Below, one piece after another: positions 1 to 64,000 of a DNA stretch of 64,000 nucleotides. Source of the DNA: an uncultured Treponema sp. (GTDB taxonomy: Bacteria; Spirochaetota; Spirochaetia; Treponematales; Treponemataceae); contig CAMOTL010000003.1 in the NCBI GenBank assembly GCA_946625725.1, positions 733 through 64,732 on the forward strand, given 5' to 3'. Both the position numbers and the translations under genes were made by a program. Position 1 is the stretch's first letter. Each line of letters begins with the position of its first letter. The notes beneath the pieces are model-generated. The model ran no database searches. It had not been told where the DNA came from and was given only the letters and a program-made list of their open reading frames with translations.

Positions 1-2
1 AG

Positions 3-740
3 CTGGGTGTACTGCCTGTTAACGTTGCCGCAAAGGCATTCAATTCAAGTAAGGCTATTACTGCTGTTGCTGTCATCGGTTACGGAAATGTTTACCTGAT
101 TACAACTGATTCAAACTACAAATCCCTTGCTGACCTTAAAGGAAAATCTGTTGCTGTGGCAGGCCAGGGTGCAACTCCTGACTATATGTTCCGGTACATT
201 CTTGATAAAAACGGTCTGAAGGCCGGCGATGATGCTGACTGTGTAAAACTTGACTATTCAACTCCTAATGCGGAACTTGCAGCGGCCGTTATTTCGGGAA
301 AATTCCAGTACGCTGTGGTTCCTGAGCCTTTTGCAACTGTTGCAACTTCAAAGACTGCATCTGTAAAACGTGCCCTCAACCTTTCAGACGAATACGGCAG
401 ATTCAATAACGGAAAAAATTATCCCCTTTCACTTCTTGTTGCAAACGCAAAATTTGCTTCAGAAAACAAGGATGTTGTAAACGCTTACGTCGATGCTTAC
501 GCTCAGGCTGTTGAATGGACTAACGCAAACCCGAACAAGGCCGGCGTTCTCGTTCAGAAAAATACATTGGGTCTTATGGCTCCTGTTGCCGCCAAAGCAA
601 TTCCAAACTGTGCATTTGTATGCAAAGACATTGCAGGGGAGCGACAGTCTATCGAAGACTTTTTGAATATTTACCTTTCTTTTGCACCTCAGGCAATTGG
701 CGGTAAATTACCATCTGATGAATTTTATTACTCGCGTTAA
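3..740 (+). CDS. ABC transporter substrate-binding protein, NitT/TauT (SsuA/THI5-like) family; 5' end lies outside the window
   Basis: The frame of ORF 156..740 stays open to position 3 (LGVLPVNVAAKAF...DLKGKSVAVAGQGATP). DLKGKxVAV and PEPF motifs present. Followed by permease/ATPase. Confidence 0.85.
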   Translation: MGVLPVNVAAKAFNSSKAITAVAVIGYGNVYLITTDSNYKSLADLKGKSVAVAGQGATPDYMFRYILDKNGLKAGDDADCVKLDYSTPNAELAAAVISGKFQYAVVPEPFATVATSKTASVKRALNLSDEYGRFNNGKNYPLSLLVANAKFASENKDVVNAYVDAYAQAVEWTNANPNKAGVLVQKNTLGLMAPVAAKAIPNCAFVCKDIAGERQSIEDFLNIYLSFAPQAIGGKLPSDEFYYSR

Positions 741-2243
741 TTGAATTTAAAACGAATTAAACCCGCAGTATTTTTTATTCTTTCTCTGCTCATAATTCTT
801 TTTATCTGGCAGGCATTAAGTTACCTCGTAAACAGTGAACTTATCCTGCCGGACTTTTTTGCCGTGGCAGAAAGTTTTGCCACTCTTTTTACGGATAAAA
901 CTTTTTATCTTGCCCTGGTTGCAAGCTTTTGCCGTGTTCTTGCAGCATTTTTCCTGTCCGCAGCGGTCGGCCTTGTCCTGGGTATTTTGTGCGGACTGTC
1001 ACCTGCGATTCAACAGCTGCTGAGTTTTCCGATTTCATTTATCCGCTCGACGCCGGTTGTTTCCCTGATTTTAATTGCGGTCTTCTGGTTCCGCACAACT
1101 ACGATTCCGGTGTTTGCGGCTTTTCTGATGGCAGTTCCCGTAATCATAAGCTCTGTGAGTCAGGGCATTTTAAATACAAGCCAAAAACTCCTGGACATGG
1201 CTCAGGTCTATGGATTTTCTAAAAAACAGAAACTTTTATACATCTATTTTGAAAGCCTACGGCCGTTTTTTACCGGAAGCCTGATTTCTTCCTTCGGAAT
1301 GTGCTGGAAGGTTGTTGCAGCGGGTGAAGTTCTCGTGTTTCCCCGGGAGGGCCTTGGAACGCTACTTCAGAGTGCGCGCATTCACCTTGAAACTCAGAGG
1401 GTCATGGCTTTAACCGCCTGCATTGTTGTTTTGAGCTTTATCTTTGAAAGAATCCTTTCATTCCTGTTAAGTCACATTCATTTTTCATCAGCGCAAATTC
1501 ACGGACGCACCGGTAATTTAATTCAACATGGACAAGCCGGTGAGCCTCAGTGCCCGTCAATAACTGTTAAAAATCTTTTTATGGAACGAGGCGGAAAGGT
1601 TTTGTACCGCGGCTTTGAAACACGCTTTGAAAGTGCTTCTGTTACGGCCCTAATTGCTTCCAGCGGAACCGGTAAAACATCTCTCCTGGACTATATAAGT
1701 TCAATTTTGAAAGCGGACGACAAAATCAGCGGCACTGTGGAATTTGACAGAATGCCTGAGATTGCATATATCTTTCAGGACGGAAGGCTTCTTGAAAACC
1801 TGACTGTGCTTCAGAACGTAATGATTCCGCTGGTAAACCGGTTTGACGAAAAAAGCGCGGAAAAACGTGCACGGACCTTTATAAATAAGTGCGGCCTAAC
1901 AGAAAAAGCACACAGCCCGGTCAAAAGCTTGAGCGGCGGACAAAAGCAGAGGGCCTGCCTTGCCCGGGCCTTTGCTTACGGCTGTAACATTCTGCTCATG
2001 GACGAGCCCTTTAATTCCCTTGATTTACCGTCAAAAATAAATCTGATTCAATTATTAAAAAAACTTCTCAAAGATGACCCTAAAACCGTCATTTTTGTAA
2101 GCCACAATATCAGGGAAATTTCCCTTCTCTGCGACAGGGTTAAAGTTCTTTCAGGCTCCCCGCTGACACAAAAGGTGAATTCAGATATCGGTGAATTCAA
2201 CACTCCTGACGCCCTTGAAAGGGCTGTTTTACAAAACCTTTAG
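741..2243 (+). CDS. Fused NitT/TauT ABC permease + ATP-binding protein
   Basis: Hydrophobic N-terminal half with RSTP and EAA-like loop. C-terminal half has Walker A (SSGTGKT), LSGGQ and Walker B (LLMDEPF). TTG start directly follows the upstream TAA. Confidence 0.85.
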   Translation: MNLKRIKPAVFFILSLLIILFIWQALSYLVNSELILPDFFAVAESFATLFTDKTFYLALVASFCRVLAAFFLSAAVGLVLGILCGLSPAIQQLLSFPISFIRSTPVVSLILIAVFWFRTTTIPVFAAFLMAVPVIISSVSQGILNTSQKLLDMAQVYGFSKKQKLLYIYFESLRPFFTGSLISSFGMCWKVVAAGEVLVFPREGLGTLLQSARIHLETQRVMALTACIVVLSFIFERILSFLLSHIHFSSAQIHGRTGNLIQHGQAGEPQCPSITVKNLFMERGGKVLYRGFETRFESASVTALIASSGTGKTSLLDYISSILKADDKISGTVEFDRMPEIAYIFQDGRLLENLTVLQNVMIPLVNRFDEKSAEKRARTFINKCGLTEKAHSPVKSLSGGQKQRACLARAFAYGCNILLMDEPFNSLDLPSKINLIQLLKKLLKDDPKTVIFVSHNIREISLLCDRVKVLSGSPLTQKVNSDIGEFNTPDALERAVLQNL

Positions 2244-2253
2244 TCCTCTTTTG

Positions 2254-2282
2254 TTGTAAAAATGCGCATTGTGCGGTAAAAT
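2254..2282 (+). promoter_or_regulatory. Putative sigma70 promoter of the phosphoribosyltransferase gene
   Basis: TTGTAA (2254-2259), 17 nt, TAAAAT (2277-2282); AAGGA SD before ATG 2304. Confidence 0.5.
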
Positions 2283-2303
2283 AATAAAAATAAGGACAAC
2301 AAT

Positions 2304-2906
2304 ATGATTAAAGAATTCTTACCATACGATCAGGTTCGTAACGACGCAATTAAACTTGGACACAAAATTTTGCAGGAAGGATTTGTTCCTGACATCATTT
2401 ATTCTTCCCTTCGCGGCGGAGCCTACATGTCAAATGTTATCAGCGAGTATTTTAAACTTGCACTCAAGGACAAAAAGCCTGTTCTGTATGCGGCAGTTGT
2501 TGCCCGCTCCTATACTGACGTTCAGCAGCATGATGCCATCAGGATTGACGGATGGACATACAGCCCTGAGTATCTGCGTCCGGGAGACAAAATCCTCCTG
2601 GTAGACGATATTTATGACTCAGGCCGCACCTTGAACTACCTGGTTGAAGTTCTTCTTCAGAAGGGAATTCCACGCTCTGACATCAAGGTTGTAGTTCATG
2701 ACTTTAAGAACTTTACCTTTAAAAAAACTCTTCCAATCAAACCAGACTACTGGTGCCGTAAATTTGACATTACAAAACCGGAAGAAGACCGATGGATTCA
2801 TTACATGAGCCACGAACTTGTGGGTTTGAAAAAAGAAGAACTGGAAGAATACTATTACAAACAGGACGAAGAACTCCGCGGCATTCTTGGACCGTTCTTT
2901 AAGTAA
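2304..2906 (+). CDS. Type I phosphoribosyltransferase (xanthine/hypoxanthine PRT-like)
   Basis: PRPP-binding motif ILLVDDIYDSGRTL; LRGG near the N-terminus. Confidence 0.85.
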   Translation: MIKEFLPYDQVRNDAIKLGHKILQEGFVPDIIYSSLRGGAYMSNVISEYFKLALKDKKPVLYAAVVARSYTDVQQHDAIRIDGWTYSPEYLRPGDKILLVDDIYDSGRTLNYLVEVLLQKGIPRSDIKVVVHDFKNFTFKKTLPIKPDYWCRKFDITKPEEDRWIHYMSHELVGLKKEELEEYYYKQDEELRGILGPFFK

Positions 2907-2927
2907 TGCATTGACAGAGAGATTTTT

Positions 2928-5027
2928 ATGATAAAAAAGTTACTGATTGCTGTTTTAGCTTCCTTTTTAACCTCTGCAGTTTCTGCCCAGAGAATCATTT
3001 CTCCGGTTGCAGGAAACTTTTCCAACAAACAGACTCTTGTACTTGATACAAGCGACGGGGCAGAGTGTTTTTATTCATTTACGGGAAGCGATCCTTTAAC
3101 TTCGGGTTTTGCATACGACGGCCCGGTTTTAATTGATACAATCGGACGCGTAACTGTCAGAGTTGCAGTTGTTTTTGGTGAAAACCATTCGGAAGAAGCG
3201 GAAGTTATTTTTAATGTTCAGGAAAACAACCCTTATAACGAAGACTCCGAAGAAAGTTATTTTATCAAAAATGTAGCAAACAAAGGAATTTTCACATACA
3301 CAGAAGACAATCCCTTAAAGATTCCCGCTTCGTTTTCCTACTCCCTGGGTGACGGAGAAAAACCTCAGATGCCGGGCAAAACCCTTACAATGGACAGCGC
3401 AAACGTTTTGTCACGTTTTGTAAGCTGTAGCGTAGCTGAAGGAAACAACTTGTGGCGCTTTGTAATCTTTGTTCCTGGCGGTGAAGTTGGAGTTTTGTCA
3501 AAGCAGTCAGTTCCTTTTAAAATCCAGGACTGGAACACTTTTATCTTTGAAGGCGAAAAATTAATCTATTCAATTGACGGCGGAGAATGGTCGGCATCTA
3601 AAGTGCCTGTAACTCTGGACCGTTCCTTAAAACACAAGATTTCATGGCAGTCGGTTGCCTACGAAAAGGGAAATCCGGTGCACAACTTTGTTCTTCCGGT
3701 TGAACCTAAACTTGTTTCTTCAAAAAACAGCCGCGGTGCCGCAACATTCAGAATTGACGGAGACGTACGCTACAGAATGAGCGTCGTATCTTCAAACGCA
3801 GCCGGTACAAATTCAACAAACAAGGGACTTATTTCAAGCGCAGTCTTTGACACCTTTGAAGGTGACAATATCTGCGGAGAAGCCGTATTTGAACTTTTCT
3901 GTGACGGTGTAAGCCAGGGCTTAAAGCGCGCCTACTACGAAGTTGACAGGCAGCCGCCGCTTCCTCCAAAGTTTAATCCGTCCAACAAGGGCTTTTACTC
4001 TCGGGGCAAGGTTGAACTTAAAATCAGCAGCGAGCGCGACACTCAGATTTCCTATTCAATCAGTGCTCCGCTTAAAGTAAATGATTCTGACTTTGAAGTA
4101 CGCTCGGCGGAACTGGATAAGATTCAGACCGGAAGTTTTGTTCCGTACAATGATACAATAACACTTTTGAGCAACAGTGAAGCTCCTGTTTTTTACAAGG
4201 TAAAGGCCTTTGCAAAAGACAAGGCAGGCAACACAAGCCTCATGAGCGAGTACCGCGTAATCATTGATGAATTCAATTATTACCTGGACTCAAGTGCAAC
4301 TTCCATGTCACCTGACGGAAGCCGCAAAAATCCTTTCAATTCATTTGAGCAGGCTGTCGGCATTATCAACCAGGGACGCTTTGCCCACTTCTTTGTAAAG
4401 GGTGAATTTACACTTCCTTCAAAGGAGATTCTGATTAATTCAAACTGTGCTTTTACGGCAGTCGCTGAAAGCACAATTATAATTCCGCCTCAGGGAAGCA
4501 TTCTGCTGCGCGGGGCAAGCCTTGAAGCACACAATCTGATAATTCAGAAAGAAAGAAGCCAGGCTTTTAATTCAAATACAAAGATGGTTACCCTGGAAAA
4601 CGCAACTGCAAGTTTTTATGACTGTGAAATTCTTTCCCTCTTTGATGAATCTGGAACTGCCTTCTCGGCACTTAATTCGGTAATTGAACTTGATTCCACC
4701 GGGCTCACGGGACAGGCTGATTCATACATTTGTGCGGTAAGCGGCCAGGATTCAAAAGTATTCTGTAAAAACGGACGCGTTTCATGTGTGGCTCAGACAG
4801 CAGTAAACTTTAGCGTAAACGGCGGTTTGTTCGAGTGCCGTTCATCGAGCCTCAGAGTAACGGCTCATCTTGGCCGGATTGCAGAACTGTCTGGAACAAA
4901 CTCTCGCATGACTGACAATGAAATGACCGGAACCTTTGAAAAGAAGGTCAGGGGAGTTGTACCGGTCTGGTCTGACAGAGACACCTTGATTCTCGAAGAT
5001 AAAAATAATTCAAGTACGGGCTTTTAA
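2928..5027 (+). CDS. Exported multidomain hypothetical protein (chitobiase-C/Fn3-like modules plus C-terminal beta-helix-like region)
   Basis: Signal peptide MIKKLLIAVLASFLTSAVSA; FYSFTGSDP and YKVKAFAKDKAGNTS Ig/Fn3-like motifs; DGSRKNPFNSFEQAV motif. Confidence 0.6.
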   Translation: MIKKLLIAVLASFLTSAVSAQRIISPVAGNFSNKQTLVLDTSDGAECFYSFTGSDPLTSGFAYDGPVLIDTIGRVTVRVAVVFGENHSEEAEVIFNVQENNPYNEDSEESYFIKNVANKGIFTYTEDNPLKIPASFSYSLGDGEKPQMPGKTLTMDSANVLSRFVSCSVAEGNNLWRFVIFVPGGEVGVLSKQSVPFKIQDWNTFIFEGEKLIYSIDGGEWSASKVPVTLDRSLKHKISWQSVAYEKGNPVHNFVLPVEPKLVSSKNSRGAATFRIDGDVRYRMSVVSSNAAGTNSTNKGLISSAVFDTFEGDNICGEAVFELFCDGVSQGLKRAYYEVDRQPPLPPKFNPSNKGFYSRGKVELKISSERDTQISYSISAPLKVNDSDFEVRSAELDKIQTGSFVPYNDTITLLSNSEAPVFYKVKAFAKDKAGNTSLMSEYRVIIDEFNYYLDSSATSMSPDGSRKNPFNSFEQAVGIINQGRFAHFFVKGEFTLPSKEILINSNCAFTAVAESTIIIPPQGSILLRGASLEAHNLIIQKERSQAFNSNTKMVTLENATASFYDCEILSLFDESGTAFSALNSVIELDSTGLTGQADSYICAVSGQDSKVFCKNGRVSCVAQTAVNFSVNGGLFECRSSSLRVTAHLGRIAELSGTNSRMTDNEMTGTFEKKVRGVVPVWSDRDTLILEDKNNSSTGF

Positions 5028-5620
5028 TGAACTTAATCTGTGGACTTGATGAAGCAGGGCGCGGACCTCTTGCGGGCCCTGTCGTTGCAGGCTGTGTAAT
5101 TTTGCCGGAAAACTTTCCTGTAGAAATCTTGAACGATTCAAAAAAACTTTCGGAAAAAAAACGGGTCGCAGCAGAAAAAATAATTAAAGAAAAGACCTGC
5201 TGGGGAATCGGCATTATTGACCACGAAACAATCGATAAAATCAACATCCTTCAGGCAAGCATGCAGGCAATGAAAAATGCATATGAAATGATGATGATAA
5301 AACTTCCGGGGTGGCTTAAAGAAAATAAAATGAAGTTCAACCCTGAAGACATTGTTTTGCAAGCCATCACCGACGGAACTACATGCCCGCCCGTTTCATG
5401 CCCGGTTCGGGCTGAGCCAAAGGCCGACGGCAAGTATCCCTGTGTTATGGCAGCAAGTATTCTTGCAAAAGTGTGCCGTGACAACATGATGGTCGAATAC
5501 GACAAACTCTACCCGCAGTACGGATACGCAAAACACAAGGGCTATCCCACACCTGCCCATAAAAAAATATGCCGCGAGATCGGACCAAGTCCAATCCAGC
5601 GGCTTACTTTCAGTTACTGA
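5027..5620 (+). CDS. rnhB: Ribonuclease HII
   Basis: GLDEAGRGPLAGPV, DSKKLS, AASILAKV and HKGYPT motifs; start overlaps the upstream stop (TAATG). Confidence 0.96.
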   Translation: MNLICGLDEAGRGPLAGPVVAGCVILPENFPVEILNDSKKLSEKKRVAAEKIIKEKTCWGIGIIDHETIDKINILQASMQAMKNAYEMMMIKLPGWLKENKMKFNPEDIVLQAITDGTTCPPVSCPVRAEPKADGKYPCVMAASILAKVCRDNMMVEYDKLYPQYGYAKHKGYPTPAHKKICREIGPSPIQRLTFSY

Positions 5621-6024
5621 TTGTCGTCTGCGGCAGGCTTTGATTTGATGTGAATCACTTTGCCTGTGCGTTTGATTCCGTCAGGTTTGCGTTTGTCATC
5701 ATCACCTTTTTTGCGGTAGATGCGCTTTTCAGAACCTGCTCCGTATTTTGCGTCCTTTGCAGCTTTCTTTTCTGCCCGGGCTTTTTTACGGTTTTTCTGT
5801 TCTTTATCGATAAATTTGAGGGCTGTATCAAGTCCGCCCAGAACTTTCTGCATGTCTTCTGCAAAAATTGCAATCTGGTGACGGTCAAAATCTGCTCCGT
5901 CGCCTTTTTTACTCTCTACAATCTGGAGAAAAACATCACCGGTACGGTTTTCTTTTACGTTGAAAAAATACGAACGGTTTTCCAAAACTACTTCTGTTGT
6001 ATAAAGTTCACCGCGAATTCCCAT
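5614..6024 (-). CDS. PUR/DUF3276-like nucleic-acid-binding protein
   Basis: RSYFFNVKENRTGDVFLQIVESK...RHQIAIF resembles the PUR repeat; Lys-rich tail; AAGGA SD; 7-nt convergent overlap with rnhB. Confidence 0.75.
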   Translation of the reverse strand: MGIRGELYTTEVVLENRSYFFNVKENRTGDVFLQIVESKKGDGADFDRHQIAIFAEDMQKVLGGLDTALKFIDKEQKNRKKARAEKKAAKDAKYGAGSEKRIYRKKGDDDKRKPDGIKRTGKVIHIKSKPAADDNQ

Positions 6025-6099
6025 ATTATCCTTCCTTAAAAATGTAATATGATTTTATAAAAACTTTTGTGTGCGAAGTTTACTATACTTGTATTTGAA

Positions 6100-7281
6100 C
6101 TAAATTTCAAGGGAAAAATCTCTGCATACTTCAAGTACAGCGTTAAAAAGTGCGTCCAGATCCCGCTCAGAAGTTTCCCTGCCAAAACTGAATCGTACTG
6201 CGGTTTCCTGCAAATCTCCCCGAACTCCCATTGCGCTTAAAATCGGGCGGGACTGCTTTTTTGCCGAGCACGCACTTCCGGTAGAAATGCTGAATCCTTT
6301 GCTGTCCAGTGCCCGGACCATCACATTTCCTGGAATTCCTTTAAATGCTGCCTGCACCACATACGGACTGAATTTATCAAGATTATCTTTGTCCGTTCTA
6401 CATTCCGGAATCAAAGTGCAGTCTCTGATTGAATTTAATTTTGTTACAAAATCAAAGGATTTCTGCTGTTCATCAGCTGTCTTTTCATTTTTTTTGATAA
6501 AGTATTTTGAAAGACATTTTGAAAAGGCCAGTGCACCAAAAAGGTTTTCGGTGCCGCTCCTGACAGATTTTTCCTGTCCGCCTCCCAGCAGAAACGGTTT
6601 AATCGGACGGCGGAGGACCAGGATGCCGATTCCCCGCGGTCCGCGAAGCTTGTGGGCGCTTAAGGCTGCGCTGTCGATGCCCGGATAATTTAAATCCAGC
6701 GGAATTTTTCCTGCAGCCTGCACGCAGTCTACATGAAAGTGCGGGCGGCGCTTTCCTTTGCTTGCTCTGGTGATTGCGTCAGAAATTGCATAAATATCCT
6801 GTACACAGCCTGTTTCGTTATTGACCGCCATTACCGTTACATAGACTGTATCCGGAGTAATTTTTGCGGCAACTGAGTCCGGATCAATAAAACCGCTGTT
6901 GTCGGGATTGATGGATTCAACTGTAAAACCTGCTTTTTTTAAGGCATGGGCCTGCTCGCGGATTGCAGGGTGTTCAATTGAACTTATCAGGATTTTTCCG
7001 CGCCTGCCTTCTGAGTCCGGTTCACGGTTTAATAGCGCAAGCAGTGGAATCTGGTCGCTTTCCGTGCCGCCTGATGTAAAATAAACTTCTTCTGCTTTAA
7101 CACCGATTGCGCTTGCACATTCAGCGCGGGCTTTTTCAAAAATATCCCGGGCCTTTTTTCCTTCGCTGTGATTTGCTGATGGATTTGCAAAGTTTGCGCA
7201 GGCTTCCCTTAGTGAGTCCTGTAAAATTTCTTCGTCTGACGGCGTGGTTGCGGCCCAGTCAAAATATTTTGAAAAATCCAT
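6100..7281 (-). CDS. iscS: Cysteine desulfurase, group I (IscS/NifS-like)
   Basis: TSGGTES, HVDCVQAAGK, SAHK (PLP lysine), RSGTEN and STGSACS (catalytic Cys). Confidence 0.9.
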   Translation of the reverse strand: MDFSKYFDWAATTPSDEEILQDSLREACANFANPSANHSEGKKARDIFEKARAECASAIGVKAEEVYFTSGGTESDQIPLLALLNREPDSEGRRGKILISSIEHPAIREQAHALKKAGFTVESINPDNSGFIDPDSVAAKITPDTVYVTVMAVNNETGCVQDIYAISDAITRASKGKRRPHFHVDCVQAAGKIPLDLNYPGIDSAALSAHKLRGPRGIGILVLRRPIKPFLLGGGQEKSVRSGTENLFGALAFSKCLSKYFIKKNEKTADEQQKSFDFVTKLNSIRDCTLIPECRTDKDNLDKFSPYVVQAAFKGIPGNVMVRALDSKGFSISTGSACSAKKQSRPILSAMGVRGDLQETAVRFSFGRETSERDLDALFNAVLEVCRDFSLEI

Positions 7282-7286
7282 GATTT

Positions 7287-8471
7287 TTATTCCTCAAGCA
7301 CTGCGAGAACTTCTTTTCCGTCAACTTCCGTGATTACTGTCTCGCCGATATCTTCCTGTAAAACAAATCTGACTTTGTCTGTCGCATTCTTTTTGTCTTT
7401 TTTCATTGCGTCAAAGAGAACTTTTGCCGCTTCCCGTGAATCAGGATATTTATTTTTGATTGCACTGTGGAGCGGGGAAGTTTCCCAGCCAAAATCTGCA
7501 AGAGTCTTTAATACTTTGTCCCTGTAGGCGCTTGTACAGATTCCCAGACGCTTTGAAAGTTCTGCGGCCCGTGCCATACCCCAGGCAACTGCGTCTCCGT
7601 GAGTTACAACTCCAAGGCCGGAACATGTTTCCAGGGCGTGTCCGAATGTGTGACCCAGGTTCAGCTGCATGCGGATGTTTTTTTCTGTCAGGTCCTGTTC
7701 AACAACTGCGGCCTTTGCATTTACGCAGACCTTAATCATTTTTTCTACGAGAGGATCTTTTCTGTCCTTGAGAATCTGTGGTTTTGCTGACAGTTCTTCA
7801 AAAAGTTCCTTTGAGTAAAGCATTGCGGTTTTAACCACTTCTGCCATTCCGCTTTTGTATTCGTGGTCAGGTAGTGTCTGGATAAACGATGGAATTATGT
7901 GAATTTTCTGTGCCGGAAAGAATGAACCGATCATGTTTTTGTAGCTGTCAAAGTCACAGCCGGTTTTTCCTCCCACGGCTGCATCTACCATGCTCAAAAG
8001 TGTTGTGGGTACCAGTTCGCATCGGGCTCCCCGTTTAAAAATTGATGCGGCAAAGGCTGTCATGTCGGTAATAACTCCGCCGCCGATTCCGATAAAAACG
8101 GTGTCGCGCTTGGCATTGGTCTCTACGGCAACACGGCAGATATTCAATACGCTTTCGATTGTCTTGTAAGGTTCTCCGCTGCCAAGAATCAAAAGAATGT
8201 CTTTGCCGCGGCGGCCTGTGTAGCCTTCCTTAATCTGTGGTTTTGAATAGTCGCTTCCACGGAAAAAGTCGATGAAGGAATGCATTTCTTTTATTGAAGC
8301 AACATTTGTGTCTGTGACAAAAATGCGCTGGGGTATATTGTCTGCAACCGTCGGATAAAAAATTGAATTTAAATCCGGCTGTCCGCTGTAAAATCTTATA
8401 AATGTTCTGTCTGTCCCCGGGTGTACCGGCGGATAGGCGATGTCTTTTTCTTCAAACTCCATAATATCCAA
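7287..8471 (-). CDS. aroB: 3-dehydroquinate synthase
   Basis: GIGGGVITD, PTTLLSMVDAAVGGKTG, LNLGHTFGHALE, HGDAVAWG, DKK. Confidence 0.95.
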   Translation of the reverse strand: MDIMEFEEKDIAYPPVHPGTDRTFIRFYSGQPDLNSIFYPTVADNIPQRIFVTDTNVASIKEMHSFIDFFRGSDYSKPQIKEGYTGRRGKDILLILGSGEPYKTIESVLNICRVAVETNAKRDTVFIGIGGGVITDMTAFAASIFKRGARCELVPTTLLSMVDAAVGGKTGCDFDSYKNMIGSFFPAQKIHIIPSFIQTLPDHEYKSGMAEVVKTAMLYSKELFEELSAKPQILKDRKDPLVEKMIKVCVNAKAAVVEQDLTEKNIRMQLNLGHTFGHALETCSGLGVVTHGDAVAWGMARAAELSKRLGICTSAYRDKVLKTLADFGWETSPLHSAIKNKYPDSREAAKVLFDAMKKDKKNATDKVRFVLQEDIGETVITEVDGKEVLAVLEE

Positions 8472-8546
8472 TTTTACTGAAAAACAGATTTTTATACAAA
8501 TAAAATATGATAATTCAGTTTAGCTAAAGCCTTTTTGGCAGATTTA

Positions 8547-8555
8547 TGTTATAAT
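8547..8555 (+). promoter_or_regulatory. Putative extended -10 promoter of the FIST-MCP pair
   Basis: TGTTATAAT (TGn-TATAAT), 20 nt upstream of ATG 8576. Confidence 0.5.
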
Positions 8556-8575
8556 TGTGGAATAAGAGGGAAAAA

Positions 8576-9715
8576 ATGGAACAGGAAGTTGTTACTTCGC
8601 GTAGCCCAGATGTTCAGTCAGCTGTTTCGGAACTTTGTTCTAAGCTAAAGAGAGACTTATCATCTTACAACGCAGTTTTTTTTATGGCTGCCATTAATTA
8701 TGATTTTGACAGCCTTTCAGTTGCGCTCCAGGAAAAATTTCCTAAGGCGCAGATTATCGGTTCAAGTACAGCAGGAGAAATCACTCCCCAGGGCTTTACC
8801 GAAAACTCAGTGGTTTTAACTACAATGTATGCACCGGATACAAGGGTGAGCGCAGTTCTTGTAGAAAACGGAAGCAAATATCCGGTTTCCTGCAAGGCTA
8901 AGATTGAACAGGCGCTTTCAAACGCCGGAATCCGCTGCAACGACAGGGATTCTCATAAGGATGCCTTTGCAATTGCCTTTATCAATGGTGTTTTTAATGC
9001 TGAAGAAACCATTCTTACAAACTTTTATTCAATAATCAAAAACGATAACTTTAAACTTGCAGGCGGAACCGCAGGCTTTACCGGAAACACAGCTAAAACT
9101 TTTGTATGCTGTAACGGAAAAACTACTCAGGACGGCGCCGCAATGATGTTTGTAAAAACACGCTCTAAGTTTGATATCCGTCAGGAAGATATTTTTAACC
9201 CGACGGGAAAAACTTTCTTTGTAGGTTCTTCTGACCCGGTTAACCGTGTTATCAATTCCCTGGACGGCAAGACTCCGAAGGCCGCTTATGCCCAGAAACT
9301 GGGTGTTTCTGAAAGCCAGGCTGAAGGAATGACTTTTGAAAACCCCTTCGGACGCTTTTTGAACGGAGCAGAACACATCGCCGCTCTTGCAGGCTTTACT
9401 CCGGAAGGCAAAATCACAACTTTTGCCCGGGTTGTGCCTAATTCAACCCTGGAACTTATGCATATCGGTGACCCTTTGCAGAAAGCAGACGAAACCTGCC
9501 GCCTGATTAAGGAAAGCGTTCCTAATCCGAAGTTTGTTCTTTTGATGACCTGTATTACCCGCACAGTTGCCTTTGCAAACATGGGAATCAGCCGCAAAAT
9601 CATCGACAAATACAATGCAGCATTCCCCACATTTGCGGGCTTTTCATGCTACGGCGAGCAGCTTGGCCGCATTCACTGTAACCAGACACTTGTTGCACTT
9701 GTAATCGGAGACTAA
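8576..9715 (+). CDS. FIST (NosP-like) sensory domain protein
   Basis: [22 protein letters not shown]-like [12 protein letters not shown] and NQTLVAL motifs of FIST-N/FIST-C. ATG 8576 after GAGGG preferred over TTG 8555. Confidence 0.88.
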
Positions 9716-9717
9716 TT

Positions 9718-10608
9718 ATGGAATCAATTGAATTAATAAAAAGCGGACTTGATACAGTCCAGACACTTATTGAATATCTTGCAAAGGACGCAATTGGTTC
9801 TTCATTCCTGAATGAATATCTGATGAGCCGCAGTGCACAGTCAGAACAGGCTAAGGCACAGCAGCTGTCTCTTCAGAAACTCATTGATTCATCACAGGCG
9901 ATGGAACAGAGCACAAAAGAAATTGCGGAACGGGCAACCGACAACTCAAACCATATTGATATAATTTTTGGTGCGATTTCTGAACTGCGTTCTTCTGTGG
10001 ACAGAATCGAGCAGGAACATAAAACTTATATGGACCAGTTCCAGAGACTTTCTACCCAGATTGGTGATATTACAAAACTCATTGGTGATATTCAGAATAT
10101 TTCGGAACAGACAAACCTTCTGTCGTTTAACGCGTCAATCGAAGCGGCTCATGCGGGTTCTGCAGGTGCGGGCTTCCGTATCATCGCAAACGAAGTTAAA
10201 AAACTTTCCGAAAACACACATAAAACCACAGAACAGATTTTGAATAATGTGAATCTCCTTCATAATTCAATCACTGAACTTGAAGATGACACAAAACGCA
10301 ACAGCAAAAACCTGAGTGATTTGACAAAAGAAACCGACAACGCCCTTGAGCGCTTTAACCAGGTTAAGAATATGAACGCCGGAAACGACGCCAGCGTTCA
10401 GAAAATCACGGACAGCATTAACCAGAACGTTAAGGAAATCAATTCAATTATTGAACAGATTAAACAGAGTGAAGAAATGAATAAGGATAATGTTAATCTG
10501 TTTGCGGATTGTGCTTCGCGAAACCAGATGCTGTTCAACGACCTTTATTCCCTCGTGTATGAGGTTAAGGCCGTTCTGCAGGACCTGCGTTCCAATCAGA
10601 ATCAGTAA
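9718..10608 (+). CDS. Soluble methyl-accepting chemotaxis protein (signalling domain only)
   Basis: [38 protein letters not shown]; no transmembrane segment. Confidence 0.9.
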
Positions 10609-11219
10609 GTGTCCTTATCCATCTTCTGAAACTGAGCAATTACATCCTCAACCCGACTGATTTCGCGGTTGAGGATTTTTTTATAATCAAGGTCTTTTGT
10701 TGCAATTCTTTCCCGCTCGTCTTCCCAGTACTGTACGTCTGTCAGAATCCGGAACTGAAATTCCGTTACATTCGCTTTTTCTGCCCATAGCTGTGCTTCC
10801 TGCCAGTAGTAGAGGCCTGCCTTGTAGCATGCGAGGGTTTTGTTCAGGTTTTCGATGTATAAGTCTTTCCACGGTGCGTCGTAAAAATGTGCCGTCTTTT
10901 TGTCGTAGGTTCTTCCCAGGCGCAGATGCTGTTCAATCAGTTTAAGATTTATATGCATCATAAAGAGATAGCGGTATTTTTCCCAGTCTTTTTCGTCTTC
11001 AATTTTACAGGTCGCGTAAAGCGGATTGCAGAAATCTGCCTTAACTGACTGCTCAAGCCAGTAGATGTTTTCCATCACGTCATCCGGATACTGCTGGTAA
11101 TGAACATGAAAAAGACGGTAATAGTCTTCCTTGTATTTGACCATGTAGGCAGAGGAAGTCTGGGTATTTATAAAAATAAATGCGGCTGCAAAAAGCGCAG
11201 AAAAAAGTTTCTTTTTCAC
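10602..11219 (-). CDS. Exported hypothetical protein
   Basis: 205-aa ORF; signal peptide [24 protein letters not shown]; downstream of tmk on the same strand. Confidence 0.7.
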
Positions 11220-11259
11220 AATCTGATTATCGGAAAAAGAGACCTGCAGATTAAGATTT

Positions 11260-11886
11260 TTATCTCAAAAAGACAGGTTCAAGAACGCTCAGAATCTGTT
11301 TTTCCACTTCGTCAGGGCTCTTTGTGGCATCGACGATGATTATGTTCATCCCGGTGTTTTTGTCCTGATACTCTTTGATAATGTCTTCGTAACGCTTTTC
11401 TGTGGCCTGAAGAAAGTCCAGCTTTTCGTAAATTTCGATTACGTCACGGTTCTGTATGCGCTGGAGGCTGATTTTAGGGTCAATTTTAAAAAAGAAAAGG
11501 AATTCGGGGAGGGGAAACTGACCGTTTAAGACGCGGGGAAGTTCTTCTCCGCAGGTCACTCCCTGATATGCCAGGCTTGAAAAAAGAAATCTGTCGCTGA
11601 TAACGACTTTTCCCTGAGAGCATTTGTGTTGGATTCCGCAGTCTGATGTTGAAGAGCCCCATAAGTGTTCGGCCCGGTCTGCGGCAAAAAGGTATGCGCA
11701 GGTGCGAGGGTCAACCTTAAGGTCACCGCTTAAAACCCGGCGTAAAAATTTTCCTGTAACGGACTCTGTAGGTTCTGCAGAAACTTCCAGTCTGTCACTG
11801 TATTTTCCTGATAAAAGACGCTTTAGCTGTGTGGAAGTTCCGGCACCGTCAATGCCTTCAAAGACTACAAAGTTTTTTAATATCAT
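11260..11886 (-). CDS. tmk: Thymidylate kinase
   Basis: FEGIDGAGTSTQ P-loop, LFAADRAEH, DRFLFSSLAYQG; ATG 11886 after GAGGGG. Confidence 0.93.
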   Translation of the reverse strand: MILKNFVVFEGIDGAGTSTQLKRLLSGKYSDRLEVSAEPTESVTGKFLRRVLSGDLKVDPRTCAYLFAADRAEHLWGSSTSDCGIQHKCSQGKVVISDRFLFSSLAYQGVTCGEELPRVLNGQFPLPEFLFFFKIDPKISLQRIQNRDVIEIYEKLDFLQATEKRYEDIIKEYQDKNTGMNIIIVDATKSPDEVEKQILSVLEPVFLR

Positions 11887-12012
11887 ATTATTATATCCCC
11901 TCAATCCGGCTACTAAATTTTCCGATAATGAAATAGAATTGTATCCATCTCTGGACTACAGTGGTTTTTTAAGGAATTCCATTTTGCCACGAAATGAAGA
12001 CAATTTAAAGTC

Positions 12013-15000
12013 ATGAAGTCTCGTTTTTTAAAGACAAGTATCGCAGGAATTATTTTTCTCACTCTTGTAATCGGCGTGATTGCACTTATTCAGCCGGTTT
12101 ATAAAAACGTGCTCAAATTCATGAACGGCGAGCAGAACCGCATTGTCCACATGATTAACGAACGCACCGGCCTGAGCATTTCCTACGAATCCCTGTCTCC
12201 GTCGGTATTTTCCGGCATCAACATCCGCGGAATCATGCTGCAGAGCCCTGATAAAACAAAGACCTTCCTGGAAGTAAAGCACGCTTCAATTTCGTACCGC
12301 ATACTGGACTTTTTGCGCGGAAGTGCAATTTCTGCTATCAGAAAGGTTGAACTTGACGGTGTTTCCCTGGAGTACGATGCAGTAAAAGACAGCGAAGCCC
12401 TCCAGACACTGATGAACCTGTTTAATTCAAAACCGGAAAAATCAAAACAGAAAAACAGCACGCCCCTTTCGGAAATTGAACTTCCCTTTGATGTTGAATT
12501 AAAAAACCTGAGCCTTCATTATGCTGACAGCATCAACGACTTCCGTGCCGGAATCAAGACTGTCCTTTTTGAACGCAGCCTGAGAAAAGAAGACGGAATT
12601 AAAATCAAGACAAACGGACGCCTCGATTACACTAACGAACTTCTGAAGGCTGAGGGAAGGCGGGCACTTGCTTCCTGCGCAATTGAAGTTACGGGAACAG
12701 TCTTTCATAACTGGGACGGAAGTTCCATTGTTTTAAGAATCTTTGAAAACCCGCGGGCAGACTTTACTCTGAGCCGCATTGACTTCCTTCTGAACTACGG
12801 TTCAAAAAAGTTGAATTTTAAAACCGCCCACACAAACATTCCGTTTTCCGTAAATGCGGAAGCCGATTTTAATTCAAATCTCCTGAGCCTTCACGCAAAT
12901 GCAGACAAACTTGATTTATTCAAGGTGCTGAAGGTTAAAAAATCATCATACGCCCTGTCGGATTTTGCCGGAACAAATGTGACACTACGTGCCGGCCTTG
13001 AATCAAAATTCAATCCGGATGCCGGCTCGCTGGATTCAATTGAATATGCAGTTGATATGGGCACCCAGTTATTCAATAAAAAACTAAGCGGTCCAATCCT
13101 CGTAAAGGCAGATGTGCTGGGAAACCAAAATAATGTTACTGTCAGAAACTTCTCTGCCCTGGGAAAGCAGATTGACGCAAAGTTTACGGGTTCTTACGAC
13201 ATAAAAAACATGCAGCCATCGGGCGTTCTTGAACTTCCCCGCCTGGAACTTTCAAACGGTGGTGTTCTTCAGACAGAAGTTTATATCGATCCCCTCAAAA
13301 AAGGCTTTATGTGCTTTGCTCCTCAGTTTTTTATGGACGACCGCAGTCTGACTGCCATTGCACTTACTGTCCTGCCGTCCACAAATTCCGTGGACTTTAG
13401 TTTTGAATTTGACGATTACTCCCACTCGGACTATGAAAAAAGTGGTCACGTAAAAATTGACGGAAGTTACCTTGCAGGAAAAAATAAATCGGTTCAGATT
13501 TCGGCATCCATGGACGACATGTTTTTGGACAGCGTGGTTCTCTCTTCGGCCTTTTTCATGCAGGGCGGTTTAAGTTCAACACTTAAAAACAGTGCATCAT
13601 CCTTAAGTTCATACATTTTTTCCAACGAAATATATTTTACTTCTGATTTTAAAAGTTTCAGCTTTAACGCGCCGTTTTTCCTCTTTGCCAACACAAAGCA
13701 GGAAAGACAGCTCATTTCTTTTTCTGCCGACGGTTCAAATCAGACCGCGAGCCTTTCAAACCTGGACATACAGTTTGGTGAGCATACGGCACATGCAAGC
13801 GCCGGAATTGATTTTTCTGACGGCTTTAATAACTTTAACTTTTTCTCAGACATCACAGTCAACTCCCTGCCATACCGCCTGAACGGCTCCTACGGTTCAA
13901 ATTGGCTGAGCGTGAGCGGCGATTATAATTTTGACGCCACCGTTCAGTTTGCGGATTCAATTACTGGTTCCGTTCAGTTTGCCTCCCTGCCTTTCTCTGC
14001 AGGAAAGTCGATTTTTGCCTTTTCTACTGCCACAACCTTTGCATTCAGCAGAGAAGACGGCATTTCCCTTGAAATCGGTGACTTTGAAGTTGACGAGCCT
14101 TCGGGACTTCTTTCCTTTAAGCCTCATCTTGCTTTTTCAGGCCGCGCAAACCGTTACGGCTTTGTTTTTGATAACCTTGTTTATTCCGACACCGTATCCG
14201 CCCTGGGCGGAAATGCAAACCTTTTGTGGAACCTCAACGACGGAATCTTTGATTCGATTATTTTTGATTTGAACGCAAAGAGCCTTCTTGGAAAAGAAGC
14301 TGTGGTTTTGAACGCAAGGTTCAATAATCCCCAGGCCCTGCCGTTCTCAATCGACGCTGTTAAAAACGACTTTTACCTGTCTTCAGAGGGCAGTGTAAAG
14401 GCATTTAACGCGGGGCACTTTATGAGCGATCAGAACGGTGACAACACACTGAACGGTGAATTTTCTGCTTCGGGAACCCTGAGCAATCCCTTTGTCACTT
14501 TGAATGTCGCCAGGTCTTCCGTAAACTTTGGCGGCTATCCTGCAGTTTTCTACGGCGGAATCGTTTATGACGATTCAGGACTTAACGCAAGCGGCATCAA
14601 CCTTAACTGGGGTAATTTTAAGGCAGAAGATGTTTCCCTTAACTTTGACACTAAGTCTCTGGAAGGCTCACTTGAATGTGATTTGTCCGGTTCATTGATT
14701 AATTACGACTTTAACATTCCCCTCAAGGCAAGCATAGGCGGAATCTCTTCACTTAATAAACCTGATACTTTTGTAATCAGCGCATCTTCGGAAAAAATGA
14801 GCGGTTCCTTCTTCCCGACTGACCAGAAATTCAGTCTTGTGGCTACAAAAACGCCTGGTCAGATGGACATCGTTTGTGACGGACCTCTCGGCTTTAACGC
14901 AAATATCATGGACGGCGGCATTATCAGCGCAAAATCTTCTCCGTCTTCCGTAATCGATTTTACTGTAAACGGAATGGTTGCAAACAATAACCTGGACATA

Positions 15001-16419
15001 AACGTAACCGGAATCAATTCGAACCTCAAAAAGTTTTCAAACGCAATACAGATTCCTTACGTAACCTTTATCGAAGGCACTTTGAACGGCGCCGTTAAAA
15101 TTACTGGCATTACCACTGACCCTGAATTTACAGGCGCTGTTACTGTCACTAAACCTGAATTCTATGTTCCGTACGTTTCAAAGAGACTTTTCAGAAGTGA
15201 CAGGGTTTTTGCCGTGGCAGGCCAGAACCAGTTTACCGTAAAACCGACAAAATTCACCCTTGATAAAAACCCGGTAGATGTGGGACTTAATATCGTTTTT
15301 GACCGCTGGGGAATCGACTCAATGGACGTAAGCGTAGTTACTGATAAGAATCAGTACGTTCCTGTGGATATGCAATTCCCGTTTGTGCATTATAAGGGTA
15401 ACGCAGGCTTTAACCTGAACATAAATCTTGTTCCCATGACAGTCAGTTTAACCGGCGAAATCCGCGGACAAAAGGCAGATATTGAATTTGTTGTGGATAA
15501 TTCCATTCAGTCAGAAGAAAAAGATGAAATAGACTCAATGGATTTCCTTGTGGATCTCGACCTTCATGTGGGAAACCGCGTTCAGGTTCTGTTCAATCCG
15601 CTTTTGCGCGGGGTAGTTGTGCCTGATACGGACTTAAAGCTTTCACTTGATACAAGGACCGAAAGCCTTGCCTTTAAGGGACAGATAAGTCTGCGGGGAG
15701 GAGAAATCGTATGGTTGAACCGAAACTTCTACATGAAAGAAGGTGCGATGGTATTCAACGAAACTCAGGACAACTTTGATCCTCGCCTTACAGTCCGTGC
15801 CGAAACACGGGAGCGCGATGAGGCAGGTAACCAGGTTACAATTACCCTGAGTGTAATCAATCAGACAATAAGTCAGTTCAACCCGAGATTTACTGCAACT
15901 CCTGCAAAAAGCGAAAAAGAAATTTATGAACTTCTGGGGCAGGTTGTGTCCGCCGATTCAGAAAATGCCGCTATTCTTGCCATGGCAGGCGGTGATTATC
16001 TTGTTCAGGCAACGGTTATGCGCGGAGTAGAAAATGCGTTGCGTGAACTGACGAATTTTGATATATTTTCAATACGTACGAATATTCTTCAGAATGCCGT
16101 TAAGCAGAGTTTTGATAAAAATTCGACAAATAATCAGCTTACAGTTGGTAACTTTTTTGACAACTCGGCTGTTTATGTAGGTAAGTACTTTGGCAGTGCT
16201 ATGTATGTTGATGCGCTGATGCACTGGACCTACGACGAAACAAAACTTGGAGATGACACTTCAGTCAGCGGCCTGGTATTCCAGCCGGAATTTGGTCTTG
16301 AAATGGCTTCGCCTTATGTTAATATTCGTCTCGGTGTTGCACCGGATTTGGAAGCAATTCAAAAAAGTTTGTGGATGCCTTCAACCTCTATAACACTGTC
16401 ATGGAAACATTCTTTCTAA
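12013..16419 (+). CDS. tamB: TamB/AsmA-family translocation and assembly protein
   Basis: 1468 aa; N-terminal membrane anchor; beta-rich body; C-terminal DUF490-like region (FDPRLTVRAETRE); directly upstream of bamA. Confidence 0.8.
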   Translation: MKSRFLKTSIAGIIFLTLVIGVIALIQPVYKNVLKFMNGEQNRIVHMINERTGLSISYESLSPSVFSGINIRGIMLQSPDKTKTFLEVKHASISYRILDFLRGSAISAIRKVELDGVSLEYDAVKDSEALQTLMNLFNSKPEKSKQKNSTPLSEIELPFDVELKNLSLHYADSINDFRAGIKTVLFERSLRKEDGIKIKTNGRLDYTNELLKAEGRRALASCAIEVTGTVFHNWDGSSIVLRIFENPRADFTLSRIDFLLNYGSKKLNFKTAHTNIPFSVNAEADFNSNLLSLHANADKLDLFKVLKVKKSSYALSDFAGTNVTLRAGLESKFNPDAGSLDSIEYAVDMGTQLFNKKLSGPILVKADVLGNQNNVTVRNFSALGKQIDAKFTGSYDIKNMQPSGVLELPRLELSNGGVLQTEVYIDPLKKGFMCFAPQFFMDDRSLTAIALTVLPSTNSVDFSFEFDDYSHSDYEKSGHVKIDGSYLAGKNKSVQISASMDDMFLDSVVLSSAFFMQGGLSSTLKNSASSLSSYIFSNEIYFTSDFKSFSFNAPFFLFANTKQERQLISFSADGSNQTASLSNLDIQFGEHTAHASAGIDFSDGFNNFNFFSDITVNSLPYRLNGSYGSNWLSVSGDYNFDATVQFADSITGSVQFASLPFSAGKSIFAFSTATTFAFSREDGISLEIGDFEVDEPSGLLSFKPHLAFSGRANRYGFVFDNLVYSDTVSALGGNANLLWNLNDGIFDSIIFDLNAKSLLGKEAVVLNARFNNPQALPFSIDAVKNDFYLSSEGSVKAFNAGHFMSDQNGDNTLNGEFSASGTLSNPFVTLNVARSSVNFGGYPAVFYGGIVYDDSGLNASGINLNWGNFKAEDVSLNFDTKSLEGSLECDLSGSLINYDFNIPLKASIGGISSLNKPDTFVISASSEKMSGSFFPTDQKFSLVATKTPGQMDIVCDGPLGFNANIMDGGIISAKSSPSSVIDFTVNGMVANNNLDINVTGINSNLKKFSNAIQIPYVTFIEGTLNGAVKITGITTDPEFTGAVTVTKPEFYVPYVSKRLFRSDRVFAVAGQNQFTVKPTKFTLDKNPVDVGLNIVFDRWGIDSMDVSVVTDKNQYVPVDMQFPFVHYKGNAGFNLNINLVPMTVSLTGEIRGQKADIEFVVDNSIQSEEKDEIDSMDFLVDLDLHVGNRVQVLFNPLLRGVVVPDTDLKLSLDTRTESLAFKGQISLRGGEIVWLNRNFYMKEGAMVFNETQDNFDPRLTVRAETRERDEAGNQVTITLSVINQTISQFNPRFTATPAKSEKEIYELLGQVVSADSENAAILAMAGGDYLVQATVMRGVENALRELTNFDIFSIRTNILQNAVKQSFDKNSTNNQLTVGNFFDNSAVYVGKYFGSAMYVDALMHWTYDETKLGDDTSVSGLVFQPEFGLEMASPYVNIRLGVAPDLEAIQKSLWMPSTSITLSWKHSF

Positions 16420-16470
16420 AATTGAATGCATGGTAAATTAAACATTTTTATCAATGCTCCAGGAGTTATT

Positions 16471-18903
16471 ATGTCCTTTCGACGCCTAAAAATTGCGTTT
16501 GTTTTATGTGCCGCTTTCTTGGTATGCACACCTTCCTTTGTTTTTGCACAGGATAATTCTTCAACTGAATCAGACTCTGACTGGTATTATGGCAAGTTAA
16601 TCAAATCCGTTACCTTTAAAAATTTAAAACATGTAGACGCCAAGGAAGTTGACGGCGTTACTTCAAGCTATATCGGACGCCGCTTTACAGACGAAATCTT
16701 CAGCGAACTTTTGGACAGAATTTACGCTATGGATCTGTTTGAAGAAGTTAACCCGGAAGCACTTCCTGGAGATGCAAGAAAAAACACTGTTGCAATCGTA
16801 TTTTCAGTAACTGAACGCCCGTCCGTAACAAAAGTTACTTTCCGGGGCAACAGGCAGATTCGTACGACAGAACTTAAGGAAGCAACTTCCCTCAAGGAAA
16901 AGGACGTATTTGTAGAAAGCAAGGTTTTGATTGATGAACGCGCCGTTCGCGATGTTTACCTTGAAAAAGGTTATACAAATGCCAAGGTTGTTGCAGAAAC
17001 AAAACGCACTGAAAAGGGCGTGGAAATCACATTTAAGATTGACGAAGGCCGTTCAACCGTAATTTCTTCGATTAAGTTCCGGGGAAACAAGGTTGTGTCT
17101 GCAAAGACTCTCAAAGGCAAGCTCAAACTCAAGGAAGTCGGTCTTATCCATAAGGGTGCCTTCCAGGAATCTGAACTGGAAGCAGACAAACAGGCAATTC
17201 TTTCATACTATCAGAATATCGGTTATATCGACGCTGAAATCCTCGACGTTACAAAAGAGATGTCAGTCAACGAAAAGAAAAACCGTGATGAACTTTCAAT
17301 TACCTTTGTTATTCAGGAAGGTTCCCAGTACACATTCGGCGGAATGGATTTTAAGGGAAACATCATCTTCTCTGACGAAAAACTTAATTCACTTGTTAAA
17401 CTCAAGACAGGCGGCATATTCAACCAGTCAAAGTATCAGGAAACTGTAATGGCCATCGCTGACCTTTACTATGAAAACGGTTATACTTCAAACCGCTTTC
17501 AGCCGATGCCGTCAAAGGACGCTGACAACAAGGTAATTTCCTTTACCTTCCACATCGTTGAAAGTGTACGAAGCCACGTTGAAAGCGTTGTAATCAAGGG
17601 AAATTCAAAAACAAAGGAATATGTTATCCGCCGCGAAATTCCAATCGAAGCAGGTGACATTTTCTCCAAGGCAAAAATCACAACAGGTTTGAGAAACCTT
17701 TATAACCTTCAGTACTTCAGTGCTGTTGTTCCAGATGTAGTTGCAGGTTCTGAAGAAAACCTCGTAAACCTTATCTTCTCTGTTGACGAACAGTCTACTA
17801 CTTCAATTGAATTCGGCGTTACTTTCTCGGGCGTTTCTGATCCTGATGACCTTCCCTTCGCACTGTTCGTAAAGTGGCAGGATTCAAACTTCCGCGGAAC
17901 CGGTAAGTCTGTCAGCCTCGGTTCAACTGTTGCAACGGATGAACAGTCGATTACATTAAGTTACGGCGAAAACTGGCTCTGGGGACTTCCGATTTCAACT
18001 TCAATCAGCACAAGTTTTTCCCACGCAAATATGAGTGCCCTCCGTCTTAAGGTATTCCCTGACGGAACAATTGATGATTCAAACTATTACATGGACTACG
18101 AACAGTGGCAGTGGAGCCTTGGTCTTTCCCTCGGACACCGCTGGACTCCTGTCTGGGCAATCATCTCGCTTTCTGGCGGTATTTCGGGCAGCCTTCTCAA
18201 CAACCAGTACGATACAGATCTGCTCACACCGGTTGATTCAACAATCAGTGATTATGCAAATGAATGGGGATTCCAGAACTCTGTATGGGCCGCATTCTCA
18301 ATCGATGACCGCGACATCAACTACGATCCTTCAAAGGGATGGTTTGCAAGTCAGAGACTTACATGGTACGGTCTTACACCGCTCGAAACTGAATTCTTCC
18401 TCCGTTCCGATACCAAACTTGAAAAATACTTTACACTGTTTGACCTTCCTGTTACTGACACATGGAACTGGAAGCTTGTTCTTGCAGGTTACTCAGGTCT
18501 GAGCATGCTCTTCCCGAGACTTAACAGCGGAATCGGTAACACAAGCAAACTCTACATCGACGGTATGTTCAACGGCCGCGGATGGACAAATATTTACAAT
18601 AAAAACCGCGGTAAGGCAATGTGGTCCAGCTACCTGGAACTGCGCATGCCGATTGTTCCGGGCGTAATCGCTCTGGATTGGTTTGGAGACGCAGCGGTTA
18701 TAAAAGATACACCCCATGCTCTGTTCAACGATTTGAGTGTTCAGGATTTCTACTTCAGTACAGGACCGGGCCTGCGCTTCTCGATTCCGCAGTTCCCGCT
18801 CAGACTGTTGTTTGCCAACACATTCCGTGTTAACGAAAATGATAATATCGAAAGATACAAGAACTGGAAGTTCGTACTTTCATTTAACATTACAAACAAA
18901 TAA
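16471..18903 (+). CDS. bamA: Outer membrane protein assembly factor BamA
   Basis: Signal peptide; POTRA repeats (FRGNRQI, GNSKTKEYVIRRE, LYNLQYFS); beta-barrel ending in FVLSF; AGGAG SD before ATG 16471. Confidence 0.93.
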   Translation: MSFRRLKIAFVLCAAFLVCTPSFVFAQDNSSTESDSDWYYGKLIKSVTFKNLKHVDAKEVDGVTSSYIGRRFTDEIFSELLDRIYAMDLFEEVNPEALPGDARKNTVAIVFSVTERPSVTKVTFRGNRQIRTTELKEATSLKEKDVFVESKVLIDERAVRDVYLEKGYTNAKVVAETKRTEKGVEITFKIDEGRSTVISSIKFRGNKVVSAKTLKGKLKLKEVGLIHKGAFQESELEADKQAILSYYQNIGYIDAEILDVTKEMSVNEKKNRDELSITFVIQEGSQYTFGGMDFKGNIIFSDEKLNSLVKLKTGGIFNQSKYQETVMAIADLYYENGYTSNRFQPMPSKDADNKVISFTFHIVESVRSHVESVVIKGNSKTKEYVIRREIPIEAGDIFSKAKITTGLRNLYNLQYFSAVVPDVVAGSEENLVNLIFSVDEQSTTSIEFGVTFSGVSDPDDLPFALFVKWQDSNFRGTGKSVSLGSTVATDEQSITLSYGENWLWGLPISTSISTSFSHANMSALRLKVFPDGTIDDSNYYMDYEQWQWSLGLSLGHRWTPVWAIISLSGGISGSLLNNQYDTDLLTPVDSTISDYANEWGFQNSVWAAFSIDDRDINYDPSKGWFASQRLTWYGLTPLETEFFLRSDTKLEKYFTLFDLPVTDTWNWKLVLAGYSGLSMLFPRLNSGIGNTSKLYIDGMFNGRGWTNIYNKNRGKAMWSSYLELRMPIVPGVIALDWFGDAAVIKDTPHALFNDLSVQDFYFSTGPGLRFSIPQFPLRLLFANTFRVNENDNIERYKNWKFVLSFNITNK

Positions 18904-18914
18904 TGGAGTTTTGT

Positions 18915-19430
18915 ATGAAAAAGATTATTTTAGCACTCAGCCTTGCTTTGTTTCTGGCTCCTTTCAGTTTTGCACAGCAGATTACACGCTTTGGAGTAGT
19001 GGACACTGCCCGTGTTTATCAGGCTTACTTCAGGAATTCTGCTCCGGTTCGTAATTATGAATCAAAAAAGGCTGAATTCCAGAATGAAATCAACAAAAAA
19101 ACAGAAGAAATTCAAAACCTTAAAAACCAGAAGGTTGATTACCAGAAAAACGGTAATGACGCTGCTGTAGTCCGCCTTGAAGGTGAAATTACACGCAAAA
19201 CGGATCTTCTGACAGAATACGCAAACGCAAAGAATGTGGAACTTGAATCCCTTAAAAAGACTTTGCAGAACTCGGATTCATTCTATAAAAAACTTTACAA
19301 CGTGCTTGAACGCGTTGCAGAAAACGAAGGATATTCAATGATTATGAGCCTCCAGCAGGCAAATGCAGTGCTCTGGTACAGCCCTTCCGTAGATATCACG
19401 GAAAAAGTAATCGCTGAATTAGGAATGTAA
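18915..19430 (+). CDS. skp: Skp/OmpH periplasmic chaperone
   Basis: Signal peptide, FGVVD, coiled coil, VDITEKVI; GGAG SD before ATG 18915; follows bamA. Confidence 0.88.
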   Translation: MKKIILALSLALFLAPFSFAQQITRFGVVDTARVYQAYFRNSAPVRNYESKKAEFQNEINKKTEEIQNLKNQKVDYQKNGNDAAVVRLEGEITRKTDLLTEYANAKNVELESLKKTLQNSDSFYKKLYNVLERVAENEGYSMIMSLQQANAVLWYSPSVDITEKVIAELGM

Positions 19431-19436
19431 TTTTTT

Positions 19437-22091
19437 ATGGCTAAAGATAAACTCGTTGCGGGTAGTGTCGCTTCCCATACTCAAAGTGCAGAAGCAACAC
19501 CATTGATGATTCAGTATCAGAAAATCAAGGATGAACACCGCAATGAAGTTTTGTTTTTCAGGCTTGGCGACTTTTACGAAATGTTCAATGAGGACGCTGT
19601 AGAAGTCAGCCGCCTTTTGAATCTTACCCTTACACACCGCGCAAACCAGCCCATGTGCGGAATTCCTTATCACGCTTCCAAAGTTTATATTGCACGTCTT
19701 TTGCGTGCCGGTAAAAAAATTGCAATCTGCGAACAGGTGGGAGAAATTGCAAAGGGCAAGGGGCTCACCGAACGCAAGGTAATCGAAATTATTACTCCGG
19801 GTACCGCAGTAGAAAGCGAATACCTGGACGGGGGCGCAAACAACTTTCTTGCTTCATGTTTTGTAAGTAAAAACGGTGTGGGTTTTGCCTACATCGATGT
19901 TACAACCGCAGACTTTTTTGCAAGTTCGTGGGGTCGGGATGAACTTTACGACCGCTTTGCAAAAGAGCTGGGCCGCGCAAACCCAAAGGAACTTCTCCTT
20001 CCAGACTCACTCAAAAATGACGGACAGATCCAGCAGATACTTTCGCTGCACACAAATCTCTCAGTTTCATACTATCCCGACTGGAACTTTGACAACAGCC
20101 TTTCATACGGACGCCTCACAAAACAGTTTGGAACCGTAAACCTGAGGCCCTTTTCTCTGACAGAAACGTCTCCCGAAGTTGCTCCTGCAGGCTTTCTTCT
20201 CGATTATATTTTACGCACAACAGCCGTAAAGCCGCAGCATATCACTGGAATCAGGCTTTACAGGGACTGCGACTACGTAATTATCGATGATTCTTCAAGA
20301 CGAAACCTGGAAATAACGGCAAATCTCCGGGACGGGACTTTTAAATTCTCACTTCTTGAATGCCTGGCTTTTACCGAAACTGCCATGGGAAGACGGCTTC
20401 TTTCATTTTGGCTTAATTATCCTCTCACGGACAGTAAAAAAATCAGCACGCGCCAGGACCACGTTCAGATCTTTTTTGACAACAAAAGGCTTCTTGACGC
20501 AGTCCGCCAGGAGTTTTCTTCAGTTCTTGACATTGAGCGTCTTGCAGGCCGTGTTGCAATGGCAAAAGCCCACGCAAAGGACCTTCAGGCGTTGAGGCAG
20601 TCACTTGAGTCATGGCTCAAGGTCCGCACGCTTGTTTCAAAATACGGGCTTGCAGACGGGGAAGGTGAGCAGGCACAGAATATTATTGAATTAATCGCTT
20701 CTTCAATTCTTGATGAACCTGCAACTTCCCTGACAGAAGGCCGTATCATCAAAGAGGGCTGGTCTGAAGAACTTGACCACTGGCGCAACATTCAGACAAA
20801 TTTCAACAAAATCCTTGAAGATTACTGCGAGGAAGAAAAACAGAAGACCGGAATCTCAAATCTCAGGATTAAAAGCAATAATAACGCAGGTTATTATATT
20901 GAAATTACAAAGGGTAAGCTTCAGCAGGTTCCTGAGCATTTTATCATGCGCCGCTCCCTCATCAATGCAGAACGCTATACAACAGCGCGCCTTCAGGAGC
21001 TTGAACATGAACTCAACGAAGCCGGCTCTAAAATTATTGAACTTGAACGGGACCTTTTCCTTGAAGTTCGAAATAAAATTAACGAAAGCCTTGCTTATCT
21101 TTTACAGGTAAGCCGCGAAGTTGCTTACGTGGATGTTACTTCTTCCCTTGCCTATGCGGCTATAATGCATAACTGGGTAAGACCTACCGTTGATGAGTCA
21201 ACAATGTTTGACATAAAGGACGGTCGCCATCCTGTAGTTGAACTGCATATGCCTGCCGGGGAATTTGTTCCCAACGATATTTCAATCAGGAGCCCTGAAG
21301 ATTTTGACGGGGAAAATTCAACTTCATTTGCGCTGATAACCGGTCCTAATATGGCAGGAAAAAGCACCTATCTAAGGCAGAATGCGCTGATTGCACTCAT
21401 GGCCCAAATCGGCTCCTTTGTTCCTGCATCAGAGGCTCATATCGGTGTTGTGGACCGCATTTTCTGCCGCGTCGGAGCAAGCGACAACCTTGCCCGGGGA
21501 GAATCTACCTTCCTTGTAGAAATGACCGAAACTGCAAACATCCTAAGAAGTGCTACAGAAAAATCCCTTGTAATCATGGATGAAGTAGGGCGTGGAACTT
21601 CTACGGAAGACGGCCTTTCCATTGCCTGGGCAATCAGTGAACACCTCCTTAATTCAATTAAGTGCCGCACGCTCTTTGCAACCCATTACCACGAACTTAC
21701 GCGCATAGAAAACAGTGCCTTAAAACTTTTGTGTATGGCAGTAAGTGAAGAAAGCGGAAAGGTAGTATTCCTTCGCAAAATCAGGGAAGGAGCAAGTGAA
21801 AACAGTTACGGAATTCATGTAGCGCGCCTGGCAGGAATTCCGGACTCGGTAATAAACCGTGCAAATTCAATTCTTTCCCATTTACAGAAACTGGCAGGAG
21901 ACCGTCCAGTCCTTGCAGAAAACCTTCCTCAGCAGATTGTTGAACAGAAAGCGCCTCCCCAGGTTCCGGGACTTTTTAGCGATGAAGAACTTATTCTCGA
22001 CGAGATTCTGTCATCAGACCCTGAAAATATGACTCCGATGCAGGCACTCCAGCTTGTTTCCCGCTGGAAGAATTCACTTTCGGGCCGTTAA
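19437..22091 (+). CDS. mutS: DNA mismatch repair protein MutS
   Basis: TPLMIQY, FFRLGDFYEMF, GPNMAGKSTYLRQ, DEVGRGTS, FATHYHEL, SYGIHVA. Confidence 0.97.
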   Translation: MAKDKLVAGSVASHTQSAEATPLMIQYQKIKDEHRNEVLFFRLGDFYEMFNEDAVEVSRLLNLTLTHRANQPMCGIPYHASKVYIARLLRAGKKIAICEQVGEIAKGKGLTERKVIEIITPGTAVESEYLDGGANNFLASCFVSKNGVGFAYIDVTTADFFASSWGRDELYDRFAKELGRANPKELLLPDSLKNDGQIQQILSLHTNLSVSYYPDWNFDNSLSYGRLTKQFGTVNLRPFSLTETSPEVAPAGFLLDYILRTTAVKPQHITGIRLYRDCDYVIIDDSSRRNLEITANLRDGTFKFSLLECLAFTETAMGRRLLSFWLNYPLTDSKKISTRQDHVQIFFDNKRLLDAVRQEFSSVLDIERLAGRVAMAKAHAKDLQALRQSLESWLKVRTLVSKYGLADGEGEQAQNIIELIASSILDEPATSLTEGRIIKEGWSEELDHWRNIQTNFNKILEDYCEEEKQKTGISNLRIKSNNNAGYYIEITKGKLQQVPEHFIMRRSLINAERYTTARLQELEHELNEAGSKIIELERDLFLEVRNKINESLAYLLQVSREVAYVDVTSSLAYAAIMHNWVRPTVDESTMFDIKDGRHPVVELHMPAGEFVPNDISIRSPEDFDGENSTSFALITGPNMAGKSTYLRQNALIALMAQIGSFVPASEAHIGVVDRIFCRVGASDNLARGESTFLVEMTETANILRSATEKSLVIMDEVGRGTSTEDGLSIAWAISEHLLNSIKCRTLFATHYHELTRIENSALKLLCMAVSEESGKVVFLRKIREGASENSYGIHVARLAGIPDSVINRANSILSHLQKLAGDRPVLAENLPQQIVEQKAPPQVPGLFSDEELILDEILSSDPENMTPMQALQLVSRWKNSLSGR

Positions 22092-22935
22092 AAATTCAAT
22101 AATAACAGAATATTACATTTTTCATTGTCCCGTTTTAAACTCTCTGGGCACTATATATAATGTGTACAGGGTAGCGGTATTCAGATTAGTTTTTATCATT
22201 ATCAACTGTTTACGGTATATTCAGAGTTTTTTCCTGGGCGGAGAAGAGTGTGCATGCTGCGGCAAGGCGACATTTTTTATTCCGCTGTGCAGGGACTGCC
22301 TGAAAGATTTTACTTACAGGTCTCCTTCTAATCCAAAATGTAAAATCTGCGGCAAACCGCTGATTTCTGAAATTGATGTCTGTACCGGATGCAGAACCAC
22401 ACCCGTGATAAATAGTCTTGACGGCGTTTTTGCACTGCATACCTACAGACTGTGGAAAAAGAACCTTCTTTTTTCGTGGAAAACTGAAGAAAAACGCGTC
22501 CTGTCTCCCGTTTTTGCCCGTGCAGTCTGGAACAAACTGTCCCAGCTGCAGGAGCAGAACGGAATTTCAGAGCCTGTCATAATTCCCATACCGCCCCGGC
22601 CGGGAAAAATTAAGAAAAAGGGCTGGGATCAGATTGAAGAATTATGTTTTTATTTAAAAAATCTGTACGGAGTCAAAGTATGCCCCGTGCTGAAAAGGCT
22701 GTCTGTAAAGCAGCAGAAAAAATTGAACCGTTTACATCGTATGGAACAGGCAAAAATGTCCTATTCGATGGAAAAGGAAAGAATTGTAAGGAGGTATTTT
22801 AAGCAGATTCCAGAGACTGTCTTTCTTTTAGATGATGTCATGACTACAGGCAGTACCCTCGAAGCCTGCGCCCAGTCTTTAAAGGCTTACGGAATTAAAA
22901 CAGTTTACGCAATTACGCTCTTTATTGTCGATTAG
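22054..22935 (+). CDS. comF: ComF family protein (zinc ribbon + PRT-like domain); true start uncertain, probably downstream of the mutS stop
   Basis: CACC/CRDC/CKIC/CTGC pairs; LLDDVMTTGSTLEAC. Confidence 0.8.
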   Translation: MFPAGRIHFRAVKNSIITEYYIFHCPVLNSLGTIYNVYRVAVFRLVFIIINCLRYIQSFFLGGEECACCGKATFFIPLCRDCLKDFTYRSPSNPKCKICGKPLISEIDVCTGCRTTPVINSLDGVFALHTYRLWKKNLLFSWKTEEKRVLSPVFARAVWNKLSQLQEQNGISEPVIIPIPPRPGKIKKKGWDQIEELCFYLKNLYGVKVCPVLKRLSVKQQKKLNRLHRMEQAKMSYSMEKERIVRRYFKQIPETVFLLDDVMTTGSTLEACAQSLKAYGIKTVYAITLFIVD

Positions 22936-22937
22936 AT

Positions 22938-22966
22938 TTGATTTTATCGCTTATTGTCGATATACT
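22938..22966 (+). promoter_or_regulatory. Putative sigma70 promoter of the oxidoreductase
   Basis: TTGATT (22938-43), 17 nt, TATACT (22961-66); GAGGT SD. Confidence 0.6.
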
Positions 22967-23008
22967 ATATAGAAACATTATTATAAAAAATAAAGAGGTA
23001 TTTTCGTT

Positions 23009-24298
23009 ATGGAAGAAGAGATTCCTGGTTATACAATAGCCGAAGCAGTAACAGAGGCACGCAGATGTTTAAACTGTCCGAAGCCTTTGTGTAGAACCGG
23101 CTGTCCGATCGAAAATGATATTCCGCAGTTCAACCATGCTCTTGCACAGGGTAATATGGGTGAAGCTTACAGAATCATTTCGCAGAAAAGTAACCTTCCT
23201 GCAATTTGTGGACGCGTATGTCCTCATGAAAATCAGTGTGAAGGTCACTGTGTTCTTGCTCGTTCTGGTAAGGGAATTAAAATTGGTCGTATCGAACGTT
23301 TTATTGCAGACTTTTATTCGGAAAACAATCTTTCAAGCGAAAAGGTAGTTGCAAAGACAAACGGTAAAGTTGCCGTTATTGGTTCTGGACCTGCCGGTCT
23401 GACTGTTGCAGGCGACCTTGCACGTAAAGGCTACAATGTAGTTGTTTACGAAGGTGAAAGCGAACCGGGCGGAGTTCTCCTCTACGGTATTCCTGACTTC
23501 CGTTTGCCAAAAGAAATTGTAAGACGCGAAACTAAAAATATTGAAGCCCTGGGTGTTACATTCATCACAAACACAATGGTCGGTAAAGACATTACAATCG
23601 ACAAAATGTTTGAAGAAGGATTTGACGCTATCTTTATCGGAACCGGTACTGCAATTGCAAAGGGACTTGGAATTCCTGGTGAAGACCTTAAGGGTGTAAT
23701 TCAGTCAAGTTACCTTCTGCGTATGACCCGTCTTTACCGCGACGGAAACGTTGGCCGTGAAGAAGTTCCTGTAGAAGAAGGTGACGAAGTAATTGTTATC
23801 GGTGCCGGAAACGTTGCTATGGATGCCTGCCGAACTGCAGTTCTGATGAAGGCTAAAAAAGTAACTGTATGTTACCGTAAAACAATTGAATTTATGCGTG
23901 CAGCCCGCGCTGAATACGACGGAGCTGTTAAAGACGGCGTAGAATTTAAGTGGGAACATACTCCTCTCGAAGTTGTCGGCAAGGACGGTAAGGTAACCGG
24001 TCTTAAAGTCAGCACTCCTGAAGGAGAAAAAATAATTCCTGCTGATAAGGTTCTTCTTGCAGTTGGTTCAAAACCTGCCGGACGCGTTATTTCTTCAACA
24101 GAAGGAATCGATGCTGACGAAAGCGGTTATGTAATCACACAGCAGACTCCTTATGGTATGACAACAAAGAAGGGCGTTTTTGCCGGTGGTGACGTAGTTC
24201 ATAAACCTGCAACAGTCGTTCTCGCAATGAAAGAAGCTAAAAAAGTTGCCCAGGGAATTGCGGATTATATTCAGGCCCGCAGACTTCTTGGAGTTTGA
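23009..24298 (+). CDS. GltD/SudA/NfnB-like Fe-S flavoprotein, NAD(P)-dependent oxidoreductase
   Basis: CLNCPKPLCRTGCP and CGRVCPHENQCEGHC; IGSGPAGL; IGAGNVAMD; FAGGD. Confidence 0.9.
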   Translation: MEEEIPGYTIAEAVTEARRCLNCPKPLCRTGCPIENDIPQFNHALAQGNMGEAYRIISQKSNLPAICGRVCPHENQCEGHCVLARSGKGIKIGRIERFIADFYSENNLSSEKVVAKTNGKVAVIGSGPAGLTVAGDLARKGYNVVVYEGESEPGGVLLYGIPDFRLPKEIVRRETKNIEALGVTFITNTMVGKDITIDKMFEEGFDAIFIGTGTAIAKGLGIPGEDLKGVIQSSYLLRMTRLYRDGNVGREEVPVEEGDEVIVIGAGNVAMDACRTAVLMKAKKVTVCYRKTIEFMRAARAEYDGAVKDGVEFKWEHTPLEVVGKDGKVTGLKVSTPEGEKIIPADKVLLAVGSKPAGRVISSTEGIDADESGYVITQQTPYGMTTKKGVFAGGDVVHKPATVVLAMKEAKKVAQGIADYIQARRLLGV

Positions 24299-24413
24299 TG
24301 AAAACAGACTAAATAAAAGTTTTGACATGTAATGTTTAATTATATTCGTGTCACAACTTTTTTTATGCTGTATAATTAAAGGGACAGCATAAAACTTTTG
24401 GAGGAGATAATAT

Positions 24414-24887
24414 ATGGCAGAAGGAACACAGATTCAGCTTGTAACTTTTCAACTGGGTGAAGAACTCTATGGCGTTGATATCATGGACGTAAAAGAAATC
24501 GTCAAGGTATGCCAGGTTCGTCAAATTCCAAATGCTCCTTATTATGTCGAAGGTATTTTTAATCTCCGTAGCGAAATCATTCCTGTAATGAACCTTCACA
24601 AGCGTTTCCAGATTAAAAAGCTTGAAGTTTCTGAGGACGAAGATTTTGAAGGCGGATTTATTATTCTCAATATTGATAACAACAAAATCGGTATTATCAT
24701 TGATAAAATCTCCCGGGTTGTAACAATCAATATGGAAGACGTAAAGGCTCCGCCTCAGATGATCAGTGGTATCGGTACAGAATACATTCAGGGAGTTATC
24801 CGACAGGACGAACATTACCTGATTATGCTCGATATCCGCAAACTGTTTAACGCTAAAGAACTCCAGAAGATATTTGACAACGAATAG
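24414..24887 (+). CDS. cheW: Chemotaxis coupling protein CheW
   Basis: QLVTFQLGEELYGVDIMDVKEI, IPNAPYYVEGIFNLRSEIIPV; GGAG SD. Confidence 0.93.
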   Translation: MAEGTQIQLVTFQLGEELYGVDIMDVKEIVKVCQVRQIPNAPYYVEGIFNLRSEIIPVMNLHKRFQIKKLEVSEDEDFEGGFIILNIDNNKIGIIIDKISRVVTINMEDVKAPPQMISGIGTEYIQGVIRQDEHYLIMLDIRKLFNAKELQKIFDNE

Positions 24888-24954
24888 TCTTTTAGAATCT
24901 ATGGACATCCCGGTTTAGCCGGTGATGTCCAGAACAGCTTAGGTAAAAAATATA

Positions 24955-26031
24955 ATGATACAGACTTTCAGTTCTACAATCCGCAGAAAGGAAATGGATG
25001 CTGTTCTGACCTGCATGGTTGACGAAAAAATCGGTCCCGGCGAGTTGAACAGCCGTTTTATTCAAACATTAAAAGATTTTACTGGGTGTGACGGAGCAGT
25101 TGCTTTCAGAACTCCCACTCTGGCACTTTCTTATGCCTTAAAGGCCCTTGGAATCGAAAAAGATACAGTAATCATGATTTCTGCCCTTGCACCGGCCTGG
25201 CAGTATACTTCCATTCTTGAACTTGGATGCAAACCTCTTGTTCTTGATGTTGATGAACAGACAGGTGTTTTAAACAGTCAGATTGTAAGTGACGGCATTC
25301 ACGCAGGGGGAAGACTTTTGATTCTCCATGAATCAATGGGAATCATTTCTGACATTGACCAGATAATTGCCTTGGGAATTCCTGTAATAGAAGATATTTC
25401 TCATTCAATCGGTGCAGTTGTAAAGGCTCCTGAAACTGAAGAAAATACTGAGGAAACACCTGAAAAAAAGGCTCCTTCACGCAAGGCAGGCTCTTTCGGT
25501 GTATTTACAATCCTCGGCCTTGAAGAATTTGATACAGTTACAGGCGGCGGTGGAGCAGTTTTGATGGCAGGTCAGAGACGCGACTGGATTCCACTCAAAA
25601 AATACACAGACGACGCTCCTGTTACAGACATTCTCCCTGACCTGAACTGTGCCCTTGCCTGGGTTCAGTTAAAGGAATTTGCACGCAACGAAGAAGCACG
25701 CAAAAAGCTTTTTGCGGTTTACAACAGTGCAATCATCAAAGGAAAAAATAAAACCTTCCTGCGGGACACTGAAGAAGGCTCAACAATCTGGTCCTTCCCG
25801 GTTGTGTTGAATGGAAGCGTTAAAGACGTAAAACAGTATGCTCAGCGCAAGGAAATTGAAATTCAGCCGGCATATTCAAACAGCGTAATTTCGATTCTGG
25901 ACGAAGATGAAAGTTCAAAATTAAAGGTTGCAAAATCACTTAGTTTGAGAACAGTTCTCTTTCCTCTTTATCCCCGTCTGGGTTCGGACAGCGCGACAAA
26001 AATCGTTAAAGTATTGAGTACACTGCCGTAA
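24955..26031 (+). CDS. DegT/DnrJ/EryC1/StrS aminotransferase-fold protein, probably degenerate
   Basis: PVIEDISHSIG, TGGGGAV and LPLYPRL-like LFPLYPRL; the expected PLP lysine aligns to Asp by eye. Confidence 0.75.
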   Translation: MIQTFSSTIRRKEMDAVLTCMVDEKIGPGELNSRFIQTLKDFTGCDGAVAFRTPTLALSYALKALGIEKDTVIMISALAPAWQYTSILELGCKPLVLDVDEQTGVLNSQIVSDGIHAGGRLLILHESMGIISDIDQIIALGIPVIEDISHSIGAVVKAPETEENTEETPEKKAPSRKAGSFGVFTILGLEEFDTVTGGGGAVLMAGQRRDWIPLKKYTDDAPVTDILPDLNCALAWVQLKEFARNEEARKKLFAVYNSAIIKGKNKTFLRDTEEGSTIWSFPVVLNGSVKDVKQYAQRKEIEIQPAYSNSVISILDEDESSKLKVAKSLSLRTVLFPLYPRLGSDSATKIVKVLSTLP

Positions 26032-26052
26032 TAATAGCGCCGGAGAACAAAA

Positions 26053-26895
26053 ATGGTAAGATGTCTGATAATTGTCAATACATATAAAGATGAGTCTCAA
26101 AAAATGGGTTCCGAAATCTCGGCCTACCTGGAACAGATTGGAATCCACGGCGACATCTTCCGTTTTAACGGTTTTTCAGAGCAGTATCCGTTCAGCGGCT
26201 ATGATTTTGTAATTACTCTTGGCGGAGACGGTACCGTGCTTTTTGCGGCCCGCGGCTGTGCTCCCCTTGGAATTCCAATCATTCCCATTAACTTTGGTAC
26301 GTTCGGTTTTATTGCATCAGTTCAGAAAAAAGAATGGAAAACAGAAATCCACCGCTTTCTGGACGGAAAATCACTTATTGTAAAACGAAGCATGCTTAAT
26401 ACGGAAATCATCCGCGACGGAATGCGCCGTTTTAGTGCAAGCAGTTTAAACGATGTGGTAATCAGTGCAAAAAACTCAGCCCATACAATTCATTACCGCG
26501 TTAAATACGGCACAACTCCACTGGGTAATTTTACTGCCGACGGAATGATTCTTTCTACATCTACAGGTTCAACCGCATACTCTGCAAGCGCAGGCGGCCC
26601 GATTATCGACCCGTACCTCGATGCAATGTGTTTAACATTAATCAATCCGTTCAGTCTTTCCAGCCGCCCTGTTGTTTTGAGCCCTAAGTGCGAACTTGAA
26701 GTTGAAATTCTGCCTTCCCGTGTAAGTGACGTAATCGTAACTGTTGACGGTCAGATTCCCATTGATTTACACGTAGGTGACGTTGTAAAAATCAAACAGG
26801 CTGACGACAAGGCTCTTTTAGTCGGTTGTACACAGAAAAAATTCTACAAGGCATTGCGCCAGAAACTTCACTGGTCCGGAGGTCCAAATGCTTGA
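26053..26895 (+). CDS. nadK: NAD kinase
   Basis: LGGDGTVL, NFGTFGF, LNDVV, DGMILSTSTGSTAYSASAGGP. Confidence 0.95.
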   Translation: MVRCLIIVNTYKDESQKMGSEISAYLEQIGIHGDIFRFNGFSEQYPFSGYDFVITLGGDGTVLFAARGCAPLGIPIIPINFGTFGFIASVQKKEWKTEIHRFLDGKSLIVKRSMLNTEIIRDGMRRFSASSLNDVVISAKNSAHTIHYRVKYGTTPLGNFTADGMILSTSTGSTAYSASAGGPIIDPYLDAMCLTLINPFSLSSRPVVLSPKCELEVEILPSRVSDVIVTVDGQIPIDLHVGDVVKIKQADDKALLVGCTQKKFYKALRQKLHWSGGPNA

Positions 26896-28627
26896 AGACC
26901 TTCGCATTAAAGATTTTGCCCTGATTGAAAAGTGTGAGATTGAATTTAAAAACGGTTTTACCGTATTGAGCGGTGAGACCGGTGCAGGTAAGTCTCTTTT
27001 AATCGGTGCCCTTACATTTTTGCTTGGCGGAAAGGGCGGAGTAGAGCAGATCAGAACCGGGACAGAAATGGCCCAGGTCAGCGGAACTTTTTACATCAAA
27101 GGTTTATCTTCTCCTGTTAAAGGCGATATCGAAGAAGCAAAAAACGCTTCCGAGTGGCTTTACCTCCACGGAATTACTTCTGAAGATGACAGGATTCTTT
27201 TGCGCCGTGCAGTGCGTTCAAACGGAAAATCTGCGGCCTGGATTGGTGACACTGTAGTTACAAGAAGCGATCTTGCCTCTTTTTCTTCCTTCCTCGTAGA
27301 TATTCACGGGCAGCATGAGCATCAGTCCCTGATGCGCGTCAGCGAACACAGACGTTTCCTGGATTCATTTGCAAACCTGAACGACACAGTTGCTGATTTT
27401 ACACAAATGTATTCAACTCTTGTCGAAAAGAGAAAACAGCTTCAGGATTTGATGAGCGATGACAAAACACGCACTCAGAAAATCGAAGTCCTTACATTTG
27501 CCGTAAAGGAAATCACGGAAGCAAAGCTTAAAAAGGGCGAAGATCTTGAACTTGATGAAGAAGAGAGAAAACTTTCTTCATTTGAAAAACTCTTTTCTGA
27601 TATTGAATCCATCAATAATGTTTTGTCGGGCGCGCCTTCAGAAGGTTCAGGCGTTGTGGGCGAACTCAAAAAAATCCGTTCAATTTCTTCTCACTGTGCA
27701 GGCTTTGACAAGGAACTGCAGAACCTGGACACCAGACTGGAAAGTGCCTTTTATGAATTGAATGATATTGCAGAAGAATTTTCTTCATATGCACAAAAAC
27801 TGGTTTTTGATCCTGAGCGGTTGAGTTTTGTTCAGGAAAGACAGACTTTAATCTACAATCTTAAGAAAAAGTATGCTTCCTCCGTAGACGCAAGTCTTGA
27901 TGAAGTTATACAATTTGCCCGGGACGCACAGAACCGTCTGGAAGAACTTTCCAACGGTCAGGTAAATAAGGATTCAATTCAGAAAGAAATTGCGGAACTT
28001 GAAAAAGCCGTTTACGCAAAGGCCAGGGAGATTTCTGCCGTTCGTAAGCAGGCTGCGCTCAAAATGAGTGAACAGGTCGTTGCAATTTTGCGCACTCTCG
28101 GAATGAAAGATTCGAGATTTGCGGTACAGGTAACTGAAAAAAATGGTACCGAGCTTGAGCAGAAGTGCGGACCATACGGAATGGATGACATTGAATTCCT
28201 GATAGCGGCCAATCCGGGCAATCCTCTTCAAAGCCTTGCCAGAATCGCTTCCGGCGGTGAATTGAGCCGTGTTATGCTTGCATTAAAAACAGTTCTTGCG
28301 GGAGCTGATAATGTGGAAACACTCGTTTTTGACGAGATTGACACCGGTATTGGCGGCGAAGTTGCTGTCAGTGTAGGACAACATTTAAAAAATCTTGCTG
28401 AAAATCATCAAATTTTCTGCATTACACATCTAGCGAGTATCGCAGTTTATGCCGATAATCAGATGAAGATATCCAAAAGTGTTAATGCAGGGACAACTTC
28501 TACTTCTGTTGCACTCATTGAAGGAGATGCAAGGGTTGAAGAAATTGCACGTATGCTTTCGGGTGATGCCGCGAGCCAGGAGTCATTGGAGCACGCTAAG
28601 GCTATGCTATCTAAGTTCGCAAATTAA
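26888..28627 (+). CDS. recN: DNA repair protein RecN
   Basis: SGETGAGKS, IHGQHEHQ, ASGGELSRVML, FDEIDTGIGG, ITHLASIA. Confidence 0.96.
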   Translation: MLEDLRIKDFALIEKCEIEFKNGFTVLSGETGAGKSLLIGALTFLLGGKGGVEQIRTGTEMAQVSGTFYIKGLSSPVKGDIEEAKNASEWLYLHGITSEDDRILLRRAVRSNGKSAAWIGDTVVTRSDLASFSSFLVDIHGQHEHQSLMRVSEHRRFLDSFANLNDTVADFTQMYSTLVEKRKQLQDLMSDDKTRTQKIEVLTFAVKEITEAKLKKGEDLELDEEERKLSSFEKLFSDIESINNVLSGAPSEGSGVVGELKKIRSISSHCAGFDKELQNLDTRLESAFYELNDIAEEFSSYAQKLVFDPERLSFVQERQTLIYNLKKKYASSVDASLDEVIQFARDAQNRLEELSNGQVNKDSIQKEIAELEKAVYAKAREISAVRKQAALKMSEQVVAILRTLGMKDSRFAVQVTEKNGTELEQKCGPYGMDDIEFLIAANPGNPLQSLARIASGGELSRVMLALKTVLAGADNVETLVFDEIDTGIGGEVAVSVGQHLKNLAENHQIFCITHLASIAVYADNQMKISKSVNAGTTSTSVALIEGDARVEEIARMLSGDAASQESLEHAKAMLSKFAN

Positions 28628-28639
28628 TGGAGGACTGTA

Positions 28640-29443
28640 ATGGCAAAAATTTCTGCAGAAAACAGAGAACTTTTTAACAGCAAGATTGCCCCATACAAAG
28701 AAAGTGTAAAAGCGTCTCTTGAAAAAGAGAAGGCAATGCTTAATCTGATTCAGAAGGACAGTTCAGGTGTAGGTTATAAAAAACTTTTGCTTTGTGAAGA
28801 GCAGATTTACGTGGCAACAATGTGGATTACAATCAATAACCTTTCTGTTGAACTTCTTGACACCAAAAACAACGATGCCCTCAACGATGCCCGTAAAGCA
28901 CTTTATAAGGCAATTATCTACCTTGAAGACATCGTTACAAGTTTTATCGATGTCCAGTATTCGGAAATTGAAGACAAGGTTGCAGAAATTTCAAACACTC
29001 CCCTTGAAAAACGCTTTTATCTTGTCCGAAAACTGGGGCTTGCAATCAAACTTCTGATTGATGCATTCGGTGAAAATACAAAGTGGAAGTGGTCTTTTGT
29101 TGAATTACAGGGCCGCTTTACAACAGTTGCAAAAAATCTTCTTGATATGAAGCAAGCATGCAAGGATTATTTTGATCCGCGCTCACCTGATTATGATAAT
29201 ACAGTAATGTATGTGAGACTTCTGCTCCGTCTTCTGGACCAGTCTTCAATTCAATATCGTGACCGTTACGAACTTTCAACACACCGTATCGACGATATGC
29301 GTTCTGCAATTCATTATCTTTTAGCCTTGAGACGCCTTCAGATTTTGATTAATATGAAAGACGAAGCCGAAGATGTTAAGAAAAAGGCTCAGGTCTGGAA
29401 AGAAAAAATGGAAGCAGACCACAAAAAAGGAATCGCAAGTTAA
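28640..29443 (+). CDS. Helical hypothetical protein
   Basis: 267-aa ORF; GGAGG SD; in line with recN. Confidence 0.7.
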   Translation: MAKISAENRELFNSKIAPYKESVKASLEKEKAMLNLIQKDSSGVGYKKLLLCEEQIYVATMWITINNLSVELLDTKNNDALNDARKALYKAIIYLEDIVTSFIDVQYSEIEDKVAEISNTPLEKRFYLVRKLGLAIKLLIDAFGENTKWKWSFVELQGRFTTVAKNLLDMKQACKDYFDPRSPDYDNTVMYVRLLLRLLDQSSIQYRDRYELSTHRIDDMRSAIHYLLALRRLQILINMKDEAEDVKKKAQVWKEKMEADHKKGIAS

Positions 29444-29445
29444 TT

Positions 29446-30684
29446 ATGCTTAATAAAAATTTTATCCTCAGACTTTTTGAAGGTTTTTCCATTCAGCGAT
29501 GGACTGACCTCGTCCGTCCTTTTGAACTTGTGGAAATGGATAAGGCTGCTGAACGTATGGTTGTTGCCTACATCATCGGCAAATACGAAGAACAGGCAGG
29601 CAAAAAGGTTGAATGGTCGTGGATGATTTATGCTTCGATTTTTGAACTCCTCAAAAAAATTGCACTCTGTGACATTAAAAGCCCTGTTCAGAGAATGATT
29701 AAAAATCAGTTCCCCAAGGAATACATCAAGCTCAATGAATGGGTATTAAAACAGTACAAAGACATTATTAACGACAACGACTTTTTTTCTGAATTTACAA
29801 TTTATATCGGACGCACTGCCGGAAACTTTCCCATGCCGGAAAACGTAAAGCTCGCGGAAAGAATTCTCAGTGCAGCCCATAAATTTTCAACTTTGCGCGA
29901 ACTTCAAATGATTGAATGCGTAAATGAAGAAGAGCGTCTTACAAAAATCCGCCGGGATTTAAACGAAGATATTCAGGAATTTCTGGATTTGCGCGGAATG
30001 CAGCTTCTCGTAACCAGACAAAAGCCTTTTGACTTTCTCCTTGCCATTGAACAGCTGCGCTTCCAGACAAGATGGAATCAGACTCCTCGTGTACCCCACA
30101 CAAGCGTCCTGGGACACTGTTATTTTGTTGCGGTGATGACAATCCTTCTGATGCGCGAAACAGGCGTTAAAATGAGCCCTAAGCGCTTATTCAACGACTT
30201 TTTCAGCGGACTCTTCCATGACCTTCCAGAATCTGTAACCCGGGACATTATTTCTCCGGTTAAACAGGCCACCGACGAACTGCCTAATATCGTTAAAAAG
30301 ATTGAAGACGAAATTGTCCGCAATGAACTTGTTCCTCTGATGGACAAGTCTTACGTTGACGAAATCATGTATTTTACAAGTGATGAATTTTCAAATAAGA
30401 TCCAGGAAAAGGGAAGTGACGGCAAGGCTGTCACACGGGTTGTTGACTGGAACGATTTGAATTCAAAATACAACTCAGATGAATATAATCCGGTTGACGG
30501 AAGAACAGTCCGCCTTGCAGACCATCTTTCAGCCTTAATCGAAGCAGACAGTTCGATTAAGTACGGTATTACAAGTGAACACCTGCGCTCAGGAAAAGTA
30601 AATACGCTCAACGGCTACAAGTATGGTCAGGTAATCAACGGAATAGAAATCCGTAAAATCTTTGACGACATAGTCAGCGAATAA
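29446..30684 (+). CDS. HD-domain hydrolase (YfbR-like, duplicated fold)
   Basis: RFQTRWNQ...SVLGHCY...HDLPES...ADHLSALIEA; related but degenerate N-terminal half (SIQRWTD). Confidence 0.8.
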   Translation: MLNKNFILRLFEGFSIQRWTDLVRPFELVEMDKAAERMVVAYIIGKYEEQAGKKVEWSWMIYASIFELLKKIALCDIKSPVQRMIKNQFPKEYIKLNEWVLKQYKDIINDNDFFSEFTIYIGRTAGNFPMPENVKLAERILSAAHKFSTLRELQMIECVNEEERLTKIRRDLNEDIQEFLDLRGMQLLVTRQKPFDFLLAIEQLRFQTRWNQTPRVPHTSVLGHCYFVAVMTILLMRETGVKMSPKRLFNDFFSGLFHDLPESVTRDIISPVKQATDELPNIVKKIEDEIVRNELVPLMDKSYVDEIMYFTSDEFSNKIQEKGSDGKAVTRVVDWNDLNSKYNSDEYNPVDGRTVRLADHLSALIEADSSIKYGITSEHLRSGKVNTLNGYKYGQVINGIEIRKIFDDIVSE

Positions 30685-30758
30685 GGTGCATTTTATCCCC
30701 ATTAAAAAATCAAATAACTCTAATAGCACGCTGGTTTTCTGCCGAAAATAATTAAAGT

Positions 30759-31673
30759 ATGAAACTATCTTTTTTTAACATTGCCAGAAGATTTATAGTA
30801 ATTACGACTCTTTCTGTGATTCCTGCCGCACTCTTTTGTGATACTACTCACGTAGTTGCAAAGGGCGACACATTGTATTCAATCAGTAAAAAATACGGCA
30901 GCAGCGTACAGGCTATTTGCGACGCCAACAAAATCGGCGGAAGCGATATTAAAGTCGGACAAAAGCTTGTAATTCCAACAGGAGAAGAAGCGGCTAAACC
31001 ATCCCTGCCTGTTTCAACGGCAACCGCCGCATCAAACCCTGTCCCTGAAAGCGGATGGTACACTGTTAAAAAAGGTGACACATGGTACGCAATTTCGCGC
31101 CTGTACTCGGTTAACGTAAAGGAACTGTACGCCCTGAACAATGCGGACGCAAACACAGGTCTTAAAGCAGGGCAGAAAGTTAAGGTTCCTGTAAAGACCG
31201 TTGTTGCATCAACTAAAAAAGATAATTCAAATACCGGCAATAACCCGACTGCAAAGGGCGCTACGGTGACAACTCCTGTAATCGACGTTCATAATTATTC
31301 AAATAAAAAGGGAGATTCTTCTCTTGTATGGCCTGTTGATAAACCAAGCGTAACTTATGTAAACGGAAAGGTAAGTGGGGTAAGCCTGAGCGCAAAAAAG
31401 GACGAAGCCGTAAGCGCAATTAAATCCGGAACAGTTATGTTCAGCGGAATGTACCGCGGTTTTGGAAATGTGGTGTTTATCCAGAGCAAGACCGGTCACA
31501 TTTATGCGTATACGGGGCTCGGCAAGGTTCTGGTAAGCAAGGGCGAATACATTGATTTTAAGAGTCAGATTGGAACTGCAGGAATCGACAGTTATTCTTC
31601 AAAGCCTCAGATAAGTCTGATGGTTTTCCAGAACGGACTTCCAATCGATCCTGCAAAAGCACCGAGAGGCTAA
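30759..31673 (+). CDS. LysM(x2) + M23-like domain protein (NlpD-like, probably non-catalytic)
   Basis: HVVAKGDTLYSISKKY and YTVKKGDTWYAISRLY; WPV...GFGNVVFIQ...YAYTGL; HxxxD and HxH absent. Confidence 0.85.
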   Translation: MKLSFFNIARRFIVITTLSVIPAALFCDTTHVVAKGDTLYSISKKYGSSVQAICDANKIGGSDIKVGQKLVIPTGEEAAKPSLPVSTATAASNPVPESGWYTVKKGDTWYAISRLYSVNVKELYALNNADANTGLKAGQKVKVPVKTVVASTKKDNSNTGNNPTAKGATVTTPVIDVHNYSNKKGDSSLVWPVDKPSVTYVNGKVSGVSLSAKKDEAVSAIKSGTVMFSGMYRGFGNVVFIQSKTGHIYAYTGLGKVLVSKGEYIDFKSQIGTAGIDSYSSKPQISLMVFQNGLPIDPAKAPRG

Positions 31674-31674
31674 A

Positions 31675-32289
31675 TTATTCAAACAAACCCGGCTGTTTAG
31701 GCTGGGCTTTCTTTTTCTTAGGAACTTCCATTGTGACAAAGCGCTGGAAAAGTTGCATGCAGACATTTGCATCGTCTGCGGCGCGGTGTGCGTGTCCTGT
31801 ATCGATGTTGAACTGGGAAGCAAGGCTTGTCTGCTTCCATGAAGTATTGTCCGGTAAAAGTATGCGGCTCATGCGCAGTGTATCGATGACGGGATTTAAT
31901 AGAGGACGGTAGCCCAGGCGTTCACATTCCATGTCGATAAAACGCACATCGAACTGTGCGTTGTGTGCCAGAAGAATTGTGTCTTTGCAAAACTCCCTGA
32001 ACTGTGGAATGATTGTTCCGGCGGTAGGGCAGCTCAAGACCATATCCGGTGAAATTCCTGTCAGTTTTGTAATTTCTTCCGGAATCTCGTAGTAAGGTTT
32101 AATCAGTGTGGAAAACCTGTCAATGATTCCGTTTTTGTTGAATTTAACGGCACCAATCTCGATTACACAGCAGTGAAGGGGATTGATGCCTGTAGTTTCC
32201 GTGTCAAACGCACATAAGACTGCCCCGTTGTTGTACAAATCTACGATTCGCCTGTGTGAGGTGACAAGTCTTATTGTTGCGTTTGCCAT
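31675..32289 (-). CDS. DEDDh 3'-5' exonuclease (DnaQ/PolC-exo-like)
   Basis: FDTETTG, AHNAQFD, HRAADDA. Confidence 0.9.
   Translation of the reverse strand: MANATIRLVTSHRRIVDLYNNGAVLCAFDTETTGINPLHCCVIEIGAVKFNKNGIIDRFSTLIKPYYEIPEEITKLTGISPDMVLSCPTAGTIIPQFREFCKDTILLAHNAQFDVRFIDMECERLGYRPLLNPVIDTLRMSRILLPDNTSWKQTSLASQFNIDTGHAHRAADDANVCMQLFQRFVTMEVPKKKKAQPKQPGLFE
31688..31716 (+). terminator. Possible intrinsic terminator of the LysM gene, inside the convergent exonuclease ORF
   Basis: CCCGGC/GCTGGG stem (one G-U) followed by CTTTCTTTTT. Confidence 0.3.
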
Positions 32290-32304
32290 CAGTTTTTCCT
32301 GAAA

Positions 32305-34086
32305 TTATGCGTTTTTGAGTACGTTCTGAATGTCAGCGGTGATTGCGTCACAAACTTTTGCACTGTCAGCCTTTGCTGATGCAAGACATCCATCGCACTT
32401 TGCCCCGCCAACTTCTGTTCTGGCGTTGATGTAGAACTTGATTTTTGGTTCTGTTCCGCTTGGACGGGCTGAAACGATTGTTCCGCCTTCCAGTACAAAC
32501 TGAAGAACGTTTGACTTTGGAAGAGCAATCGGCTTTTTAACTGACGGATTTGCAGGATCATAGCTTACGCTTGTTCCGATGTCCCTGATTTCAAGAACCT
32601 TTTTGCCGCCGAGAGTTTTAAGACCTTCGTTTCTGAGTTTTGTCATAATTCCTGCCATTACTTCTTTTCCGGCAGAACCCGGAAAGTTTTGGCTGATTGC
32701 GCGGTCTTCAAAGTAACCGTATTCTTTCCACATATCAGAAAGGTGTTCAAGAATTGACTTGCCCTTAGAAGCCCAGTACAAGGTCATTTCTGCACACATT
32801 GCAGCGGCTGAAACACCGTCCTTGTCCATAACTTCTTTTTCAACCTTGTATCCGTAGCTTTCTTCCAGCCCGAATACATAGTTTTCGCTTTTGTCCTTTT
32901 CAAATTCATCTTCTACGGCTGCAATCCATTTGAATCCAGTCAGACATTCGTGCATTTTAACACCGTATTTTTTACAGATGTAGTCTGTGAAAGGTGATGT
33001 TACGATTGAGCGGATTGCTGCAGGATTTGACGGCATTGTACCCAGTTCCTTGCGGCTTAAAAGTACATATTCGCAGAGAAGGGCGCCCATCTGGTTTCCT
33101 GAAACCAGAACGAAGTTTCCGTCCTTGTCAGGGAAGGCTGTTCCAAAGCGGTCTGCGTCAGGGTCTGTTGCCATTACACAGTCTGCCTTTTCTTTTGCTC
33201 CCAGTTCAACTGCGAGCTTGAGTGCAGGTGCTTCTTCCGGATTTGGTTTTTCAACTGTAGGGAAGGCTCCGTCAGGTTCTCTCTGCTGTGGAACTGTGAT
33301 TACCTTGAGTCCCAGGTCTCCCAGAACTTTTTCTACGTGCATTGCACCTGTTCCGTGGAGCGGAGTGTAAACGATTTTTACCGAACCTGCCTTTGCTTTA
33401 ATCAGGTCAGGGCGGAAGAGCTGAGCCTTACACATTGCCCAGTATTTTTCATCGATTTCTTTGTCAATTAAAACCAGTTTGCCTGACTTTAATGCTTCGT
33501 CCTTTGAAATTGTTTTAACTTCTTTTACGGCGTTAACTTCATTGATGATTCCTACGTCGTGGGGTTCAATAACCTGAGCACCGTTGTCCCAGTATGCCTT
33601 GTAACCGTTGTACTGCGGAGGGTTGTGGCTTGCTGTAACTACAACACCGGTCTGTGCTCCCAGGGTTTTGATTGCAAATGAAAGTTCAGGAGTTGGACGG
33701 AGTCCTGTAAACAGATATGCCTTGATTCCGTTTGCGGCGAGAATCAGTGCTGTTGCTTCAGCAAATACGTCTGAGTTTTTGCGGCTGTCGTATGCTACAA
33801 CTGCGCTCAGTGTTCCGTCCTTTGCTTTTTCCGGGAATGCTTTAAGTACGTAATTTGCAAGTCCCTGGGTTGCCAGGTTGATTTCCAGAGTGTTCATTCG
33901 GTTTGTACCGCCGCCCATTACACCGCGCAAACCGCCTGTACCGAATTCAAGAGTCTGGTAAAAACGGTCTTCAAGTTCTTTCATATCCTCTTTTGCAACG
34001 AGGTCTTCTACTTCTTTTCTAAAACGTTCATCTTTTTCGTCGGCAATGTATTTTTTTGCACGAGCCAAAATTTCTGATTTTTCCAT
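32305..34086 (-). CDS. pgm: Phosphoglucomutase/phosphomannomutase
   Basis: FGTGGLRG, TASHNP, DPDADR, GLEESYG, RPSGTEPKIKFY; AAGGAG SD. Confidence 0.92.
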   Translation of the reverse strand: MEKSEILARAKKYIADEKDERFRKEVEDLVAKEDMKELEDRFYQTLEFGTGGLRGVMGGGTNRMNTLEINLATQGLANYVLKAFPEKAKDGTLSAVVAYDSRKNSDVFAEATALILAANGIKAYLFTGLRPTPELSFAIKTLGAQTGVVVTASHNPPQYNGYKAYWDNGAQVIEPHDVGIINEVNAVKEVKTISKDEALKSGKLVLIDKEIDEKYWAMCKAQLFRPDLIKAKAGSVKIVYTPLHGTGAMHVEKVLGDLGLKVITVPQQREPDGAFPTVEKPNPEEAPALKLAVELGAKEKADCVMATDPDADRFGTAFPDKDGNFVLVSGNQMGALLCEYVLLSRKELGTMPSNPAAIRSIVTSPFTDYICKKYGVKMHECLTGFKWIAAVEDEFEKDKSENYVFGLEESYGYKVEKEVMDKDGVSAAAMCAEMTLYWASKGKSILEHLSDMWKEYGYFEDRAISQNFPGSAGKEVMAGIMTKLRNEGLKTLGGKKVLEIRDIGTSVSYDPANPSVKKPIALPKSNVLQFVLEGGTIVSARPSGTEPKIKFYINARTEVGGAKCDGCLASAKADSAKVCDAITADIQNVLKNA

Positions 34087-34108
34087 ATATGTCTCCTTTT
34101 AAATTTTG

Positions 34109-35953
34109 TTAAATTTTGTCTGCTTCCAAGAGCATATTTGTTTCCCATTGCAGAAGTTCTGCTTCCTGCTGGGGATTGTCACCTTTTACATCACACATGA
34201 TGCGGAATACAGGTTCCGTTCCGCTGCCGCGCATCCAAATAAAGGCAAGGGGTGAACCTTCTTTATCCTTGAATATGATTTTGAGTCCGCCTTTGCCGCT
34301 TTTTGAATAATCATCCACATTGCGGGTTTCTTTTGTTCCGTTTGTGATGACGGCTTCGTAAGAGAAGATTCCGCAGCGTCCTGCAAAACTGTCTTTCTTT
34401 TTAGCCCATTCCCGTTCAAAAATCTTCTGAAAGTTTGCCTTGAGTTTTGCGTGTGACTCTGTCTTAATGTGAAGGACGGCGCGTTTTTCGCTTACGCCTG
34501 TAGTTGTGTACTTTGGCAGTGTCTGAATTATATCCCGCAGGGTAAAGTCTTCCTTGTATCTGTCGCTCTGTCCGCTTGCATCGCACCACAGGTGGAAAAG
34601 CCCCTTGTGTTCGGTGCCGGCGATTGTTTCGTCGCGCAGTGCAAGGAGTTTTACAAGGGCAAAAATCGTACAGATCGGGTCACGGACTGCAGACGGATGA
34701 GTAATGTTGCCTCCGTTTGAGCCTTCGCCTAGAATCCGCACTTCATATCCTTCTGCGCGCTTTTCCCGGGCAAGGTTTACTACGTTTGCTTCGCCCACTT
34801 CTGCACGGAAAACTTTTGCGCCGAAACTTTCTGCAATTTCGTCGATGCGCATTGAGGTCGGTCCGTTTACAGCGACAGCGATTCTGTTAAGGTTCTGCTG
34901 CTGTAAAAGCTGCTGTGCCTTGTTTACAAGCCCGTGCACTTCTGACGGAGCAGCCGAGTATACGCTGAATGCAACTTCTGAAAGAACGGAAAGTGCAAAT
35001 ACTTCCTGTGCTTTTAAAACCTTTGCCTTTTCTTCAACTTCGTCCCAGTAAACGATGTTTCCCCGGTCACCGTCACAGTCAGGCATGTAGCCCAGGATAC
35101 AGTGCTTGTCGCCGTGAGCATGGCGGTTTTCCATTTCTTTTGCACACCAGATTAAGTTTTCCGGTTCCGGAATGATGCCGTGTGCAATCTGACCCGGCTT
35201 TCCGTAAATTGTGTTGAAGGTTATGCCGCATTCATTGAGGAAGGTTGAATCGATGGACATTGTGCGTGCCGAACCGTTCATGTCGCAGATGATGGAAATC
35301 GGATTTGAAATTATTGCCTGTCTTAAACGGGCAAAGAAAGCATTCTGTTTTGGAATATAATCAGTGCCGGAAATTACTTCCTTGGCAAAGTTTCTGTATA
35401 CTGTAAGTGAAGTTCGTTTTGAAGCGATACTTTCTGCAAAAACCCAGTCCAGATCGATGTCAGAAGCACCTTCGATAAGGTTTTTTGCGTGTTCATAAGC
35501 GTCCGGGCTGTGACATTTCTGTTCAAATACTGCAACGAGTTTTGCGTTTTCTTCACCATTCAGGACTCCGCCGTCATTAAGCCCGAATTTAATTCCGTTG
35601 TGGCCGATGGGGTTGTGGGAAGCTGAAATGTAAACAAAGGCGTCTACTGAGTGAGAGTAGGCCATGATTTCCGGGGATGCGATGATTCCTGTGTATGAAA
35701 CTGCAACTTTTTTTGCGTCAAAAACACGGAGCATTATGTTTGCGATGGCTGGACCTGTCGGTCTTGTGTCCATGCCCAGGGCGATAAAAGGGGATTTGTT
35801 TTTTGAAAGAATGTATTCGGCAAAGGTCTCGGCTGCCAGGGCTGCAATGATACGGTTATCCTGTCCGATTTCGCCGTTTGTATCGTTCTCGTCTCCTGAC
35901 TCGGCAAAAACCTTTCGCCAGCCGGAAGCGGATGTAATCATATTATGTTCCAT
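34109..35953 (-). CDS. Second, divergent alpha-D-phosphohexomutase
   Basis: SASHNP, DCDGDR, GEGSNGG, RGSGTEPVFR. Confidence 0.85.
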   Translation of the reverse strand: MEHNMITSASGWRKVFAESGDENDTNGEIGQDNRIIAALAAETFAEYILSKNKSPFIALGMDTRPTGPAIANIMLRVFDAKKVAVSYTGIIASPEIMAYSHSVDAFVYISASHNPIGHNGIKFGLNDGGVLNGEENAKLVAVFEQKCHSPDAYEHAKNLIEGASDIDLDWVFAESIASKRTSLTVYRNFAKEVISGTDYIPKQNAFFARLRQAIISNPISIICDMNGSARTMSIDSTFLNECGITFNTIYGKPGQIAHGIIPEPENLIWCAKEMENRHAHGDKHCILGYMPDCDGDRGNIVYWDEVEEKAKVLKAQEVFALSVLSEVAFSVYSAAPSEVHGLVNKAQQLLQQQNLNRIAVAVNGPTSMRIDEIAESFGAKVFRAEVGEANVVNLAREKRAEGYEVRILGEGSNGGNITHPSAVRDPICTIFALVKLLALRDETIAGTEHKGLFHLWCDASGQSDRYKEDFTLRDIIQTLPKYTTTGVSEKRAVLHIKTESHAKLKANFQKIFEREWAKKKDSFAGRCGIFSYEAVITNGTKETRNVDDYSKSGKGGLKIIFKDKEGSPLAFIWMRGSGTEPVFRIMCDVKGDNPQQEAELLQWETNMLLEADKI

Positions 35954-36027
35954 AATTAAATATAATTATAATACTGAATGTACAAATTCGCAATCTTATG
36001 GGCTTTCAGACCTTATGAAAATTCAGA

Positions 36028-36885
36028 CTAAAAGGCGTCGATTGTGTAGGTCAATGATTTTTCTTTTCCGAGAATGTCTGCAACGATAATCGTAATTTTA
36101 TTGTGTCCCTTCGGAACCGTAACTTCTGCAAGAAGCTGTCTCTTGAGGTTCGGGTACACCTGCTTTGAAGTGTAGCTTTTCTTGCCCGAAGTTGAAATCC
36201 GGCCCTTCTGCTGAATCAGTGTATCGTAAGTAATTGAATCCACTGCGGCTCCGTTGATTAAAACCGTGCTTTTATATGGAGTTGCGTTTAACTGGCGGTC
36301 CATGTACAGTTTGTAGGTGCCTGACTGAAGGTGTTTCTGTGTATTCAGGTCAAAGCTCTGGCCTTTTGAATTCAACGCGCTGACATTTCTTATAAAAAGC
36401 GGAGTTTCATTTCCGAATCTTGGCATTAAAATTCGCGGGTTTACATAGGTTTTTGCCCCGATGTCTACAACCTGGAATTCAAGAAGTGCGTTTCCTTCCT
36501 GCCAGCCTGAGTTTCCGCAGCTGCCAAGGGGTGTTCCGCTTTCCACAGATTTTAATTCATAGCGCATATCCTGTTCTTCGCTTGAAAGGTTTGCGTAAAC
36601 CGTGAGCATATTGTCTTCGTGGGCAATGATTACGGCATTTCCCAGAGTGCTTTCAAAAAGGTCGTCTTCGTCATGTTCACTTAAAACACAGGTAACCTGG
36701 CCTTTTTCTGCCGCCTTGATTTCTTCGCTGCCGGAAAATACGAGGGAAGTGCTTAAGAGTTCGCCCCGGGGCTGGCCGAAATACACTGAAAAAGTGTCGG
36801 ACATGATTTCATTCTGGGGCCAGTCAAAGGCAAAGGATGCGGATGCGATAAGTGTGATTATCAGAATTGAATTGAATTTTTTCAT
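36028..36885 (-). CDS. Exported protein with degenerate M23-like domain
   Basis: Signal peptide; WP...FGQPRG, GNAVIIAH...TVYANL, GNSGW...LLEF; no Zn-binding His/Asp. Confidence 0.7.
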   Translation of the reverse strand: MKKFNSILIITLIASASFAFDWPQNEIMSDTFSVYFGQPRGELLSTSLVFSGSEEIKAAEKGQVTCVLSEHDEDDLFESTLGNAVIIAHEDNMLTVYANLSSEEQDMRYELKSVESGTPLGSCGNSGWQEGNALLEFQVVDIGAKTYVNPRILMPRFGNETPLFIRNVSALNSKGQSFDLNTQKHLQSGTYKLYMDRQLNATPYKSTVLINGAAVDSITYDTLIQQKGRISTSGKKSYTSKQVYPNLKRQLLAEVTVPKGHNKITIIVADILGKEKSLTYTIDAF

Positions 36886-36897
36886 TTTTAGCCCCGT

Positions 36898-37962
36898 TTA
36901 TTTATACTGGAATTCCATGCAGCTGATTGAAGAGTCTTTTCCTACAAACAGTCTGTTTGAGTGCACATTGATAAAGGCGTGGTCTGCCTTAAAACTGAAA
37001 CTACCCGTATACACGGAGTATTTTTCGAGAACGGAAACAGTGTATCGCCCGTCAGCCTTGCTCAGAATAAATACCGTGTCGCTGTCGTCAGAGAGTTGAA
37101 TCGAAAGAATTGCGCCTTTGATTTTGATGTGTGTGATTTTGAGTTTATTGATGTCAACAACTCCAAGCCCGTCTTTATATGCAAAAAAACATCTGTTTGA
37201 GTCTTCGGAAAAAACCACCGGAACCTGGCGGTTGGTGGAAGTCTTTAAAAACTCGTGGAATATAATTGTTCCTGTTCCGTTTCTGCGGCTTACAAGAACA
37301 AAGCGTTGTTCGTCCTGTCCGCTGACTGTAGCGTAATAATTTGCGTCTTTAGAAATTGCGGCTCCAAGGATTACCTGGTAACGGCTTCCCCCCGGAGAGT
37401 ATTTGTCCAGGATTGTTCCGCTTTGGTCAAAGGTGATGACGGTTCCGTCGGCATAGCCTGCGATAACCCCGCTTTCTGAAGAAGAAAAGGCTGTAATCGG
37501 AGCGTAGTTTTCAAAGCTCCAGTGTACGGTTCCGTCGTTATTTAAGGCAGAAAAAGCGTTTCCCCCCGGAAGCATCAGATATTTGCGGTCCTGCTGAAAG
37601 AAAGGAAAGCCTTCAAGTTCAATCTGACCTGCCTGTGAGCCGTCCGGATTATTGAACTTAATGGGTTTTCCGTTTGAGCCGTAAACTGCGTAGGCAGAAG
37701 GACTGATGGAAACTTTATAGGGAAAAGTAAAAACATTTGAAATGATTCCGTCTTCGGTAAAATAACCTGCTGTCTGTCCGATCCTGAATGGAATTTTGTT
37801 TTTGTCAGCGGCTTCATCTGCGTTTGCAGAAATGCGGTTTGCGTCTACTGTCCATTTTGAAATAAAGTGGGCTTCCTTTGAAAGCGGTCTTGCGGCCAGA
37901 ATTATATATAAAACTGAAAGTGTAATTCCCAGCGGGATTGCGATATTTGTCTTTTTTTCCAT
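36898..37962 (-). CDS. Membrane-anchored beta-propeller-like hypothetical protein
   Basis: N-terminal TM helix; repeated beta-strand blocks (VIAGYADGTV, AISKDANY, LFVGKD). Start 37962, or 37971. Confidence 0.65.
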   Translation of the reverse strand: MEKKTNIAIPLGITLSVLYIILAARPLSKEAHFISKWTVDANRISANADEAADKNKIPFRIGQTAGYFTEDGIISNVFTFPYKVSISPSAYAVYGSNGKPIKFNNPDGSQAGQIELEGFPFFQQDRKYLMLPGGNAFSALNNDGTVHWSFENYAPITAFSSSESGVIAGYADGTVITFDQSGTILDKYSPGGSRYQVILGAAISKDANYYATVSGQDEQRFVLVSRRNGTGTIIFHEFLKTSTNRQVPVVFSEDSNRCFFAYKDGLGVVDINKLKITHIKIKGAILSIQLSDDSDTVFILSKADGRYTVSVLEKYSVYTGSFSFKADHAFINVHSNRLFVGKDSSISCMEFQYK

Positions 37963-38025
37963 GAAAACCATGTTATAATGTTAAAAATAAGAAGTCAATA
38001 AATGCAGTTAAAGAGAGGTGACAAA

Positions 38026-38439
38026 ATGGATATCAAAAAAGAAAAACTTGAAGAATTATTCTTGCATGCACTTCAGGCATCAAAAAACTCTTATTCGCCG
38101 TATTCTAAGTTTCCGGTGGGAGCTGCGATTCTTACCGAAGACGGAGTTGAATACACAGGATGTAATGTGGAAAACCGCTCATACGGTTTGACAAACTGTG
38201 CCGAAAGAACTGCCGTATTCAAGGCTGTTTCGGAAGGTCACCGCCGGATTGCCGCTGTTGCCATAGCCGCTCCCAAGGCAGATTATCCTGTAGGTCCATG
38301 CGGTGCCTGCCGCCAGGTTCTCACTGAATTCGCTCAGAATGATGTGCCGGTAATATTCGGTTCAAAAATCGAAAATTGTCAGGTTAAGACCCTGGGTGAA
38401 CTTTATCCTTTTGACAGCCTTCACGAACTTGCAGATTAA
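38026..38439 (+). CDS. cdd: Cytidine deaminase
   Basis: SPYSKFPVGAA, NCAERTA, PCGACRQ; GAGGT SD before ATG 38026. Confidence 0.93.
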   Translation: MDIKKEKLEELFLHALQASKNSYSPYSKFPVGAAILTEDGVEYTGCNVENRSYGLTNCAERTAVFKAVSEGHRRIAAVAIAAPKADYPVGPCGACRQVLTEFAQNDVPVIFGSKIENCQVKTLGELYPFDSLHELAD

Positions 38440-38460
38440 CCGATGTCGGAAAAATCTTCC

Positions 38461-38489
38461 TTGACAAAATACCGCAATAAATGCAAAAT
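38461..38489 (+). promoter_or_regulatory. Putative sigma70 promoter of the HTH-EIIA gene
   Basis: TTGACA (38461-66), 17 nt, CAAAAT (38484-89). Confidence 0.45.
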
Positions 38490-38535
38490 ACAGTAATAAA
38501 CAACATAAAAAAAAGAATAATCAGAGGGATAAATC

Positions 38536-39189
38536 ATGGAAGACGATATTCTTACTATAGAAGAAGTGGCAAAATATCTCAGGGTGTCTGAACGCACAGT
38601 TTACGACTGGGCTCAGAAAGGGGAAATTCCATCTGGAAAGATCGGAACTGTCTGGAGATTCAAGAAATCAGAAATTGAAAAATGGGTTAACGAACGTCTT
38701 TCTTCAAATCAGAAAAAAGAAGAATCAAATCCTGCAGTTCTGGTTAAAAACATTCTCGCTCCTGAGAGAATCGTATTTATTGATCATACAACAAAACGCG
38801 ATGCAATCGTTGAACTTGCAAACAATCTGAGTACAGCTCCCCAGGTAAAATACAAGGATGAACTGGTAAGCGAAATCCTCAAGCGCGAAGAACTGATGTC
38901 TACAGCAATCGGTCGTGGAATTGCAATTCCTCACGTAAGGCTTTCATCGGTTACTGACCTTGTAATGAGCGTTGGTATCTGCCGCAACGACATCATTGAC
39001 TTCCAGACAATCGATGAAATCCCGGTTCGCATTCTTATTATGATTGCTGCAGCTTATAACCAGCACACATATTATCTTCAGACCCTGAGTTTCTTCAGTT
39101 CAAAACTCAAGGAAAAACAGCTCCGCGATGCATTGCTCGCCGCTAAATCTTCTGAAGAAGCATACGAACTTTTAACAAAAGACAACTAA
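38536..39189 (+). CDS. HTH_17 (excisionase-type) DNA-binding domain fused to PTS EIIA (Ntr/Fru type)
   Basis: LTIEEVAKYLRVSERTVYDWAQKGEIP...WRF; REELMSTAIGRGIAIPH (phospho-His). Confidence 0.9.
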   Translation: MEDDILTIEEVAKYLRVSERTVYDWAQKGEIPSGKIGTVWRFKKSEIEKWVNERLSSNQKKEESNPAVLVKNILAPERIVFIDHTTKRDAIVELANNLSTAPQVKYKDELVSEILKREELMSTAIGRGIAIPHVRLSSVTDLVMSVGICRNDIIDFQTIDEIPVRILIMIAAAYNQHTYYLQTLSFFSSKLKEKQLRDALLAAKSSEEAYELLTKDN

Positions 39190-39319
39190 GGGAATCTCTA
39201 AAAATTGCAATTTTTAGAGATAACTTTGAAAATCCGATGTTTTAAGTCGTGATATTACAACGACTTAAAACTCGCGGGCATATCTAGAAAGTCGCTTTAG
39301 CGAATTTCTAGATATGCCC
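39190..39319. repeat. 130-bp MITE/REP-like element with three hairpins and imperfect terminal inverted repeats
   Basis: Perfect 26-bp palindrome 39195-39220; 12-bp arms 39239-50/39260-71; 15-bp arms 39276-90/39305-19; both ends read TAAGGG(A/C)AT(C/A)TCTA(A/G)AAA. Confidence 0.75.
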
Positions 39320-40483
39320 TTAATCATACAATTCCACAGGAATCCACTTGCTTCTGTCCTGCATGTTTGCGCTTATCATGCCCCATGTAAGGTCTTTTGC
39401 AGTGGTTTCTCCTGTCAGATATTTTTTACCGTCTAGTTCAAAATACTGACCCTGTTTTCCTTCCAGATAAACTCCTGCCATCGCATGGCTGTATTCAACC
39501 GAAATGTACATAACGCTGTCCATATTCATGTTTTTGAATAATGTCATTAAAAGCATTGAACGGCTGTCACAGTCGCTTCCCAGTCCTGCAAGCACTCCCG
39601 GTATGTTTGTAAAATCTGCCTTATCCGGCGTTGCCGAAGCGCGCTCGTAGCCGAATCCCTGTGTCCAGGTTAAAAGAGCCTGAGCGACTGTAAGTTCGTC
39701 GGCTGTTGAATTAAACAGGGCTGCAGAAATGTCAAAAGCGGCCTTTTTAACCCGGCCCATTGCGTCTTTTGCTATAAGGCGGTAAAAGCGCTGCCACGCT
39801 TCTTTCCACATGTTTGTTTCTGCAAAGAGTTTGAATACGGCAAATTCCCGGTCTACCACAAACTGATTTGCCTGGCTGTCGTCCTTGTCGAGCTGAGTCT
39901 GGATTTTTTGTCCTGCGATGTTGAGTGTAATGGACTGGGGAGTTGTTTTAGGGAATGCGAAGGTTGTGATAAGGCCTGCTTCCCGCCTGCTTCCCCGGTC
40001 AATCATAATTGAATCCAGTACCGAAAGCAGAAACTGTTCAAGATTGTAAAATTTATCTTCCGGGCAGTAGCTTATAACGCAGAGGTAGTCTGTCGCCGAC
40101 GGCAGGGGAATACAGACTGCCCAGCCTTCCATTTTCTGTCCAAGTACATTCTGAGGAACGCTGATTCTGCTCACACAGCAGTCCTGGTTCCGCCAGCGTA
40201 CTGGGGAAACTTCTCCCGTTGCCGAGATTTTTTTCTGTGTTGAATTCAGGCAGTCTTCGCTGCTTTTGCCGGAATCTGACGGCCATACGCGGATTACTGT
40301 CTGCACCGGAACCATGGTGTGTTCAAATAAAACGGAGCGTTCGTCCTGTGAACAGTCTGCGATGGAAAAACCTTCCGGAAAGTCAATGGAGTATCCGTAA
40401 ATATCGCTTGAAATAACTTCCCCGCTGAGGGGCATAAAAAGCGATACTGCAATAAATAAAAGTCCTGTAAGTTTATTCTTCAT
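39320..40483 (-). CDS. Exported protein with C-terminal transglutaminase-like domain
   Basis: Signal peptide; SDCDSRS...HAMAGV...GETT (putative Cys-His-acid triad); AAGGA SD. Confidence 0.65.
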   Translation of the reverse strand: MKNKLTGLLFIAVSLFMPLSGEVISSDIYGYSIDFPEGFSIADCSQDERSVLFEHTMVPVQTVIRVWPSDSGKSSEDCLNSTQKKISATGEVSPVRWRNQDCCVSRISVPQNVLGQKMEGWAVCIPLPSATDYLCVISYCPEDKFYNLEQFLLSVLDSIMIDRGSRREAGLITTFAFPKTTPQSITLNIAGQKIQTQLDKDDSQANQFVVDREFAVFKLFAETNMWKEAWQRFYRLIAKDAMGRVKKAAFDISAALFNSTADELTVAQALLTWTQGFGYERASATPDKADFTNIPGVLAGLGSDCDSRSMLLMTLFKNMNMDSVMYISVEYSHAMAGVYLEGKQGQYFELDGKKYLTGETTAKDLTWGMISANMQDRSKWIPVELYD

Positions 40484-40538
40484 AATTATTCTTCCTTTGA
40501 GTTTTCATATTTACACTTGTTCGCTATAATATTTTCGG

Positions 40539-41291
40539 ATGAAAGATACTCTTATTATATACGAAAATTCTGAGATTCTCATTGTTTACAAGGAGGCTGG
40601 CGTCTCTGTGCAGGGCGGTCAGAGAATTAAATATCCGCTGGATGAAGAACTTTCAAAACAGCTTGGATATAGGATTTACCTTGTTCACCGCCTGGATAAG
40701 GAAACATCGGGACTCCTCGTAGTTGCAAAAAATCCTGCAGCCGCAAACAAATGGACTAAACTTATCGGGACAAAAAAGGTTACAAAAAATTACCTGGCAG
40801 TCTGTTTTGGAACTCCCCTTGTCAACGGAAAGGAAAGCTTGAGCGGAGTCCTGTCTGATTCAATAAAAAAAGACGGGCGCGACTTAGAGGCCAGCACTCA
40901 TTTTAAAGTGCTTTCTTCAAGGATGGTTGAACTTCCGCCTCCTGCCGAATCTTATCAAACTCAAACTAAAGACCAGGCCGCTCCTTCTTTAGACGGGATA
41001 AAATCCCTTAAACTCAGTGCTGTTTCTTTAACCCTTGATACGGGAAGAATGCATCAGATTCGTATACATTTGGGTAAGGCAAATGCACCCATTGCAGGTG
41101 ATGACAAGCATGGAAACTTTAAGTTCAATAAGCTTGCCCGCAAGCTGGGCCTTAAAAAACTCTGCCTCATGGCTTACGAACTTACGGTAAATGATGGGGG
41201 TAAAAAAATGACTTTCCGCTCGCCGGTCCCTGAGTACATGAAGGAGGCGATGGCGCTTTGCGGAGTGGAAGAAGGGCAGTTTTTCAAGTAA
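40539..41291 (+). CDS. RluA-family pseudouridine synthase
   Basis: VHRLDKETSGLL, TGRMHQIRIH, GDDKHG. Confidence 0.92.
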   Translation: MKDTLIIYENSEILIVYKEAGVSVQGGQRIKYPLDEELSKQLGYRIYLVHRLDKETSGLLVVAKNPAAANKWTKLIGTKKVTKNYLAVCFGTPLVNGKESLSGVLSDSIKKDGRDLEASTHFKVLSSRMVELPPPAESYQTQTKDQAAPSLDGIKSLKLSAVSLTLDTGRMHQIRIHLGKANAPIAGDDKHGNFKFNKLARKLGLKKLCLMAYELTVNDGGKKMTFRSPVPEYMKEAMALCGVEEGQFFK

Positions 41292-41303
41292 AATCAAAGG
41301 TTG

Positions 41304-41332
41304 TTGACACTTTTTAGCCAAAGAGTTATATT
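41304..41332 (+). promoter_or_regulatory. Putative sigma70 promoter of the rimP-nusA-infB operon
   Basis: TTGACA (41304-09), 17 nt, TATATT (41327-32). Confidence 0.7.
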
Positions 41333-41358
41333 ATATATACATTTTAATAGAAATATTT

Positions 41359-41393
41359 AAATGGATCCGCGCAAACGGGTCCATTTTTGTTTT
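41359..41393 (+). promoter_or_regulatory. rimP leader hairpin with U-tract (attenuator-like)
   Basis: AAATGGATCCG-CGCAAA-CGGGTCCATTT followed by TTGTTTT; lies between promoter and probable start. Confidence 0.55.
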
Positions 41394-41414
41394 GCAGGAA
41401 CGTCAGAGAAAATT

Positions 41415-41888
41415 ATGGATTATATTGCACTTGATACTATCCCTCATTATTCAGAATGCGAAAGCATTGTCAGTGAGCTTGGCTATCATCTTGTAGAATT
41501 AAAATTCTCAAAGCAGGGCAGGACTACCCATATTCTTGCCACCATTACTTCAGAAGATCCTTCTGTAAGTATTGGTGTAAATGACTGTTCCAAAGTTCAC
41601 AGGATTCTTCTTCCGAAAATCGAAGAAATTCTTGGAACGGACAACACCTACATGGAGCTTTCTTCACCAGGAATGGAGCGCAATTTTAAGAATGCGGCTG
41701 AATTTGCCCTGTTTAAGGGAAGGCAGGTTCGTGTGTGGGACAAAACTGTAACGGACTGGGTTGGCGGAATCGTTGTTGATTCTGACGATAAGTCGATTAC
41801 TCTGGAAATTACGCAGGACGACGGTTCTTCTGTTCAGAAGACTGTAGCCTACGTTGATATAGCAAAAGCAAAATTTATTCATTTGTAG
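41415..41888 (+). CDS. rimP: Ribosome maturation factor RimP
   Basis: GVNDCSKVHR, MELSSPGMER, FKGRQVRV; first gene before nusA. ATG 41415 preferred because ATG 41361 lies in the leader hairpin. Confidence 0.9.
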   Translation: MDYIALDTIPHYSECESIVSELGYHLVELKFSKQGRTTHILATITSEDPSVSIGVNDCSKVHRILLPKIEEILGTDNTYMELSSPGMERNFKNAAEFALFKGRQVRVWDKTVTDWVGGIVVDSDDKSITLEITQDDGSSVQKTVAYVDIAKAKFIHL

Positions 41889-41900
41889 GAGGCTTGAAAT

Positions 41901-43355
41901 ATGTCAGAAATGGCAGAGGCAATCCGTGAACTCATGCAGGAAAAAGGAGTTTCGGAAGATTCTATCAAGCAGACTGTGGAAAGCGCCATCAAGGCAGCTT
42001 ATAAAAAAACATTTGGTACAGCAGATAACTGTGTTGTAAAATTTGCAGACGATTTGTCAGACGTTTCTGTTTATTCAAGAAAGACAATCGTAGACGGCGT
42101 TTATGACCCTGTAACCGAAATTGAACTGGAAGAAGCTCTCAAAATGAGCGATGAATGCGAAGAAGGCGACGAAATCGACATTCTTGTAGATCCTAAAGAT
42201 TTTGAACGTTCAGCTGTTTCAACAGGTAAGCAGGCTGCTCACCAGGGCCTGAACGAAAGCTTTAAGGACAATCTTTACAACGAATACAAGGATAAGATTG
42301 GAGAAGTTATCATCGGTTATTATCAGCGTGAACACAACGGCAACATCTATCTCGACCTGGGAAAGGTTGAAGGTATCCTGCCTGTTAAGTTCCAGAGCCC
42401 GAGGGAAGAATATCACAAGAACGACCGTATCAAGGCTGTTATCGTTGATATCAAAAAGACAAATTCAGGACTCCAGCTCGTATTGAGCCGTTCAGATCCA
42501 AGACTCGTACAGTCAATTGTAAGCCTTGAAGTTCCTGAAATTGAAGATAAAACAATTTCAATTCATAAAATCGTACGCGAAGCAGGTTACAGAACCAAGA
42601 TTGCCGTGTACTCAGATAAAGAAGATGTAGATCCTGTAGGAGCATGTGTTGGTCTTAAGGGTGTTCGTATCCAGAACGTTATCCGCGAACTGGAAGGCGA
42701 AAAAATCGACGTTCTTAAATATGATCCTGATCCTGTTGAATTCATCAAAAATGCTCTTTCTCCGGCAGAAGTTGAAAAAGTTCTCATTACTGACGAAGAA
42801 AAACGTACAGCTCTTGCAATCGTTAACGAAAGCCAGTTCTCCCTTGCCATCGGTAAACAGGGACAGAACGTACGCCTCGCAAACCGTCTGTGCGACTGGT
42901 CAATCGATGTTAAGACTGAAGAACAGGCTGCAGAAATGGATTTGAGCGAATTTACTTCACGCCGTGCCGCTGAAGAACTGTTCAATACATCTGACAACAC
43001 ATCCGCTTCCGGCGAAGAAGAAATTTCAACAATCAGCGATCTTCCTGGTGTTGACGCTGACGTTGCTGCAAAACTTAAGGCTGCAAACCTTGATGATATC
43101 CAGGCATTCGTAGATGCTTACGATGACGGAAGCCTTTCTGTAGAAGGCGTTACTCAGGAACAGCTCGATGCAGTTAACAAAATTATCAGAGATGTAGTAG
43201 AATTCGTTGAAGAAGACGAAGAAGCTGCTGAATCTGATGCTCCTGCCGAAGAAGAAGCCGACGATGAAGAATATCATTGTCCGGAATGTGGAGCAAAGAT
43301 TACACTGGACATGACAAAGTGTCCTAATTGTGGTGTAGAATTCGAATTTGAATAA
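41901..43355 (+). CDS. nusA: Transcription factor NusA with C-terminal extension and zinc ribbon
   Basis: S1/KH motifs (REAGYRTKIAV, GACVGLKGVRI, AIGKQGQNVRLA); C-terminal CPEC...CPNC; GGAGG SD. Confidence 0.96.
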   Translation: MSEMAEAIRELMQEKGVSEDSIKQTVESAIKAAYKKTFGTADNCVVKFADDLSDVSVYSRKTIVDGVYDPVTEIELEEALKMSDECEEGDEIDILVDPKDFERSAVSTGKQAAHQGLNESFKDNLYNEYKDKIGEVIIGYYQREHNGNIYLDLGKVEGILPVKFQSPREEYHKNDRIKAVIVDIKKTNSGLQLVLSRSDPRLVQSIVSLEVPEIEDKTISIHKIVREAGYRTKIAVYSDKEDVDPVGACVGLKGVRIQNVIRELEGEKIDVLKYDPDPVEFIKNALSPAEVEKVLITDEEKRTALAIVNESQFSLAIGKQGQNVRLANRLCDWSIDVKTEEQAAEMDLSEFTSRRAAEELFNTSDNTSASGEEEISTISDLPGVDADVAAKLKAANLDDIQAFVDAYDDGSLSVEGVTQEQLDAVNKIIRDVVEFVEEDEEAAESDAPAEEEADDEEYHCPECGAKITLDMTKCPNCGVEFEFE

Positions 43356-43376
43356 TAAGAGGTAAAACTGAATAAT

Positions 43377-46142
43377 ATGTCTGACGAATCAGAGAAAAAG
43401 CCCGGATTTGTATTAAACAAAAAAAAGTCAGAGCCTTCAGAAAATAAGGCTCCGGCTAATCCAGAAAAAAAGAAAGTTATTGTTGTACGCAAAAAGAATC
43501 CTGCTCCAGAGGCAAAGGCTGGCCAGAATAACGGCGAGCAAAAAAATCTGCGCCCTGTAGTAAAAAAGGCTTCTCCATCAGCAGCAGCTCCTCAAAATAA
43601 CGGCCAGCGCCCGCAGCAGAAATCAGGCGGTCAGGGTAGAACTACCTTCGAATTGAATACTGCCCGTCCTAACGTAAAAGCCGGAAACCTCTCAGACAGA
43701 GGCCGCTCAAATTACCGCGGCAATGGTACCGGCGGTTACGGAAACCGCGAGGGATACAATGGCCAGAACCGTCCAGGTTACGGTTCTCAGCGTCGTGACG
43801 GCTCAGGTTTTTCCGGGGCTCAGGCACGGGAAAACTATCAGAACAACAAAGACCGTGGTTTTGGCAATAATAACCAGGGTGGTTTCCGTGGCGGCCAGAA
43901 TGGTGGTCGTCCGGGCTTTGGAAACCGTCCGGGCTTTGGTGCCGGTCGTCCACAGGGTGCAGGCGGAAGGCCTGGCTTTGGCGGCGGAAGACCCAGCTTT
44001 GGCGGAAAACCGGGCTTTGGCGGTGCACCTGCCGCAAGTGCAATTCCTGAAAAGGCAAACACTAAAAAGCAGTTCAAAGGCAAAAAGCAGGTTTACAACC
44101 GCAAGGATAAAGAAGAATTATTTGACGAAGAAGAACTTTACAAGAAGAAGCAGGTTACTCCTGCAAGCGTAGTTCCTAAGTCAATTGATATTATGGAAAG
44201 CGTATCGGTTTCTGACCTTGCCCGAAAGATGAACCTCAAGGCAGGCGAAATCATCGGTAAACTTATGTCCATGGGCATGATGGTTACAATCAACCAGTCA
44301 ATCGACTCTGATACAGCCACACTTCTTGCAAGCGAATACGGCTGTGAAGTTCACCTGGTATCTTTGTACGACGAAACTGTTATCGAAAGCGATGCAGGTA
44401 AAGAGGGCGACGAAGCATTCCGTCCGCCGATCGTTACTGTTATGGGTCACGTTGACCATGGTAAAACAAAGACCCTGGATGCCATCCGTAAGACAAACGT
44501 TGCCGCAGGCGAAGCCGGCGGTATCACACAGAAAATTGGTGCTTACCAGGTTAAGACAGAGAAGGGCGTAATTACCTTCCTCGATACACCTGGTCACGAA
44601 GCCTTTACAATGATGCGTGCGCGCGGTGCCCAGATTACAGACGTTTGTGTTCTTGTAGTTGCAGCAGACGACGGCGTAATGCCTCAGACTCTCGAAGCTC
44701 TGAGCCACGCAAAAGACGCAAAGGTGCCGATTATCGTTGCAGTAAACAAAATCGATAAACCTGATGCAAACCCTGATAAGGTTATGACTCAGCTTTCTGA
44801 ACAGGGACTTACTCCTGAAGAATGGGGTGGAGATACTCAGTATGTTAAGATTTCGGCTCTCAAGGGCCAGGGAATCGACGACCTTCTTGATGCAATCCTC
44901 CTCCAGGCAGAAATGCTGGAACTCAAGACACAGTACAACTGTCGTGCAGAAGGTAAGATTATTGAATCCCGCGTTGACCAGGGCCGTGGTGTTGTAGCTT
45001 CGGTTGTAGTACAGCGCGGTACCCTGAAGATTGGAGATCCTTTCGTTGCAGGTATTTATTCCGGCAAGGTTCGTGCCATGTTCAATGACAGGGGCGAAAA
45101 GGTAACAGAAGCACTTCCAAGCATGCCTGTTGAAGTTCTCGGTATGGACGAAATGCCGAACGCCGGCGATCCGTTCCAGGTAACAGAAACAGAACGGGAT
45201 GCAAGGGACATTTCTTCTAAACGCCAGGAACTCAAGCGTTTTGAAGCAGCCAAGGCAGTCCGCAAAGTTACCCTTGATAACCTTGTTTCAACAATCGAAG
45301 CAAGCGAAGTTAAGGAACTCAAGGTTATCATCAAGGCAGACCTGCAGGGTTCTGCAGAGGCCCTCAAACAGAGTCTCGAAAAACTTTCTACGGAAGAAAT
45401 CCGCCTGAATGTCATTCATTCTTCGGCCGGTGCAATCAACGAAAGTGATGTTACCCTTGCAAGTGCTGACGAAAACGCAATTATCATCGGATTTAACGTT
45501 CGTCCTACTCCAAAGGCAAAACTTCTTGCCGAAACAGAAAAGGTCGAAATCCGCAAATACAATATCATCTACAAGTGTGTTGAAGAAATTCAGCAGGCTA
45601 TGGAAGGTATGCTCCGTCCGGACACAATCGAACAGAACATCGGTACTGTGGAAGTCCGCAACACATTCCGCGTACCAAAAGTTGGTGTTATCGCAGGTTG
45701 TTACGTTACAGACGGTATGGTTAAAAAGTCTTGTACAGTTAACCTCATCCGTGACGGCATCGTAAAATGGACAGGAAGCATTTCTTCCCTCAAGCGCTTT
45801 AAGGATGATGCAAAGGAAGTTAAAGCCGGATTTGAATGTGGTATCGGTCTTGAAAACTGGCAGGATATCCAGGTTGGCGACCAGCTGGAATGTATCGAAT
45901 ACGTAGAAGTTGCCCGCAAACTCGGTGAATCCCTCATTGACGAAAAGGCCGAAGCAGAAAAGCAGGCAAGCCTCCGCGAAGAAGCAGCTAAAGCAGAAGC
46001 TCAGGCTGCCGCAGAAGCAGAAGCCGCTGCAGAAGCAGAAGCAAAGGCTAAAGGTAAGGCAGAAAAGGCCGCTAAACGTGCCGCTGCCGGTAAGGCTAAG
46101 GCTAAGAAACCTGCAGCTGATTCAACAGAAGGCGCAAACTAA
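43377..46142 (+). CDS. infB: Translation initiation factor IF-2
   Basis: GHVDHGKT, GGITQKIGA, DTPGHEAF, NKID, SLKRFKDD. Confidence 0.97.
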   Translation: MSDESEKKPGFVLNKKKSEPSENKAPANPEKKKVIVVRKKNPAPEAKAGQNNGEQKNLRPVVKKASPSAAAPQNNGQRPQQKSGGQGRTTFELNTARPNVKAGNLSDRGRSNYRGNGTGGYGNREGYNGQNRPGYGSQRRDGSGFSGAQARENYQNNKDRGFGNNNQGGFRGGQNGGRPGFGNRPGFGAGRPQGAGGRPGFGGGRPSFGGKPGFGGAPAASAIPEKANTKKQFKGKKQVYNRKDKEELFDEEELYKKKQVTPASVVPKSIDIMESVSVSDLARKMNLKAGEIIGKLMSMGMMVTINQSIDSDTATLLASEYGCEVHLVSLYDETVIESDAGKEGDEAFRPPIVTVMGHVDHGKTKTLDAIRKTNVAAGEAGGITQKIGAYQVKTEKGVITFLDTPGHEAFTMMRARGAQITDVCVLVVAADDGVMPQTLEALSHAKDAKVPIIVAVNKIDKPDANPDKVMTQLSEQGLTPEEWGGDTQYVKISALKGQGIDDLLDAILLQAEMLELKTQYNCRAEGKIIESRVDQGRGVVASVVVQRGTLKIGDPFVAGIYSGKVRAMFNDRGEKVTEALPSMPVEVLGMDEMPNAGDPFQVTETERDARDISSKRQELKRFEAAKAVRKVTLDNLVSTIEASEVKELKVIIKADLQGSAEALKQSLEKLSTEEIRLNVIHSSAGAINESDVTLASADENAIIIGFNVRPTPKAKLLAETEKVEIRKYNIIYKCVEEIQQAMEGMLRPDTIEQNIGTVEVRNTFRVPKVGVIAGCYVTDGMVKKSCTVNLIRDGIVKWTGSISSLKRFKDDAKEVKAGFECGIGLENWQDIQVGDQLECIEYVEVARKLGESLIDEKAEAEKQASLREEAAKAEAQAAAEAEAAAEAEAKAKGKAEKAAKRAAAGKAKAKKPAADSTEGAN

Positions 46143-46522
46143 TGGGTGAGTATCGTCTTGTAAAACTCGGTGAGCAGATAAGGGAAGAAATTGCGACCCT
46201 TATCGCCACTCAGAAAATAAAGGATCCTCGAGTTTCTACATTTCTGTCAATCAATCGTGTAGATGTAGTTGCTGATTTAGCCTACGCAAAGGTTTATGTA
46301 TCAAGCTTTCTTCCTGAAGGTCAGATAAACAGGGGCGTTGCAGGCTTAAACAGTGCCGCAGGATTCATTCAGAGCACAATTGCTAAAAAACTTACAATTC
46401 GAAAATTTCCTAAACTTACCTTTATCGCAGATAATTCGATAAAGGAAGGTTTTGAAATGGTTCATAAACTGAATCAACTTCAAGCGGAGGAAAATGGAAG
46501 CGGACAGACTACCGGAGAATAA
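46142..46522 (+). CDS. rbfA: Ribosome-binding factor A
   Basis: IKDPRV, DLAYAKVYVS, AAGFIQS...RKFPKLTF; TAATG overlap with infB. Confidence 0.93.
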   Translation: MGEYRLVKLGEQIREEIATLIATQKIKDPRVSTFLSINRVDVVADLAYAKVYVSSFLPEGQINRGVAGLNSAAGFIQSTIAKKLTIRKFPKLTFIADNSIKEGFEMVHKLNQLQAEENGSGQTTGE

Positions 46523-48332
46523 AACTCAATCGTCCTGCGGGATTCTGCTCCTTGCAAAGCAGTCCGGCAAGACGAGTTTCGCTTCTCTTTCAAAAGTTAA
46601 ACGCTCTCTTGGAACAGGCAGGGTCGGTCACACGGGAACTCTTGATTCCTTTGCGGACGGCCTTCTTGTAGTTTTAACCGGGCCTCTGACACGCCTGGTT
46701 CCTCACATTACAAATTTTGACAAATCATATACGGCTTTAATTGAATTCGGAAAAGAAACCGACACCCTTGACCCTACAGGAACAGTAATCAGGGAAAGCG
46801 GCCTTCCGTCAAAAGAGCAGCTCCTCAAGGCCCTCACAAAGTTTACCGGCACCATAGAACAGGTTCCGCCGGCCTTCAGCGCAATTCATGTTGACGGCAA
46901 GAGGGCAAGTGATTTAATGCGTTCGGGCGAAAAGGTTGAATTAAAGGCCCGTAAAATTACCATAAGTTCAATTGAATTAATCGATTTTGACGGTCAGTAC
47001 GCACTTATAAAAGTCGATTGTTCCAAAGGAACATATATCCGCTCCCTTGCACGGGACATTGCCCTTGAATGCGGATGTGCCGCACACTTGAAGGCACTTC
47101 GCCGTACCAGGGTAGGACCTTTTGAATTAAAGGATGCGGCCGGAGCAAATCTCTTAAAAGAGTTTACGATTGAGAATTTAAAAAATCAGCAGGCTGCCCT
47201 TTCAGAAGAGGCAGAAACTACGGAAGACAAAATAAGCGGTGAGGACATTCAAAATGCCCTGTACCCGATGACAGTGCCGGTTGCAAAACTGTGCGGTTTT
47301 ACTCCTGCAATTTTAAGCCAGGCCTATATCCAGGACTTTAACAGCGGAAGAAAGCTTAAAAACCACTCGTTTTACTATGAGGAAAAACCGCCTGAGAACT
47401 GTGAATTTGCAGTTTTCTATCCGGACATGAAGTTTGCGGGCGTTGTAAAAAAAGAAAAACGCACCCTTTCCTACGGTTTTGTAATTCCATGCGAACAGAA
47501 GTTAAAGGTTTATTCCTGGGAACAGATTACAGGCGGAAGGTTCAGTGAAGAATTCAGGAAAAAAGGTGTAGCCCTTTCAATCGGAAGCTTTGACGGAACC
47601 CATATCGGTCATGATTCAATTTTTGATTCACTTATTGAACACAAAGACCTTGCTGCCGGCATTGTAACCTTCAGAAAGTCAACGAGAGGCCTCAAAGCCG
47701 GGGAATCTTACCTGGGCGATGTTTCTACTCTTGACCAGAGAATGGAATTCTTTATGCAGAAAGGATTTGCATTTGTCATCGTCATTGACTTTTCTGCTGA
47801 TTTCGTTAAAATTAAAGGTGAAACATTTCTGTCTGTTTTAAACGACAACTGTAACATCAGATACCTTGCCGAGGGCGAAGATTTCCGCTGCGGTTACAAG
47901 GGTGCCTGCGATATTAACTGTGTCCGCGACTTCTGCCGCTTGCATGATATTGAACTCAATGTCGTTAATTATGTAGATTACCTTGGAAAGAGGGTAAGTT
48001 CATCACGAATCAGACAGGACGTTCTTGATAAAGAGTTTTCGGCAATTCAGATAATGCTTAGAAAACCTTTTGAAATTGACCCTGCGGGTTTTGAGTGGCA
48101 GCACACTCATGAAGCAGGTCAAAATTATTTAGTTGCAAAACGCCGTGGAATTCAAGTTTTTCCGCCTGACGGTTTGTACAACGTAACTTTGGTAATTTCT
48201 GGTAGCGAAGGATTTTCCGTTACAAAAGCTGCAGTTATTAAATTAGATTCCGGTTTACTTCGCGTGCTGGATTCTGATGGGTCACTCAGAGGATTTGTAC
48301 GGTCTATTCAATTTGGTATCCCAGGGAAATAA
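46494..48332 (+). CDS. truB: Fused tRNA pseudouridine(55) synthase TruB and RibF-like FAD synthetase
   Basis: GHTGTLDSFADG and CSKGTYIRSLARD (TruB); GSFDGTHIGH, GEDFRCG and SSSRIR (FMN adenylyltransferase); one uninterrupted frame. Confidence 0.88.
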   Translation: MEADRLPENKTQSSCGILLLAKQSGKTSFASLSKVKRSLGTGRVGHTGTLDSFADGLLVVLTGPLTRLVPHITNFDKSYTALIEFGKETDTLDPTGTVIRESGLPSKEQLLKALTKFTGTIEQVPPAFSAIHVDGKRASDLMRSGEKVELKARKITISSIELIDFDGQYALIKVDCSKGTYIRSLARDIALECGCAAHLKALRRTRVGPFELKDAAGANLLKEFTIENLKNQQAALSEEAETTEDKISGEDIQNALYPMTVPVAKLCGFTPAILSQAYIQDFNSGRKLKNHSFYYEEKPPENCEFAVFYPDMKFAGVVKKEKRTLSYGFVIPCEQKLKVYSWEQITGGRFSEEFRKKGVALSIGSFDGTHIGHDSIFDSLIEHKDLAAGIVTFRKSTRGLKAGESYLGDVSTLDQRMEFFMQKGFAFVIVIDFSADFVKIKGETFLSVLNDNCNIRYLAEGEDFRCGYKGACDINCVRDFCRLHDIELNVVNYVDYLGKRVSSSRIRQDVLDKEFSAIQIMLRKPFEIDPAGFEWQHTHEAGQNYLVAKRRGIQVFPPDGLYNVTLVISGSEGFSVTKAAVIKLDSGLLRVLDSDGSLRGFVRSIQFGIPGK

Positions 48333-48355
48333 AATTTATAAGGAGTAAGTAGAAA

Positions 48356-48625
48356 ATGGCACTTACAAAAGAAGAATCAGCTGCAGTAATCAGCAAATTC
48401 GGCGCAAACGAAGCCGACACAGGAAACACAAAAGTTCAGATTGCAATCATGACTGAACGCATCAAACAGCTTACAGCACACGTACAGCAGTTCCCGAAAG
48501 ACACAGGAGCCAGCCGTGGTTTGCTCAAAATCATTGGTCAGAGACGCAAGATGCTCAAGTATCTCCAGAGAACTGATTTGAACACATATCGTCAGCTTAT
48601 TAAAGACCTCGGCCTCCGCAAATAG
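48356..48625 (+). CDS. rpsO: 30S ribosomal protein S15
   Basis: DTGNTKVQIAIMT, RGLLKIIGQRRKMLKYL, LGLRK. Confidence 0.96.
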   Translation: MALTKEESAAVISKFGANEADTGNTKVQIAIMTERIKQLTAHVQQFPKDTGASRGLLKIIGQRRKMLKYLQRTDLNTYRQLIKDLGLRK

Positions 48626-48642
48626 TTTCTGGAGGTTAAAGA

Positions 48643-50751
48643 ATGGTAAATAGAGTAAGTTATAAAATCGGCGACAACGAGCTCATCCTTGAAACCGGCA
48701 AAATCGGTAAACAGGCAAACGGCTGTATTTATGCACAGTATGCTGGAACTGCCGTAATTGCTACGGTTTGTGCTTCAAAAGAAGTAAAAGAAGGATTGGA
48801 CTTTGTTCCAGTTACCGTTGAATACAACGAAAAATACTACGCTGCAGGTAAAATTCCTGGCGGCTTTATCAAACGTGAAGGACGACCGAAGGATAAGGAA
48901 ATTCTCGTTTCCCGTCTTATCGACCGCCCGATGCGTCCGTTGTTTGAAGTAAGTTTTGGCCGCGAAATTCAGATTGTACCTACATGTGTATCTTCTGACG
49001 GCGTTAACCCGCCGGATATTCTCGCAGTAATCGCATCATCAGCTGCAGTAAGCATTTCTGACATTCCGTTCCACGGACCGGTTGCTGCTGCCCGCGTTGC
49101 TTACATCGACGGTGAATATGTTATTAACCCTACATTCCAGCAGCAGGAAAAAGCTCAGCTGGAAATCGTAGTTGCCGGTACAAAAGACGGCTTTACTATG
49201 GTTGAAGGCGGTGCAAACGAAGTTAGCGAAGAAGTTATGCTTGGCGCTCTTGATAAGGCACAGGGCTTTATCACAGCAATGTGTGAACTTCAGGAAGAAC
49301 TTGTTGCAAAATGCGGCAAGGAAAAACTCCCTCTTGCTCCACTTACTGTAGAACTTGAAAACAAAGACGCACTTATTGCAGAAGCTACTCCACTTCTGGA
49401 AAAAGCATGCTTCCAGAACGGTAAAGATAACCGCGGAAATGCAATCAGCGCTGCTAAAAAACAGATTATTGAAGCTCACGCAGAACAGTTCGAAGATGAA
49501 ATTCAGAGAAAACTCTTTGACCAGTGTTTTGATGACATCCAGTACAACCTCCTGCGCAAGAGCATTTTGGACAAGGGACTTCGTATTGACGGACGCAAAT
49601 GCGACGAAATCCGCCCGATTACATGTGAAGTAAACGTTCTTCCTCGTCCGCACGGATCTGCTTTGTTCACCCGTGGTGAAACACAGTCACTTGCCGTAAC
49701 AACTCTGGGAACAACACTTGACGCTCAGGTTTACGACGATATCGATGGCGAACGCAGTGAAAACTTTATTCTTCACTACAACTTCCCGCCATACTCAGTT
49801 GGTGAAACAGGACGTCTTACAACAGGACGCCGCGAAATTGGTCACGGAAACCTTGCACGCCGTTCACTGGCTCCAATGATTCCACCAGTAAGCGAATTCC
49901 CTTACACAATACGTGTAGTTTCAGAAATCATGGAATCCAACGGTTCTTCTTCACAGGCTTCTACCTGTGGCGGCTGTTTGAGTTTGCTTGCAGCCGGCGT
50001 TCCAATGAAAAAGATGGTTGCCGGAATCGCAATGGGACTTATTACAGAACCTGAAGGAGACAATCCTTACGGACGTTATAAGATTCTTTCTGATATCCTT
50101 GGAGAAGAAGATCACCTCGGTGATATGGACTTTAAGGTAGCCGGAACAAAAGACGGTATTACCGGATTCCAGATGGACATCAAGATTGCAGGTGTTACAA
50201 CTCAGATTATGAAGGAAGCACTTGCTCAGGCTAAAGCCGGTCGTCTCCACATTCTTTCAATCATGGAAAAATGTATTGACAAACCGCAGCCAATCAGTCC
50301 TTTTGCTCCAAAAATTCTTACACTCAAAATCAGTCCGGACAAAATCGGTGCTTTGATTGGACCAGGCGGAAAGAACATTAAGGCTCTCTGCGCCCAGTAC
50401 AATGTTACAATCAACACAGAAGACGACGGAACTGTTCAGATTTACGGTAAAACAGGTAAATCTGCAGAAGAAGCTAAGATGGCTGTAAAAGGCATCTGTG
50501 AAGATCCTGAAGTAGGAACAATTTACAATGGTACAGTAAAGCGCATTATGGACTTTGGTGCCTTTGTAGAAATCCTCCCTGGAAAAGAAGGTCTTTGCCA
50601 CATTTCCAAATTGTCACGGGCAAGAGTAGAAAAGGTAACAGACGTTCTTTCTGAAGGACAGCAGATTCCTGTAAAACTCCTCGAAGTTGACAAGATGGGA
50701 CGCTTGAACCTGAGCTACATCGACGCTTTGGAAGAACAGCAGAAAAAATAA
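48643..50751 (+). CDS. pnp: Polyribonucleotide nucleotidyltransferase
   Basis: RLIDRPMRPLF, FTRGETQ, ESNGSSS, GDMDFKVAGT, KH and S1 domains; GGAGG SD. Confidence 0.97.
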   Translation: MVNRVSYKIGDNELILETGKIGKQANGCIYAQYAGTAVIATVCASKEVKEGLDFVPVTVEYNEKYYAAGKIPGGFIKREGRPKDKEILVSRLIDRPMRPLFEVSFGREIQIVPTCVSSDGVNPPDILAVIASSAAVSISDIPFHGPVAAARVAYIDGEYVINPTFQQQEKAQLEIVVAGTKDGFTMVEGGANEVSEEVMLGALDKAQGFITAMCELQEELVAKCGKEKLPLAPLTVELENKDALIAEATPLLEKACFQNGKDNRGNAISAAKKQIIEAHAEQFEDEIQRKLFDQCFDDIQYNLLRKSILDKGLRIDGRKCDEIRPITCEVNVLPRPHGSALFTRGETQSLAVTTLGTTLDAQVYDDIDGERSENFILHYNFPPYSVGETGRLTTGRREIGHGNLARRSLAPMIPPVSEFPYTIRVVSEIMESNGSSSQASTCGGCLSLLAAGVPMKKMVAGIAMGLITEPEGDNPYGRYKILSDILGEEDHLGDMDFKVAGTKDGITGFQMDIKIAGVTTQIMKEALAQAKAGRLHILSIMEKCIDKPQPISPFAPKILTLKISPDKIGALIGPGGKNIKALCAQYNVTINTEDDGTVQIYGKTGKSAEEAKMAVKGICEDPEVGTIYNGTVKRIMDFGAFVEILPGKEGLCHISKLSRARVEKVTDVLSEGQQIPVKLLEVDKMGRLNLSYIDALEEQQKK

Positions 50752-50773
50752 TCTCCCGTATGGGTGATATAAG

Positions 50774-50806
50774 ACCGGTCCTCGCACAGGGGACCGGTTT
50801 TTTTTT
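50774..50806 (+). terminator. Intrinsic terminator after pnp
   Basis: ACCGGTCC / GGACCGGT stem followed by a run of T. Confidence 0.85.
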
Positions 50807-50915
50807 ATGTTTTTTTTAATACATTAGCGCTCAGATATGGTTTATTTATATCATTCGTGTTATATTATTAGAGATATTAAAGATAATTTTTGGTTATTTT
50901 TCAGGGGAGTTTATT

Positions 50916-53783
50916 ATGATTCATTCATTCTCTAAGCGTCTTACAAATGCTCTTGTTTTGTGTTGTGCTGTTTTTTTCAGCCTGAGCGCAATGTGTTGTT
51001 CTTTGTTTGAACCTGTTGAAAAGGGGGAACTTACTTTTACCGTTACTAGGGAAATGGTCAGAAGTGTAAAGGAAAGTATTTCCGGTAATTTTAGTTATAG
51101 TGACCCGGTTGAACCAGGAAAGGAATCTTCTGACGTTCCTGAAAACTTAATGTTTATAAAAATCGCCCTTTCAAAAGGTTTTAAGGCTGAACAGACTGTT
51201 CCTTTTACCGAAGGTAAATCTATAGTTTTTAAAGATGTTCCGGTTGGTATTGTAGTTGAAATCGAAGCCCTTGTTTTTGAACGTTATGAAAATGAAGGAA
51301 AGGAACAGATTACAGATAGATTTACCGGTAAAAAAATAATCACGACTGTTCCAGGAAATAATGATGTAGAACTTGAATTGTATGACTGTTCGCCGGTTGA
51401 ACCTATTGAACCAGTTGAACCGGTTGACCCTGATCCTGATGAACCGGTTGACCCGGTAGAACCTGTTGAACCTGTTGAACCTGTTGAACCTGTAAATCAG
51501 TTTATCCAAAAGACAATTTACGTTTCTTCAGAAGGAAGGGACGGAACTTACGATGTTGAAGGTGAAGACGGCATAATGACAGAAGTTGCAGCTGACGGAA
51601 GTGAAGACATGCCTTTTAAAACTGTAACAAAAGCCCTTAAAGAGATTGTTTTAAATGGCAGTGGATATATTGATTGGACTATTTCTGTAAGCGGACAACT
51701 TGAAACAGATTCAACAGTTGAAATTCCGTCCGAGATAACATCTGATAAGGCTCATTCTATTTTGCTTACCGGTTTGAACGGTGTTGATGAAGCAACAGGA
51801 GAACCGCAGGATGTGATTAACAGAGGCTCTACGGGAGCTTATAACGGCAGTTATACAAGTTCTGTGCTTAAAGTAAGCTCTTCAGTGCCTGTGACTGTTA
51901 CTAATCTTAAGCTGACCGGCGGAAAAACGGAGAATGGCGGCGGTATAAATATTTCTTCAAATGCCTGTGTTTCTCTTGGAGACGGTGTTTTAATCACAAA
52001 AAACCGGGCAACAAGAGGCGGGGCAGTATTTAATCAGGGAAAACTTTTTGTTTACGGTACTGCCGTTATCGGTGATGTTAATGCTTCAATTTATGCTAAT
52101 AACAGCTCAACTCAGAATTTAAGTGCAAGTGAATGTGCAAACCTGGCAAGCTCATACGGCGGCGGTATTTATAACGGGGATACTGCCCAGACAGTAGCAA
52201 AAACTTCAATAGTTTCAGAACTCTATCTCGGTTATAAAATGAATTCAGATGGAAATCCTGAAAAAACTCCATGGACAGGCGGTATTTATTATAGCGGAGC
52301 CGCTTCTGGAGGGGCTGTTTATAATTCAATAAAATCATCTACTTATTTTGACAGCGGTACATTAAAATATAACGGAGTTTCCTCTTACGGAGGGGGAATT
52401 TACAATGGAGATGCCGGCCGCGTAGAAATGAGCGGCGGTTCCATCATAAAAAACCGCGCTTCAGATTCTTTAGGCATTAAGAATGGTGGTGGCGTCTGCA
52501 ATGATTACCTGAACAGTGTTTTTGTTATGAGCGGTGGTGTTATCAACGAAAATCAGGCTATAACTCTAACAACTGCCGGAATAACAGTGAATTCCACTGA
52601 CGGTCAGGGCGGCGGTGTGTTTAACGGCGGACTAATGTTTATGTATGGGGACGCCGTAATCGGAAACAAAAACGCAGAAACTTTTGCAACAGATACTTCA
52701 TGCGGCAATATAGCCGGTCAGGGCGGCGGAATTTATAATGATTATTCAACTGACAGACGCGGTTATCTTTATATCGGTTATAAACCGGGTGATGACGGCG
52801 TAAGCCCTGCCGAAGCAGAACTTCGTGGCGGAATTTATAATAATTTTGCATGTTATGAGGGGCAATCTCAAGATGGCGGCGGTGGTATCTGCAGTACAAC
52901 GATACCAAGTTTTGGTACAGTGCAGATGTCTTCAGGAACAGTTGCTTACAATGCGGCAGCATGTTACGGCGGTGCGATACTTGCAAAGGAACTGATTCTG
53001 TACGGCGGCACTATTGAAAATAACAGGGCAGAACTTGCCGGTGGTGCCGTATACATGGACTCGAATACAGATAAGACTCTTACGCTGGGTTCAGATATTT
53101 TAATTCCTTTAGCCGGAAATGAAGTAAACGGTTTTGACAATGATATCAGTCTTTATGCAGGCACAACTGCTTTCTATTCAAAAATAGTGATTGCTTCTGC
53201 CCTGCACGAAAACTTTAAAACAAGACTTACATTCAATAAATATATTTCAGATATACAGGTGGTTCGGGCAGCCACCGGTGCAGAAGGTGTTGATTTAAGT
53301 GTTGAATGCACAAAATTCGCTGTAGCAGACGAAGTAAATGACGAGCTCATCACAGCTAGACAGTGGTGCATAGACGCAAACGGAAAACTTACTGCAAAAA
53401 ATCCTCTGGTTACGATTACAATTGAACCGGGGTCTTATTCTGATATGACAGTTTCTGCCTGTTCTTATGAGGATAAAGCAACTTATGATGATGATCCAAG
53501 TTCCAGCGGAACAGCAATAGATGGATCAACTTCTGTTACACCAGGCACATATCTCGTGTTTACAGCAAGCCTTCCTTCAGGCAAAACTCTAAAAGAGGGC
53601 ACCTCATACACCTGGTATCTGGACGGAGAAATGCAGGAATTCCCTACAACGGCGGACACTTCAAAATTCGGCGTGGTCACATCTGAGTGGGCTGTCGGTG
53701 TTTATGACATTGCAGTAGAAGCCACTGACTCTGCCGGAACCTCTTATTCAATTGAATATCATATTACGGTAAAGGCAAACTAG
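50916..53783 (+). CDS. Large surface lipoprotein with Pro-rich linker, GGA(I/V)Y beta-helix repeats and C-terminal Ig-like domain
   Basis: Signal peptide ending SAMC-C; PVE repeats; many GGGIY/GGAVY/GGGVF motifs; YTWYLDG; GGGAG SD. Confidence 0.75.
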   Translation: MIHSFSKRLTNALVLCCAVFFSLSAMCCSLFEPVEKGELTFTVTREMVRSVKESISGNFSYSDPVEPGKESSDVPENLMFIKIALSKGFKAEQTVPFTEGKSIVFKDVPVGIVVEIEALVFERYENEGKEQITDRFTGKKIITTVPGNNDVELELYDCSPVEPIEPVEPVDPDPDEPVDPVEPVEPVEPVEPVNQFIQKTIYVSSEGRDGTYDVEGEDGIMTEVAADGSEDMPFKTVTKALKEIVLNGSGYIDWTISVSGQLETDSTVEIPSEITSDKAHSILLTGLNGVDEATGEPQDVINRGSTGAYNGSYTSSVLKVSSSVPVTVTNLKLTGGKTENGGGINISSNACVSLGDGVLITKNRATRGGAVFNQGKLFVYGTAVIGDVNASIYANNSSTQNLSASECANLASSYGGGIYNGDTAQTVAKTSIVSELYLGYKMNSDGNPEKTPWTGGIYYSGAASGGAVYNSIKSSTYFDSGTLKYNGVSSYGGGIYNGDAGRVEMSGGSIIKNRASDSLGIKNGGGVCNDYLNSVFVMSGGVINENQAITLTTAGITVNSTDGQGGGVFNGGLMFMYGDAVIGNKNAETFATDTSCGNIAGQGGGIYNDYSTDRRGYLYIGYKPGDDGVSPAEAELRGGIYNNFACYEGQSQDGGGGICSTTIPSFGTVQMSSGTVAYNAAACYGGAILAKELILYGGTIENNRAELAGGAVYMDSNTDKTLTLGSDILIPLAGNEVNGFDNDISLYAGTTAFYSKIVIASALHENFKTRLTFNKYISDIQVVRAATGAEGVDLSVECTKFAVADEVNDELITARQWCIDANGKLTAKNPLVTITIEPGSYSDMTVSACSYEDKATYDDDPSSSGTAIDGSTSVTPGTYLVFTASLPSGKTLKEGTSYTWYLDGEMQEFPTTADTSKFGVVTSEWAVGVYDIAVEATDSAGTSYSIEYHITVKAN
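51393..51494 (+). repeat. Coding 9-bp tandem repeat (Pro-Val-Glu/Asp), 34 aa
   Basis: CCGGTTGAA/CCTGTTGAA units encoding PVEPIEPVEPVDPDPDEPVDPVEPVEPVEPVEPV. Confidence 0.9.
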
Positions 53784-53800
53784 GAGAGGGGAGAATACTT

Positions 53801-56800
53801 ATGAAAAATATTTTTGTAAACAGAATAAAACTTTTTGCAGCGGCTGTTTCCCTGCTTTTAATATGTTCCTGTTCGGACGATTTTTCCAGAACAGTGCAGG
53901 ATAAAAATTACCCGAGCAAAGACGGAAAAACTTATCTTTGTTTAAGTGCGGCACTTTCTCCTGAAGCGCGAAGTATTGCTCCTAAGGCAAGTGATTATGC
54001 AGTTTCAAACTTAACAAACCTGGTACTTTCAGGAAAACTTTCTTCTGACACTGGCGCTGAAACTCAGCTTGCATCTGCTTCGGCTTACGATATTATTAAC
54101 GGAAAAAACATTCCTGTAAGCGGGGCCGGAAACTGGACTTTTACTTTAACGGCAGATTTAAACGGTATTCCTTTTAAGGGAACTCTCGAACAGGAAATTA
54201 CTGAAGGTTCTGTTAATACGCTTACTTTTACACTTAAGTCAGAACAGAATCAGGGCGGCATGGAAATTACCTTTAAGTTTACAGGAAGTTCAACAGAGGC
54301 TTCTGATTATAAAGTTAATGCTGTTTTGATGACTCAGGATAAGGAAGAAATCGAAACTAAAACTTTTGAAAACACAGCAGACGACACTTCAGCAGTCATT
54401 GCGTGTTCAACCGATACAACCGATACAACTTTCTATGTAGTTTACTCCCGTTCTGTTTCTGATACAGAAAGCAGCCTTGACGCAGGTACTTATTATCTTT
54501 TGTTTGAAGTTTATGACAAGCGGACTGTCGTCGAAGATCCTCTAAACACAAGTGATTCTGTGCCGTTAAACACAAGCAGAAACTTTGTCCGTGTTGACAG
54601 GGGAATTACTACAACTGCCGAACTTTCACTTACATTAAATGAAGTTTATTCAATTACCTATAACGACAATGGCGGAGATCTTGCAGAGGGTGTTAAGGTT
54701 CTCAATTATTCAAGAAAAAGCGAAGGAATTAAACTGCCTCAGATGATAAAAGACGGTTATGAATTTGCCGGCTGGTACGATAATGCTGATTTTTCGGGGG
54801 ATCCTGTTCAGGAGCTTCCGCTGGGAACAACAGGAAACCTTACATTCTGGGCATGCTTTACCGAAGAAACTGAAGAAAAAAATGTTCTTTATGTTTCTCC
54901 TAAAGGCTCCGAAACAAACACCGGTTCACTTGATTCAATTGCCGCCGCTGTTGCTAAAATCATAGAAAATCCTAATCCGGACGCAAACTGGACAATCAAG
55001 ATTGATGGAATTCTTACAGGCCCACAGAAAATAGAAGATATTTCAGAAGACCATGCCGCTTCACTTACAATCTGCGGTGCAAACGCTCTGGACAGCGAAG
55101 GAAATCCTTCAGACAAAATAATTGCAGATACTAATAATCCGGGAAGCGATGCCCTGAGTATTTCTGCAAGCCTTCCTGTAACAATAAAAGATATAAAGAT
55201 TACAAAAGGTGAGGACGGCGAGGATGATCCGAGTTACGGTGTTTATGTGGCATACAACTCACAGATTTATCTTGCCGGCACTCCGGTGATAGATGATCTG
55301 TATGTGGAAAATAACGAGTATTACAGGGATTCTGAGGAACCTTATGGTGCAATTTCAATTTCTGAGGATTTAGGAGATAAAGCTTCTGTTACGATTACAC
55401 CTGCATATGAATCCCATTATCCTTATTTCGATGATTATGATAGTCATGAAGTATGTATTACAAAGTATGTTTTTGCTATTGATGGTGTTAGTGTTGCTGA
55501 TTACTGTGACAAATTTAAGGTTACACCGAAAGAAGAGGATTCTTCTACATATTTTATAGATAAATACGGCCGTATAAATAAAAACATTACTGTAACTTTA
55601 GTAAGTTCACAGACAGGTCAGACTTTTAATAAGACTGTACTTTATGGCTCGGATCCTTCAACACTTAATATTGACCTTAATGAAAATACTGGCTGGACTT
55701 TTGCCGGCTGGTTTACATCTGATGATGAAGGTGAAACGCTTAAAGATAAAGTTACTCTTATTTATGAAGAGGGCCTTACCCTCTACGCAAAATGGGTACA
55801 GCCGCTTGAAGATTTATATGTAAATACCTCATCCGGCTCAGATGATAATGAAGGAACCACTACCGCTCCGCTAAAGACGGTAAGTGCTGCAGTTGCAAAA
55901 ATTAAGGATTTTGGCGTAGAACTTGATTACACTATACATGTAACTGGAATGAGCACAGAAAACAGTACCATAACTCTTGATGAAAGTATCACATTTAAAA
56001 CTCTTACTTTTGAAGGTGCTGCTACAGTTGAATCTGGTATAGTAAATAAATCATATGGCTCTACACCACTTGTTGTTGAAACTGTCAAACCTGTTACACT
56101 CAATAACTTTGTTTTGAAAGCTAATTCTTTTGTAAATATTAAAAATGGTGCGCTTGCGCTTTATGTCGGATACGGCGCGAATGTTATTCTTGGTAACGGC
56201 ACAAAGATTTATGGCTCTGACGGCTCTGATGGCGTAAATACTACTGCTGGAAAAGCGGGTGTTTATATTTACGGTGCAACACTTACTATGAATGGTGATT
56301 CAGCAATTTACGGCTTTGCTCCTAGATATAGCGGCAGCTCTGACACCAACGGCTCAGGTGGCGTTTTAATTGGGTATGACGGAAAACTGATAATGAATGG
56401 TACATCTTCTATTCATTCTTGTTCTGCTGGTAGCAGGGGCGGTGCAATACATCTTGCTTCGGGCAGTGTGGTTATGAACGATTATGCTTCCATTGGCGGT
56501 GAGGGTAAAGCCTGTTCTGCTTCTGCTGATGGTGGTGCCGTATATATGTCCGGCGGAGAATTTGAAATGAATGATTCAAGTTCAATCAGTTACTGTACAA
56601 AAGGTTCAAACGGATACGGTTCAATATACATAGCAGGCGGTACCTTTACCATGAACGACGGTTCAATTAACAATAATACAGGTGGCGTACATGTGGCAAA
56701 AACAGACTCTTCCACTGCCACATTTATTATGGAAGATGGTTCAATTTCTAATAACGGTATTGGTGTTTATGTTGCATGTGCTACTAATGACAGTACTTAT

Positions 56801-57241
56801 AGTGGTATTTTTGACATGAGGGGCGGAACTATCTCTGATAACACAGAACATGGTGTTCAGGTTGAAGCATATGTCAGCAGAGATGTAGGGTATAATTCAT
56901 ATTCCGGAACCTTTATGATGTCAAATTGTGCACTTGTTGCTACTACAAACGATGTATATCTGGGGTATAACAGTTATACTCATCCGTATTATAATGATAC
57001 TTATACTTCTCAGGCTCGGATTCTTATTACAGGTGCCCTTGCTGGTGATGATTACAATCCAATAAAGGCGACAATTACACCGCAAAGTTATTCAGAAGGT
57101 TTACCGGTTCTTGAAGCAGATGATACCGTATTACTGAATAATGCTGCTCCAAAATTTGCCGTAACACCTCAGACTGATGGCGATGGTAATCAGATTACCT
57201 GGACAATTTCCGATGACGGTAAGTTAGTAAAACAAGAATAA
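53801..57241 (+). CDS. Large surface lipoprotein with two InlB-B (Listeria-Bacteroides) type repeats and beta-helix repeats
   Basis: Lipobox-like LLLICSC; GYEFAGWY and GWTFAGWF...LTLYAKW; YVSPKGS and YVNTSSGSD modules; GGAIHL/GGAVYM repeats. Confidence 0.75.
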   Translation: MKNIFVNRIKLFAAAVSLLLICSCSDDFSRTVQDKNYPSKDGKTYLCLSAALSPEARSIAPKASDYAVSNLTNLVLSGKLSSDTGAETQLASASAYDIINGKNIPVSGAGNWTFTLTADLNGIPFKGTLEQEITEGSVNTLTFTLKSEQNQGGMEITFKFTGSSTEASDYKVNAVLMTQDKEEIETKTFENTADDTSAVIACSTDTTDTTFYVVYSRSVSDTESSLDAGTYYLLFEVYDKRTVVEDPLNTSDSVPLNTSRNFVRVDRGITTTAELSLTLNEVYSITYNDNGGDLAEGVKVLNYSRKSEGIKLPQMIKDGYEFAGWYDNADFSGDPVQELPLGTTGNLTFWACFTEETEEKNVLYVSPKGSETNTGSLDSIAAAVAKIIENPNPDANWTIKIDGILTGPQKIEDISEDHAASLTICGANALDSEGNPSDKIIADTNNPGSDALSISASLPVTIKDIKITKGEDGEDDPSYGVYVAYNSQIYLAGTPVIDDLYVENNEYYRDSEEPYGAISISEDLGDKASVTITPAYESHYPYFDDYDSHEVCITKYVFAIDGVSVADYCDKFKVTPKEEDSSTYFIDKYGRINKNITVTLVSSQTGQTFNKTVLYGSDPSTLNIDLNENTGWTFAGWFTSDDEGETLKDKVTLIYEEGLTLYAKWVQPLEDLYVNTSSGSDDNEGTTTAPLKTVSAAVAKIKDFGVELDYTIHVTGMSTENSTITLDESITFKTLTFEGAATVESGIVNKSYGSTPLVVETVKPVTLNNFVLKANSFVNIKNGALALYVGYGANVILGNGTKIYGSDGSDGVNTTAGKAGVYIYGATLTMNGDSAIYGFAPRYSGSSDTNGSGGVLIGYDGKLIMNGTSSIHSCSAGSRGGAIHLASGSVVMNDYASIGGEGKACSASADGGAVYMSGGEFEMNDSSSISYCTKGSNGYGSIYIAGGTFTMNDGSINNNTGGVHVAKTDSSTATFIMEDGSISNNGIGVYVACATNDSTYSGIFDMRGGTISDNTEHGVQVEAYVSRDVGYNSYSGTFMMSNCALVATTNDVYLGYNSYTHPYYNDTYTSQARILITGALAGDDYNPIKATITPQSYSEGLPVLEADDTVLLNNAAPKFAVTPQTDGDGNQITWTISDDGKLVKQE

Positions 57242-57247
57242 ACTTTC

Positions 57248-57279
57248 ACAGGCTCAGGTAAAACTGAGCCTGTTTTTTT
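57248..57279 (+). terminator. Intrinsic terminator after the surface-protein pair
   Basis: ACAGGCTCAG / CTGAGCCTGT 10-bp stem, 6-nt loop, T tract. Confidence 0.88.
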
Positions 57280-57340
57280 ATCTGTGTCCCATCCTCACGT
57301 ATCTGTGTTCATCTGTGTCTCATTTATTCCATCTGTGTCG
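57280..57340 (+). repeat. Left direct repeat, decamer-periodic (ATCTGTGTYY)
   Basis: ATCTGTGTCCC ATCCTCACGT ATCTGTGTTC ATCTGTGTCT (57280-57320), plus ATCTGTGTCG at 57331-40. Confidence 0.85.
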
Positions 57341-57476
57341 AAAAAACTGCTATATTTATTCTAAAATAACAGAAAATTATCCCTGTTTTTTGTCGGTTTT
57401 TAAAAATCAAAACAATATATATAGTGTACGTAAAAGCTAACGCAATCCGTTAATTCAATATTATTGTGGGAAAAAA

Positions 57477-58041
57477 ATGTCCGAATTTAATATAACCTAT
57501 GACGAGCGCTGGGAAAATCTTACACTGGCGAATAATTATATTTTTTACATAGTAATGCGTCATCACCCGGACGCATGCAAGCATTTGATTGAACTTTTAC
57601 TTGGCATTAAAATCGACAAAATAGAAATGCGCGGAGAGGAATCTGTGTCTTGAGGATAATTCAATCAGACTGAATGATCGTGCCTTTAAACACTTTTTTA
57701 TAGCAGAAAATTGTGTTAAAATTACAGGTAATAAAGAGATGCAGGAATTTTTTGAATTTTTACTTTCTAATAAAAGTTCAAATGGTTTTACTTCAGATTT
57801 GGGAAATTATGTTGAGGATGCAAAACATAATACCCGATGGAGGCAGCAGTATATGACATGGGAAAGAATGCAGACTTACGCAAGAGACGAAGGTTCGTTA
57901 GAAAAGGCAATTGAAATTGCCGAAAACCTCCTCAAAATGAACTTACTTACTCCAGAACAGATTGCACAGGCTGTAAATCTCCCCCTTGAACAGATTCTTT
58001 CCATAAAAGAGAATCTACTCGCAGAGCCGGCTGAAAAATAA
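57477..58041 (+). pseudogene. Rpn-family (PD-(D/E)XK_2) gene with internal deletion and frameshift; C-terminal 100-codon ORF intact
   Basis: 57477-57653 reads MSEFNITYDERWENLTLANNYIFYIVM...LIELLLGIKIDKIE...* in one frame. LEDNSIRLNDRAFKHFF...WRQQYMTWE...KAIEIAENLLKMNLLTPEQIAQAV follows in another frame. The catalytic core is absent. Confidence 0.82.
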
Positions 58042-58043
58042 AT

Positions 58044-58105
58044 ATCCGCGCCTCATTCACACGTATCCGTGTCTCATCCCCACGTATCTGTGTTCATCTG
58101 TGTCT
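58044..58105 (+). repeat. Right direct repeat with an extra 21-bp tandem unit
   Basis: 58065-58105 matches 57280-57320 at 38/41; 58044-58064 matches 58065-58085 at 17/21. Confidence 0.85.
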
Positions 58106-58171
58106 TTATAAATTCGTCTCCTGCAAAATATTCCTGTTTCTATTTCTCCGTTTTTTATGTATAATAAAATC

Positions 58172-58612
58172 ATGAACAAAATTGATATCAAATGTGTTGC
58201 TGCAAAAGGCGCTGTTATTCCGCAATATAAGACTGCAGGAGCTGCTGGTGCTGACATCTGCGCTCTTCTGGAAAGTGATGTTGTGCTCAAAAAAGGTGAG
58301 CGTGCCATGATTCCCACGGGGCTGTTTTTTGAAATCCCTGCCGGTTATGAAATTCAGGTAAGACCGCGCTCAGGGCTCGCTGCTAAAAACGGGGTTACTG
58401 TTTTAAACACTCCGGGAACCATAGATAGCGATTACCGCGGCGAAGTAAAAGTTATTCTTATCAATCTCGGTAGCGAAGACTTTACTATAAAAAACGGTGA
58501 GAGAATTGCACAAATCGTTGTTGCGCCGGTAACTTTAGGTTCATTCCAGGTTGTTGATAAACTTGACGAAACTGAACGCGGCGCCGGTGGATTTGGAAGC
58601 ACAGGAAAATAG
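58172..58612 (+). CDS. dut: dUTP diphosphatase
   Basis: [37 protein letters not shown] 58172 chosen; ATG 58157 overlaps a TATAAT box. Confidence 0.95.
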
Positions 58613-58620
58613 TTTTTTAT

Positions 58621-60069
58621 ATGTTCCATTTGTCTGATAAAATCATCGAATTCAACAGGAAAGTTGATGAATTTTATAAAAAAATCAGATCTAAATTCTC
58701 TTCAAAATATAACGATTCAAAAGTACAGAAATCTGTACGCCATATCGAAGCCTTAGGTTATTATTACTATCGTCTGGTTCATAAAAGCAGGGCTTCCAGG
58801 GCTGTACGGGAATTCATTAATTCAAAAATAAAACCTTTTTTTAAGGACTTTAACCTCTTAAATAAAATTTTTGAACTTTTATCCCTTTTGATGTTCAAAC
58901 TGGGCTACAAAAAACAGGGCGAGTACTTATCAACTGCGATGCAGGAAAAATCCGGACTCAACCGCCACGTTTTGTACCGCTACCTTCTAAAAGAACTTTT
59001 TTTGTATTTCTTTGTAGCATTCCTGTTCTTCTTTTTTATTTTCTTTGTAAACCAGATTCTTCTGATTATCCAGAAAATCCTTGAAAAAAAGGTTCCTCTC
59101 TGGGACGTAATGCGCCTTATGACTTACGCCCTGCCGTCTATTATTGCCCAGTCGGCTCCTTTTGCCACCCTCGTAGGCTTTTTGATGTGTCTCGGCCGCC
59201 TTGTAAGTGAAAACGAAATCCTTATTCTCCGGGCGTCAGGGCAGGGATATAAAACAATTTTGATTCCTGTTGTTTCCCTGGGACTTGCAATTTCCTGCGT
59301 TTCATTTTTTGTAAACGACTATATGCTTCCGGTGGGAACCATTAAATACAATGAGCTTTACCGTTCAATCCTTCAGTCAAATCCTGCAGTTGAACTTGAA
59401 CCGAATTCCGTAAAAAAGGCCGTGGATAAAACTCTTGTAATCGGCCAGGTTAAGGACGAAAACGTAAGCGATCTGCTTTTCTTTGATACGGGCACTGACG
59501 AACAGCAGCGTATTATCGTTGCAGACGCCTCTGTCGTAAAAAAGGCCAGTGAGCCCGGCGTTCTTATGGCAATTCAGATGAATAACGCCACTGTCCTTCT
59601 TTTTGACAAGGCCCGCCGCGACAAATACGATGTTCTGACTTCTGACTCCATGCTTCTGAATGTTTTTGAATCTTCAATCAGTTCAACTTCAAATCGTGTA
59701 AGCCCCCGGGAAATGACAAGCTATGACCTTTACAAGCGAATCAAGGCTTTTGAAAAAATGGAAGGTCACTCTAAAAAACAGCTCAATTCATATAAACTTG
59801 AATACAATAAAAAGTTCTCCCTGCCGTTTGGTTCAATCTTTTTTGCCTTCCTTGCGCTTCCTCTTGCTCTTATGTTCGGAAAGCACAACGGTCAGACCAT
59901 CGGTTTGATTATTGGAATTGTTATCAGTGTTTTGTACTGGACAATGATGATTCTTGGACAGATTTTTGGTAACCGCGGTGGTTATTCAGGTTTCTGGATG
60001 ATGTGGGCCCCGAACATTACGATTTTTATTGTCGGGACATGCTTTTACGCGGGGCTTTTAAAAAAATGA
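58621..60069 (+). CDS. lptF: LptF/LptG-family permease (LptF-like), with about 110-aa N-terminal extension or a later start
   Basis: YRYLLKELF, RLVSENEILILRASG, KKFSLPFG, WAPN; paired with a second permease. Confidence 0.8.
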   Translation: MFHLSDKIIEFNRKVDEFYKKIRSKFSSKYNDSKVQKSVRHIEALGYYYYRLVHKSRASRAVREFINSKIKPFFKDFNLLNKIFELLSLLMFKLGYKKQGEYLSTAMQEKSGLNRHVLYRYLLKELFLYFFVAFLFFFFIFFVNQILLIIQKILEKKVPLWDVMRLMTYALPSIIAQSAPFATLVGFLMCLGRLVSENEILILRASGQGYKTILIPVVSLGLAISCVSFFVNDYMLPVGTIKYNELYRSILQSNPAVELEPNSVKKAVDKTLVIGQVKDENVSDLLFFDTGTDEQQRIIVADASVVKKASEPGVLMAIQMNNATVLLFDKARRDKYDVLTSDSMLLNVFESSISSTSNRVSPREMTSYDLYKRIKAFEKMEGHSKKQLNSYKLEYNKKFSLPFGSIFFAFLALPLALMFGKHNGQTIGLIIGIVISVLYWTMMILGQIFGNRGGYSGFWMMWAPNITIFIVGTCFYAGLLKK

Positions 60070-61136
60070 CGCTTGTTAAATATCTTGTCAGAAAATTTGT
60101 TCCTCTTTTAATCGGCTCTGTATTCTTTTTTGCCTTTGTACTGGTTCTTGTAGACCTTTTCATGAACCTCTGGAATTTTATTTCAAATGCTGTTCCGGCA
60201 GGCACGGTTTTTAAAATCATGGTCCTGTACATTCCAAAAACGATGTGGTACGCAGCCCCCCTTGGAATTCTTTTTGCAGTTTCTTACACGCTTTCTGACT
60301 TTTACGCAAATAATGAACTTATTGCGATTTTTGCTTCGGGAGTTCCCCTCATTAAGTTTACGGCACCTCTTCTTGTAATTTCCGTATTATTGAGTTTTGG
60401 ACTTTTTTATTTTGAAGACAAGGTTGTAGTTCCCACTTATGCAAAAAAAGTTGAATTGCAGGATTTTGCCCTTAATCAGGAAAAAACACTTAATAATGAC
60501 AAAATTGTCGTCATGAGTGAAAAGGGTAACGTTGTCTATAAGGCAGACTTTTTTGACAACTCAGCCCTCAGGCTTTACACAGTTTATATTATTATCAGAA
60601 ATGAAGACAAAACCCTGAACTGCGTTGTCCGTGCAGACAGTGCGCTCTGGGTAGAAGACCACTGGAAACTCAGCGGTGCTACCAAATACACTCTTAACGG
60701 CGACACTCTTGAAACAAGCGAAGTTGATGAAGAAACACTTAACCGTCTTACAGAAATTCCTGAAACCTTCCGTAACAACACAATCAGCGTTGAAACAGTA
60801 AACACTAAAGAAGCCAGGGCTTATATACGGCACTTAAAAAAAGCGGGCCTTCCTTATGGAGAGCCTCTGAGCGTTTATTATAAAAAGTATTCATTTCCGT
60901 TTATTCTTTTTATCGTCGTTTTTCTGTCGATTGGTTTGAGCGGAAAAACCCGTAAAAACGTAATGCTTATCAGTCTTGCATCCTGTATCAGTGCTGCTGT
61001 AATTTATTATGTTTTCCAGATGGTAACCATGCTTATGGCAAAATTCGGGGTTCTTACGCCGTTCCTGGGCGCATGGCTTCCTGTTGCGCTCTTTGTCGCG
61101 ATAAGTGTAGTTCTGCTCAAACATGCGCGCACTTAA
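60066..61136 (+). CDS. lptG: LptF/LptG-family permease (LptG-like)
   Basis: KYLVRKF, NNELIAIFASGV, KKYSFPF, AWLP; ATGA overlap with the upstream stop. Confidence 0.82.
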   Translation: MTLVKYLVRKFVPLLIGSVFFFAFVLVLVDLFMNLWNFISNAVPAGTVFKIMVLYIPKTMWYAAPLGILFAVSYTLSDFYANNELIAIFASGVPLIKFTAPLLVISVLLSFGLFYFEDKVVVPTYAKKVELQDFALNQEKTLNNDKIVVMSEKGNVVYKADFFDNSALRLYTVYIIIRNEDKTLNCVVRADSALWVEDHWKLSGATKYTLNGDTLETSEVDEETLNRLTEIPETFRNNTISVETVNTKEARAYIRHLKKAGLPYGEPLSVYYKKYSFPFILFIVVFLSIGLSGKTRKNVMLISLASCISAAVIYYVFQMVTMLMAKFGVLTPFLGAWLPVALFVAISVVLLKHART

Positions 61137-61167
61137 TTTGGCTCTTGAATTTTTATAAGGATTTACA

Positions 61168-62307
61168 ATGATTGAAAAGATTTTTGATATTGAACATGAA
61201 TCAACTGACGGAAAAAGCCGACGCGGCGTCCTGCACCTGCCTCACGGAGATGTAAAAACTCCTGTCTTTATGCCTGTGGGAACAAATGCGACTGTAAAGG
61301 CTTTGACAAAGGACGACCTTGAAGAAATCGGATTTGAAATTATTCTTGCAAATACCTATCACCTTTATTTAAGGCCGGGAAGCGATATTATTGAACAGGC
61401 CGGCGGCCTTCACGGCTTTTCCATGTGGAAAAAAAACTTTCTGACTGACTCAGGCGGATTCCAGGTATGGAGTTTGTCAAAACTCAGAAAAATTACCGAA
61501 GAAGGCGCGTACTTTGCTTCAAACATTGACGGAAGCAGGCACATGTTTACGCCCGAAAAAGTTGTAGACGTTCAGGCACAGTTTAATTCGGACGTTCAGA
61601 TGCAGCTGGACGTGTGCACCGGTTTTGGAATTGAAAAAAAAGAAGCCCTCAAGGCTCTTGAAATTACGGAAAACTGGGCTAGACGGGCCAAAGCAGAATG
61701 GCTGATCAAAAAGGACTCAGGCTATAAAGGAATTCTCCTTCCCATTGTTCAGGGAAACTTTTTTGAAGACTTAAGAAAGAGAAGTGCAGAGTTTGTAACT
61801 GAACTTGACCTTCCTGCAATTGCAATCGGCGGCCTCAGCGTTGGCGAAGCTCCCGAAGTTTTTGCTTCTACCCTCGAATACACCGTTGAACACCTTCCAA
61901 AAGAAAAGTGCAAATACGTAATGGGAATCGGAACCCCGGATTATATTCTTGAAGCAGTGCACGCAGGAATCGACATGTTTGACTGTGTGCTTCCTACACG
62001 CAATGCCCGCAACGGAAGTTATTTTACCCATGACGGTAACCTTTCAATAAAACAGGAACGCTTTGCAAAAGATTTTACACCGGTTGACCGAGAATGTAAC
62101 TGTAAGGTTTGCAGAACTTACAGCCGCGCTTATCTTCGTCATCTTTTTAAGAGTCAGGAAATTTTAAGCAGTACGCTTGCAAGTTACCACAACCTTTATT
62201 TTTTGCATAATATGATGGCAGAAATCCGTAACGCTATCGACGAAAACAGGTTTGAAGAGTATAGGACAAACTTTTTAAAGCGGTACCGGGGAGGTAACAT
62301 AGTATGA
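61168..62307 (+). CDS. tgt: Queuine tRNA-ribosyltransferase
   Basis: TPVFMPVGT, LANTYHL, TDSGGFQ, GGLSVGE, DMFDCVLPTRNARNG, CNCKVC Zn site. Confidence 0.96.
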   Translation: MIEKIFDIEHESTDGKSRRGVLHLPHGDVKTPVFMPVGTNATVKALTKDDLEEIGFEIILANTYHLYLRPGSDIIEQAGGLHGFSMWKKNFLTDSGGFQVWSLSKLRKITEEGAYFASNIDGSRHMFTPEKVVDVQAQFNSDVQMQLDVCTGFGIEKKEALKALEITENWARRAKAEWLIKKDSGYKGILLPIVQGNFFEDLRKRSAEFVTELDLPAIAIGGLSVGEAPEVFASTLEYTVEHLPKEKCKYVMGIGTPDYILEAVHAGIDMFDCVLPTRNARNGSYFTHDGNLSIKQERFAKDFTPVDRECNCKVCRTYSRAYLRHLFKSQEILSSTLASYHNLYFLHNMMAEIRNAIDENRFEEYRTNFLKRYRGGNIV

Positions 62308-63935
62308 AAAAGCTGATTGTTTTTTGTGCACTTTTATCCTTCTTTTTATTGAATTCATATTCTCAGGACGCTGAGGCTGCTTCATCAGAGCCGGAGATTG
62401 AAAAATCTGCCTCTGCCGCAACATCTTCAGAACCGACTAGTTTTTTTGACAGTGACGAACTTCATAAGCCCGGTGTAAGCGATGTTCCTGAGGCAAAAAG
62501 ACCTAAAGAGCAGGATAAGGATAAAATCGCAGAACTCGATGCAAACGATAAGGATGGCCGCAAGGAACACAGCGAAACCCTCAGATACGGAATGGAAGAT
62601 GACATTTACGAACTTATCGATAAACTTGTAAAGGACGAGGATGTTCGTTTTGTTGATGATGTTTATGATTTGTTCCAGGAAACAAAAAATCCTTCCGTGC
62701 GGGAAAAAATCCTCGAATACTTTACAAAACTTGAAGACCCGTGTCTTGAAGACTATGCGGTCATGGTCCTGAACGACCCTTACGAAGAAAAGAATTCAAC
62801 TGTAAATGCAGTTTTCCGTTATGTTCAGGCGGTTAAGACAAAACAGGCCATCCCTGCAGTTCTTACTTTAATCGAAAACGAAGAAGAAGATTATTTTAAC
62901 GGCGCCCTCACCACTATCGGGGAAATCGGCGGCCCTAAAGAAGCACTTTATCTCAGCGAATATATTGACCGCGAAGATCTGTCTGTGGGACAAAAACAGC
63001 AGCTTGTAAAGGTACTTGGTAAAATCAAGGCAGTAGAAACTTACGACAAACTTGTTGAACTTGCAGAAGACGAAGACGAAAACACCTTTATCCGTATGTA
63101 CAGTGCTGAGTCCATCGGTGCGATGGAAAAGAAAGAAGCGGTTCCTGTTCTTGTAAAACTTTACGAAGACCCTGACCCTAAACTGCGCTCTTATGTAATC
63201 AAGGGACTTGCTCATTTTAAGGACGATGAAGAAGCAAAAAAACTAATAATTCAGGCGGTGCGTGATACTCACGTATCTGTCCGGCTGGAAGCAATTGAAG
63301 CGTGCAGGGCAAACGGTTATAAGGAAGCCGTTCCTTATATGATTTACCGCCTTGAAAAAGACAAGGAAGACTCTGTTAAAAAGAAGTGTTTTCCTGCAAT
63401 TGCAGAACTTAACACGGATGAAGGAAACGAATATCTGGTTAAGCAGATTACGGACAAAAAAGTTGCCGACACTCCAAAGAGCCGTGCCGCTTCAGCCCTG
63501 CTTGAATTCAACCATGCGGGAACTGAAGAAATTCTTGCCCTTGCACGGGAAACCCTTAAGGACGACCGGAGAAAGGCATTGCGCTATGCACTTGGAAAAG
63601 AGTTTGCAAAATACAAGCGTGATGAATTTGCCCCGGTCTGCCGTGAGTATATTCAGTCCAAAGACACTTCTACCCAGGGAACCGGTCTTGATATTTATTC
63701 AAAGGGCCGTTACCCGGATGTAACACAGGATGTGAGGGATCTGGTTATAAGTGCGGCAAAGGATACCGGCAAAAAGAATGCTAATGCCAAAAAGGCAGAA
63801 CGCATCCTCGGAAGCGACGATAACGCTGTAAAAGAAGCCGAAAAAATCCGCGACGAAGAAGAGGCTAAAAAAGAAGCAAAGATAAACGCTTTGAAAAAGC
63901 CTGCCGTAAAAACAGACAGTTCAAACGCAAAATAA
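62304..63935 (+). CDS. Exported HEAT-repeat protein
   Basis: Signal peptide; repeated VRxxAxxAL-like helical units (IRMYSAESIG, LRSYVIKGL, VRLEAIEA); ATGA overlap with tgt. Confidence 0.75.
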   Translation: MKKLIVFCALLSFFLLNSYSQDAEAASSEPEIEKSASAATSSEPTSFFDSDELHKPGVSDVPEAKRPKEQDKDKIAELDANDKDGRKEHSETLRYGMEDDIYELIDKLVKDEDVRFVDDVYDLFQETKNPSVREKILEYFTKLEDPCLEDYAVMVLNDPYEEKNSTVNAVFRYVQAVKTKQAIPAVLTLIENEEEDYFNGALTTIGEIGGPKEALYLSEYIDREDLSVGQKQQLVKVLGKIKAVETYDKLVELAEDEDENTFIRMYSAESIGAMEKKEAVPVLVKLYEDPDPKLRSYVIKGLAHFKDDEEAKKLIIQAVRDTHVSVRLEAIEACRANGYKEAVPYMIYRLEKDKEDSVKKKCFPAIAELNTDEGNEYLVKQITDKKVADTPKSRAASALLEFNHAGTEEILALARETLKDDRRKALRYALGKEFAKYKRDEFAPVCREYIQSKDTSTQGTGLDIYSKGRYPDVTQDVRDLVISAAKDTGKKNANAKKAERILGSDDNAVKEAEKIRDEEEAKKEAKINALKKPAVKTDSSNAK

Positions 63936-64000
63936 TTACTCGTACATTCCGTTGAGTGTGCGGTAAAGCATATTTACCTTTGCCTTCTGTGCCTTTGAAA
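63936..64000 (-). CDS. Probable 3' end of a convergent gene beyond the right edge
   Basis: Minus frame reads SKAQKAKVNMLYRTLNGMYE* ending directly after the HEAT gene stop; too short to identify. Confidence 0.3.
   Translation of the reverse strand, partial: SKAQKAKVNMLYRTLNGMYE

Follow-up and report, generated by a model that had tools for sequence, protein, structure and literature searches.

What places a series of three hairpins exactly between the stop codons of two convergent genes in an uncultured Treponema? The window, the 64,000-nucleotide stretch of DNA analysed here, contains an element of 130 bp at 39190..39319 (+ strand, GGG...CCC) without coding capacity. It begins directly after the TAA (39187-39189, + strand) of the left gene, for which the ORF list gives an HTH_17-PTS_EIIA_2 protein of 217 aa at 38536..39189 on the + strand (Pfam PF12728, 2e-19, and PF00359, 8.3e-30). 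It ends directly before the TTA (that is, TAA on the - strand, 39320-39322) of the right gene, a 387-aa reading frame of the ORF list at 39320..40483 on the - strand with no Pfam match. The fit between two convergent stops described in the original prediction, starting after the TAA at 39189 and ending before 39320, is therefore exact. We propose that the element is very probably a copy of a non-autonomous DNA transposon (MITE) whose family extends across Treponema and the wider order; a transposase acting in trans would move it, and it would have inserted neutrally with a 4-bp T-W-W-A duplication. The assignment is made because of the empty sites (three in number), the multiple copies, the terminal inverted repeats and the target-site duplications, and it agrees with the non-autonomous mobile element that had been suspected from the outset.

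As to the surroundings, the left neighbour (38536-39189) has an unusual small-regulator architecture, an excisionase/MerR-like HTH_17 domain fused to a PTS EIIA type-2 domain. The window also encodes, at 41901-43355, a NusA carrying a C-terminal zinc-ribbon domain (Zn_ribbon_3 / UPF0547 matches).

Hairpins of the window copy and the empty site

Hairpin 1 is a perfect 28-bp palindrome, ATCTCTAAAAATTG/CAATTTTTAGAGAT, at 39194..39221 (+ strand), and the perfect 26-bp palindrome reported earlier lies within it. It is followed by a conserved core at 39225..39275 (+ strand), consisting of the linker TTTGAAAATCCGATG, hairpin 2 with 12-nt perfect arms (39239-39250 / 39260-39271) and a 9-nt loop, and then TCGC. 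Hairpin 3 occupies the last 44 nt, 39276..39319 (+ strand), and its 21-nt arms (39276-39296 / 39299-39319) are 95% complementary. The left terminal inverted repeat, GGGAATCTCTAAAAATTG (39190..39207, + strand), doubles as the 5' arm of hairpin 1, and 14 of its 18 positions agree with the right end when the latter is reverse-complemented; the right terminal inverted repeat (39302-39319, + strand) is the 3' arm of hairpin 3. Read inward, the ends TAAGGGAATCTCTAAAAA and TAAGGGCATATCTAGAAA of the window copy are identical at 15 of 18 positions. The statements of the original prediction on the sequence hold throughout, including the 12-bp-arm and 44-nt hairpins in series, the identity of 15 of 18 end positions and the relatedness of hairpins 1 and 3.

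The three-hairpin fold is far beyond chance. For the + strand RNA, an MFE of -63.6 kcal/mol was obtained against -22.8 +/- 3.5 in 200 dinucleotide shuffles (z -11.8), and the opposite strand of the element gave a z of -10.7. A GC-rich stem followed by a T-tract is present on neither strand of 39190-39319, the stems being AT-rich as had been noted before, and no sigma-70-like promoter was found inside the element.

Comparison of orthologous loci, which had been suggested as a check, revealed the site without the element in three relatives: two MAGs, L049 and L050, whose neighbour gene shares 87-88% amino acid identity, and the metagenome contig L156, with 92-94% nucleotide identity. The last was the only genuine hit of a metagenome pattern scan whose pattern was too short, the other 118 of 119 matches being chance. 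In the empty sites nothing separates the two genes, and the stop codon of one overlaps that of the other (CTAA, TTAG or CTAG). The sequence reads ..gataaCTAAtcata.. in L049 and L156 (..aaCTAAtc..) and ..gacaaCTAGtcata.. in L050 (..aaCTAGtc..), and the filled site in the window reads ..gacaaCTAA[GGGAAT...ATGCCC]TTAAtcata... Of the two copies of the 4-bp target-site duplication, the left one, CTAA (39186..39189), contains the stop of the HTH_17-PTS_EIIA_2 gene; the right copy, TTAA (39320..39323), has one mismatch to it. This C-to-T difference changes the stop of the minus-strand gene, which is TAG in the empty-site relatives, to TAA in the window. The C-termini of both proteins, ...LLTKDN* for the HTH_17-PTS_EIIA_2 protein and ...WIPVELYD* for the 387-aa protein, are identical in the window and in the empty-site relatives. 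Evidently, filled and empty sites demonstrate that the element is mobile.

These observations bear on the explanation that a locus-specific bidirectional terminator evolved in place between the convergent genes, for which the location between two convergent stops and the strong hairpins speak. Against it, the same site is empty in three relatives, the element is multi-copy in the host and in many other genomes, and its AT-rich stems are without T-tracts. Because the orthologous site is empty and both protein ends are unchanged, a terminator evolved in place is refuted, and we assign it practically no probability.

Copies, target duplications and stop codons

The host genome (2.4 Mb, 111 contigs, GC 43%) belongs to a Treponema whose nearest named relatives are rumen MAGs. 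BLAST and nhmmer found in it four full-length copies with 82-87% identity, namely the window copy on contig C3 and those on C21, C36 and C19. In addition, there are a half copy on C7, a copy on C10 cut by the contig end, and solo hairpins with the family ends on C1, C9, C2 and C40. A single copy conserved at this locus in all relatives, the outcome named beforehand as speaking for a plain terminator region, is thus contradicted by four full copies in one genome and by the empty locus in three relatives.

A covariance model, R1, was built from the four copies of the host genome; its best match is the window element, at 147 bits. In 24 genomes of the same genus R1 detects from 0 to >80 copies per genome, and matches were found in other families of the order as well. 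In a wider sample of the order, 44 of 151 genomes contain the family, and 18 of 62 genera are represented; genomes of the T. denticola-group are among them, as are T. primitia-like and T. caldarium-like ones. The distribution is patchy and multi-copy. The 15-nt terminus GGGAAYCTCTAAAAA occurs 167, 84 and 104 times in three relatives vs 0-1 times for the reversed control, which corresponds to an 84-167-fold enrichment. Family members have a length of 108-142 bp, which, like the 130 bp of the window copy, lies within the ~50-800 bp expected of a MITE. Clear members of ~142 bp with the same ends are found in T. denticola-group genomes, where they are flanked by the 4-bp duplications TGAA, AAAA, TATA, ACTT and ATAC, and a T. 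primitia-like genome has the same termini with the duplication TATA. Genome G002 contains about ten near-identical copies together with two longer ones, L092 (G002:C2:398351-398693, 343 bp) and L093 (G002:C2:625500-625793, 294 bp), which carry extra DNA within hairpin 2 and retain a target duplication.

The insert of L092 and L093, ~170-220 bp nested in hairpin 2, is itself built of other small hairpin repeats (TCATTGCCG...CGGCAATGA and GTCATTTTCGGGC..GCCCGAAAATGAC), which are also present in the host genome (C82 near 600 and C104 near 1810). Solo palindromes of 36-44 bp, which correspond to two terminal repeats head to head, were observed in G039 and G035 (L094-L104) and in the host genome (C9:42290, C40:11098, C2:9149 and C10:59-102). 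Some are flanked by a 4-bp duplication (ATAA, TTTA), many are not, and such palindromes could represent either minimal elements or what recombination has left behind. The host genome holds, moreover, a second repeat family with GGGGCTGTCC ends, flanked as AAAA|GGGG...CCCC|TTTT (C17:34037, C5:54463(-), C51:14216/14346, C14:45752, C13:25015(-) and C11:15554), and solo hairpins of this second family at C1:29052, C8:8551 and 8750, and C56:11150.

For the analysis of the target, copies with flanks were taken from G002, G009, G010, G012, G014, G019, G024, G033 and G039, with the boundaries fixed at GGG...CCC. A perfect 4-bp direct repeat was found in 36 of 50 distinct copies (37 of 54 when the host genome's own copies are added), and moving the right boundary by 1-3 nt as a control left such a repeat in 0-6 of 50 copies. 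The consensus of the target is T-W-W-A, with T at position 1 in 29/37 and A at position 4 in 32/37; TATA (11), TTAA (6), TAAA (6) and TTTA (3) are the commonest duplications. The outer 18 nt of the terminal inverted repeats match at 12.9 positions on average over the 54 copies. A 3-bp TAA or 2-bp TA duplication fits the window copy alone and is ruled out by copies with GTAT, AGAT, ATGA, TGTA and AACA. A MITE derived from IS630/Tc1-mariner, for which a TA duplication is expected, is ruled out by the 4-bp duplications GTAT, AGAT, ATGA and AACA.

The stop codon of a neighbour falls within the duplication in 13 of 54 copies, and one copy of G012, L048, also lies exactly between two convergent stops. 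Altogether, the copies are adjoined by 59 gene ends vs 26 gene starts. Gene starts are found 15 times on the hairpin 1 side and 11 times on the hairpin 3 side, gene ends 26 and 33 times, respectively; the orientation relative to the neighbouring genes is symmetric and random. The original prediction of TAA/TTA stop codons as the target needs correcting in two respects: 4 bp are duplicated rather than 3, and what is targeted is a loose T-W-W-A tetranucleotide and not stop codons as such. Adjacency to stop codons arises because TAA fits T-W-W-A targets (TTAA, TAAA, CTAA, ATAA) and because insertion just after a stop is harmless. Target preference together with purifying selection would be enough to produce the pattern, and recognition of stop codons would be needless.

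Another explanation considered is a cluster of REP/BIME-type palindromes mobilised by a RAYT (Y1 HUH) transposase, or a palindrome-associated element derived from IS200/IS605, the former having been offered in the original prediction. The element is indeed a series of palindromes, and solo 36-44-bp hairpins, many of them without a flanking duplication, are common in the host, T. primitia-like and T. caldarium-like genomes. Nevertheless, the full elements have true terminal inverted repeats and 4-bp duplications of variable sequence, and Y1 transposition makes none, nor do REPs leave any. The Y1/RAYT domain PF01797 is absent from five copy-bearing genomes (the host genome G000, G002, G010, G012 and G033) and present in three copy-free ones (G001, G003 and G011); Y1/RAYT genes do not track the family. 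This explanation is very improbable.

Under the MITE assignment, the events at the window locus can be pictured as follows. A transposase supplied in trans would recognise terminal inverted repeats of the GGGAAYCTCTAAAAA type, make cuts staggered by 4 nt at a T-W-W-A tetranucleotide and insert the element there; when the staggered cuts were repaired, the 4 bp would be duplicated. At this locus the target would have been the CTAA in which the stops of the two convergent genes overlapped, and duplication would have given each gene its own stop. The insertion would be neutral for both proteins because the duplication regenerates both stops, and could persist for that reason. The striking feature of the locus is simply explained as a transposon footprint, and insertion into two overlapping convergent stops would make a clean textbook case of a neutral insertion.

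Covariation and the relation to TD-1 and TD-2

The maintenance of the hairpins was analysed in a model-guided alignment of 62 forward copies. Paired cells amount to 94% vs 82% in shuffles, double-sided changes occur in 36 of 46 pairs vs 21 in shuffles, and the cells with double-sided changes number 308 vs 79; for each of the three measures, 0/500 shuffles were as high. Helix 2 of the test, which is hairpin 1, has 96.6% of its cells paired and five pairs with double-sided changes; compensatory changes were found in 13/16 pairs of helix 3 (hairpin 2) and in 14/14 pairs of helix 4 (hairpin 3). When partners were slid as a control, pairing fell to 34-53%, and a structure-blind MAFFT alignment still gave 17/20 compensatory pairs. 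The hairpins are maintained across the family.

Such covariation would also be expected if the family were primarily a structured RNA, whether a cis-regulator like TD-1/TD-2, a small RNA, or a 3'-end stabiliser or terminator, with selection on the RNA fold and mobility just the means of spread. In its favour are the compensatory covariation, which is very strong in each of the three helices, the core TGCGATG-HP2-CTCG, which is kept across subfamilies with different termini and is common to Rfam TD-1, the enrichment at gene 3' ends (59 ends vs 26 starts) and the overall preponderance of G.U over A.C (98 v 55). The last figure is made up of 17/17 for HP1, 24/20 for HP2 and 57/18 for HP3; the counts are balanced in HP1 and HP2, and the excess is confined to HP3 in an alignment fitted by an RNA model. 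As a test of strand, the comparison of G.U with A.C thus shows no robust asymmetry. Moreover, the orientation of copies relative to genes is symmetric, both strands fold equally well, a terminator-like T-tract is missing, and palindrome arms can co-vary via intra-strand correction without selection. Taken together, these points make a primarily structured RNA improbable. Because no RNA strand is singled out and the arms of a palindrome can co-vary by intra-strand correction, the structure reads as a property of the mobile DNA, with room left for an added RNA role. The hairpins of the MITE may matter at the DNA level, in transposase binding or in single-strand or cruciform intermediates, or they may be kept by intra-palindrome correction. 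Any effect on the neighbours, as an insulator between convergent genes or as a 3'-end stabiliser, would be a by-product.

The candidate RNAs TD-1 and TD-2, reported in 2007 from T. denticola only, with modular stems and unknown function, were not described as mobile (Weinberg et al., PMC1950547); the usual configuration of TD-1 is a 5' regulatory position to genes (PMC1950547). On the opposite strand, the Rfam model of TD-1 (RF03155) scores 24 bits with the window copy, 29 bits with the C36 copy and 46 bits with the best T. denticola-group member; these, like every score in the family, are below the gathering score of 64.5 bits. The alignments of TD-1 and of the family have CGAGUUU-stem-AAACAUCGCA in common, and the motif TGCGATGTTT-stem-AAACTCG of the family core is found in TD-1 instances too. 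Conversely, R1 matches TD-1 loci weakly (E about 0.002); each hairpin aligns with its counterpart, and AAUGCGAUGUUUU...AAAACUCG is conserved. Genuine TD-1 copies, with scores of up to 136 bits, are abundant in a sister genus and present in some genomes of the window's genus; those of the T. denticola-group (L114-L124) lie directly before start codons, where their 3' end supplies the GGAG RBS. At the same loci, L114-L124, the left flank repeats 8-17 nt of the 3' end (AAAGTTTTTATAGGAG) as a direct repeat, a pattern not seen at L125 from the window's genus. A match of the C21 and C36 copies (L009 1017-1103 and L010 1039-1125) to Listeria rli61, with 26-31 bits against a GA of 50, shares AUUGCG.UG followed by a hairpin and was set aside as probably chance or shared hairpin shape.

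The family resembles TD-1/TD-2 in its Treponema hosts, three-hairpin layout, multiple copies, modular or variable stems and covariation. It differs from TD-1 in that the terminal hairpins of the latter are GATAAACAG.. and AAAAACTTTTT.., and in that TD-1 is 5' regulatory and supplies an RBS whereas the MITE family shows no preferred orientation and is found more often at the 3' ends of genes. In our reading, the window element is not a TD-1 member and is probably a relative within one modular superfamily. This modularity is visible in several subfamilies. The core is common to variants with other ends (L265, L271 and L272), GGGAAYCTCT ends are common to T. primitia-like and T. caldarium-like copies with a different core, and the termini GGGAAYCTCT, GGGGCTGTCC, ACCTGTTCG and the GATAAACAG of TD-1 are exchanged among subfamilies sharing the core.

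Some of this evidence goes against a plain MITE. The window duplication is imperfect by one mismatch (CTAA/TTAA), and hairpin 2 and the core are better conserved across subfamilies than the interior of a passive MITE should be, with termini swapped between subfamilies. A conserved core with swapped termini hints at constraint beyond transposition. The three-hairpin unit might then be more than a passive MITE, namely a mobile, selectable structured module (an RNA or ssDNA binding site, or an insulator or stabiliser) picked up by different transposases, which we regard as rather unlikely. If it were so, a single mobile superfamily extending over the order would include the orphan Rfam motifs TD-1 and TD-2. 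The likeness suggests that TD-1/TD-2, unexplained since 2007, are in the same mobile superfamily as the window element, and this would change how they are to be studied.

The mobilising enzyme and comparison with known elements

For the MITE, the enzyme acting in trans was sought in the host genome and its relatives, mostly draft MAGs; two complete genomes were included and are also without a partner. A fuzzy terminal-repeat search of the host genome, G000, returned short elements and chance matches and no autonomous element with GGGAAYCTCTAAAAA ends, and its multi-copy ORFs are flagellin, sigma factor and the like, with no multi-copy transposase among them. No inverted pair of terminal repeats at IS distance was found in G002, G035 and G039, or among the matches listed for G010, G012 and G033, and no cognate element was found in phages, plasmids and viral contigs. 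In G002, orphan terminal-repeat matches have IS3- and IS21-type genes close by, the ends of which are unrelated.

Among the DDE transposase families known for duplications of ~4 bp, PF01609, PF13586, PF13546 and PF05598 are all absent from copy-bearing G002, G014 (bar one weak match) and G033. PF01609 loci have no matching ends, as is the case for the PF05598 loci of T. primitia, G010 and G012, and PF13546 is absent in every genome tested. PF13586, present in G035 only, belongs to an IS with a 6-bp duplication and ends that are merely loosely similar. The T. caldarium-like G035 has 18 identical copies of a 1649-bp IS (L126-L135) that encodes a 499-aa transposase (DUF772 + DDE_Tnp_1_2) and has the ends GGGCTTCCTGAAAAAC; it is a lead towards the IS5 group, but 6 bp of its target are duplicated.

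Members of the IS5 group typically make 4-bp duplications and have ends that begin with G, and IS5 itself makes a 4-bp duplication at YTAR (ISfinder). In G010 an IS5-group element of ~1.77 kb (L109 571-2337) has DUF772 + DDE_Tnp_1 in split ORFs, and both of its ends start with GGGGCYGTCC and form hairpins. Its GGGGCTGTCC ends are shared with the sister three-hairpin variant L272 and with the second repeat family of the host genome. Among the 19 genomes tested, DUF772 transposases are found only in MITE-bearing ones (G010, G012 and G039) and in 0/6 copy-free genomes. These results point to a DDE transposase, for which the IS5 group would be the most likely source; the IS5-group attribution itself is tentative, with a probability well short of even. 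The duplication length fits the group, the target is broader than YTAR, and the search for copies beside RAYT or IS5-like transposases, proposed in the original prediction, yielded RAYT genes that do not track the family and no IS5-group element with the exact ends among the genomes searched.

The family was not described in the papers searched, and the kind of element is already known. A large census of 2024 only counts many MITEs in Treponema (PMC11602168). The present analysis defines a Treponema-wide MITE family by its termini, its 4-bp T-W-W-A target, its three-hairpin plan and a covariance model. Its copies break MAG assemblies, and they can help to tell strains of rumen and oral treponemes apart. 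The insertion itself is ordinary; what merits follow-up is how strictly three hairpins are kept, how ends and core are exchanged as modules, and how the family is linked to TD-1/TD-2.

Among known systems, REP/BIME sequences with their RAYT are likewise short palindromic units, sometimes solo, between convergent genes, whereas the Treponema elements possess terminal inverted repeats, duplicate their target and show no association with Y1 transposases. Like the IS5 group, the family duplicates 4 bp, has ends that begin with G and uses an AT-rich tetranucleotide as target (the CTAA of the window fits YTAR), and congeners hold IS5-group elements with GGG(G)-initiated hairpin ends. In contrast to that group, TATA and TAAA are common among the targets, and several copy-rich genomes are without a detectable IS5-type gene. 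From the bacterial MITEs known as Correia/NEMIS in Neisseria, RUP in S. pneumoniae, ERIC/IRU in enterobacteria and Nezha in cyanobacteria, the family differs in that its terminal repeats form the outer arms of a set of three separate hairpins and in that its partner IS was not found. Correia, RUP, ERIC and Nezha are of IS630 type, with a TA duplication or none known, unlike the 4-bp T-W-W-A of the Treponema family. Common to all of these bacterial MITEs and the present family are a length of ~100-150 bp, the absence of coding sequence, terminal inverted repeats, a target duplication, tens of intergenic copies in a patchy distribution and extensive self-complementarity.

Follow-up and report, generated by a model that had tools for sequence, protein, structure and literature searches.

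Rpn genes are common toxin and defence genes with no known vehicle for their gain and loss between strains. In E. coli, an RpnL toxin carries an intragenic RpnS antitoxin in its C-terminal part, and rpn regions are described as singly gained and lost, with variable ends and without terminal inverted repeats (TIR) or target-site duplications (TSD), in dependence on recombination or hitchhiking; the same survey reported no identifiable flanking repeats (PMC10400941). The E. coli Rpn proteins increase RecA-independent recombination, purified RpnA has no sequence specificity, and independent insertion at one position was suggested for rpnC by Kingston et al. (PMC5350276).

Here we describe a locus from a gut Treponema at which an Rpn-family gene lies upstream of dut and, in some alleles, between two direct repeats, hereafter the arms. 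Judged from contigs of other samples, the locus is best described as an arm-bounded presence/absence polymorphism among near-identical strains, in which the Rpn gene is a decaying passenger. It offers a complete natural series for one Rpn locus (intact, decayed by three routes, swapped and gone), and at least one transition in that series runs exactly through the direct-repeat pair.

The arms and the Rpn remnant

The window is the whole 64-kb stretch of DNA that was analysed. A repeat search across it returned a direct repeat of 42 nt (57279-57320 and 58064-58105) with 93% identity and a start-to-start spacing of 785 bp. Taken as 41-base copies, at 57280-57320 and 58065-58105, the two match at 38 of 41 positions, with mismatches at positions 4, 11 and 17, which agrees with the 41-bp decamer-periodic repeats described in an earlier note on this DNA. 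Both arms are built of ATC(T/C)GTG units with a period of about 10 nt. The 64-kb window contains seven copies of the motif ATCTGTGTYY where 0.56 would be expected; 0 of 100 shuffles reach this count, and six of the seven copies lie inside 57280-58105. The repeat-unit octamer is present in 126 copies genome-wide and is not over-represented; it is the clustering at ~10-nt spacing that is unusual. The 18-mer ATCTGTGTTCATCTGTGT has two sites within the window, the two arms only, and in the 2.4-Mb assembly a search for it returned these two sites and one copy with two mismatches on contig C35. The extra left-hand decamer and the degenerate 21-bp unit on the right that had been noted earlier were both located (Table 1), as was the reverse-strand reading TDEHR, which occurs as DTDEHR in a spurious ORF (58057-58317, minus strand). 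The window arms are solo, in the same orientation and unstructured, with folding energies of -1.1 and -4.7 kcal/mol, the left arm folding no better than shuffles; attC-like folding was rejected on these energies.

On the left, the surface-protein gene (53801-57241; 1146 aa, a Flg_new/List_Bact repeat protein) ends in a terminator-like hairpin, of which the hairpin proper occupies 57248-57273, and the left arm begins directly after its T-run. On the right, 66 nt separate the end of the right arm from the dut start codon. Since the ORFs from 53801 to 61136 encode the surface protein, the Rpn remnant, dut and LptF/G, there is no integrase at the locus. The unit likewise shows no sign of an insertion sequence or transposon, in that no inverted pair bounds it and its only gene is the Rpn nuclease. 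The hairpin, the ORFs and the position of dut together confirm the earlier placement of the repeats around the Rpn remnant, between the surface-protein terminator and dut.

Table 1. Features of the arm-bracketed slot and its flanks, in window coordinates.
Feature	Position	Strand	Remarks
Intrinsic-terminator-like hairpin with T-run, left flank	57248..57279	+	10-pair stem, 6 GC pairs, T7 tail
Left arm, ATCTGTGTCCC-ATCCTCACGT-ATCTGTGTTC-ATCTGTGTCT	57280..57320	+	Solo array of phased ATC(T/C)GTG units
Two extra left-side units, CATTTATTCC-ATCTGTGTCG	57321..57340	+	
rpn upstream region and 5' leader	57341..57476	+	83-96% conserved between alleles C, D and the sister species
Rpn N-terminal fragment, 58-aa ORF	57477..57653	+	Homology stops at about 57640
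Internal ATCTGTGTCT	57641..57650	+	Immediately right of the deletion junction
Rpn C-terminal ORF, 100 aa	57739..58041	+	Matches TIGR01784 positions 215-273
Degenerate 21-nt unit ATCCGCGCCTCATTCACACGT	58044..58064	+	Precedes the right arm
Right arm, ATCCGTGTCTC-ATCCCCACGT-ATCTGTGTTC-ATCTGTGTCT	58065..58105	+	No differences from the lone arm of L097, the empty allele
dut upstream region	58106..58171	+	First 28 nt (TTATAAATTCG...ATATTC) in A and B alleles
dut (dUTPase), right flank	58172..58612	+	Anchor for collecting population variants

The two ORFs between the arms are pieces of one Rpn-family gene (TIGR01784/PF12784). The N-terminal ORF is 56% identical to the beginning of a paralogue on contig C4 that is intact at 296 aa, and has no match to TIGR01784, and the C-terminal ORF, whose 100-aa product is also encoded in five other contigs, matches that family weakly (E=0.002, 18 bits). 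Compared with an intact 273-aa allele, the window copy lacks 257 bp, with a 2-nt microhomology at the junction. The missing segment takes in the catalytic Y-D-I-E-M-Q of the PD-(D/E)XK core (the motif is at position 467 of the interval in L095, where the window deletion corresponds to 393-649), and it is because of this deletion that the window fragments fall below the Rpn-family cut-off. Intact alleles score 95.1 bits (L095) and 109.5 bits (L093) on TIGR01784, for which the cut-off is 52.1, and 36.4 and 45.2 bits, respectively, on PF12784 (PDDEXK_2), for which it is 27.4. A match to PF04754 (Transposase_31, the family of the E. coli proteins) was not detected at E<=0.01. The rpn copy in the window can be classed as a pseudogene from these features. 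We also considered whether the internal ATCTGTGTCT beside the deletion junction is an inserted repeat or a recombination scar, and rejected this, as the stretch is native coding sequence (FENLCLEDNS) in intact alleles.

Every truncated allele keeps the 100-aa C-terminal ORF with its own ATG, and the position of this ORF corresponds to the RpnS intragenic-antitoxin region of the E. coli Rpn proteins. The ORF could have been kept by selection, or its retention could reflect a search biased toward alleles that carry it.

Alleles of the locus in wild strains

Variants were collected as contigs that encode an identical 146-aa Dut, the 100-aa remnant or an intact Rpn protein, and they come from wild strains, on contigs of other samples. 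Comparison of these contigs establishes an allelic series. Allele A (L097) consists of the terminator, one arm and dut, without rpn. Allele B1 (the window, L094, L104 and L105) has both arms and the 257-bp internal deletion, allele B2 (L099 and L102) a 598-bp deletion by which the last left-arm unit ATCTGTGTCT is joined to an identical intragenic 10-mer, and allele B3 (L106) a 408-bp deletion that reaches from the 5' leader into the gene. The B-intact allele (L137; Treponema sp. Tb.RUG.258, a sister species) has an intact gene, a left arm and a shorter right arm. Allele C (L095, L096, L098, L100 and L112) has the intact 273-aa gene and a left arm, and allele D (L093) a divergent 281-aa rpn at the same position; in both, a ~135-nt GC-rich structured element at the right end replaces the right arm and the 28 nt that follow it. 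Intact alleles without any right arm are found in at least four contigs. Exact look-ups with LptF, allele D and the sister-species Dut, and a scan of metagenome contigs with the dut start, yielded no new haplotypes.

The earlier note had looked to two kinds of variant, a site left empty with a single repeat copy and a site filled by something else, and both exist in this collection. The first is L097, which encodes the identical Dut and is shorter by exactly one 785-bp period: removal of 57280-58064 from the window gives allele A, except for one extra T in a T-run and four SNPs outside the arm. The second is L093, with its other rpn allele at the same position. For empty sites in other species, the closest GTDB genomes offered no close comparison, being only ~70-77% identical at dut-lptF and with unrelated genes upstream.

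The number of units in both arms varies among strains and haplotypes. The extra left units CATTTATTCC-ATCTGTGTCG are missing from allele D (L093), and allele C (L095) has one unit more; the 21-nt unit ATCCGCGCCTCATTCACACGT is present in all alleles with a right arm and missing from the empty allele. These differences between strains in both arms indicate that the arrays slip readily.

On balance, and with moderate confidence, we favour an explanation in which the arms would be passive direct-repeat substrates, recombination or slippage between them deleting the cassette. Two locally related arms would bracket, in the hypervariable pnp-dut interval, an Rpn-family toxin or defence gene in the course of being lost, and recombination or replication slippage between these direct copies would remove one 785-bp period and leave one arm. 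Given that the complete-loss allele keeps exactly one arm, exchange or slippage from arm to arm would be its most likely origin. Allele B2 would be a smaller-scale version of the same event, with the last left-arm unit joined to the identical 10-nt stretch inside the gene. We thus infer loss rather than gain, and arms that act as passive homology rather than as sites recognised by an enzyme.

The three partial deletions are independent of one another; B2 uses the 10-nt identity and the others a microhomology of 1-2 nt. Their right ends all fall in a stretch of 37 nt, on the internal ATCTGTGTCT or shortly before it. For n=3, and with alleles collected in a way biased toward those in which the C-terminal ORF is retained, the chance of such clustering is ~0.02-0.06. 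The clustered ends may hint at breakage at the units, as opposed to passive homology, and are suggestive only.

Exchange at this locus also occurs away from the arms. Alleles C and D are 83-91% identical in the upstream region and 95-100% identical over the GC-rich element and the final ~130 nt of rpn, with only 45-70% identity in the gene body. As they differ in the gene body alone, the swap took place at conserved segments within the gene, and a cassette swap at the arms is unsupported. Similarly, the focal species and L137 share 98.5% identity in rpn, against 91% in lptF and lptG, and the high-identity tract extends from a point ~300 nt within the surface-protein gene as far as the dut ATG. 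With these limits the tract overruns both arms, and arm-bounded horizontal transfer is unsupported. The downstream flank of L097 is 98.0-98.8% identical to right-arm alleles versus 96.7-96.9% to allele C, an affinity that counts in favour of the deletion model; on the upstream side, L097 falls with allele C and L137. Such affinities point to a mosaic locus, and the flanks leave the direction of the A/B difference unsettled.

With a mosaic of this kind, in which the two flanks of one contig group with different alleles, the arms might be bystanders: whole alleles would be exchanged by homologous recombination via the flanking genes, and the two arms would stem from a local tandem duplication. 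Across the genus, very different genes are found as the upstream neighbour of dut, and published rpn regions have variable ends and lack TIR and TSD (PMC10400941), both of which would suit this account. We nevertheless consider it quite improbable. The arms figure in just two of the transitions, A versus B and the deletion B2; the empty and filled states are one exact arm-to-arm period apart and otherwise show no rearrangement, and the B2 breakpoint is an arm unit, two coincidences with arms that would not be expected if the breakpoints were unrelated to them.

The repeat family in Treponema and the question of gain

The repeat is not confined to this locus: ATCTGTGTTCATCTGTGT, allowing up to two mismatches, was found in arrays in 41 of 121 congeneric genomes with up to 148 copies per genome, against three matches in total for the reversed pattern used as a control. 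We surveyed the family in an isolate assembly with large contigs (G128), where 114 pattern matches resolve into three-unit modules, ATCTGTGTnnATCTGTGTnnnATCTGTGGCTAT. Most modules form inverted pairs, in which ATAGCCACAGAT..ACACAGAT and ATCTGTGT..ATCTGTGGCTAT are separated by 10-400 nt, and some are solo; variants with the ATCCGTG unit adjoin them, as in the right arm of the window. Arrays occupy tight intergenic gaps of all kinds, often at the 3' ends of convergent genes. The idea that arms are general boundaries of accessory genes was rejected, as the arms of G128 lie mostly between housekeeping genes, with an adenine deaminase, a permease, a pseudouridine synthase and a glycosidase among their neighbours.

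The sole PF13366 (GxxExxY) gene of G128 sits exactly between one inverted arm pair (L116). The PF13366 genes of G092, G057 and G128 (L113, L115 and L116) are flanked by the ATC(T/C)GTG unit of the window, and in congeners the PF13366 gene is found between inverted arrays whose unit differs by lineage (CACAGAT, AAAGATA and others). PF13366 is carried by 11 of the 13 arm-rich genomes among the 121 (at least 10 arm matches each) versus 24 of the 108 others (Fisher p=1.6e-5). The earlier note had placed repeats of this type beside GxxExxY genes; within the genus, the inverted CACAGAT arrays and the 11/13 versus 24/108 distribution bear this out. A general association of Rpn genes with the arms was rejected: only one of the eight Rpn genes in G128 has arms, and among 43 loci with Rpn homologues elsewhere, arms were found at the orthologous L137 alone, plus a doubtful two-unit match in a Hungatella contig. 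The repeat family that tracks GxxExxY is large, genus-wide and apparently unpublished, and the nuclease itself is uncharacterised; we found no published description of a GxxExxY-linked repeat family, and in the listed papers that name GxxExxY it is mentioned only in passing.

By their units, the window arms are assigned to a Treponema-wide family of phased arrays with the canonical end ATCTGTGGCTAT. The canonical form, as read from these genomes, is a short foldback pair that either encloses a single GxxExxY gene or stands gene-less in a tight gap. The window arms depart from it, being direct, 785 bp apart and with the Rpn remnant between them. A profile search found no PF13366 gene in the genome assembly of the window, which has about four arm sites. 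One of these, on contig C111, is a canonical foldback copy (-22.4 kcal/mol, z=-8.8), and an ATPase gene adjoins it. On contig C35, a degenerate half-arm precedes another Rpn-like gene by about 130 nt. The family appears to be nearly extinct in this species. An origin as REP/RAYT elements was rejected: the RAYT-type transposase (PF01797) is absent in four of five arm-rich genomes and in the window's genome, with PF01797 absent from G000, G128, G068, G049 and G007 and present only in G088.

With a phasing of 10-11 nt, all units of an array would face the same side of the helix, and one array stands before the rpn upstream region and the other before the dut upstream region. The arrays might accordingly be phased operators, one per promoter, to which a regulatory protein of rpn and dut would bind. 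We regard this as very unlikely: alleles C and D, and most relatives in the genus, entirely lack an array upstream of dut, the arrays of G128 lie in gaps of every kind, often at convergent 3' ends, and their orientation relative to the adjacent gene varies.

One site in G128 bears on the question of gain. There, five arms in the same orientation, all within 4 kb, set an Rpn gene apart from a HicAB pair; two of these arms share 95 nt without a mismatch, and a common 179-nt module lies upstream in each cassette. This array looks more organised than chance. It would be in keeping with an arm-directed gain, in which the arm would be an att-like site, a circle with rpn and one arm, excised elsewhere by recombination between arms, would integrate in Campbell fashion at the resident arm upstream of dut, and excision would be the reverse; the exchange may be promoted by an arm-reading enzyme, either a GxxExxY nuclease in trans or the Rpn protein. 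An empty site with one copy and a filled site with two is the classical attB and attL-attR signature, and the arm of L097 is wholly of the right, or resident, type. The identity of 98.5% in rpn against 91% in lptF between two species would imply recent movement of the cassette, and E. coli Rpn proteins do raise RecA-independent recombination (PMC5350276). Against this, the unit of 0.8-1.0 kb has no integrase or other recombinase, and no arm-specific enzyme was found encoded in the window's genome, which also lacks PF13366. The tract shared with the sister species is not bounded by arms, the right arm is missing from at least four intact alleles, exchange of the second allele took place at conserved segments within the gene, Rpn loci elsewhere are without arms, and purified RpnA shows no sequence specificity (PMC5350276). 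Taken together, gain directed by the arms seems unlikely to us.

One arm site bears on the polarity of the A/B pair. Arm position 17 is T in all left arms and C in all right arms, and it is C in the single arm of L097, so that a deletion would need a crossover within the first 16 of the 41 nt, which is possible. An ancestral empty site would fit this pattern equally well. As the A/B pair cannot be polarised, ordinary deletion between direct repeats accounts for it no less well than a mechanism of gain would. The deletion model leaves the origin of two related arms around the gene unexplained, which counts against it. Loss between the arms is nonetheless favoured over capture directed by them, given arrays that are prone to slip and three independent inactivating deletions. 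The earlier note had proposed a repeat-delimited, excisable slot that gains and loses nuclease cargo: the arm-bounded presence/absence of the gene is seen in L097, whereas gain through the repeats is unproven.

A broader version of the capture idea is that ATCYGYG arrays are the recombination sites of an integrase-less cassette system read by GxxExxY and possibly aided by Rpn, in which single-gene defence or toxin cassettes (Rpn, HicAB) would leave as circles and be taken up at arms already in place. We offer this as a speculation with little likelihood of being right; if true, the locus would be the first with empty and filled states among near-identical strains. If the arms are recognised sites, they provide a testable route to the function of the GxxExxY protein, and if they act only by passive homology, the locus is an ordinary but clean case of repeat-mediated gene loss.

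Comparison with known systems

The Treponema locus resembles the described rpn regions in several respects (PMC10400941 and PMC5350276): its cargo is a member of TIGR01784, the gain or loss concerns a single gene and varies between strains, there are no TIR and apparently no TSD, the ends are variable, and a second allele is found at the same position. The truncated alleles keep a C-terminal part that matches RpnS by position (PMC10400941). It differs in that some alleles are bracketed by 41-nt direct repeats, where the survey reports none (PMC10400941), and in that the protein matches PF12784, whereas the E. coli proteins belong to PF04754.

The closest parallel to the repeat family is offered by the Ssn GIY-YIG nucleases and their NTS/SRM repeats (PMC11893778), where tens to hundreds of short repeats flank one small nuclease gene and the repeat-rich genomes are the carriers of the nuclease; the same statistical logic was used here for PF13366 and ATCYGYG. 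Unlike Ssn, GxxExxY has a PD-(D/E)XK rather than a GIY-YIG fold, and its repeats are phased multi-unit arrays rather than a single hairpin motif. The window, moreover, has no nuclease partner and its arms enclose an unrelated Rpn gene. REP/REPIN-RAYT elements and MITEs are similar in that many short palindromic intergenic repeats accompany one protein-coding master locus per genome. REP/REPIN-RAYT systems differ in their Y1/RAYT transposase (PF01797), which is mostly absent here, and the window copies are solo, direct and unstructured. As in integrons, promoter-proximal accessory genes (Rpn, HicAB) lie between sites of the same orientation, with one site when empty and two when filled; unlike attC, the arms are arrays of direct units without an imperfect palindrome, and each cassette brings an upstream module of its own.

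Deletion between short direct repeats, by slipped mispairing or short-homology recombination, is a well-established process in bacterial genetics. The locus matches it in the loss of exactly one period with one copy left behind, and in the occurrence, at the same place, of a deletion across a 10-nt identity and of deletions across 1-2-nt microhomologies. The data require nothing more than this process, and the unusual part is the origin of the repeats in a dispersed, nuclease-linked family.

The pnp-dut interval and its borders

At the level of the genus, the pnp-dut interval is an insertion hotspot. In some congeners (loci L086, L089 and L091) pnp directly adjoins dut, and in the window (48643-58612, with pnp at 48643-50751) the two are kept apart by the Rpn slot and a pair of large genes encoding surface proteins; the gene upstream of dut is different in nearly every species examined. 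Comparison with the locus of a sister species (L137) shows a sharp mosaic boundary within the essential gene dut itself, beside the variable slot: the 5' half of dut (L137:4920-5090 and window 58172-58340) is just 45-65% identical between the two species, and the remainder of dut, lptF and lptG are ∼90-100% identical.

Right ends of the slot and of the rpn deletions

The right ends of three independent rpn deletions, of 257 bp in the window type, 598 bp in L099/L102 and 408 bp in L106, fall no more than 37 nt apart (623-660 of the L095 interval, corresponding to window ∼57640-57650), at the internal ATCTGTGTCT or slightly upstream of it. All three have lost the catalytic motif and retain a 100-aa C-terminal ORF.

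In alleles C (intact rpn, L095) and D (divergent rpn, L093), the right arm of the slot, a 41-base array of ATC(T/C)GTG units, is swapped together with 28 nt for a GC-rich element, with a fold of -64 kcal/mol as RNA. Partial or related copies occur on three contigs of the window's own assembly (table). In this genome, otherwise 43% GC, the element may represent another family of dispersed, structured repeats, a second one beside the arms. A comparable GC-rich block was also observed upstream of the rpn paralogue on contig C4.

Repeat features of the slot, the assembly and congeneric genome G128
Feature	Location	Remarks
GC-rich element, ∼135 nt, CGGCTTAGGGATGGGAGCCCCGCGG...GGGAAAGCCCC	L095:1317-1455	allele C
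GC-rich element, partial/related copies	C5:53053-53090; C26:3457-3491; C26:13150-13207; C9:7771-7811	own genome
Sole canonical arm-family foldback in assembly	C111:2286-2372	upstream of AAA-type ATPase gene
Degenerate half-arm GGGACACAGATGAACACAGGCC, reverse-oriented	C35:24041-24063	precedes another Rpn-like gene, at C35 contig end, by ∼130 nt
Five arm arrays, one orientation, within 4 kb	L053 (G128:C3:194000-204000), 2195-6340	∼1.36 kb inside is N
22-nt unit, five in tandem, TTGCCCATAAGTTAGCGGCAAC-like, each an imperfect palindrome	L053:6387-6520	just past last arm of G128 array

Arm-family copies beyond the window

In the C111 foldback (-22.4 kcal/mol as DNA, z=-8.8), three CACAGAT units are followed, after 24 nt of spacer, by three ATCTGTG units. 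The Rpn-like gene on C35 (region C35:24192-24348) and the C4 paralogue (region C4:8588-8690) have in common an upstream module of ∼40 nt (TTTTTGAATTTCACCATCTATATATATGTTAGAGAGTTTT).

The arrays in G128 set an Rpn gene (287/313 aa) apart from a HicA/HicB pair. Two arrays show 100% identity across 95 nt, and one 179-nt module (90% identical) precedes each cassette. The GxxExxY nuclease gene with CACAGAT arms occupies one shared chromosomal position in three species (L113 in G092, L115 in G057 and L116 in G128), flanked by a gene ending ...VLFED* on one side and a purN-like gene on the other. Given this constant position, the GxxExxY master copy appears to have been inherited vertically and not to have moved recently.
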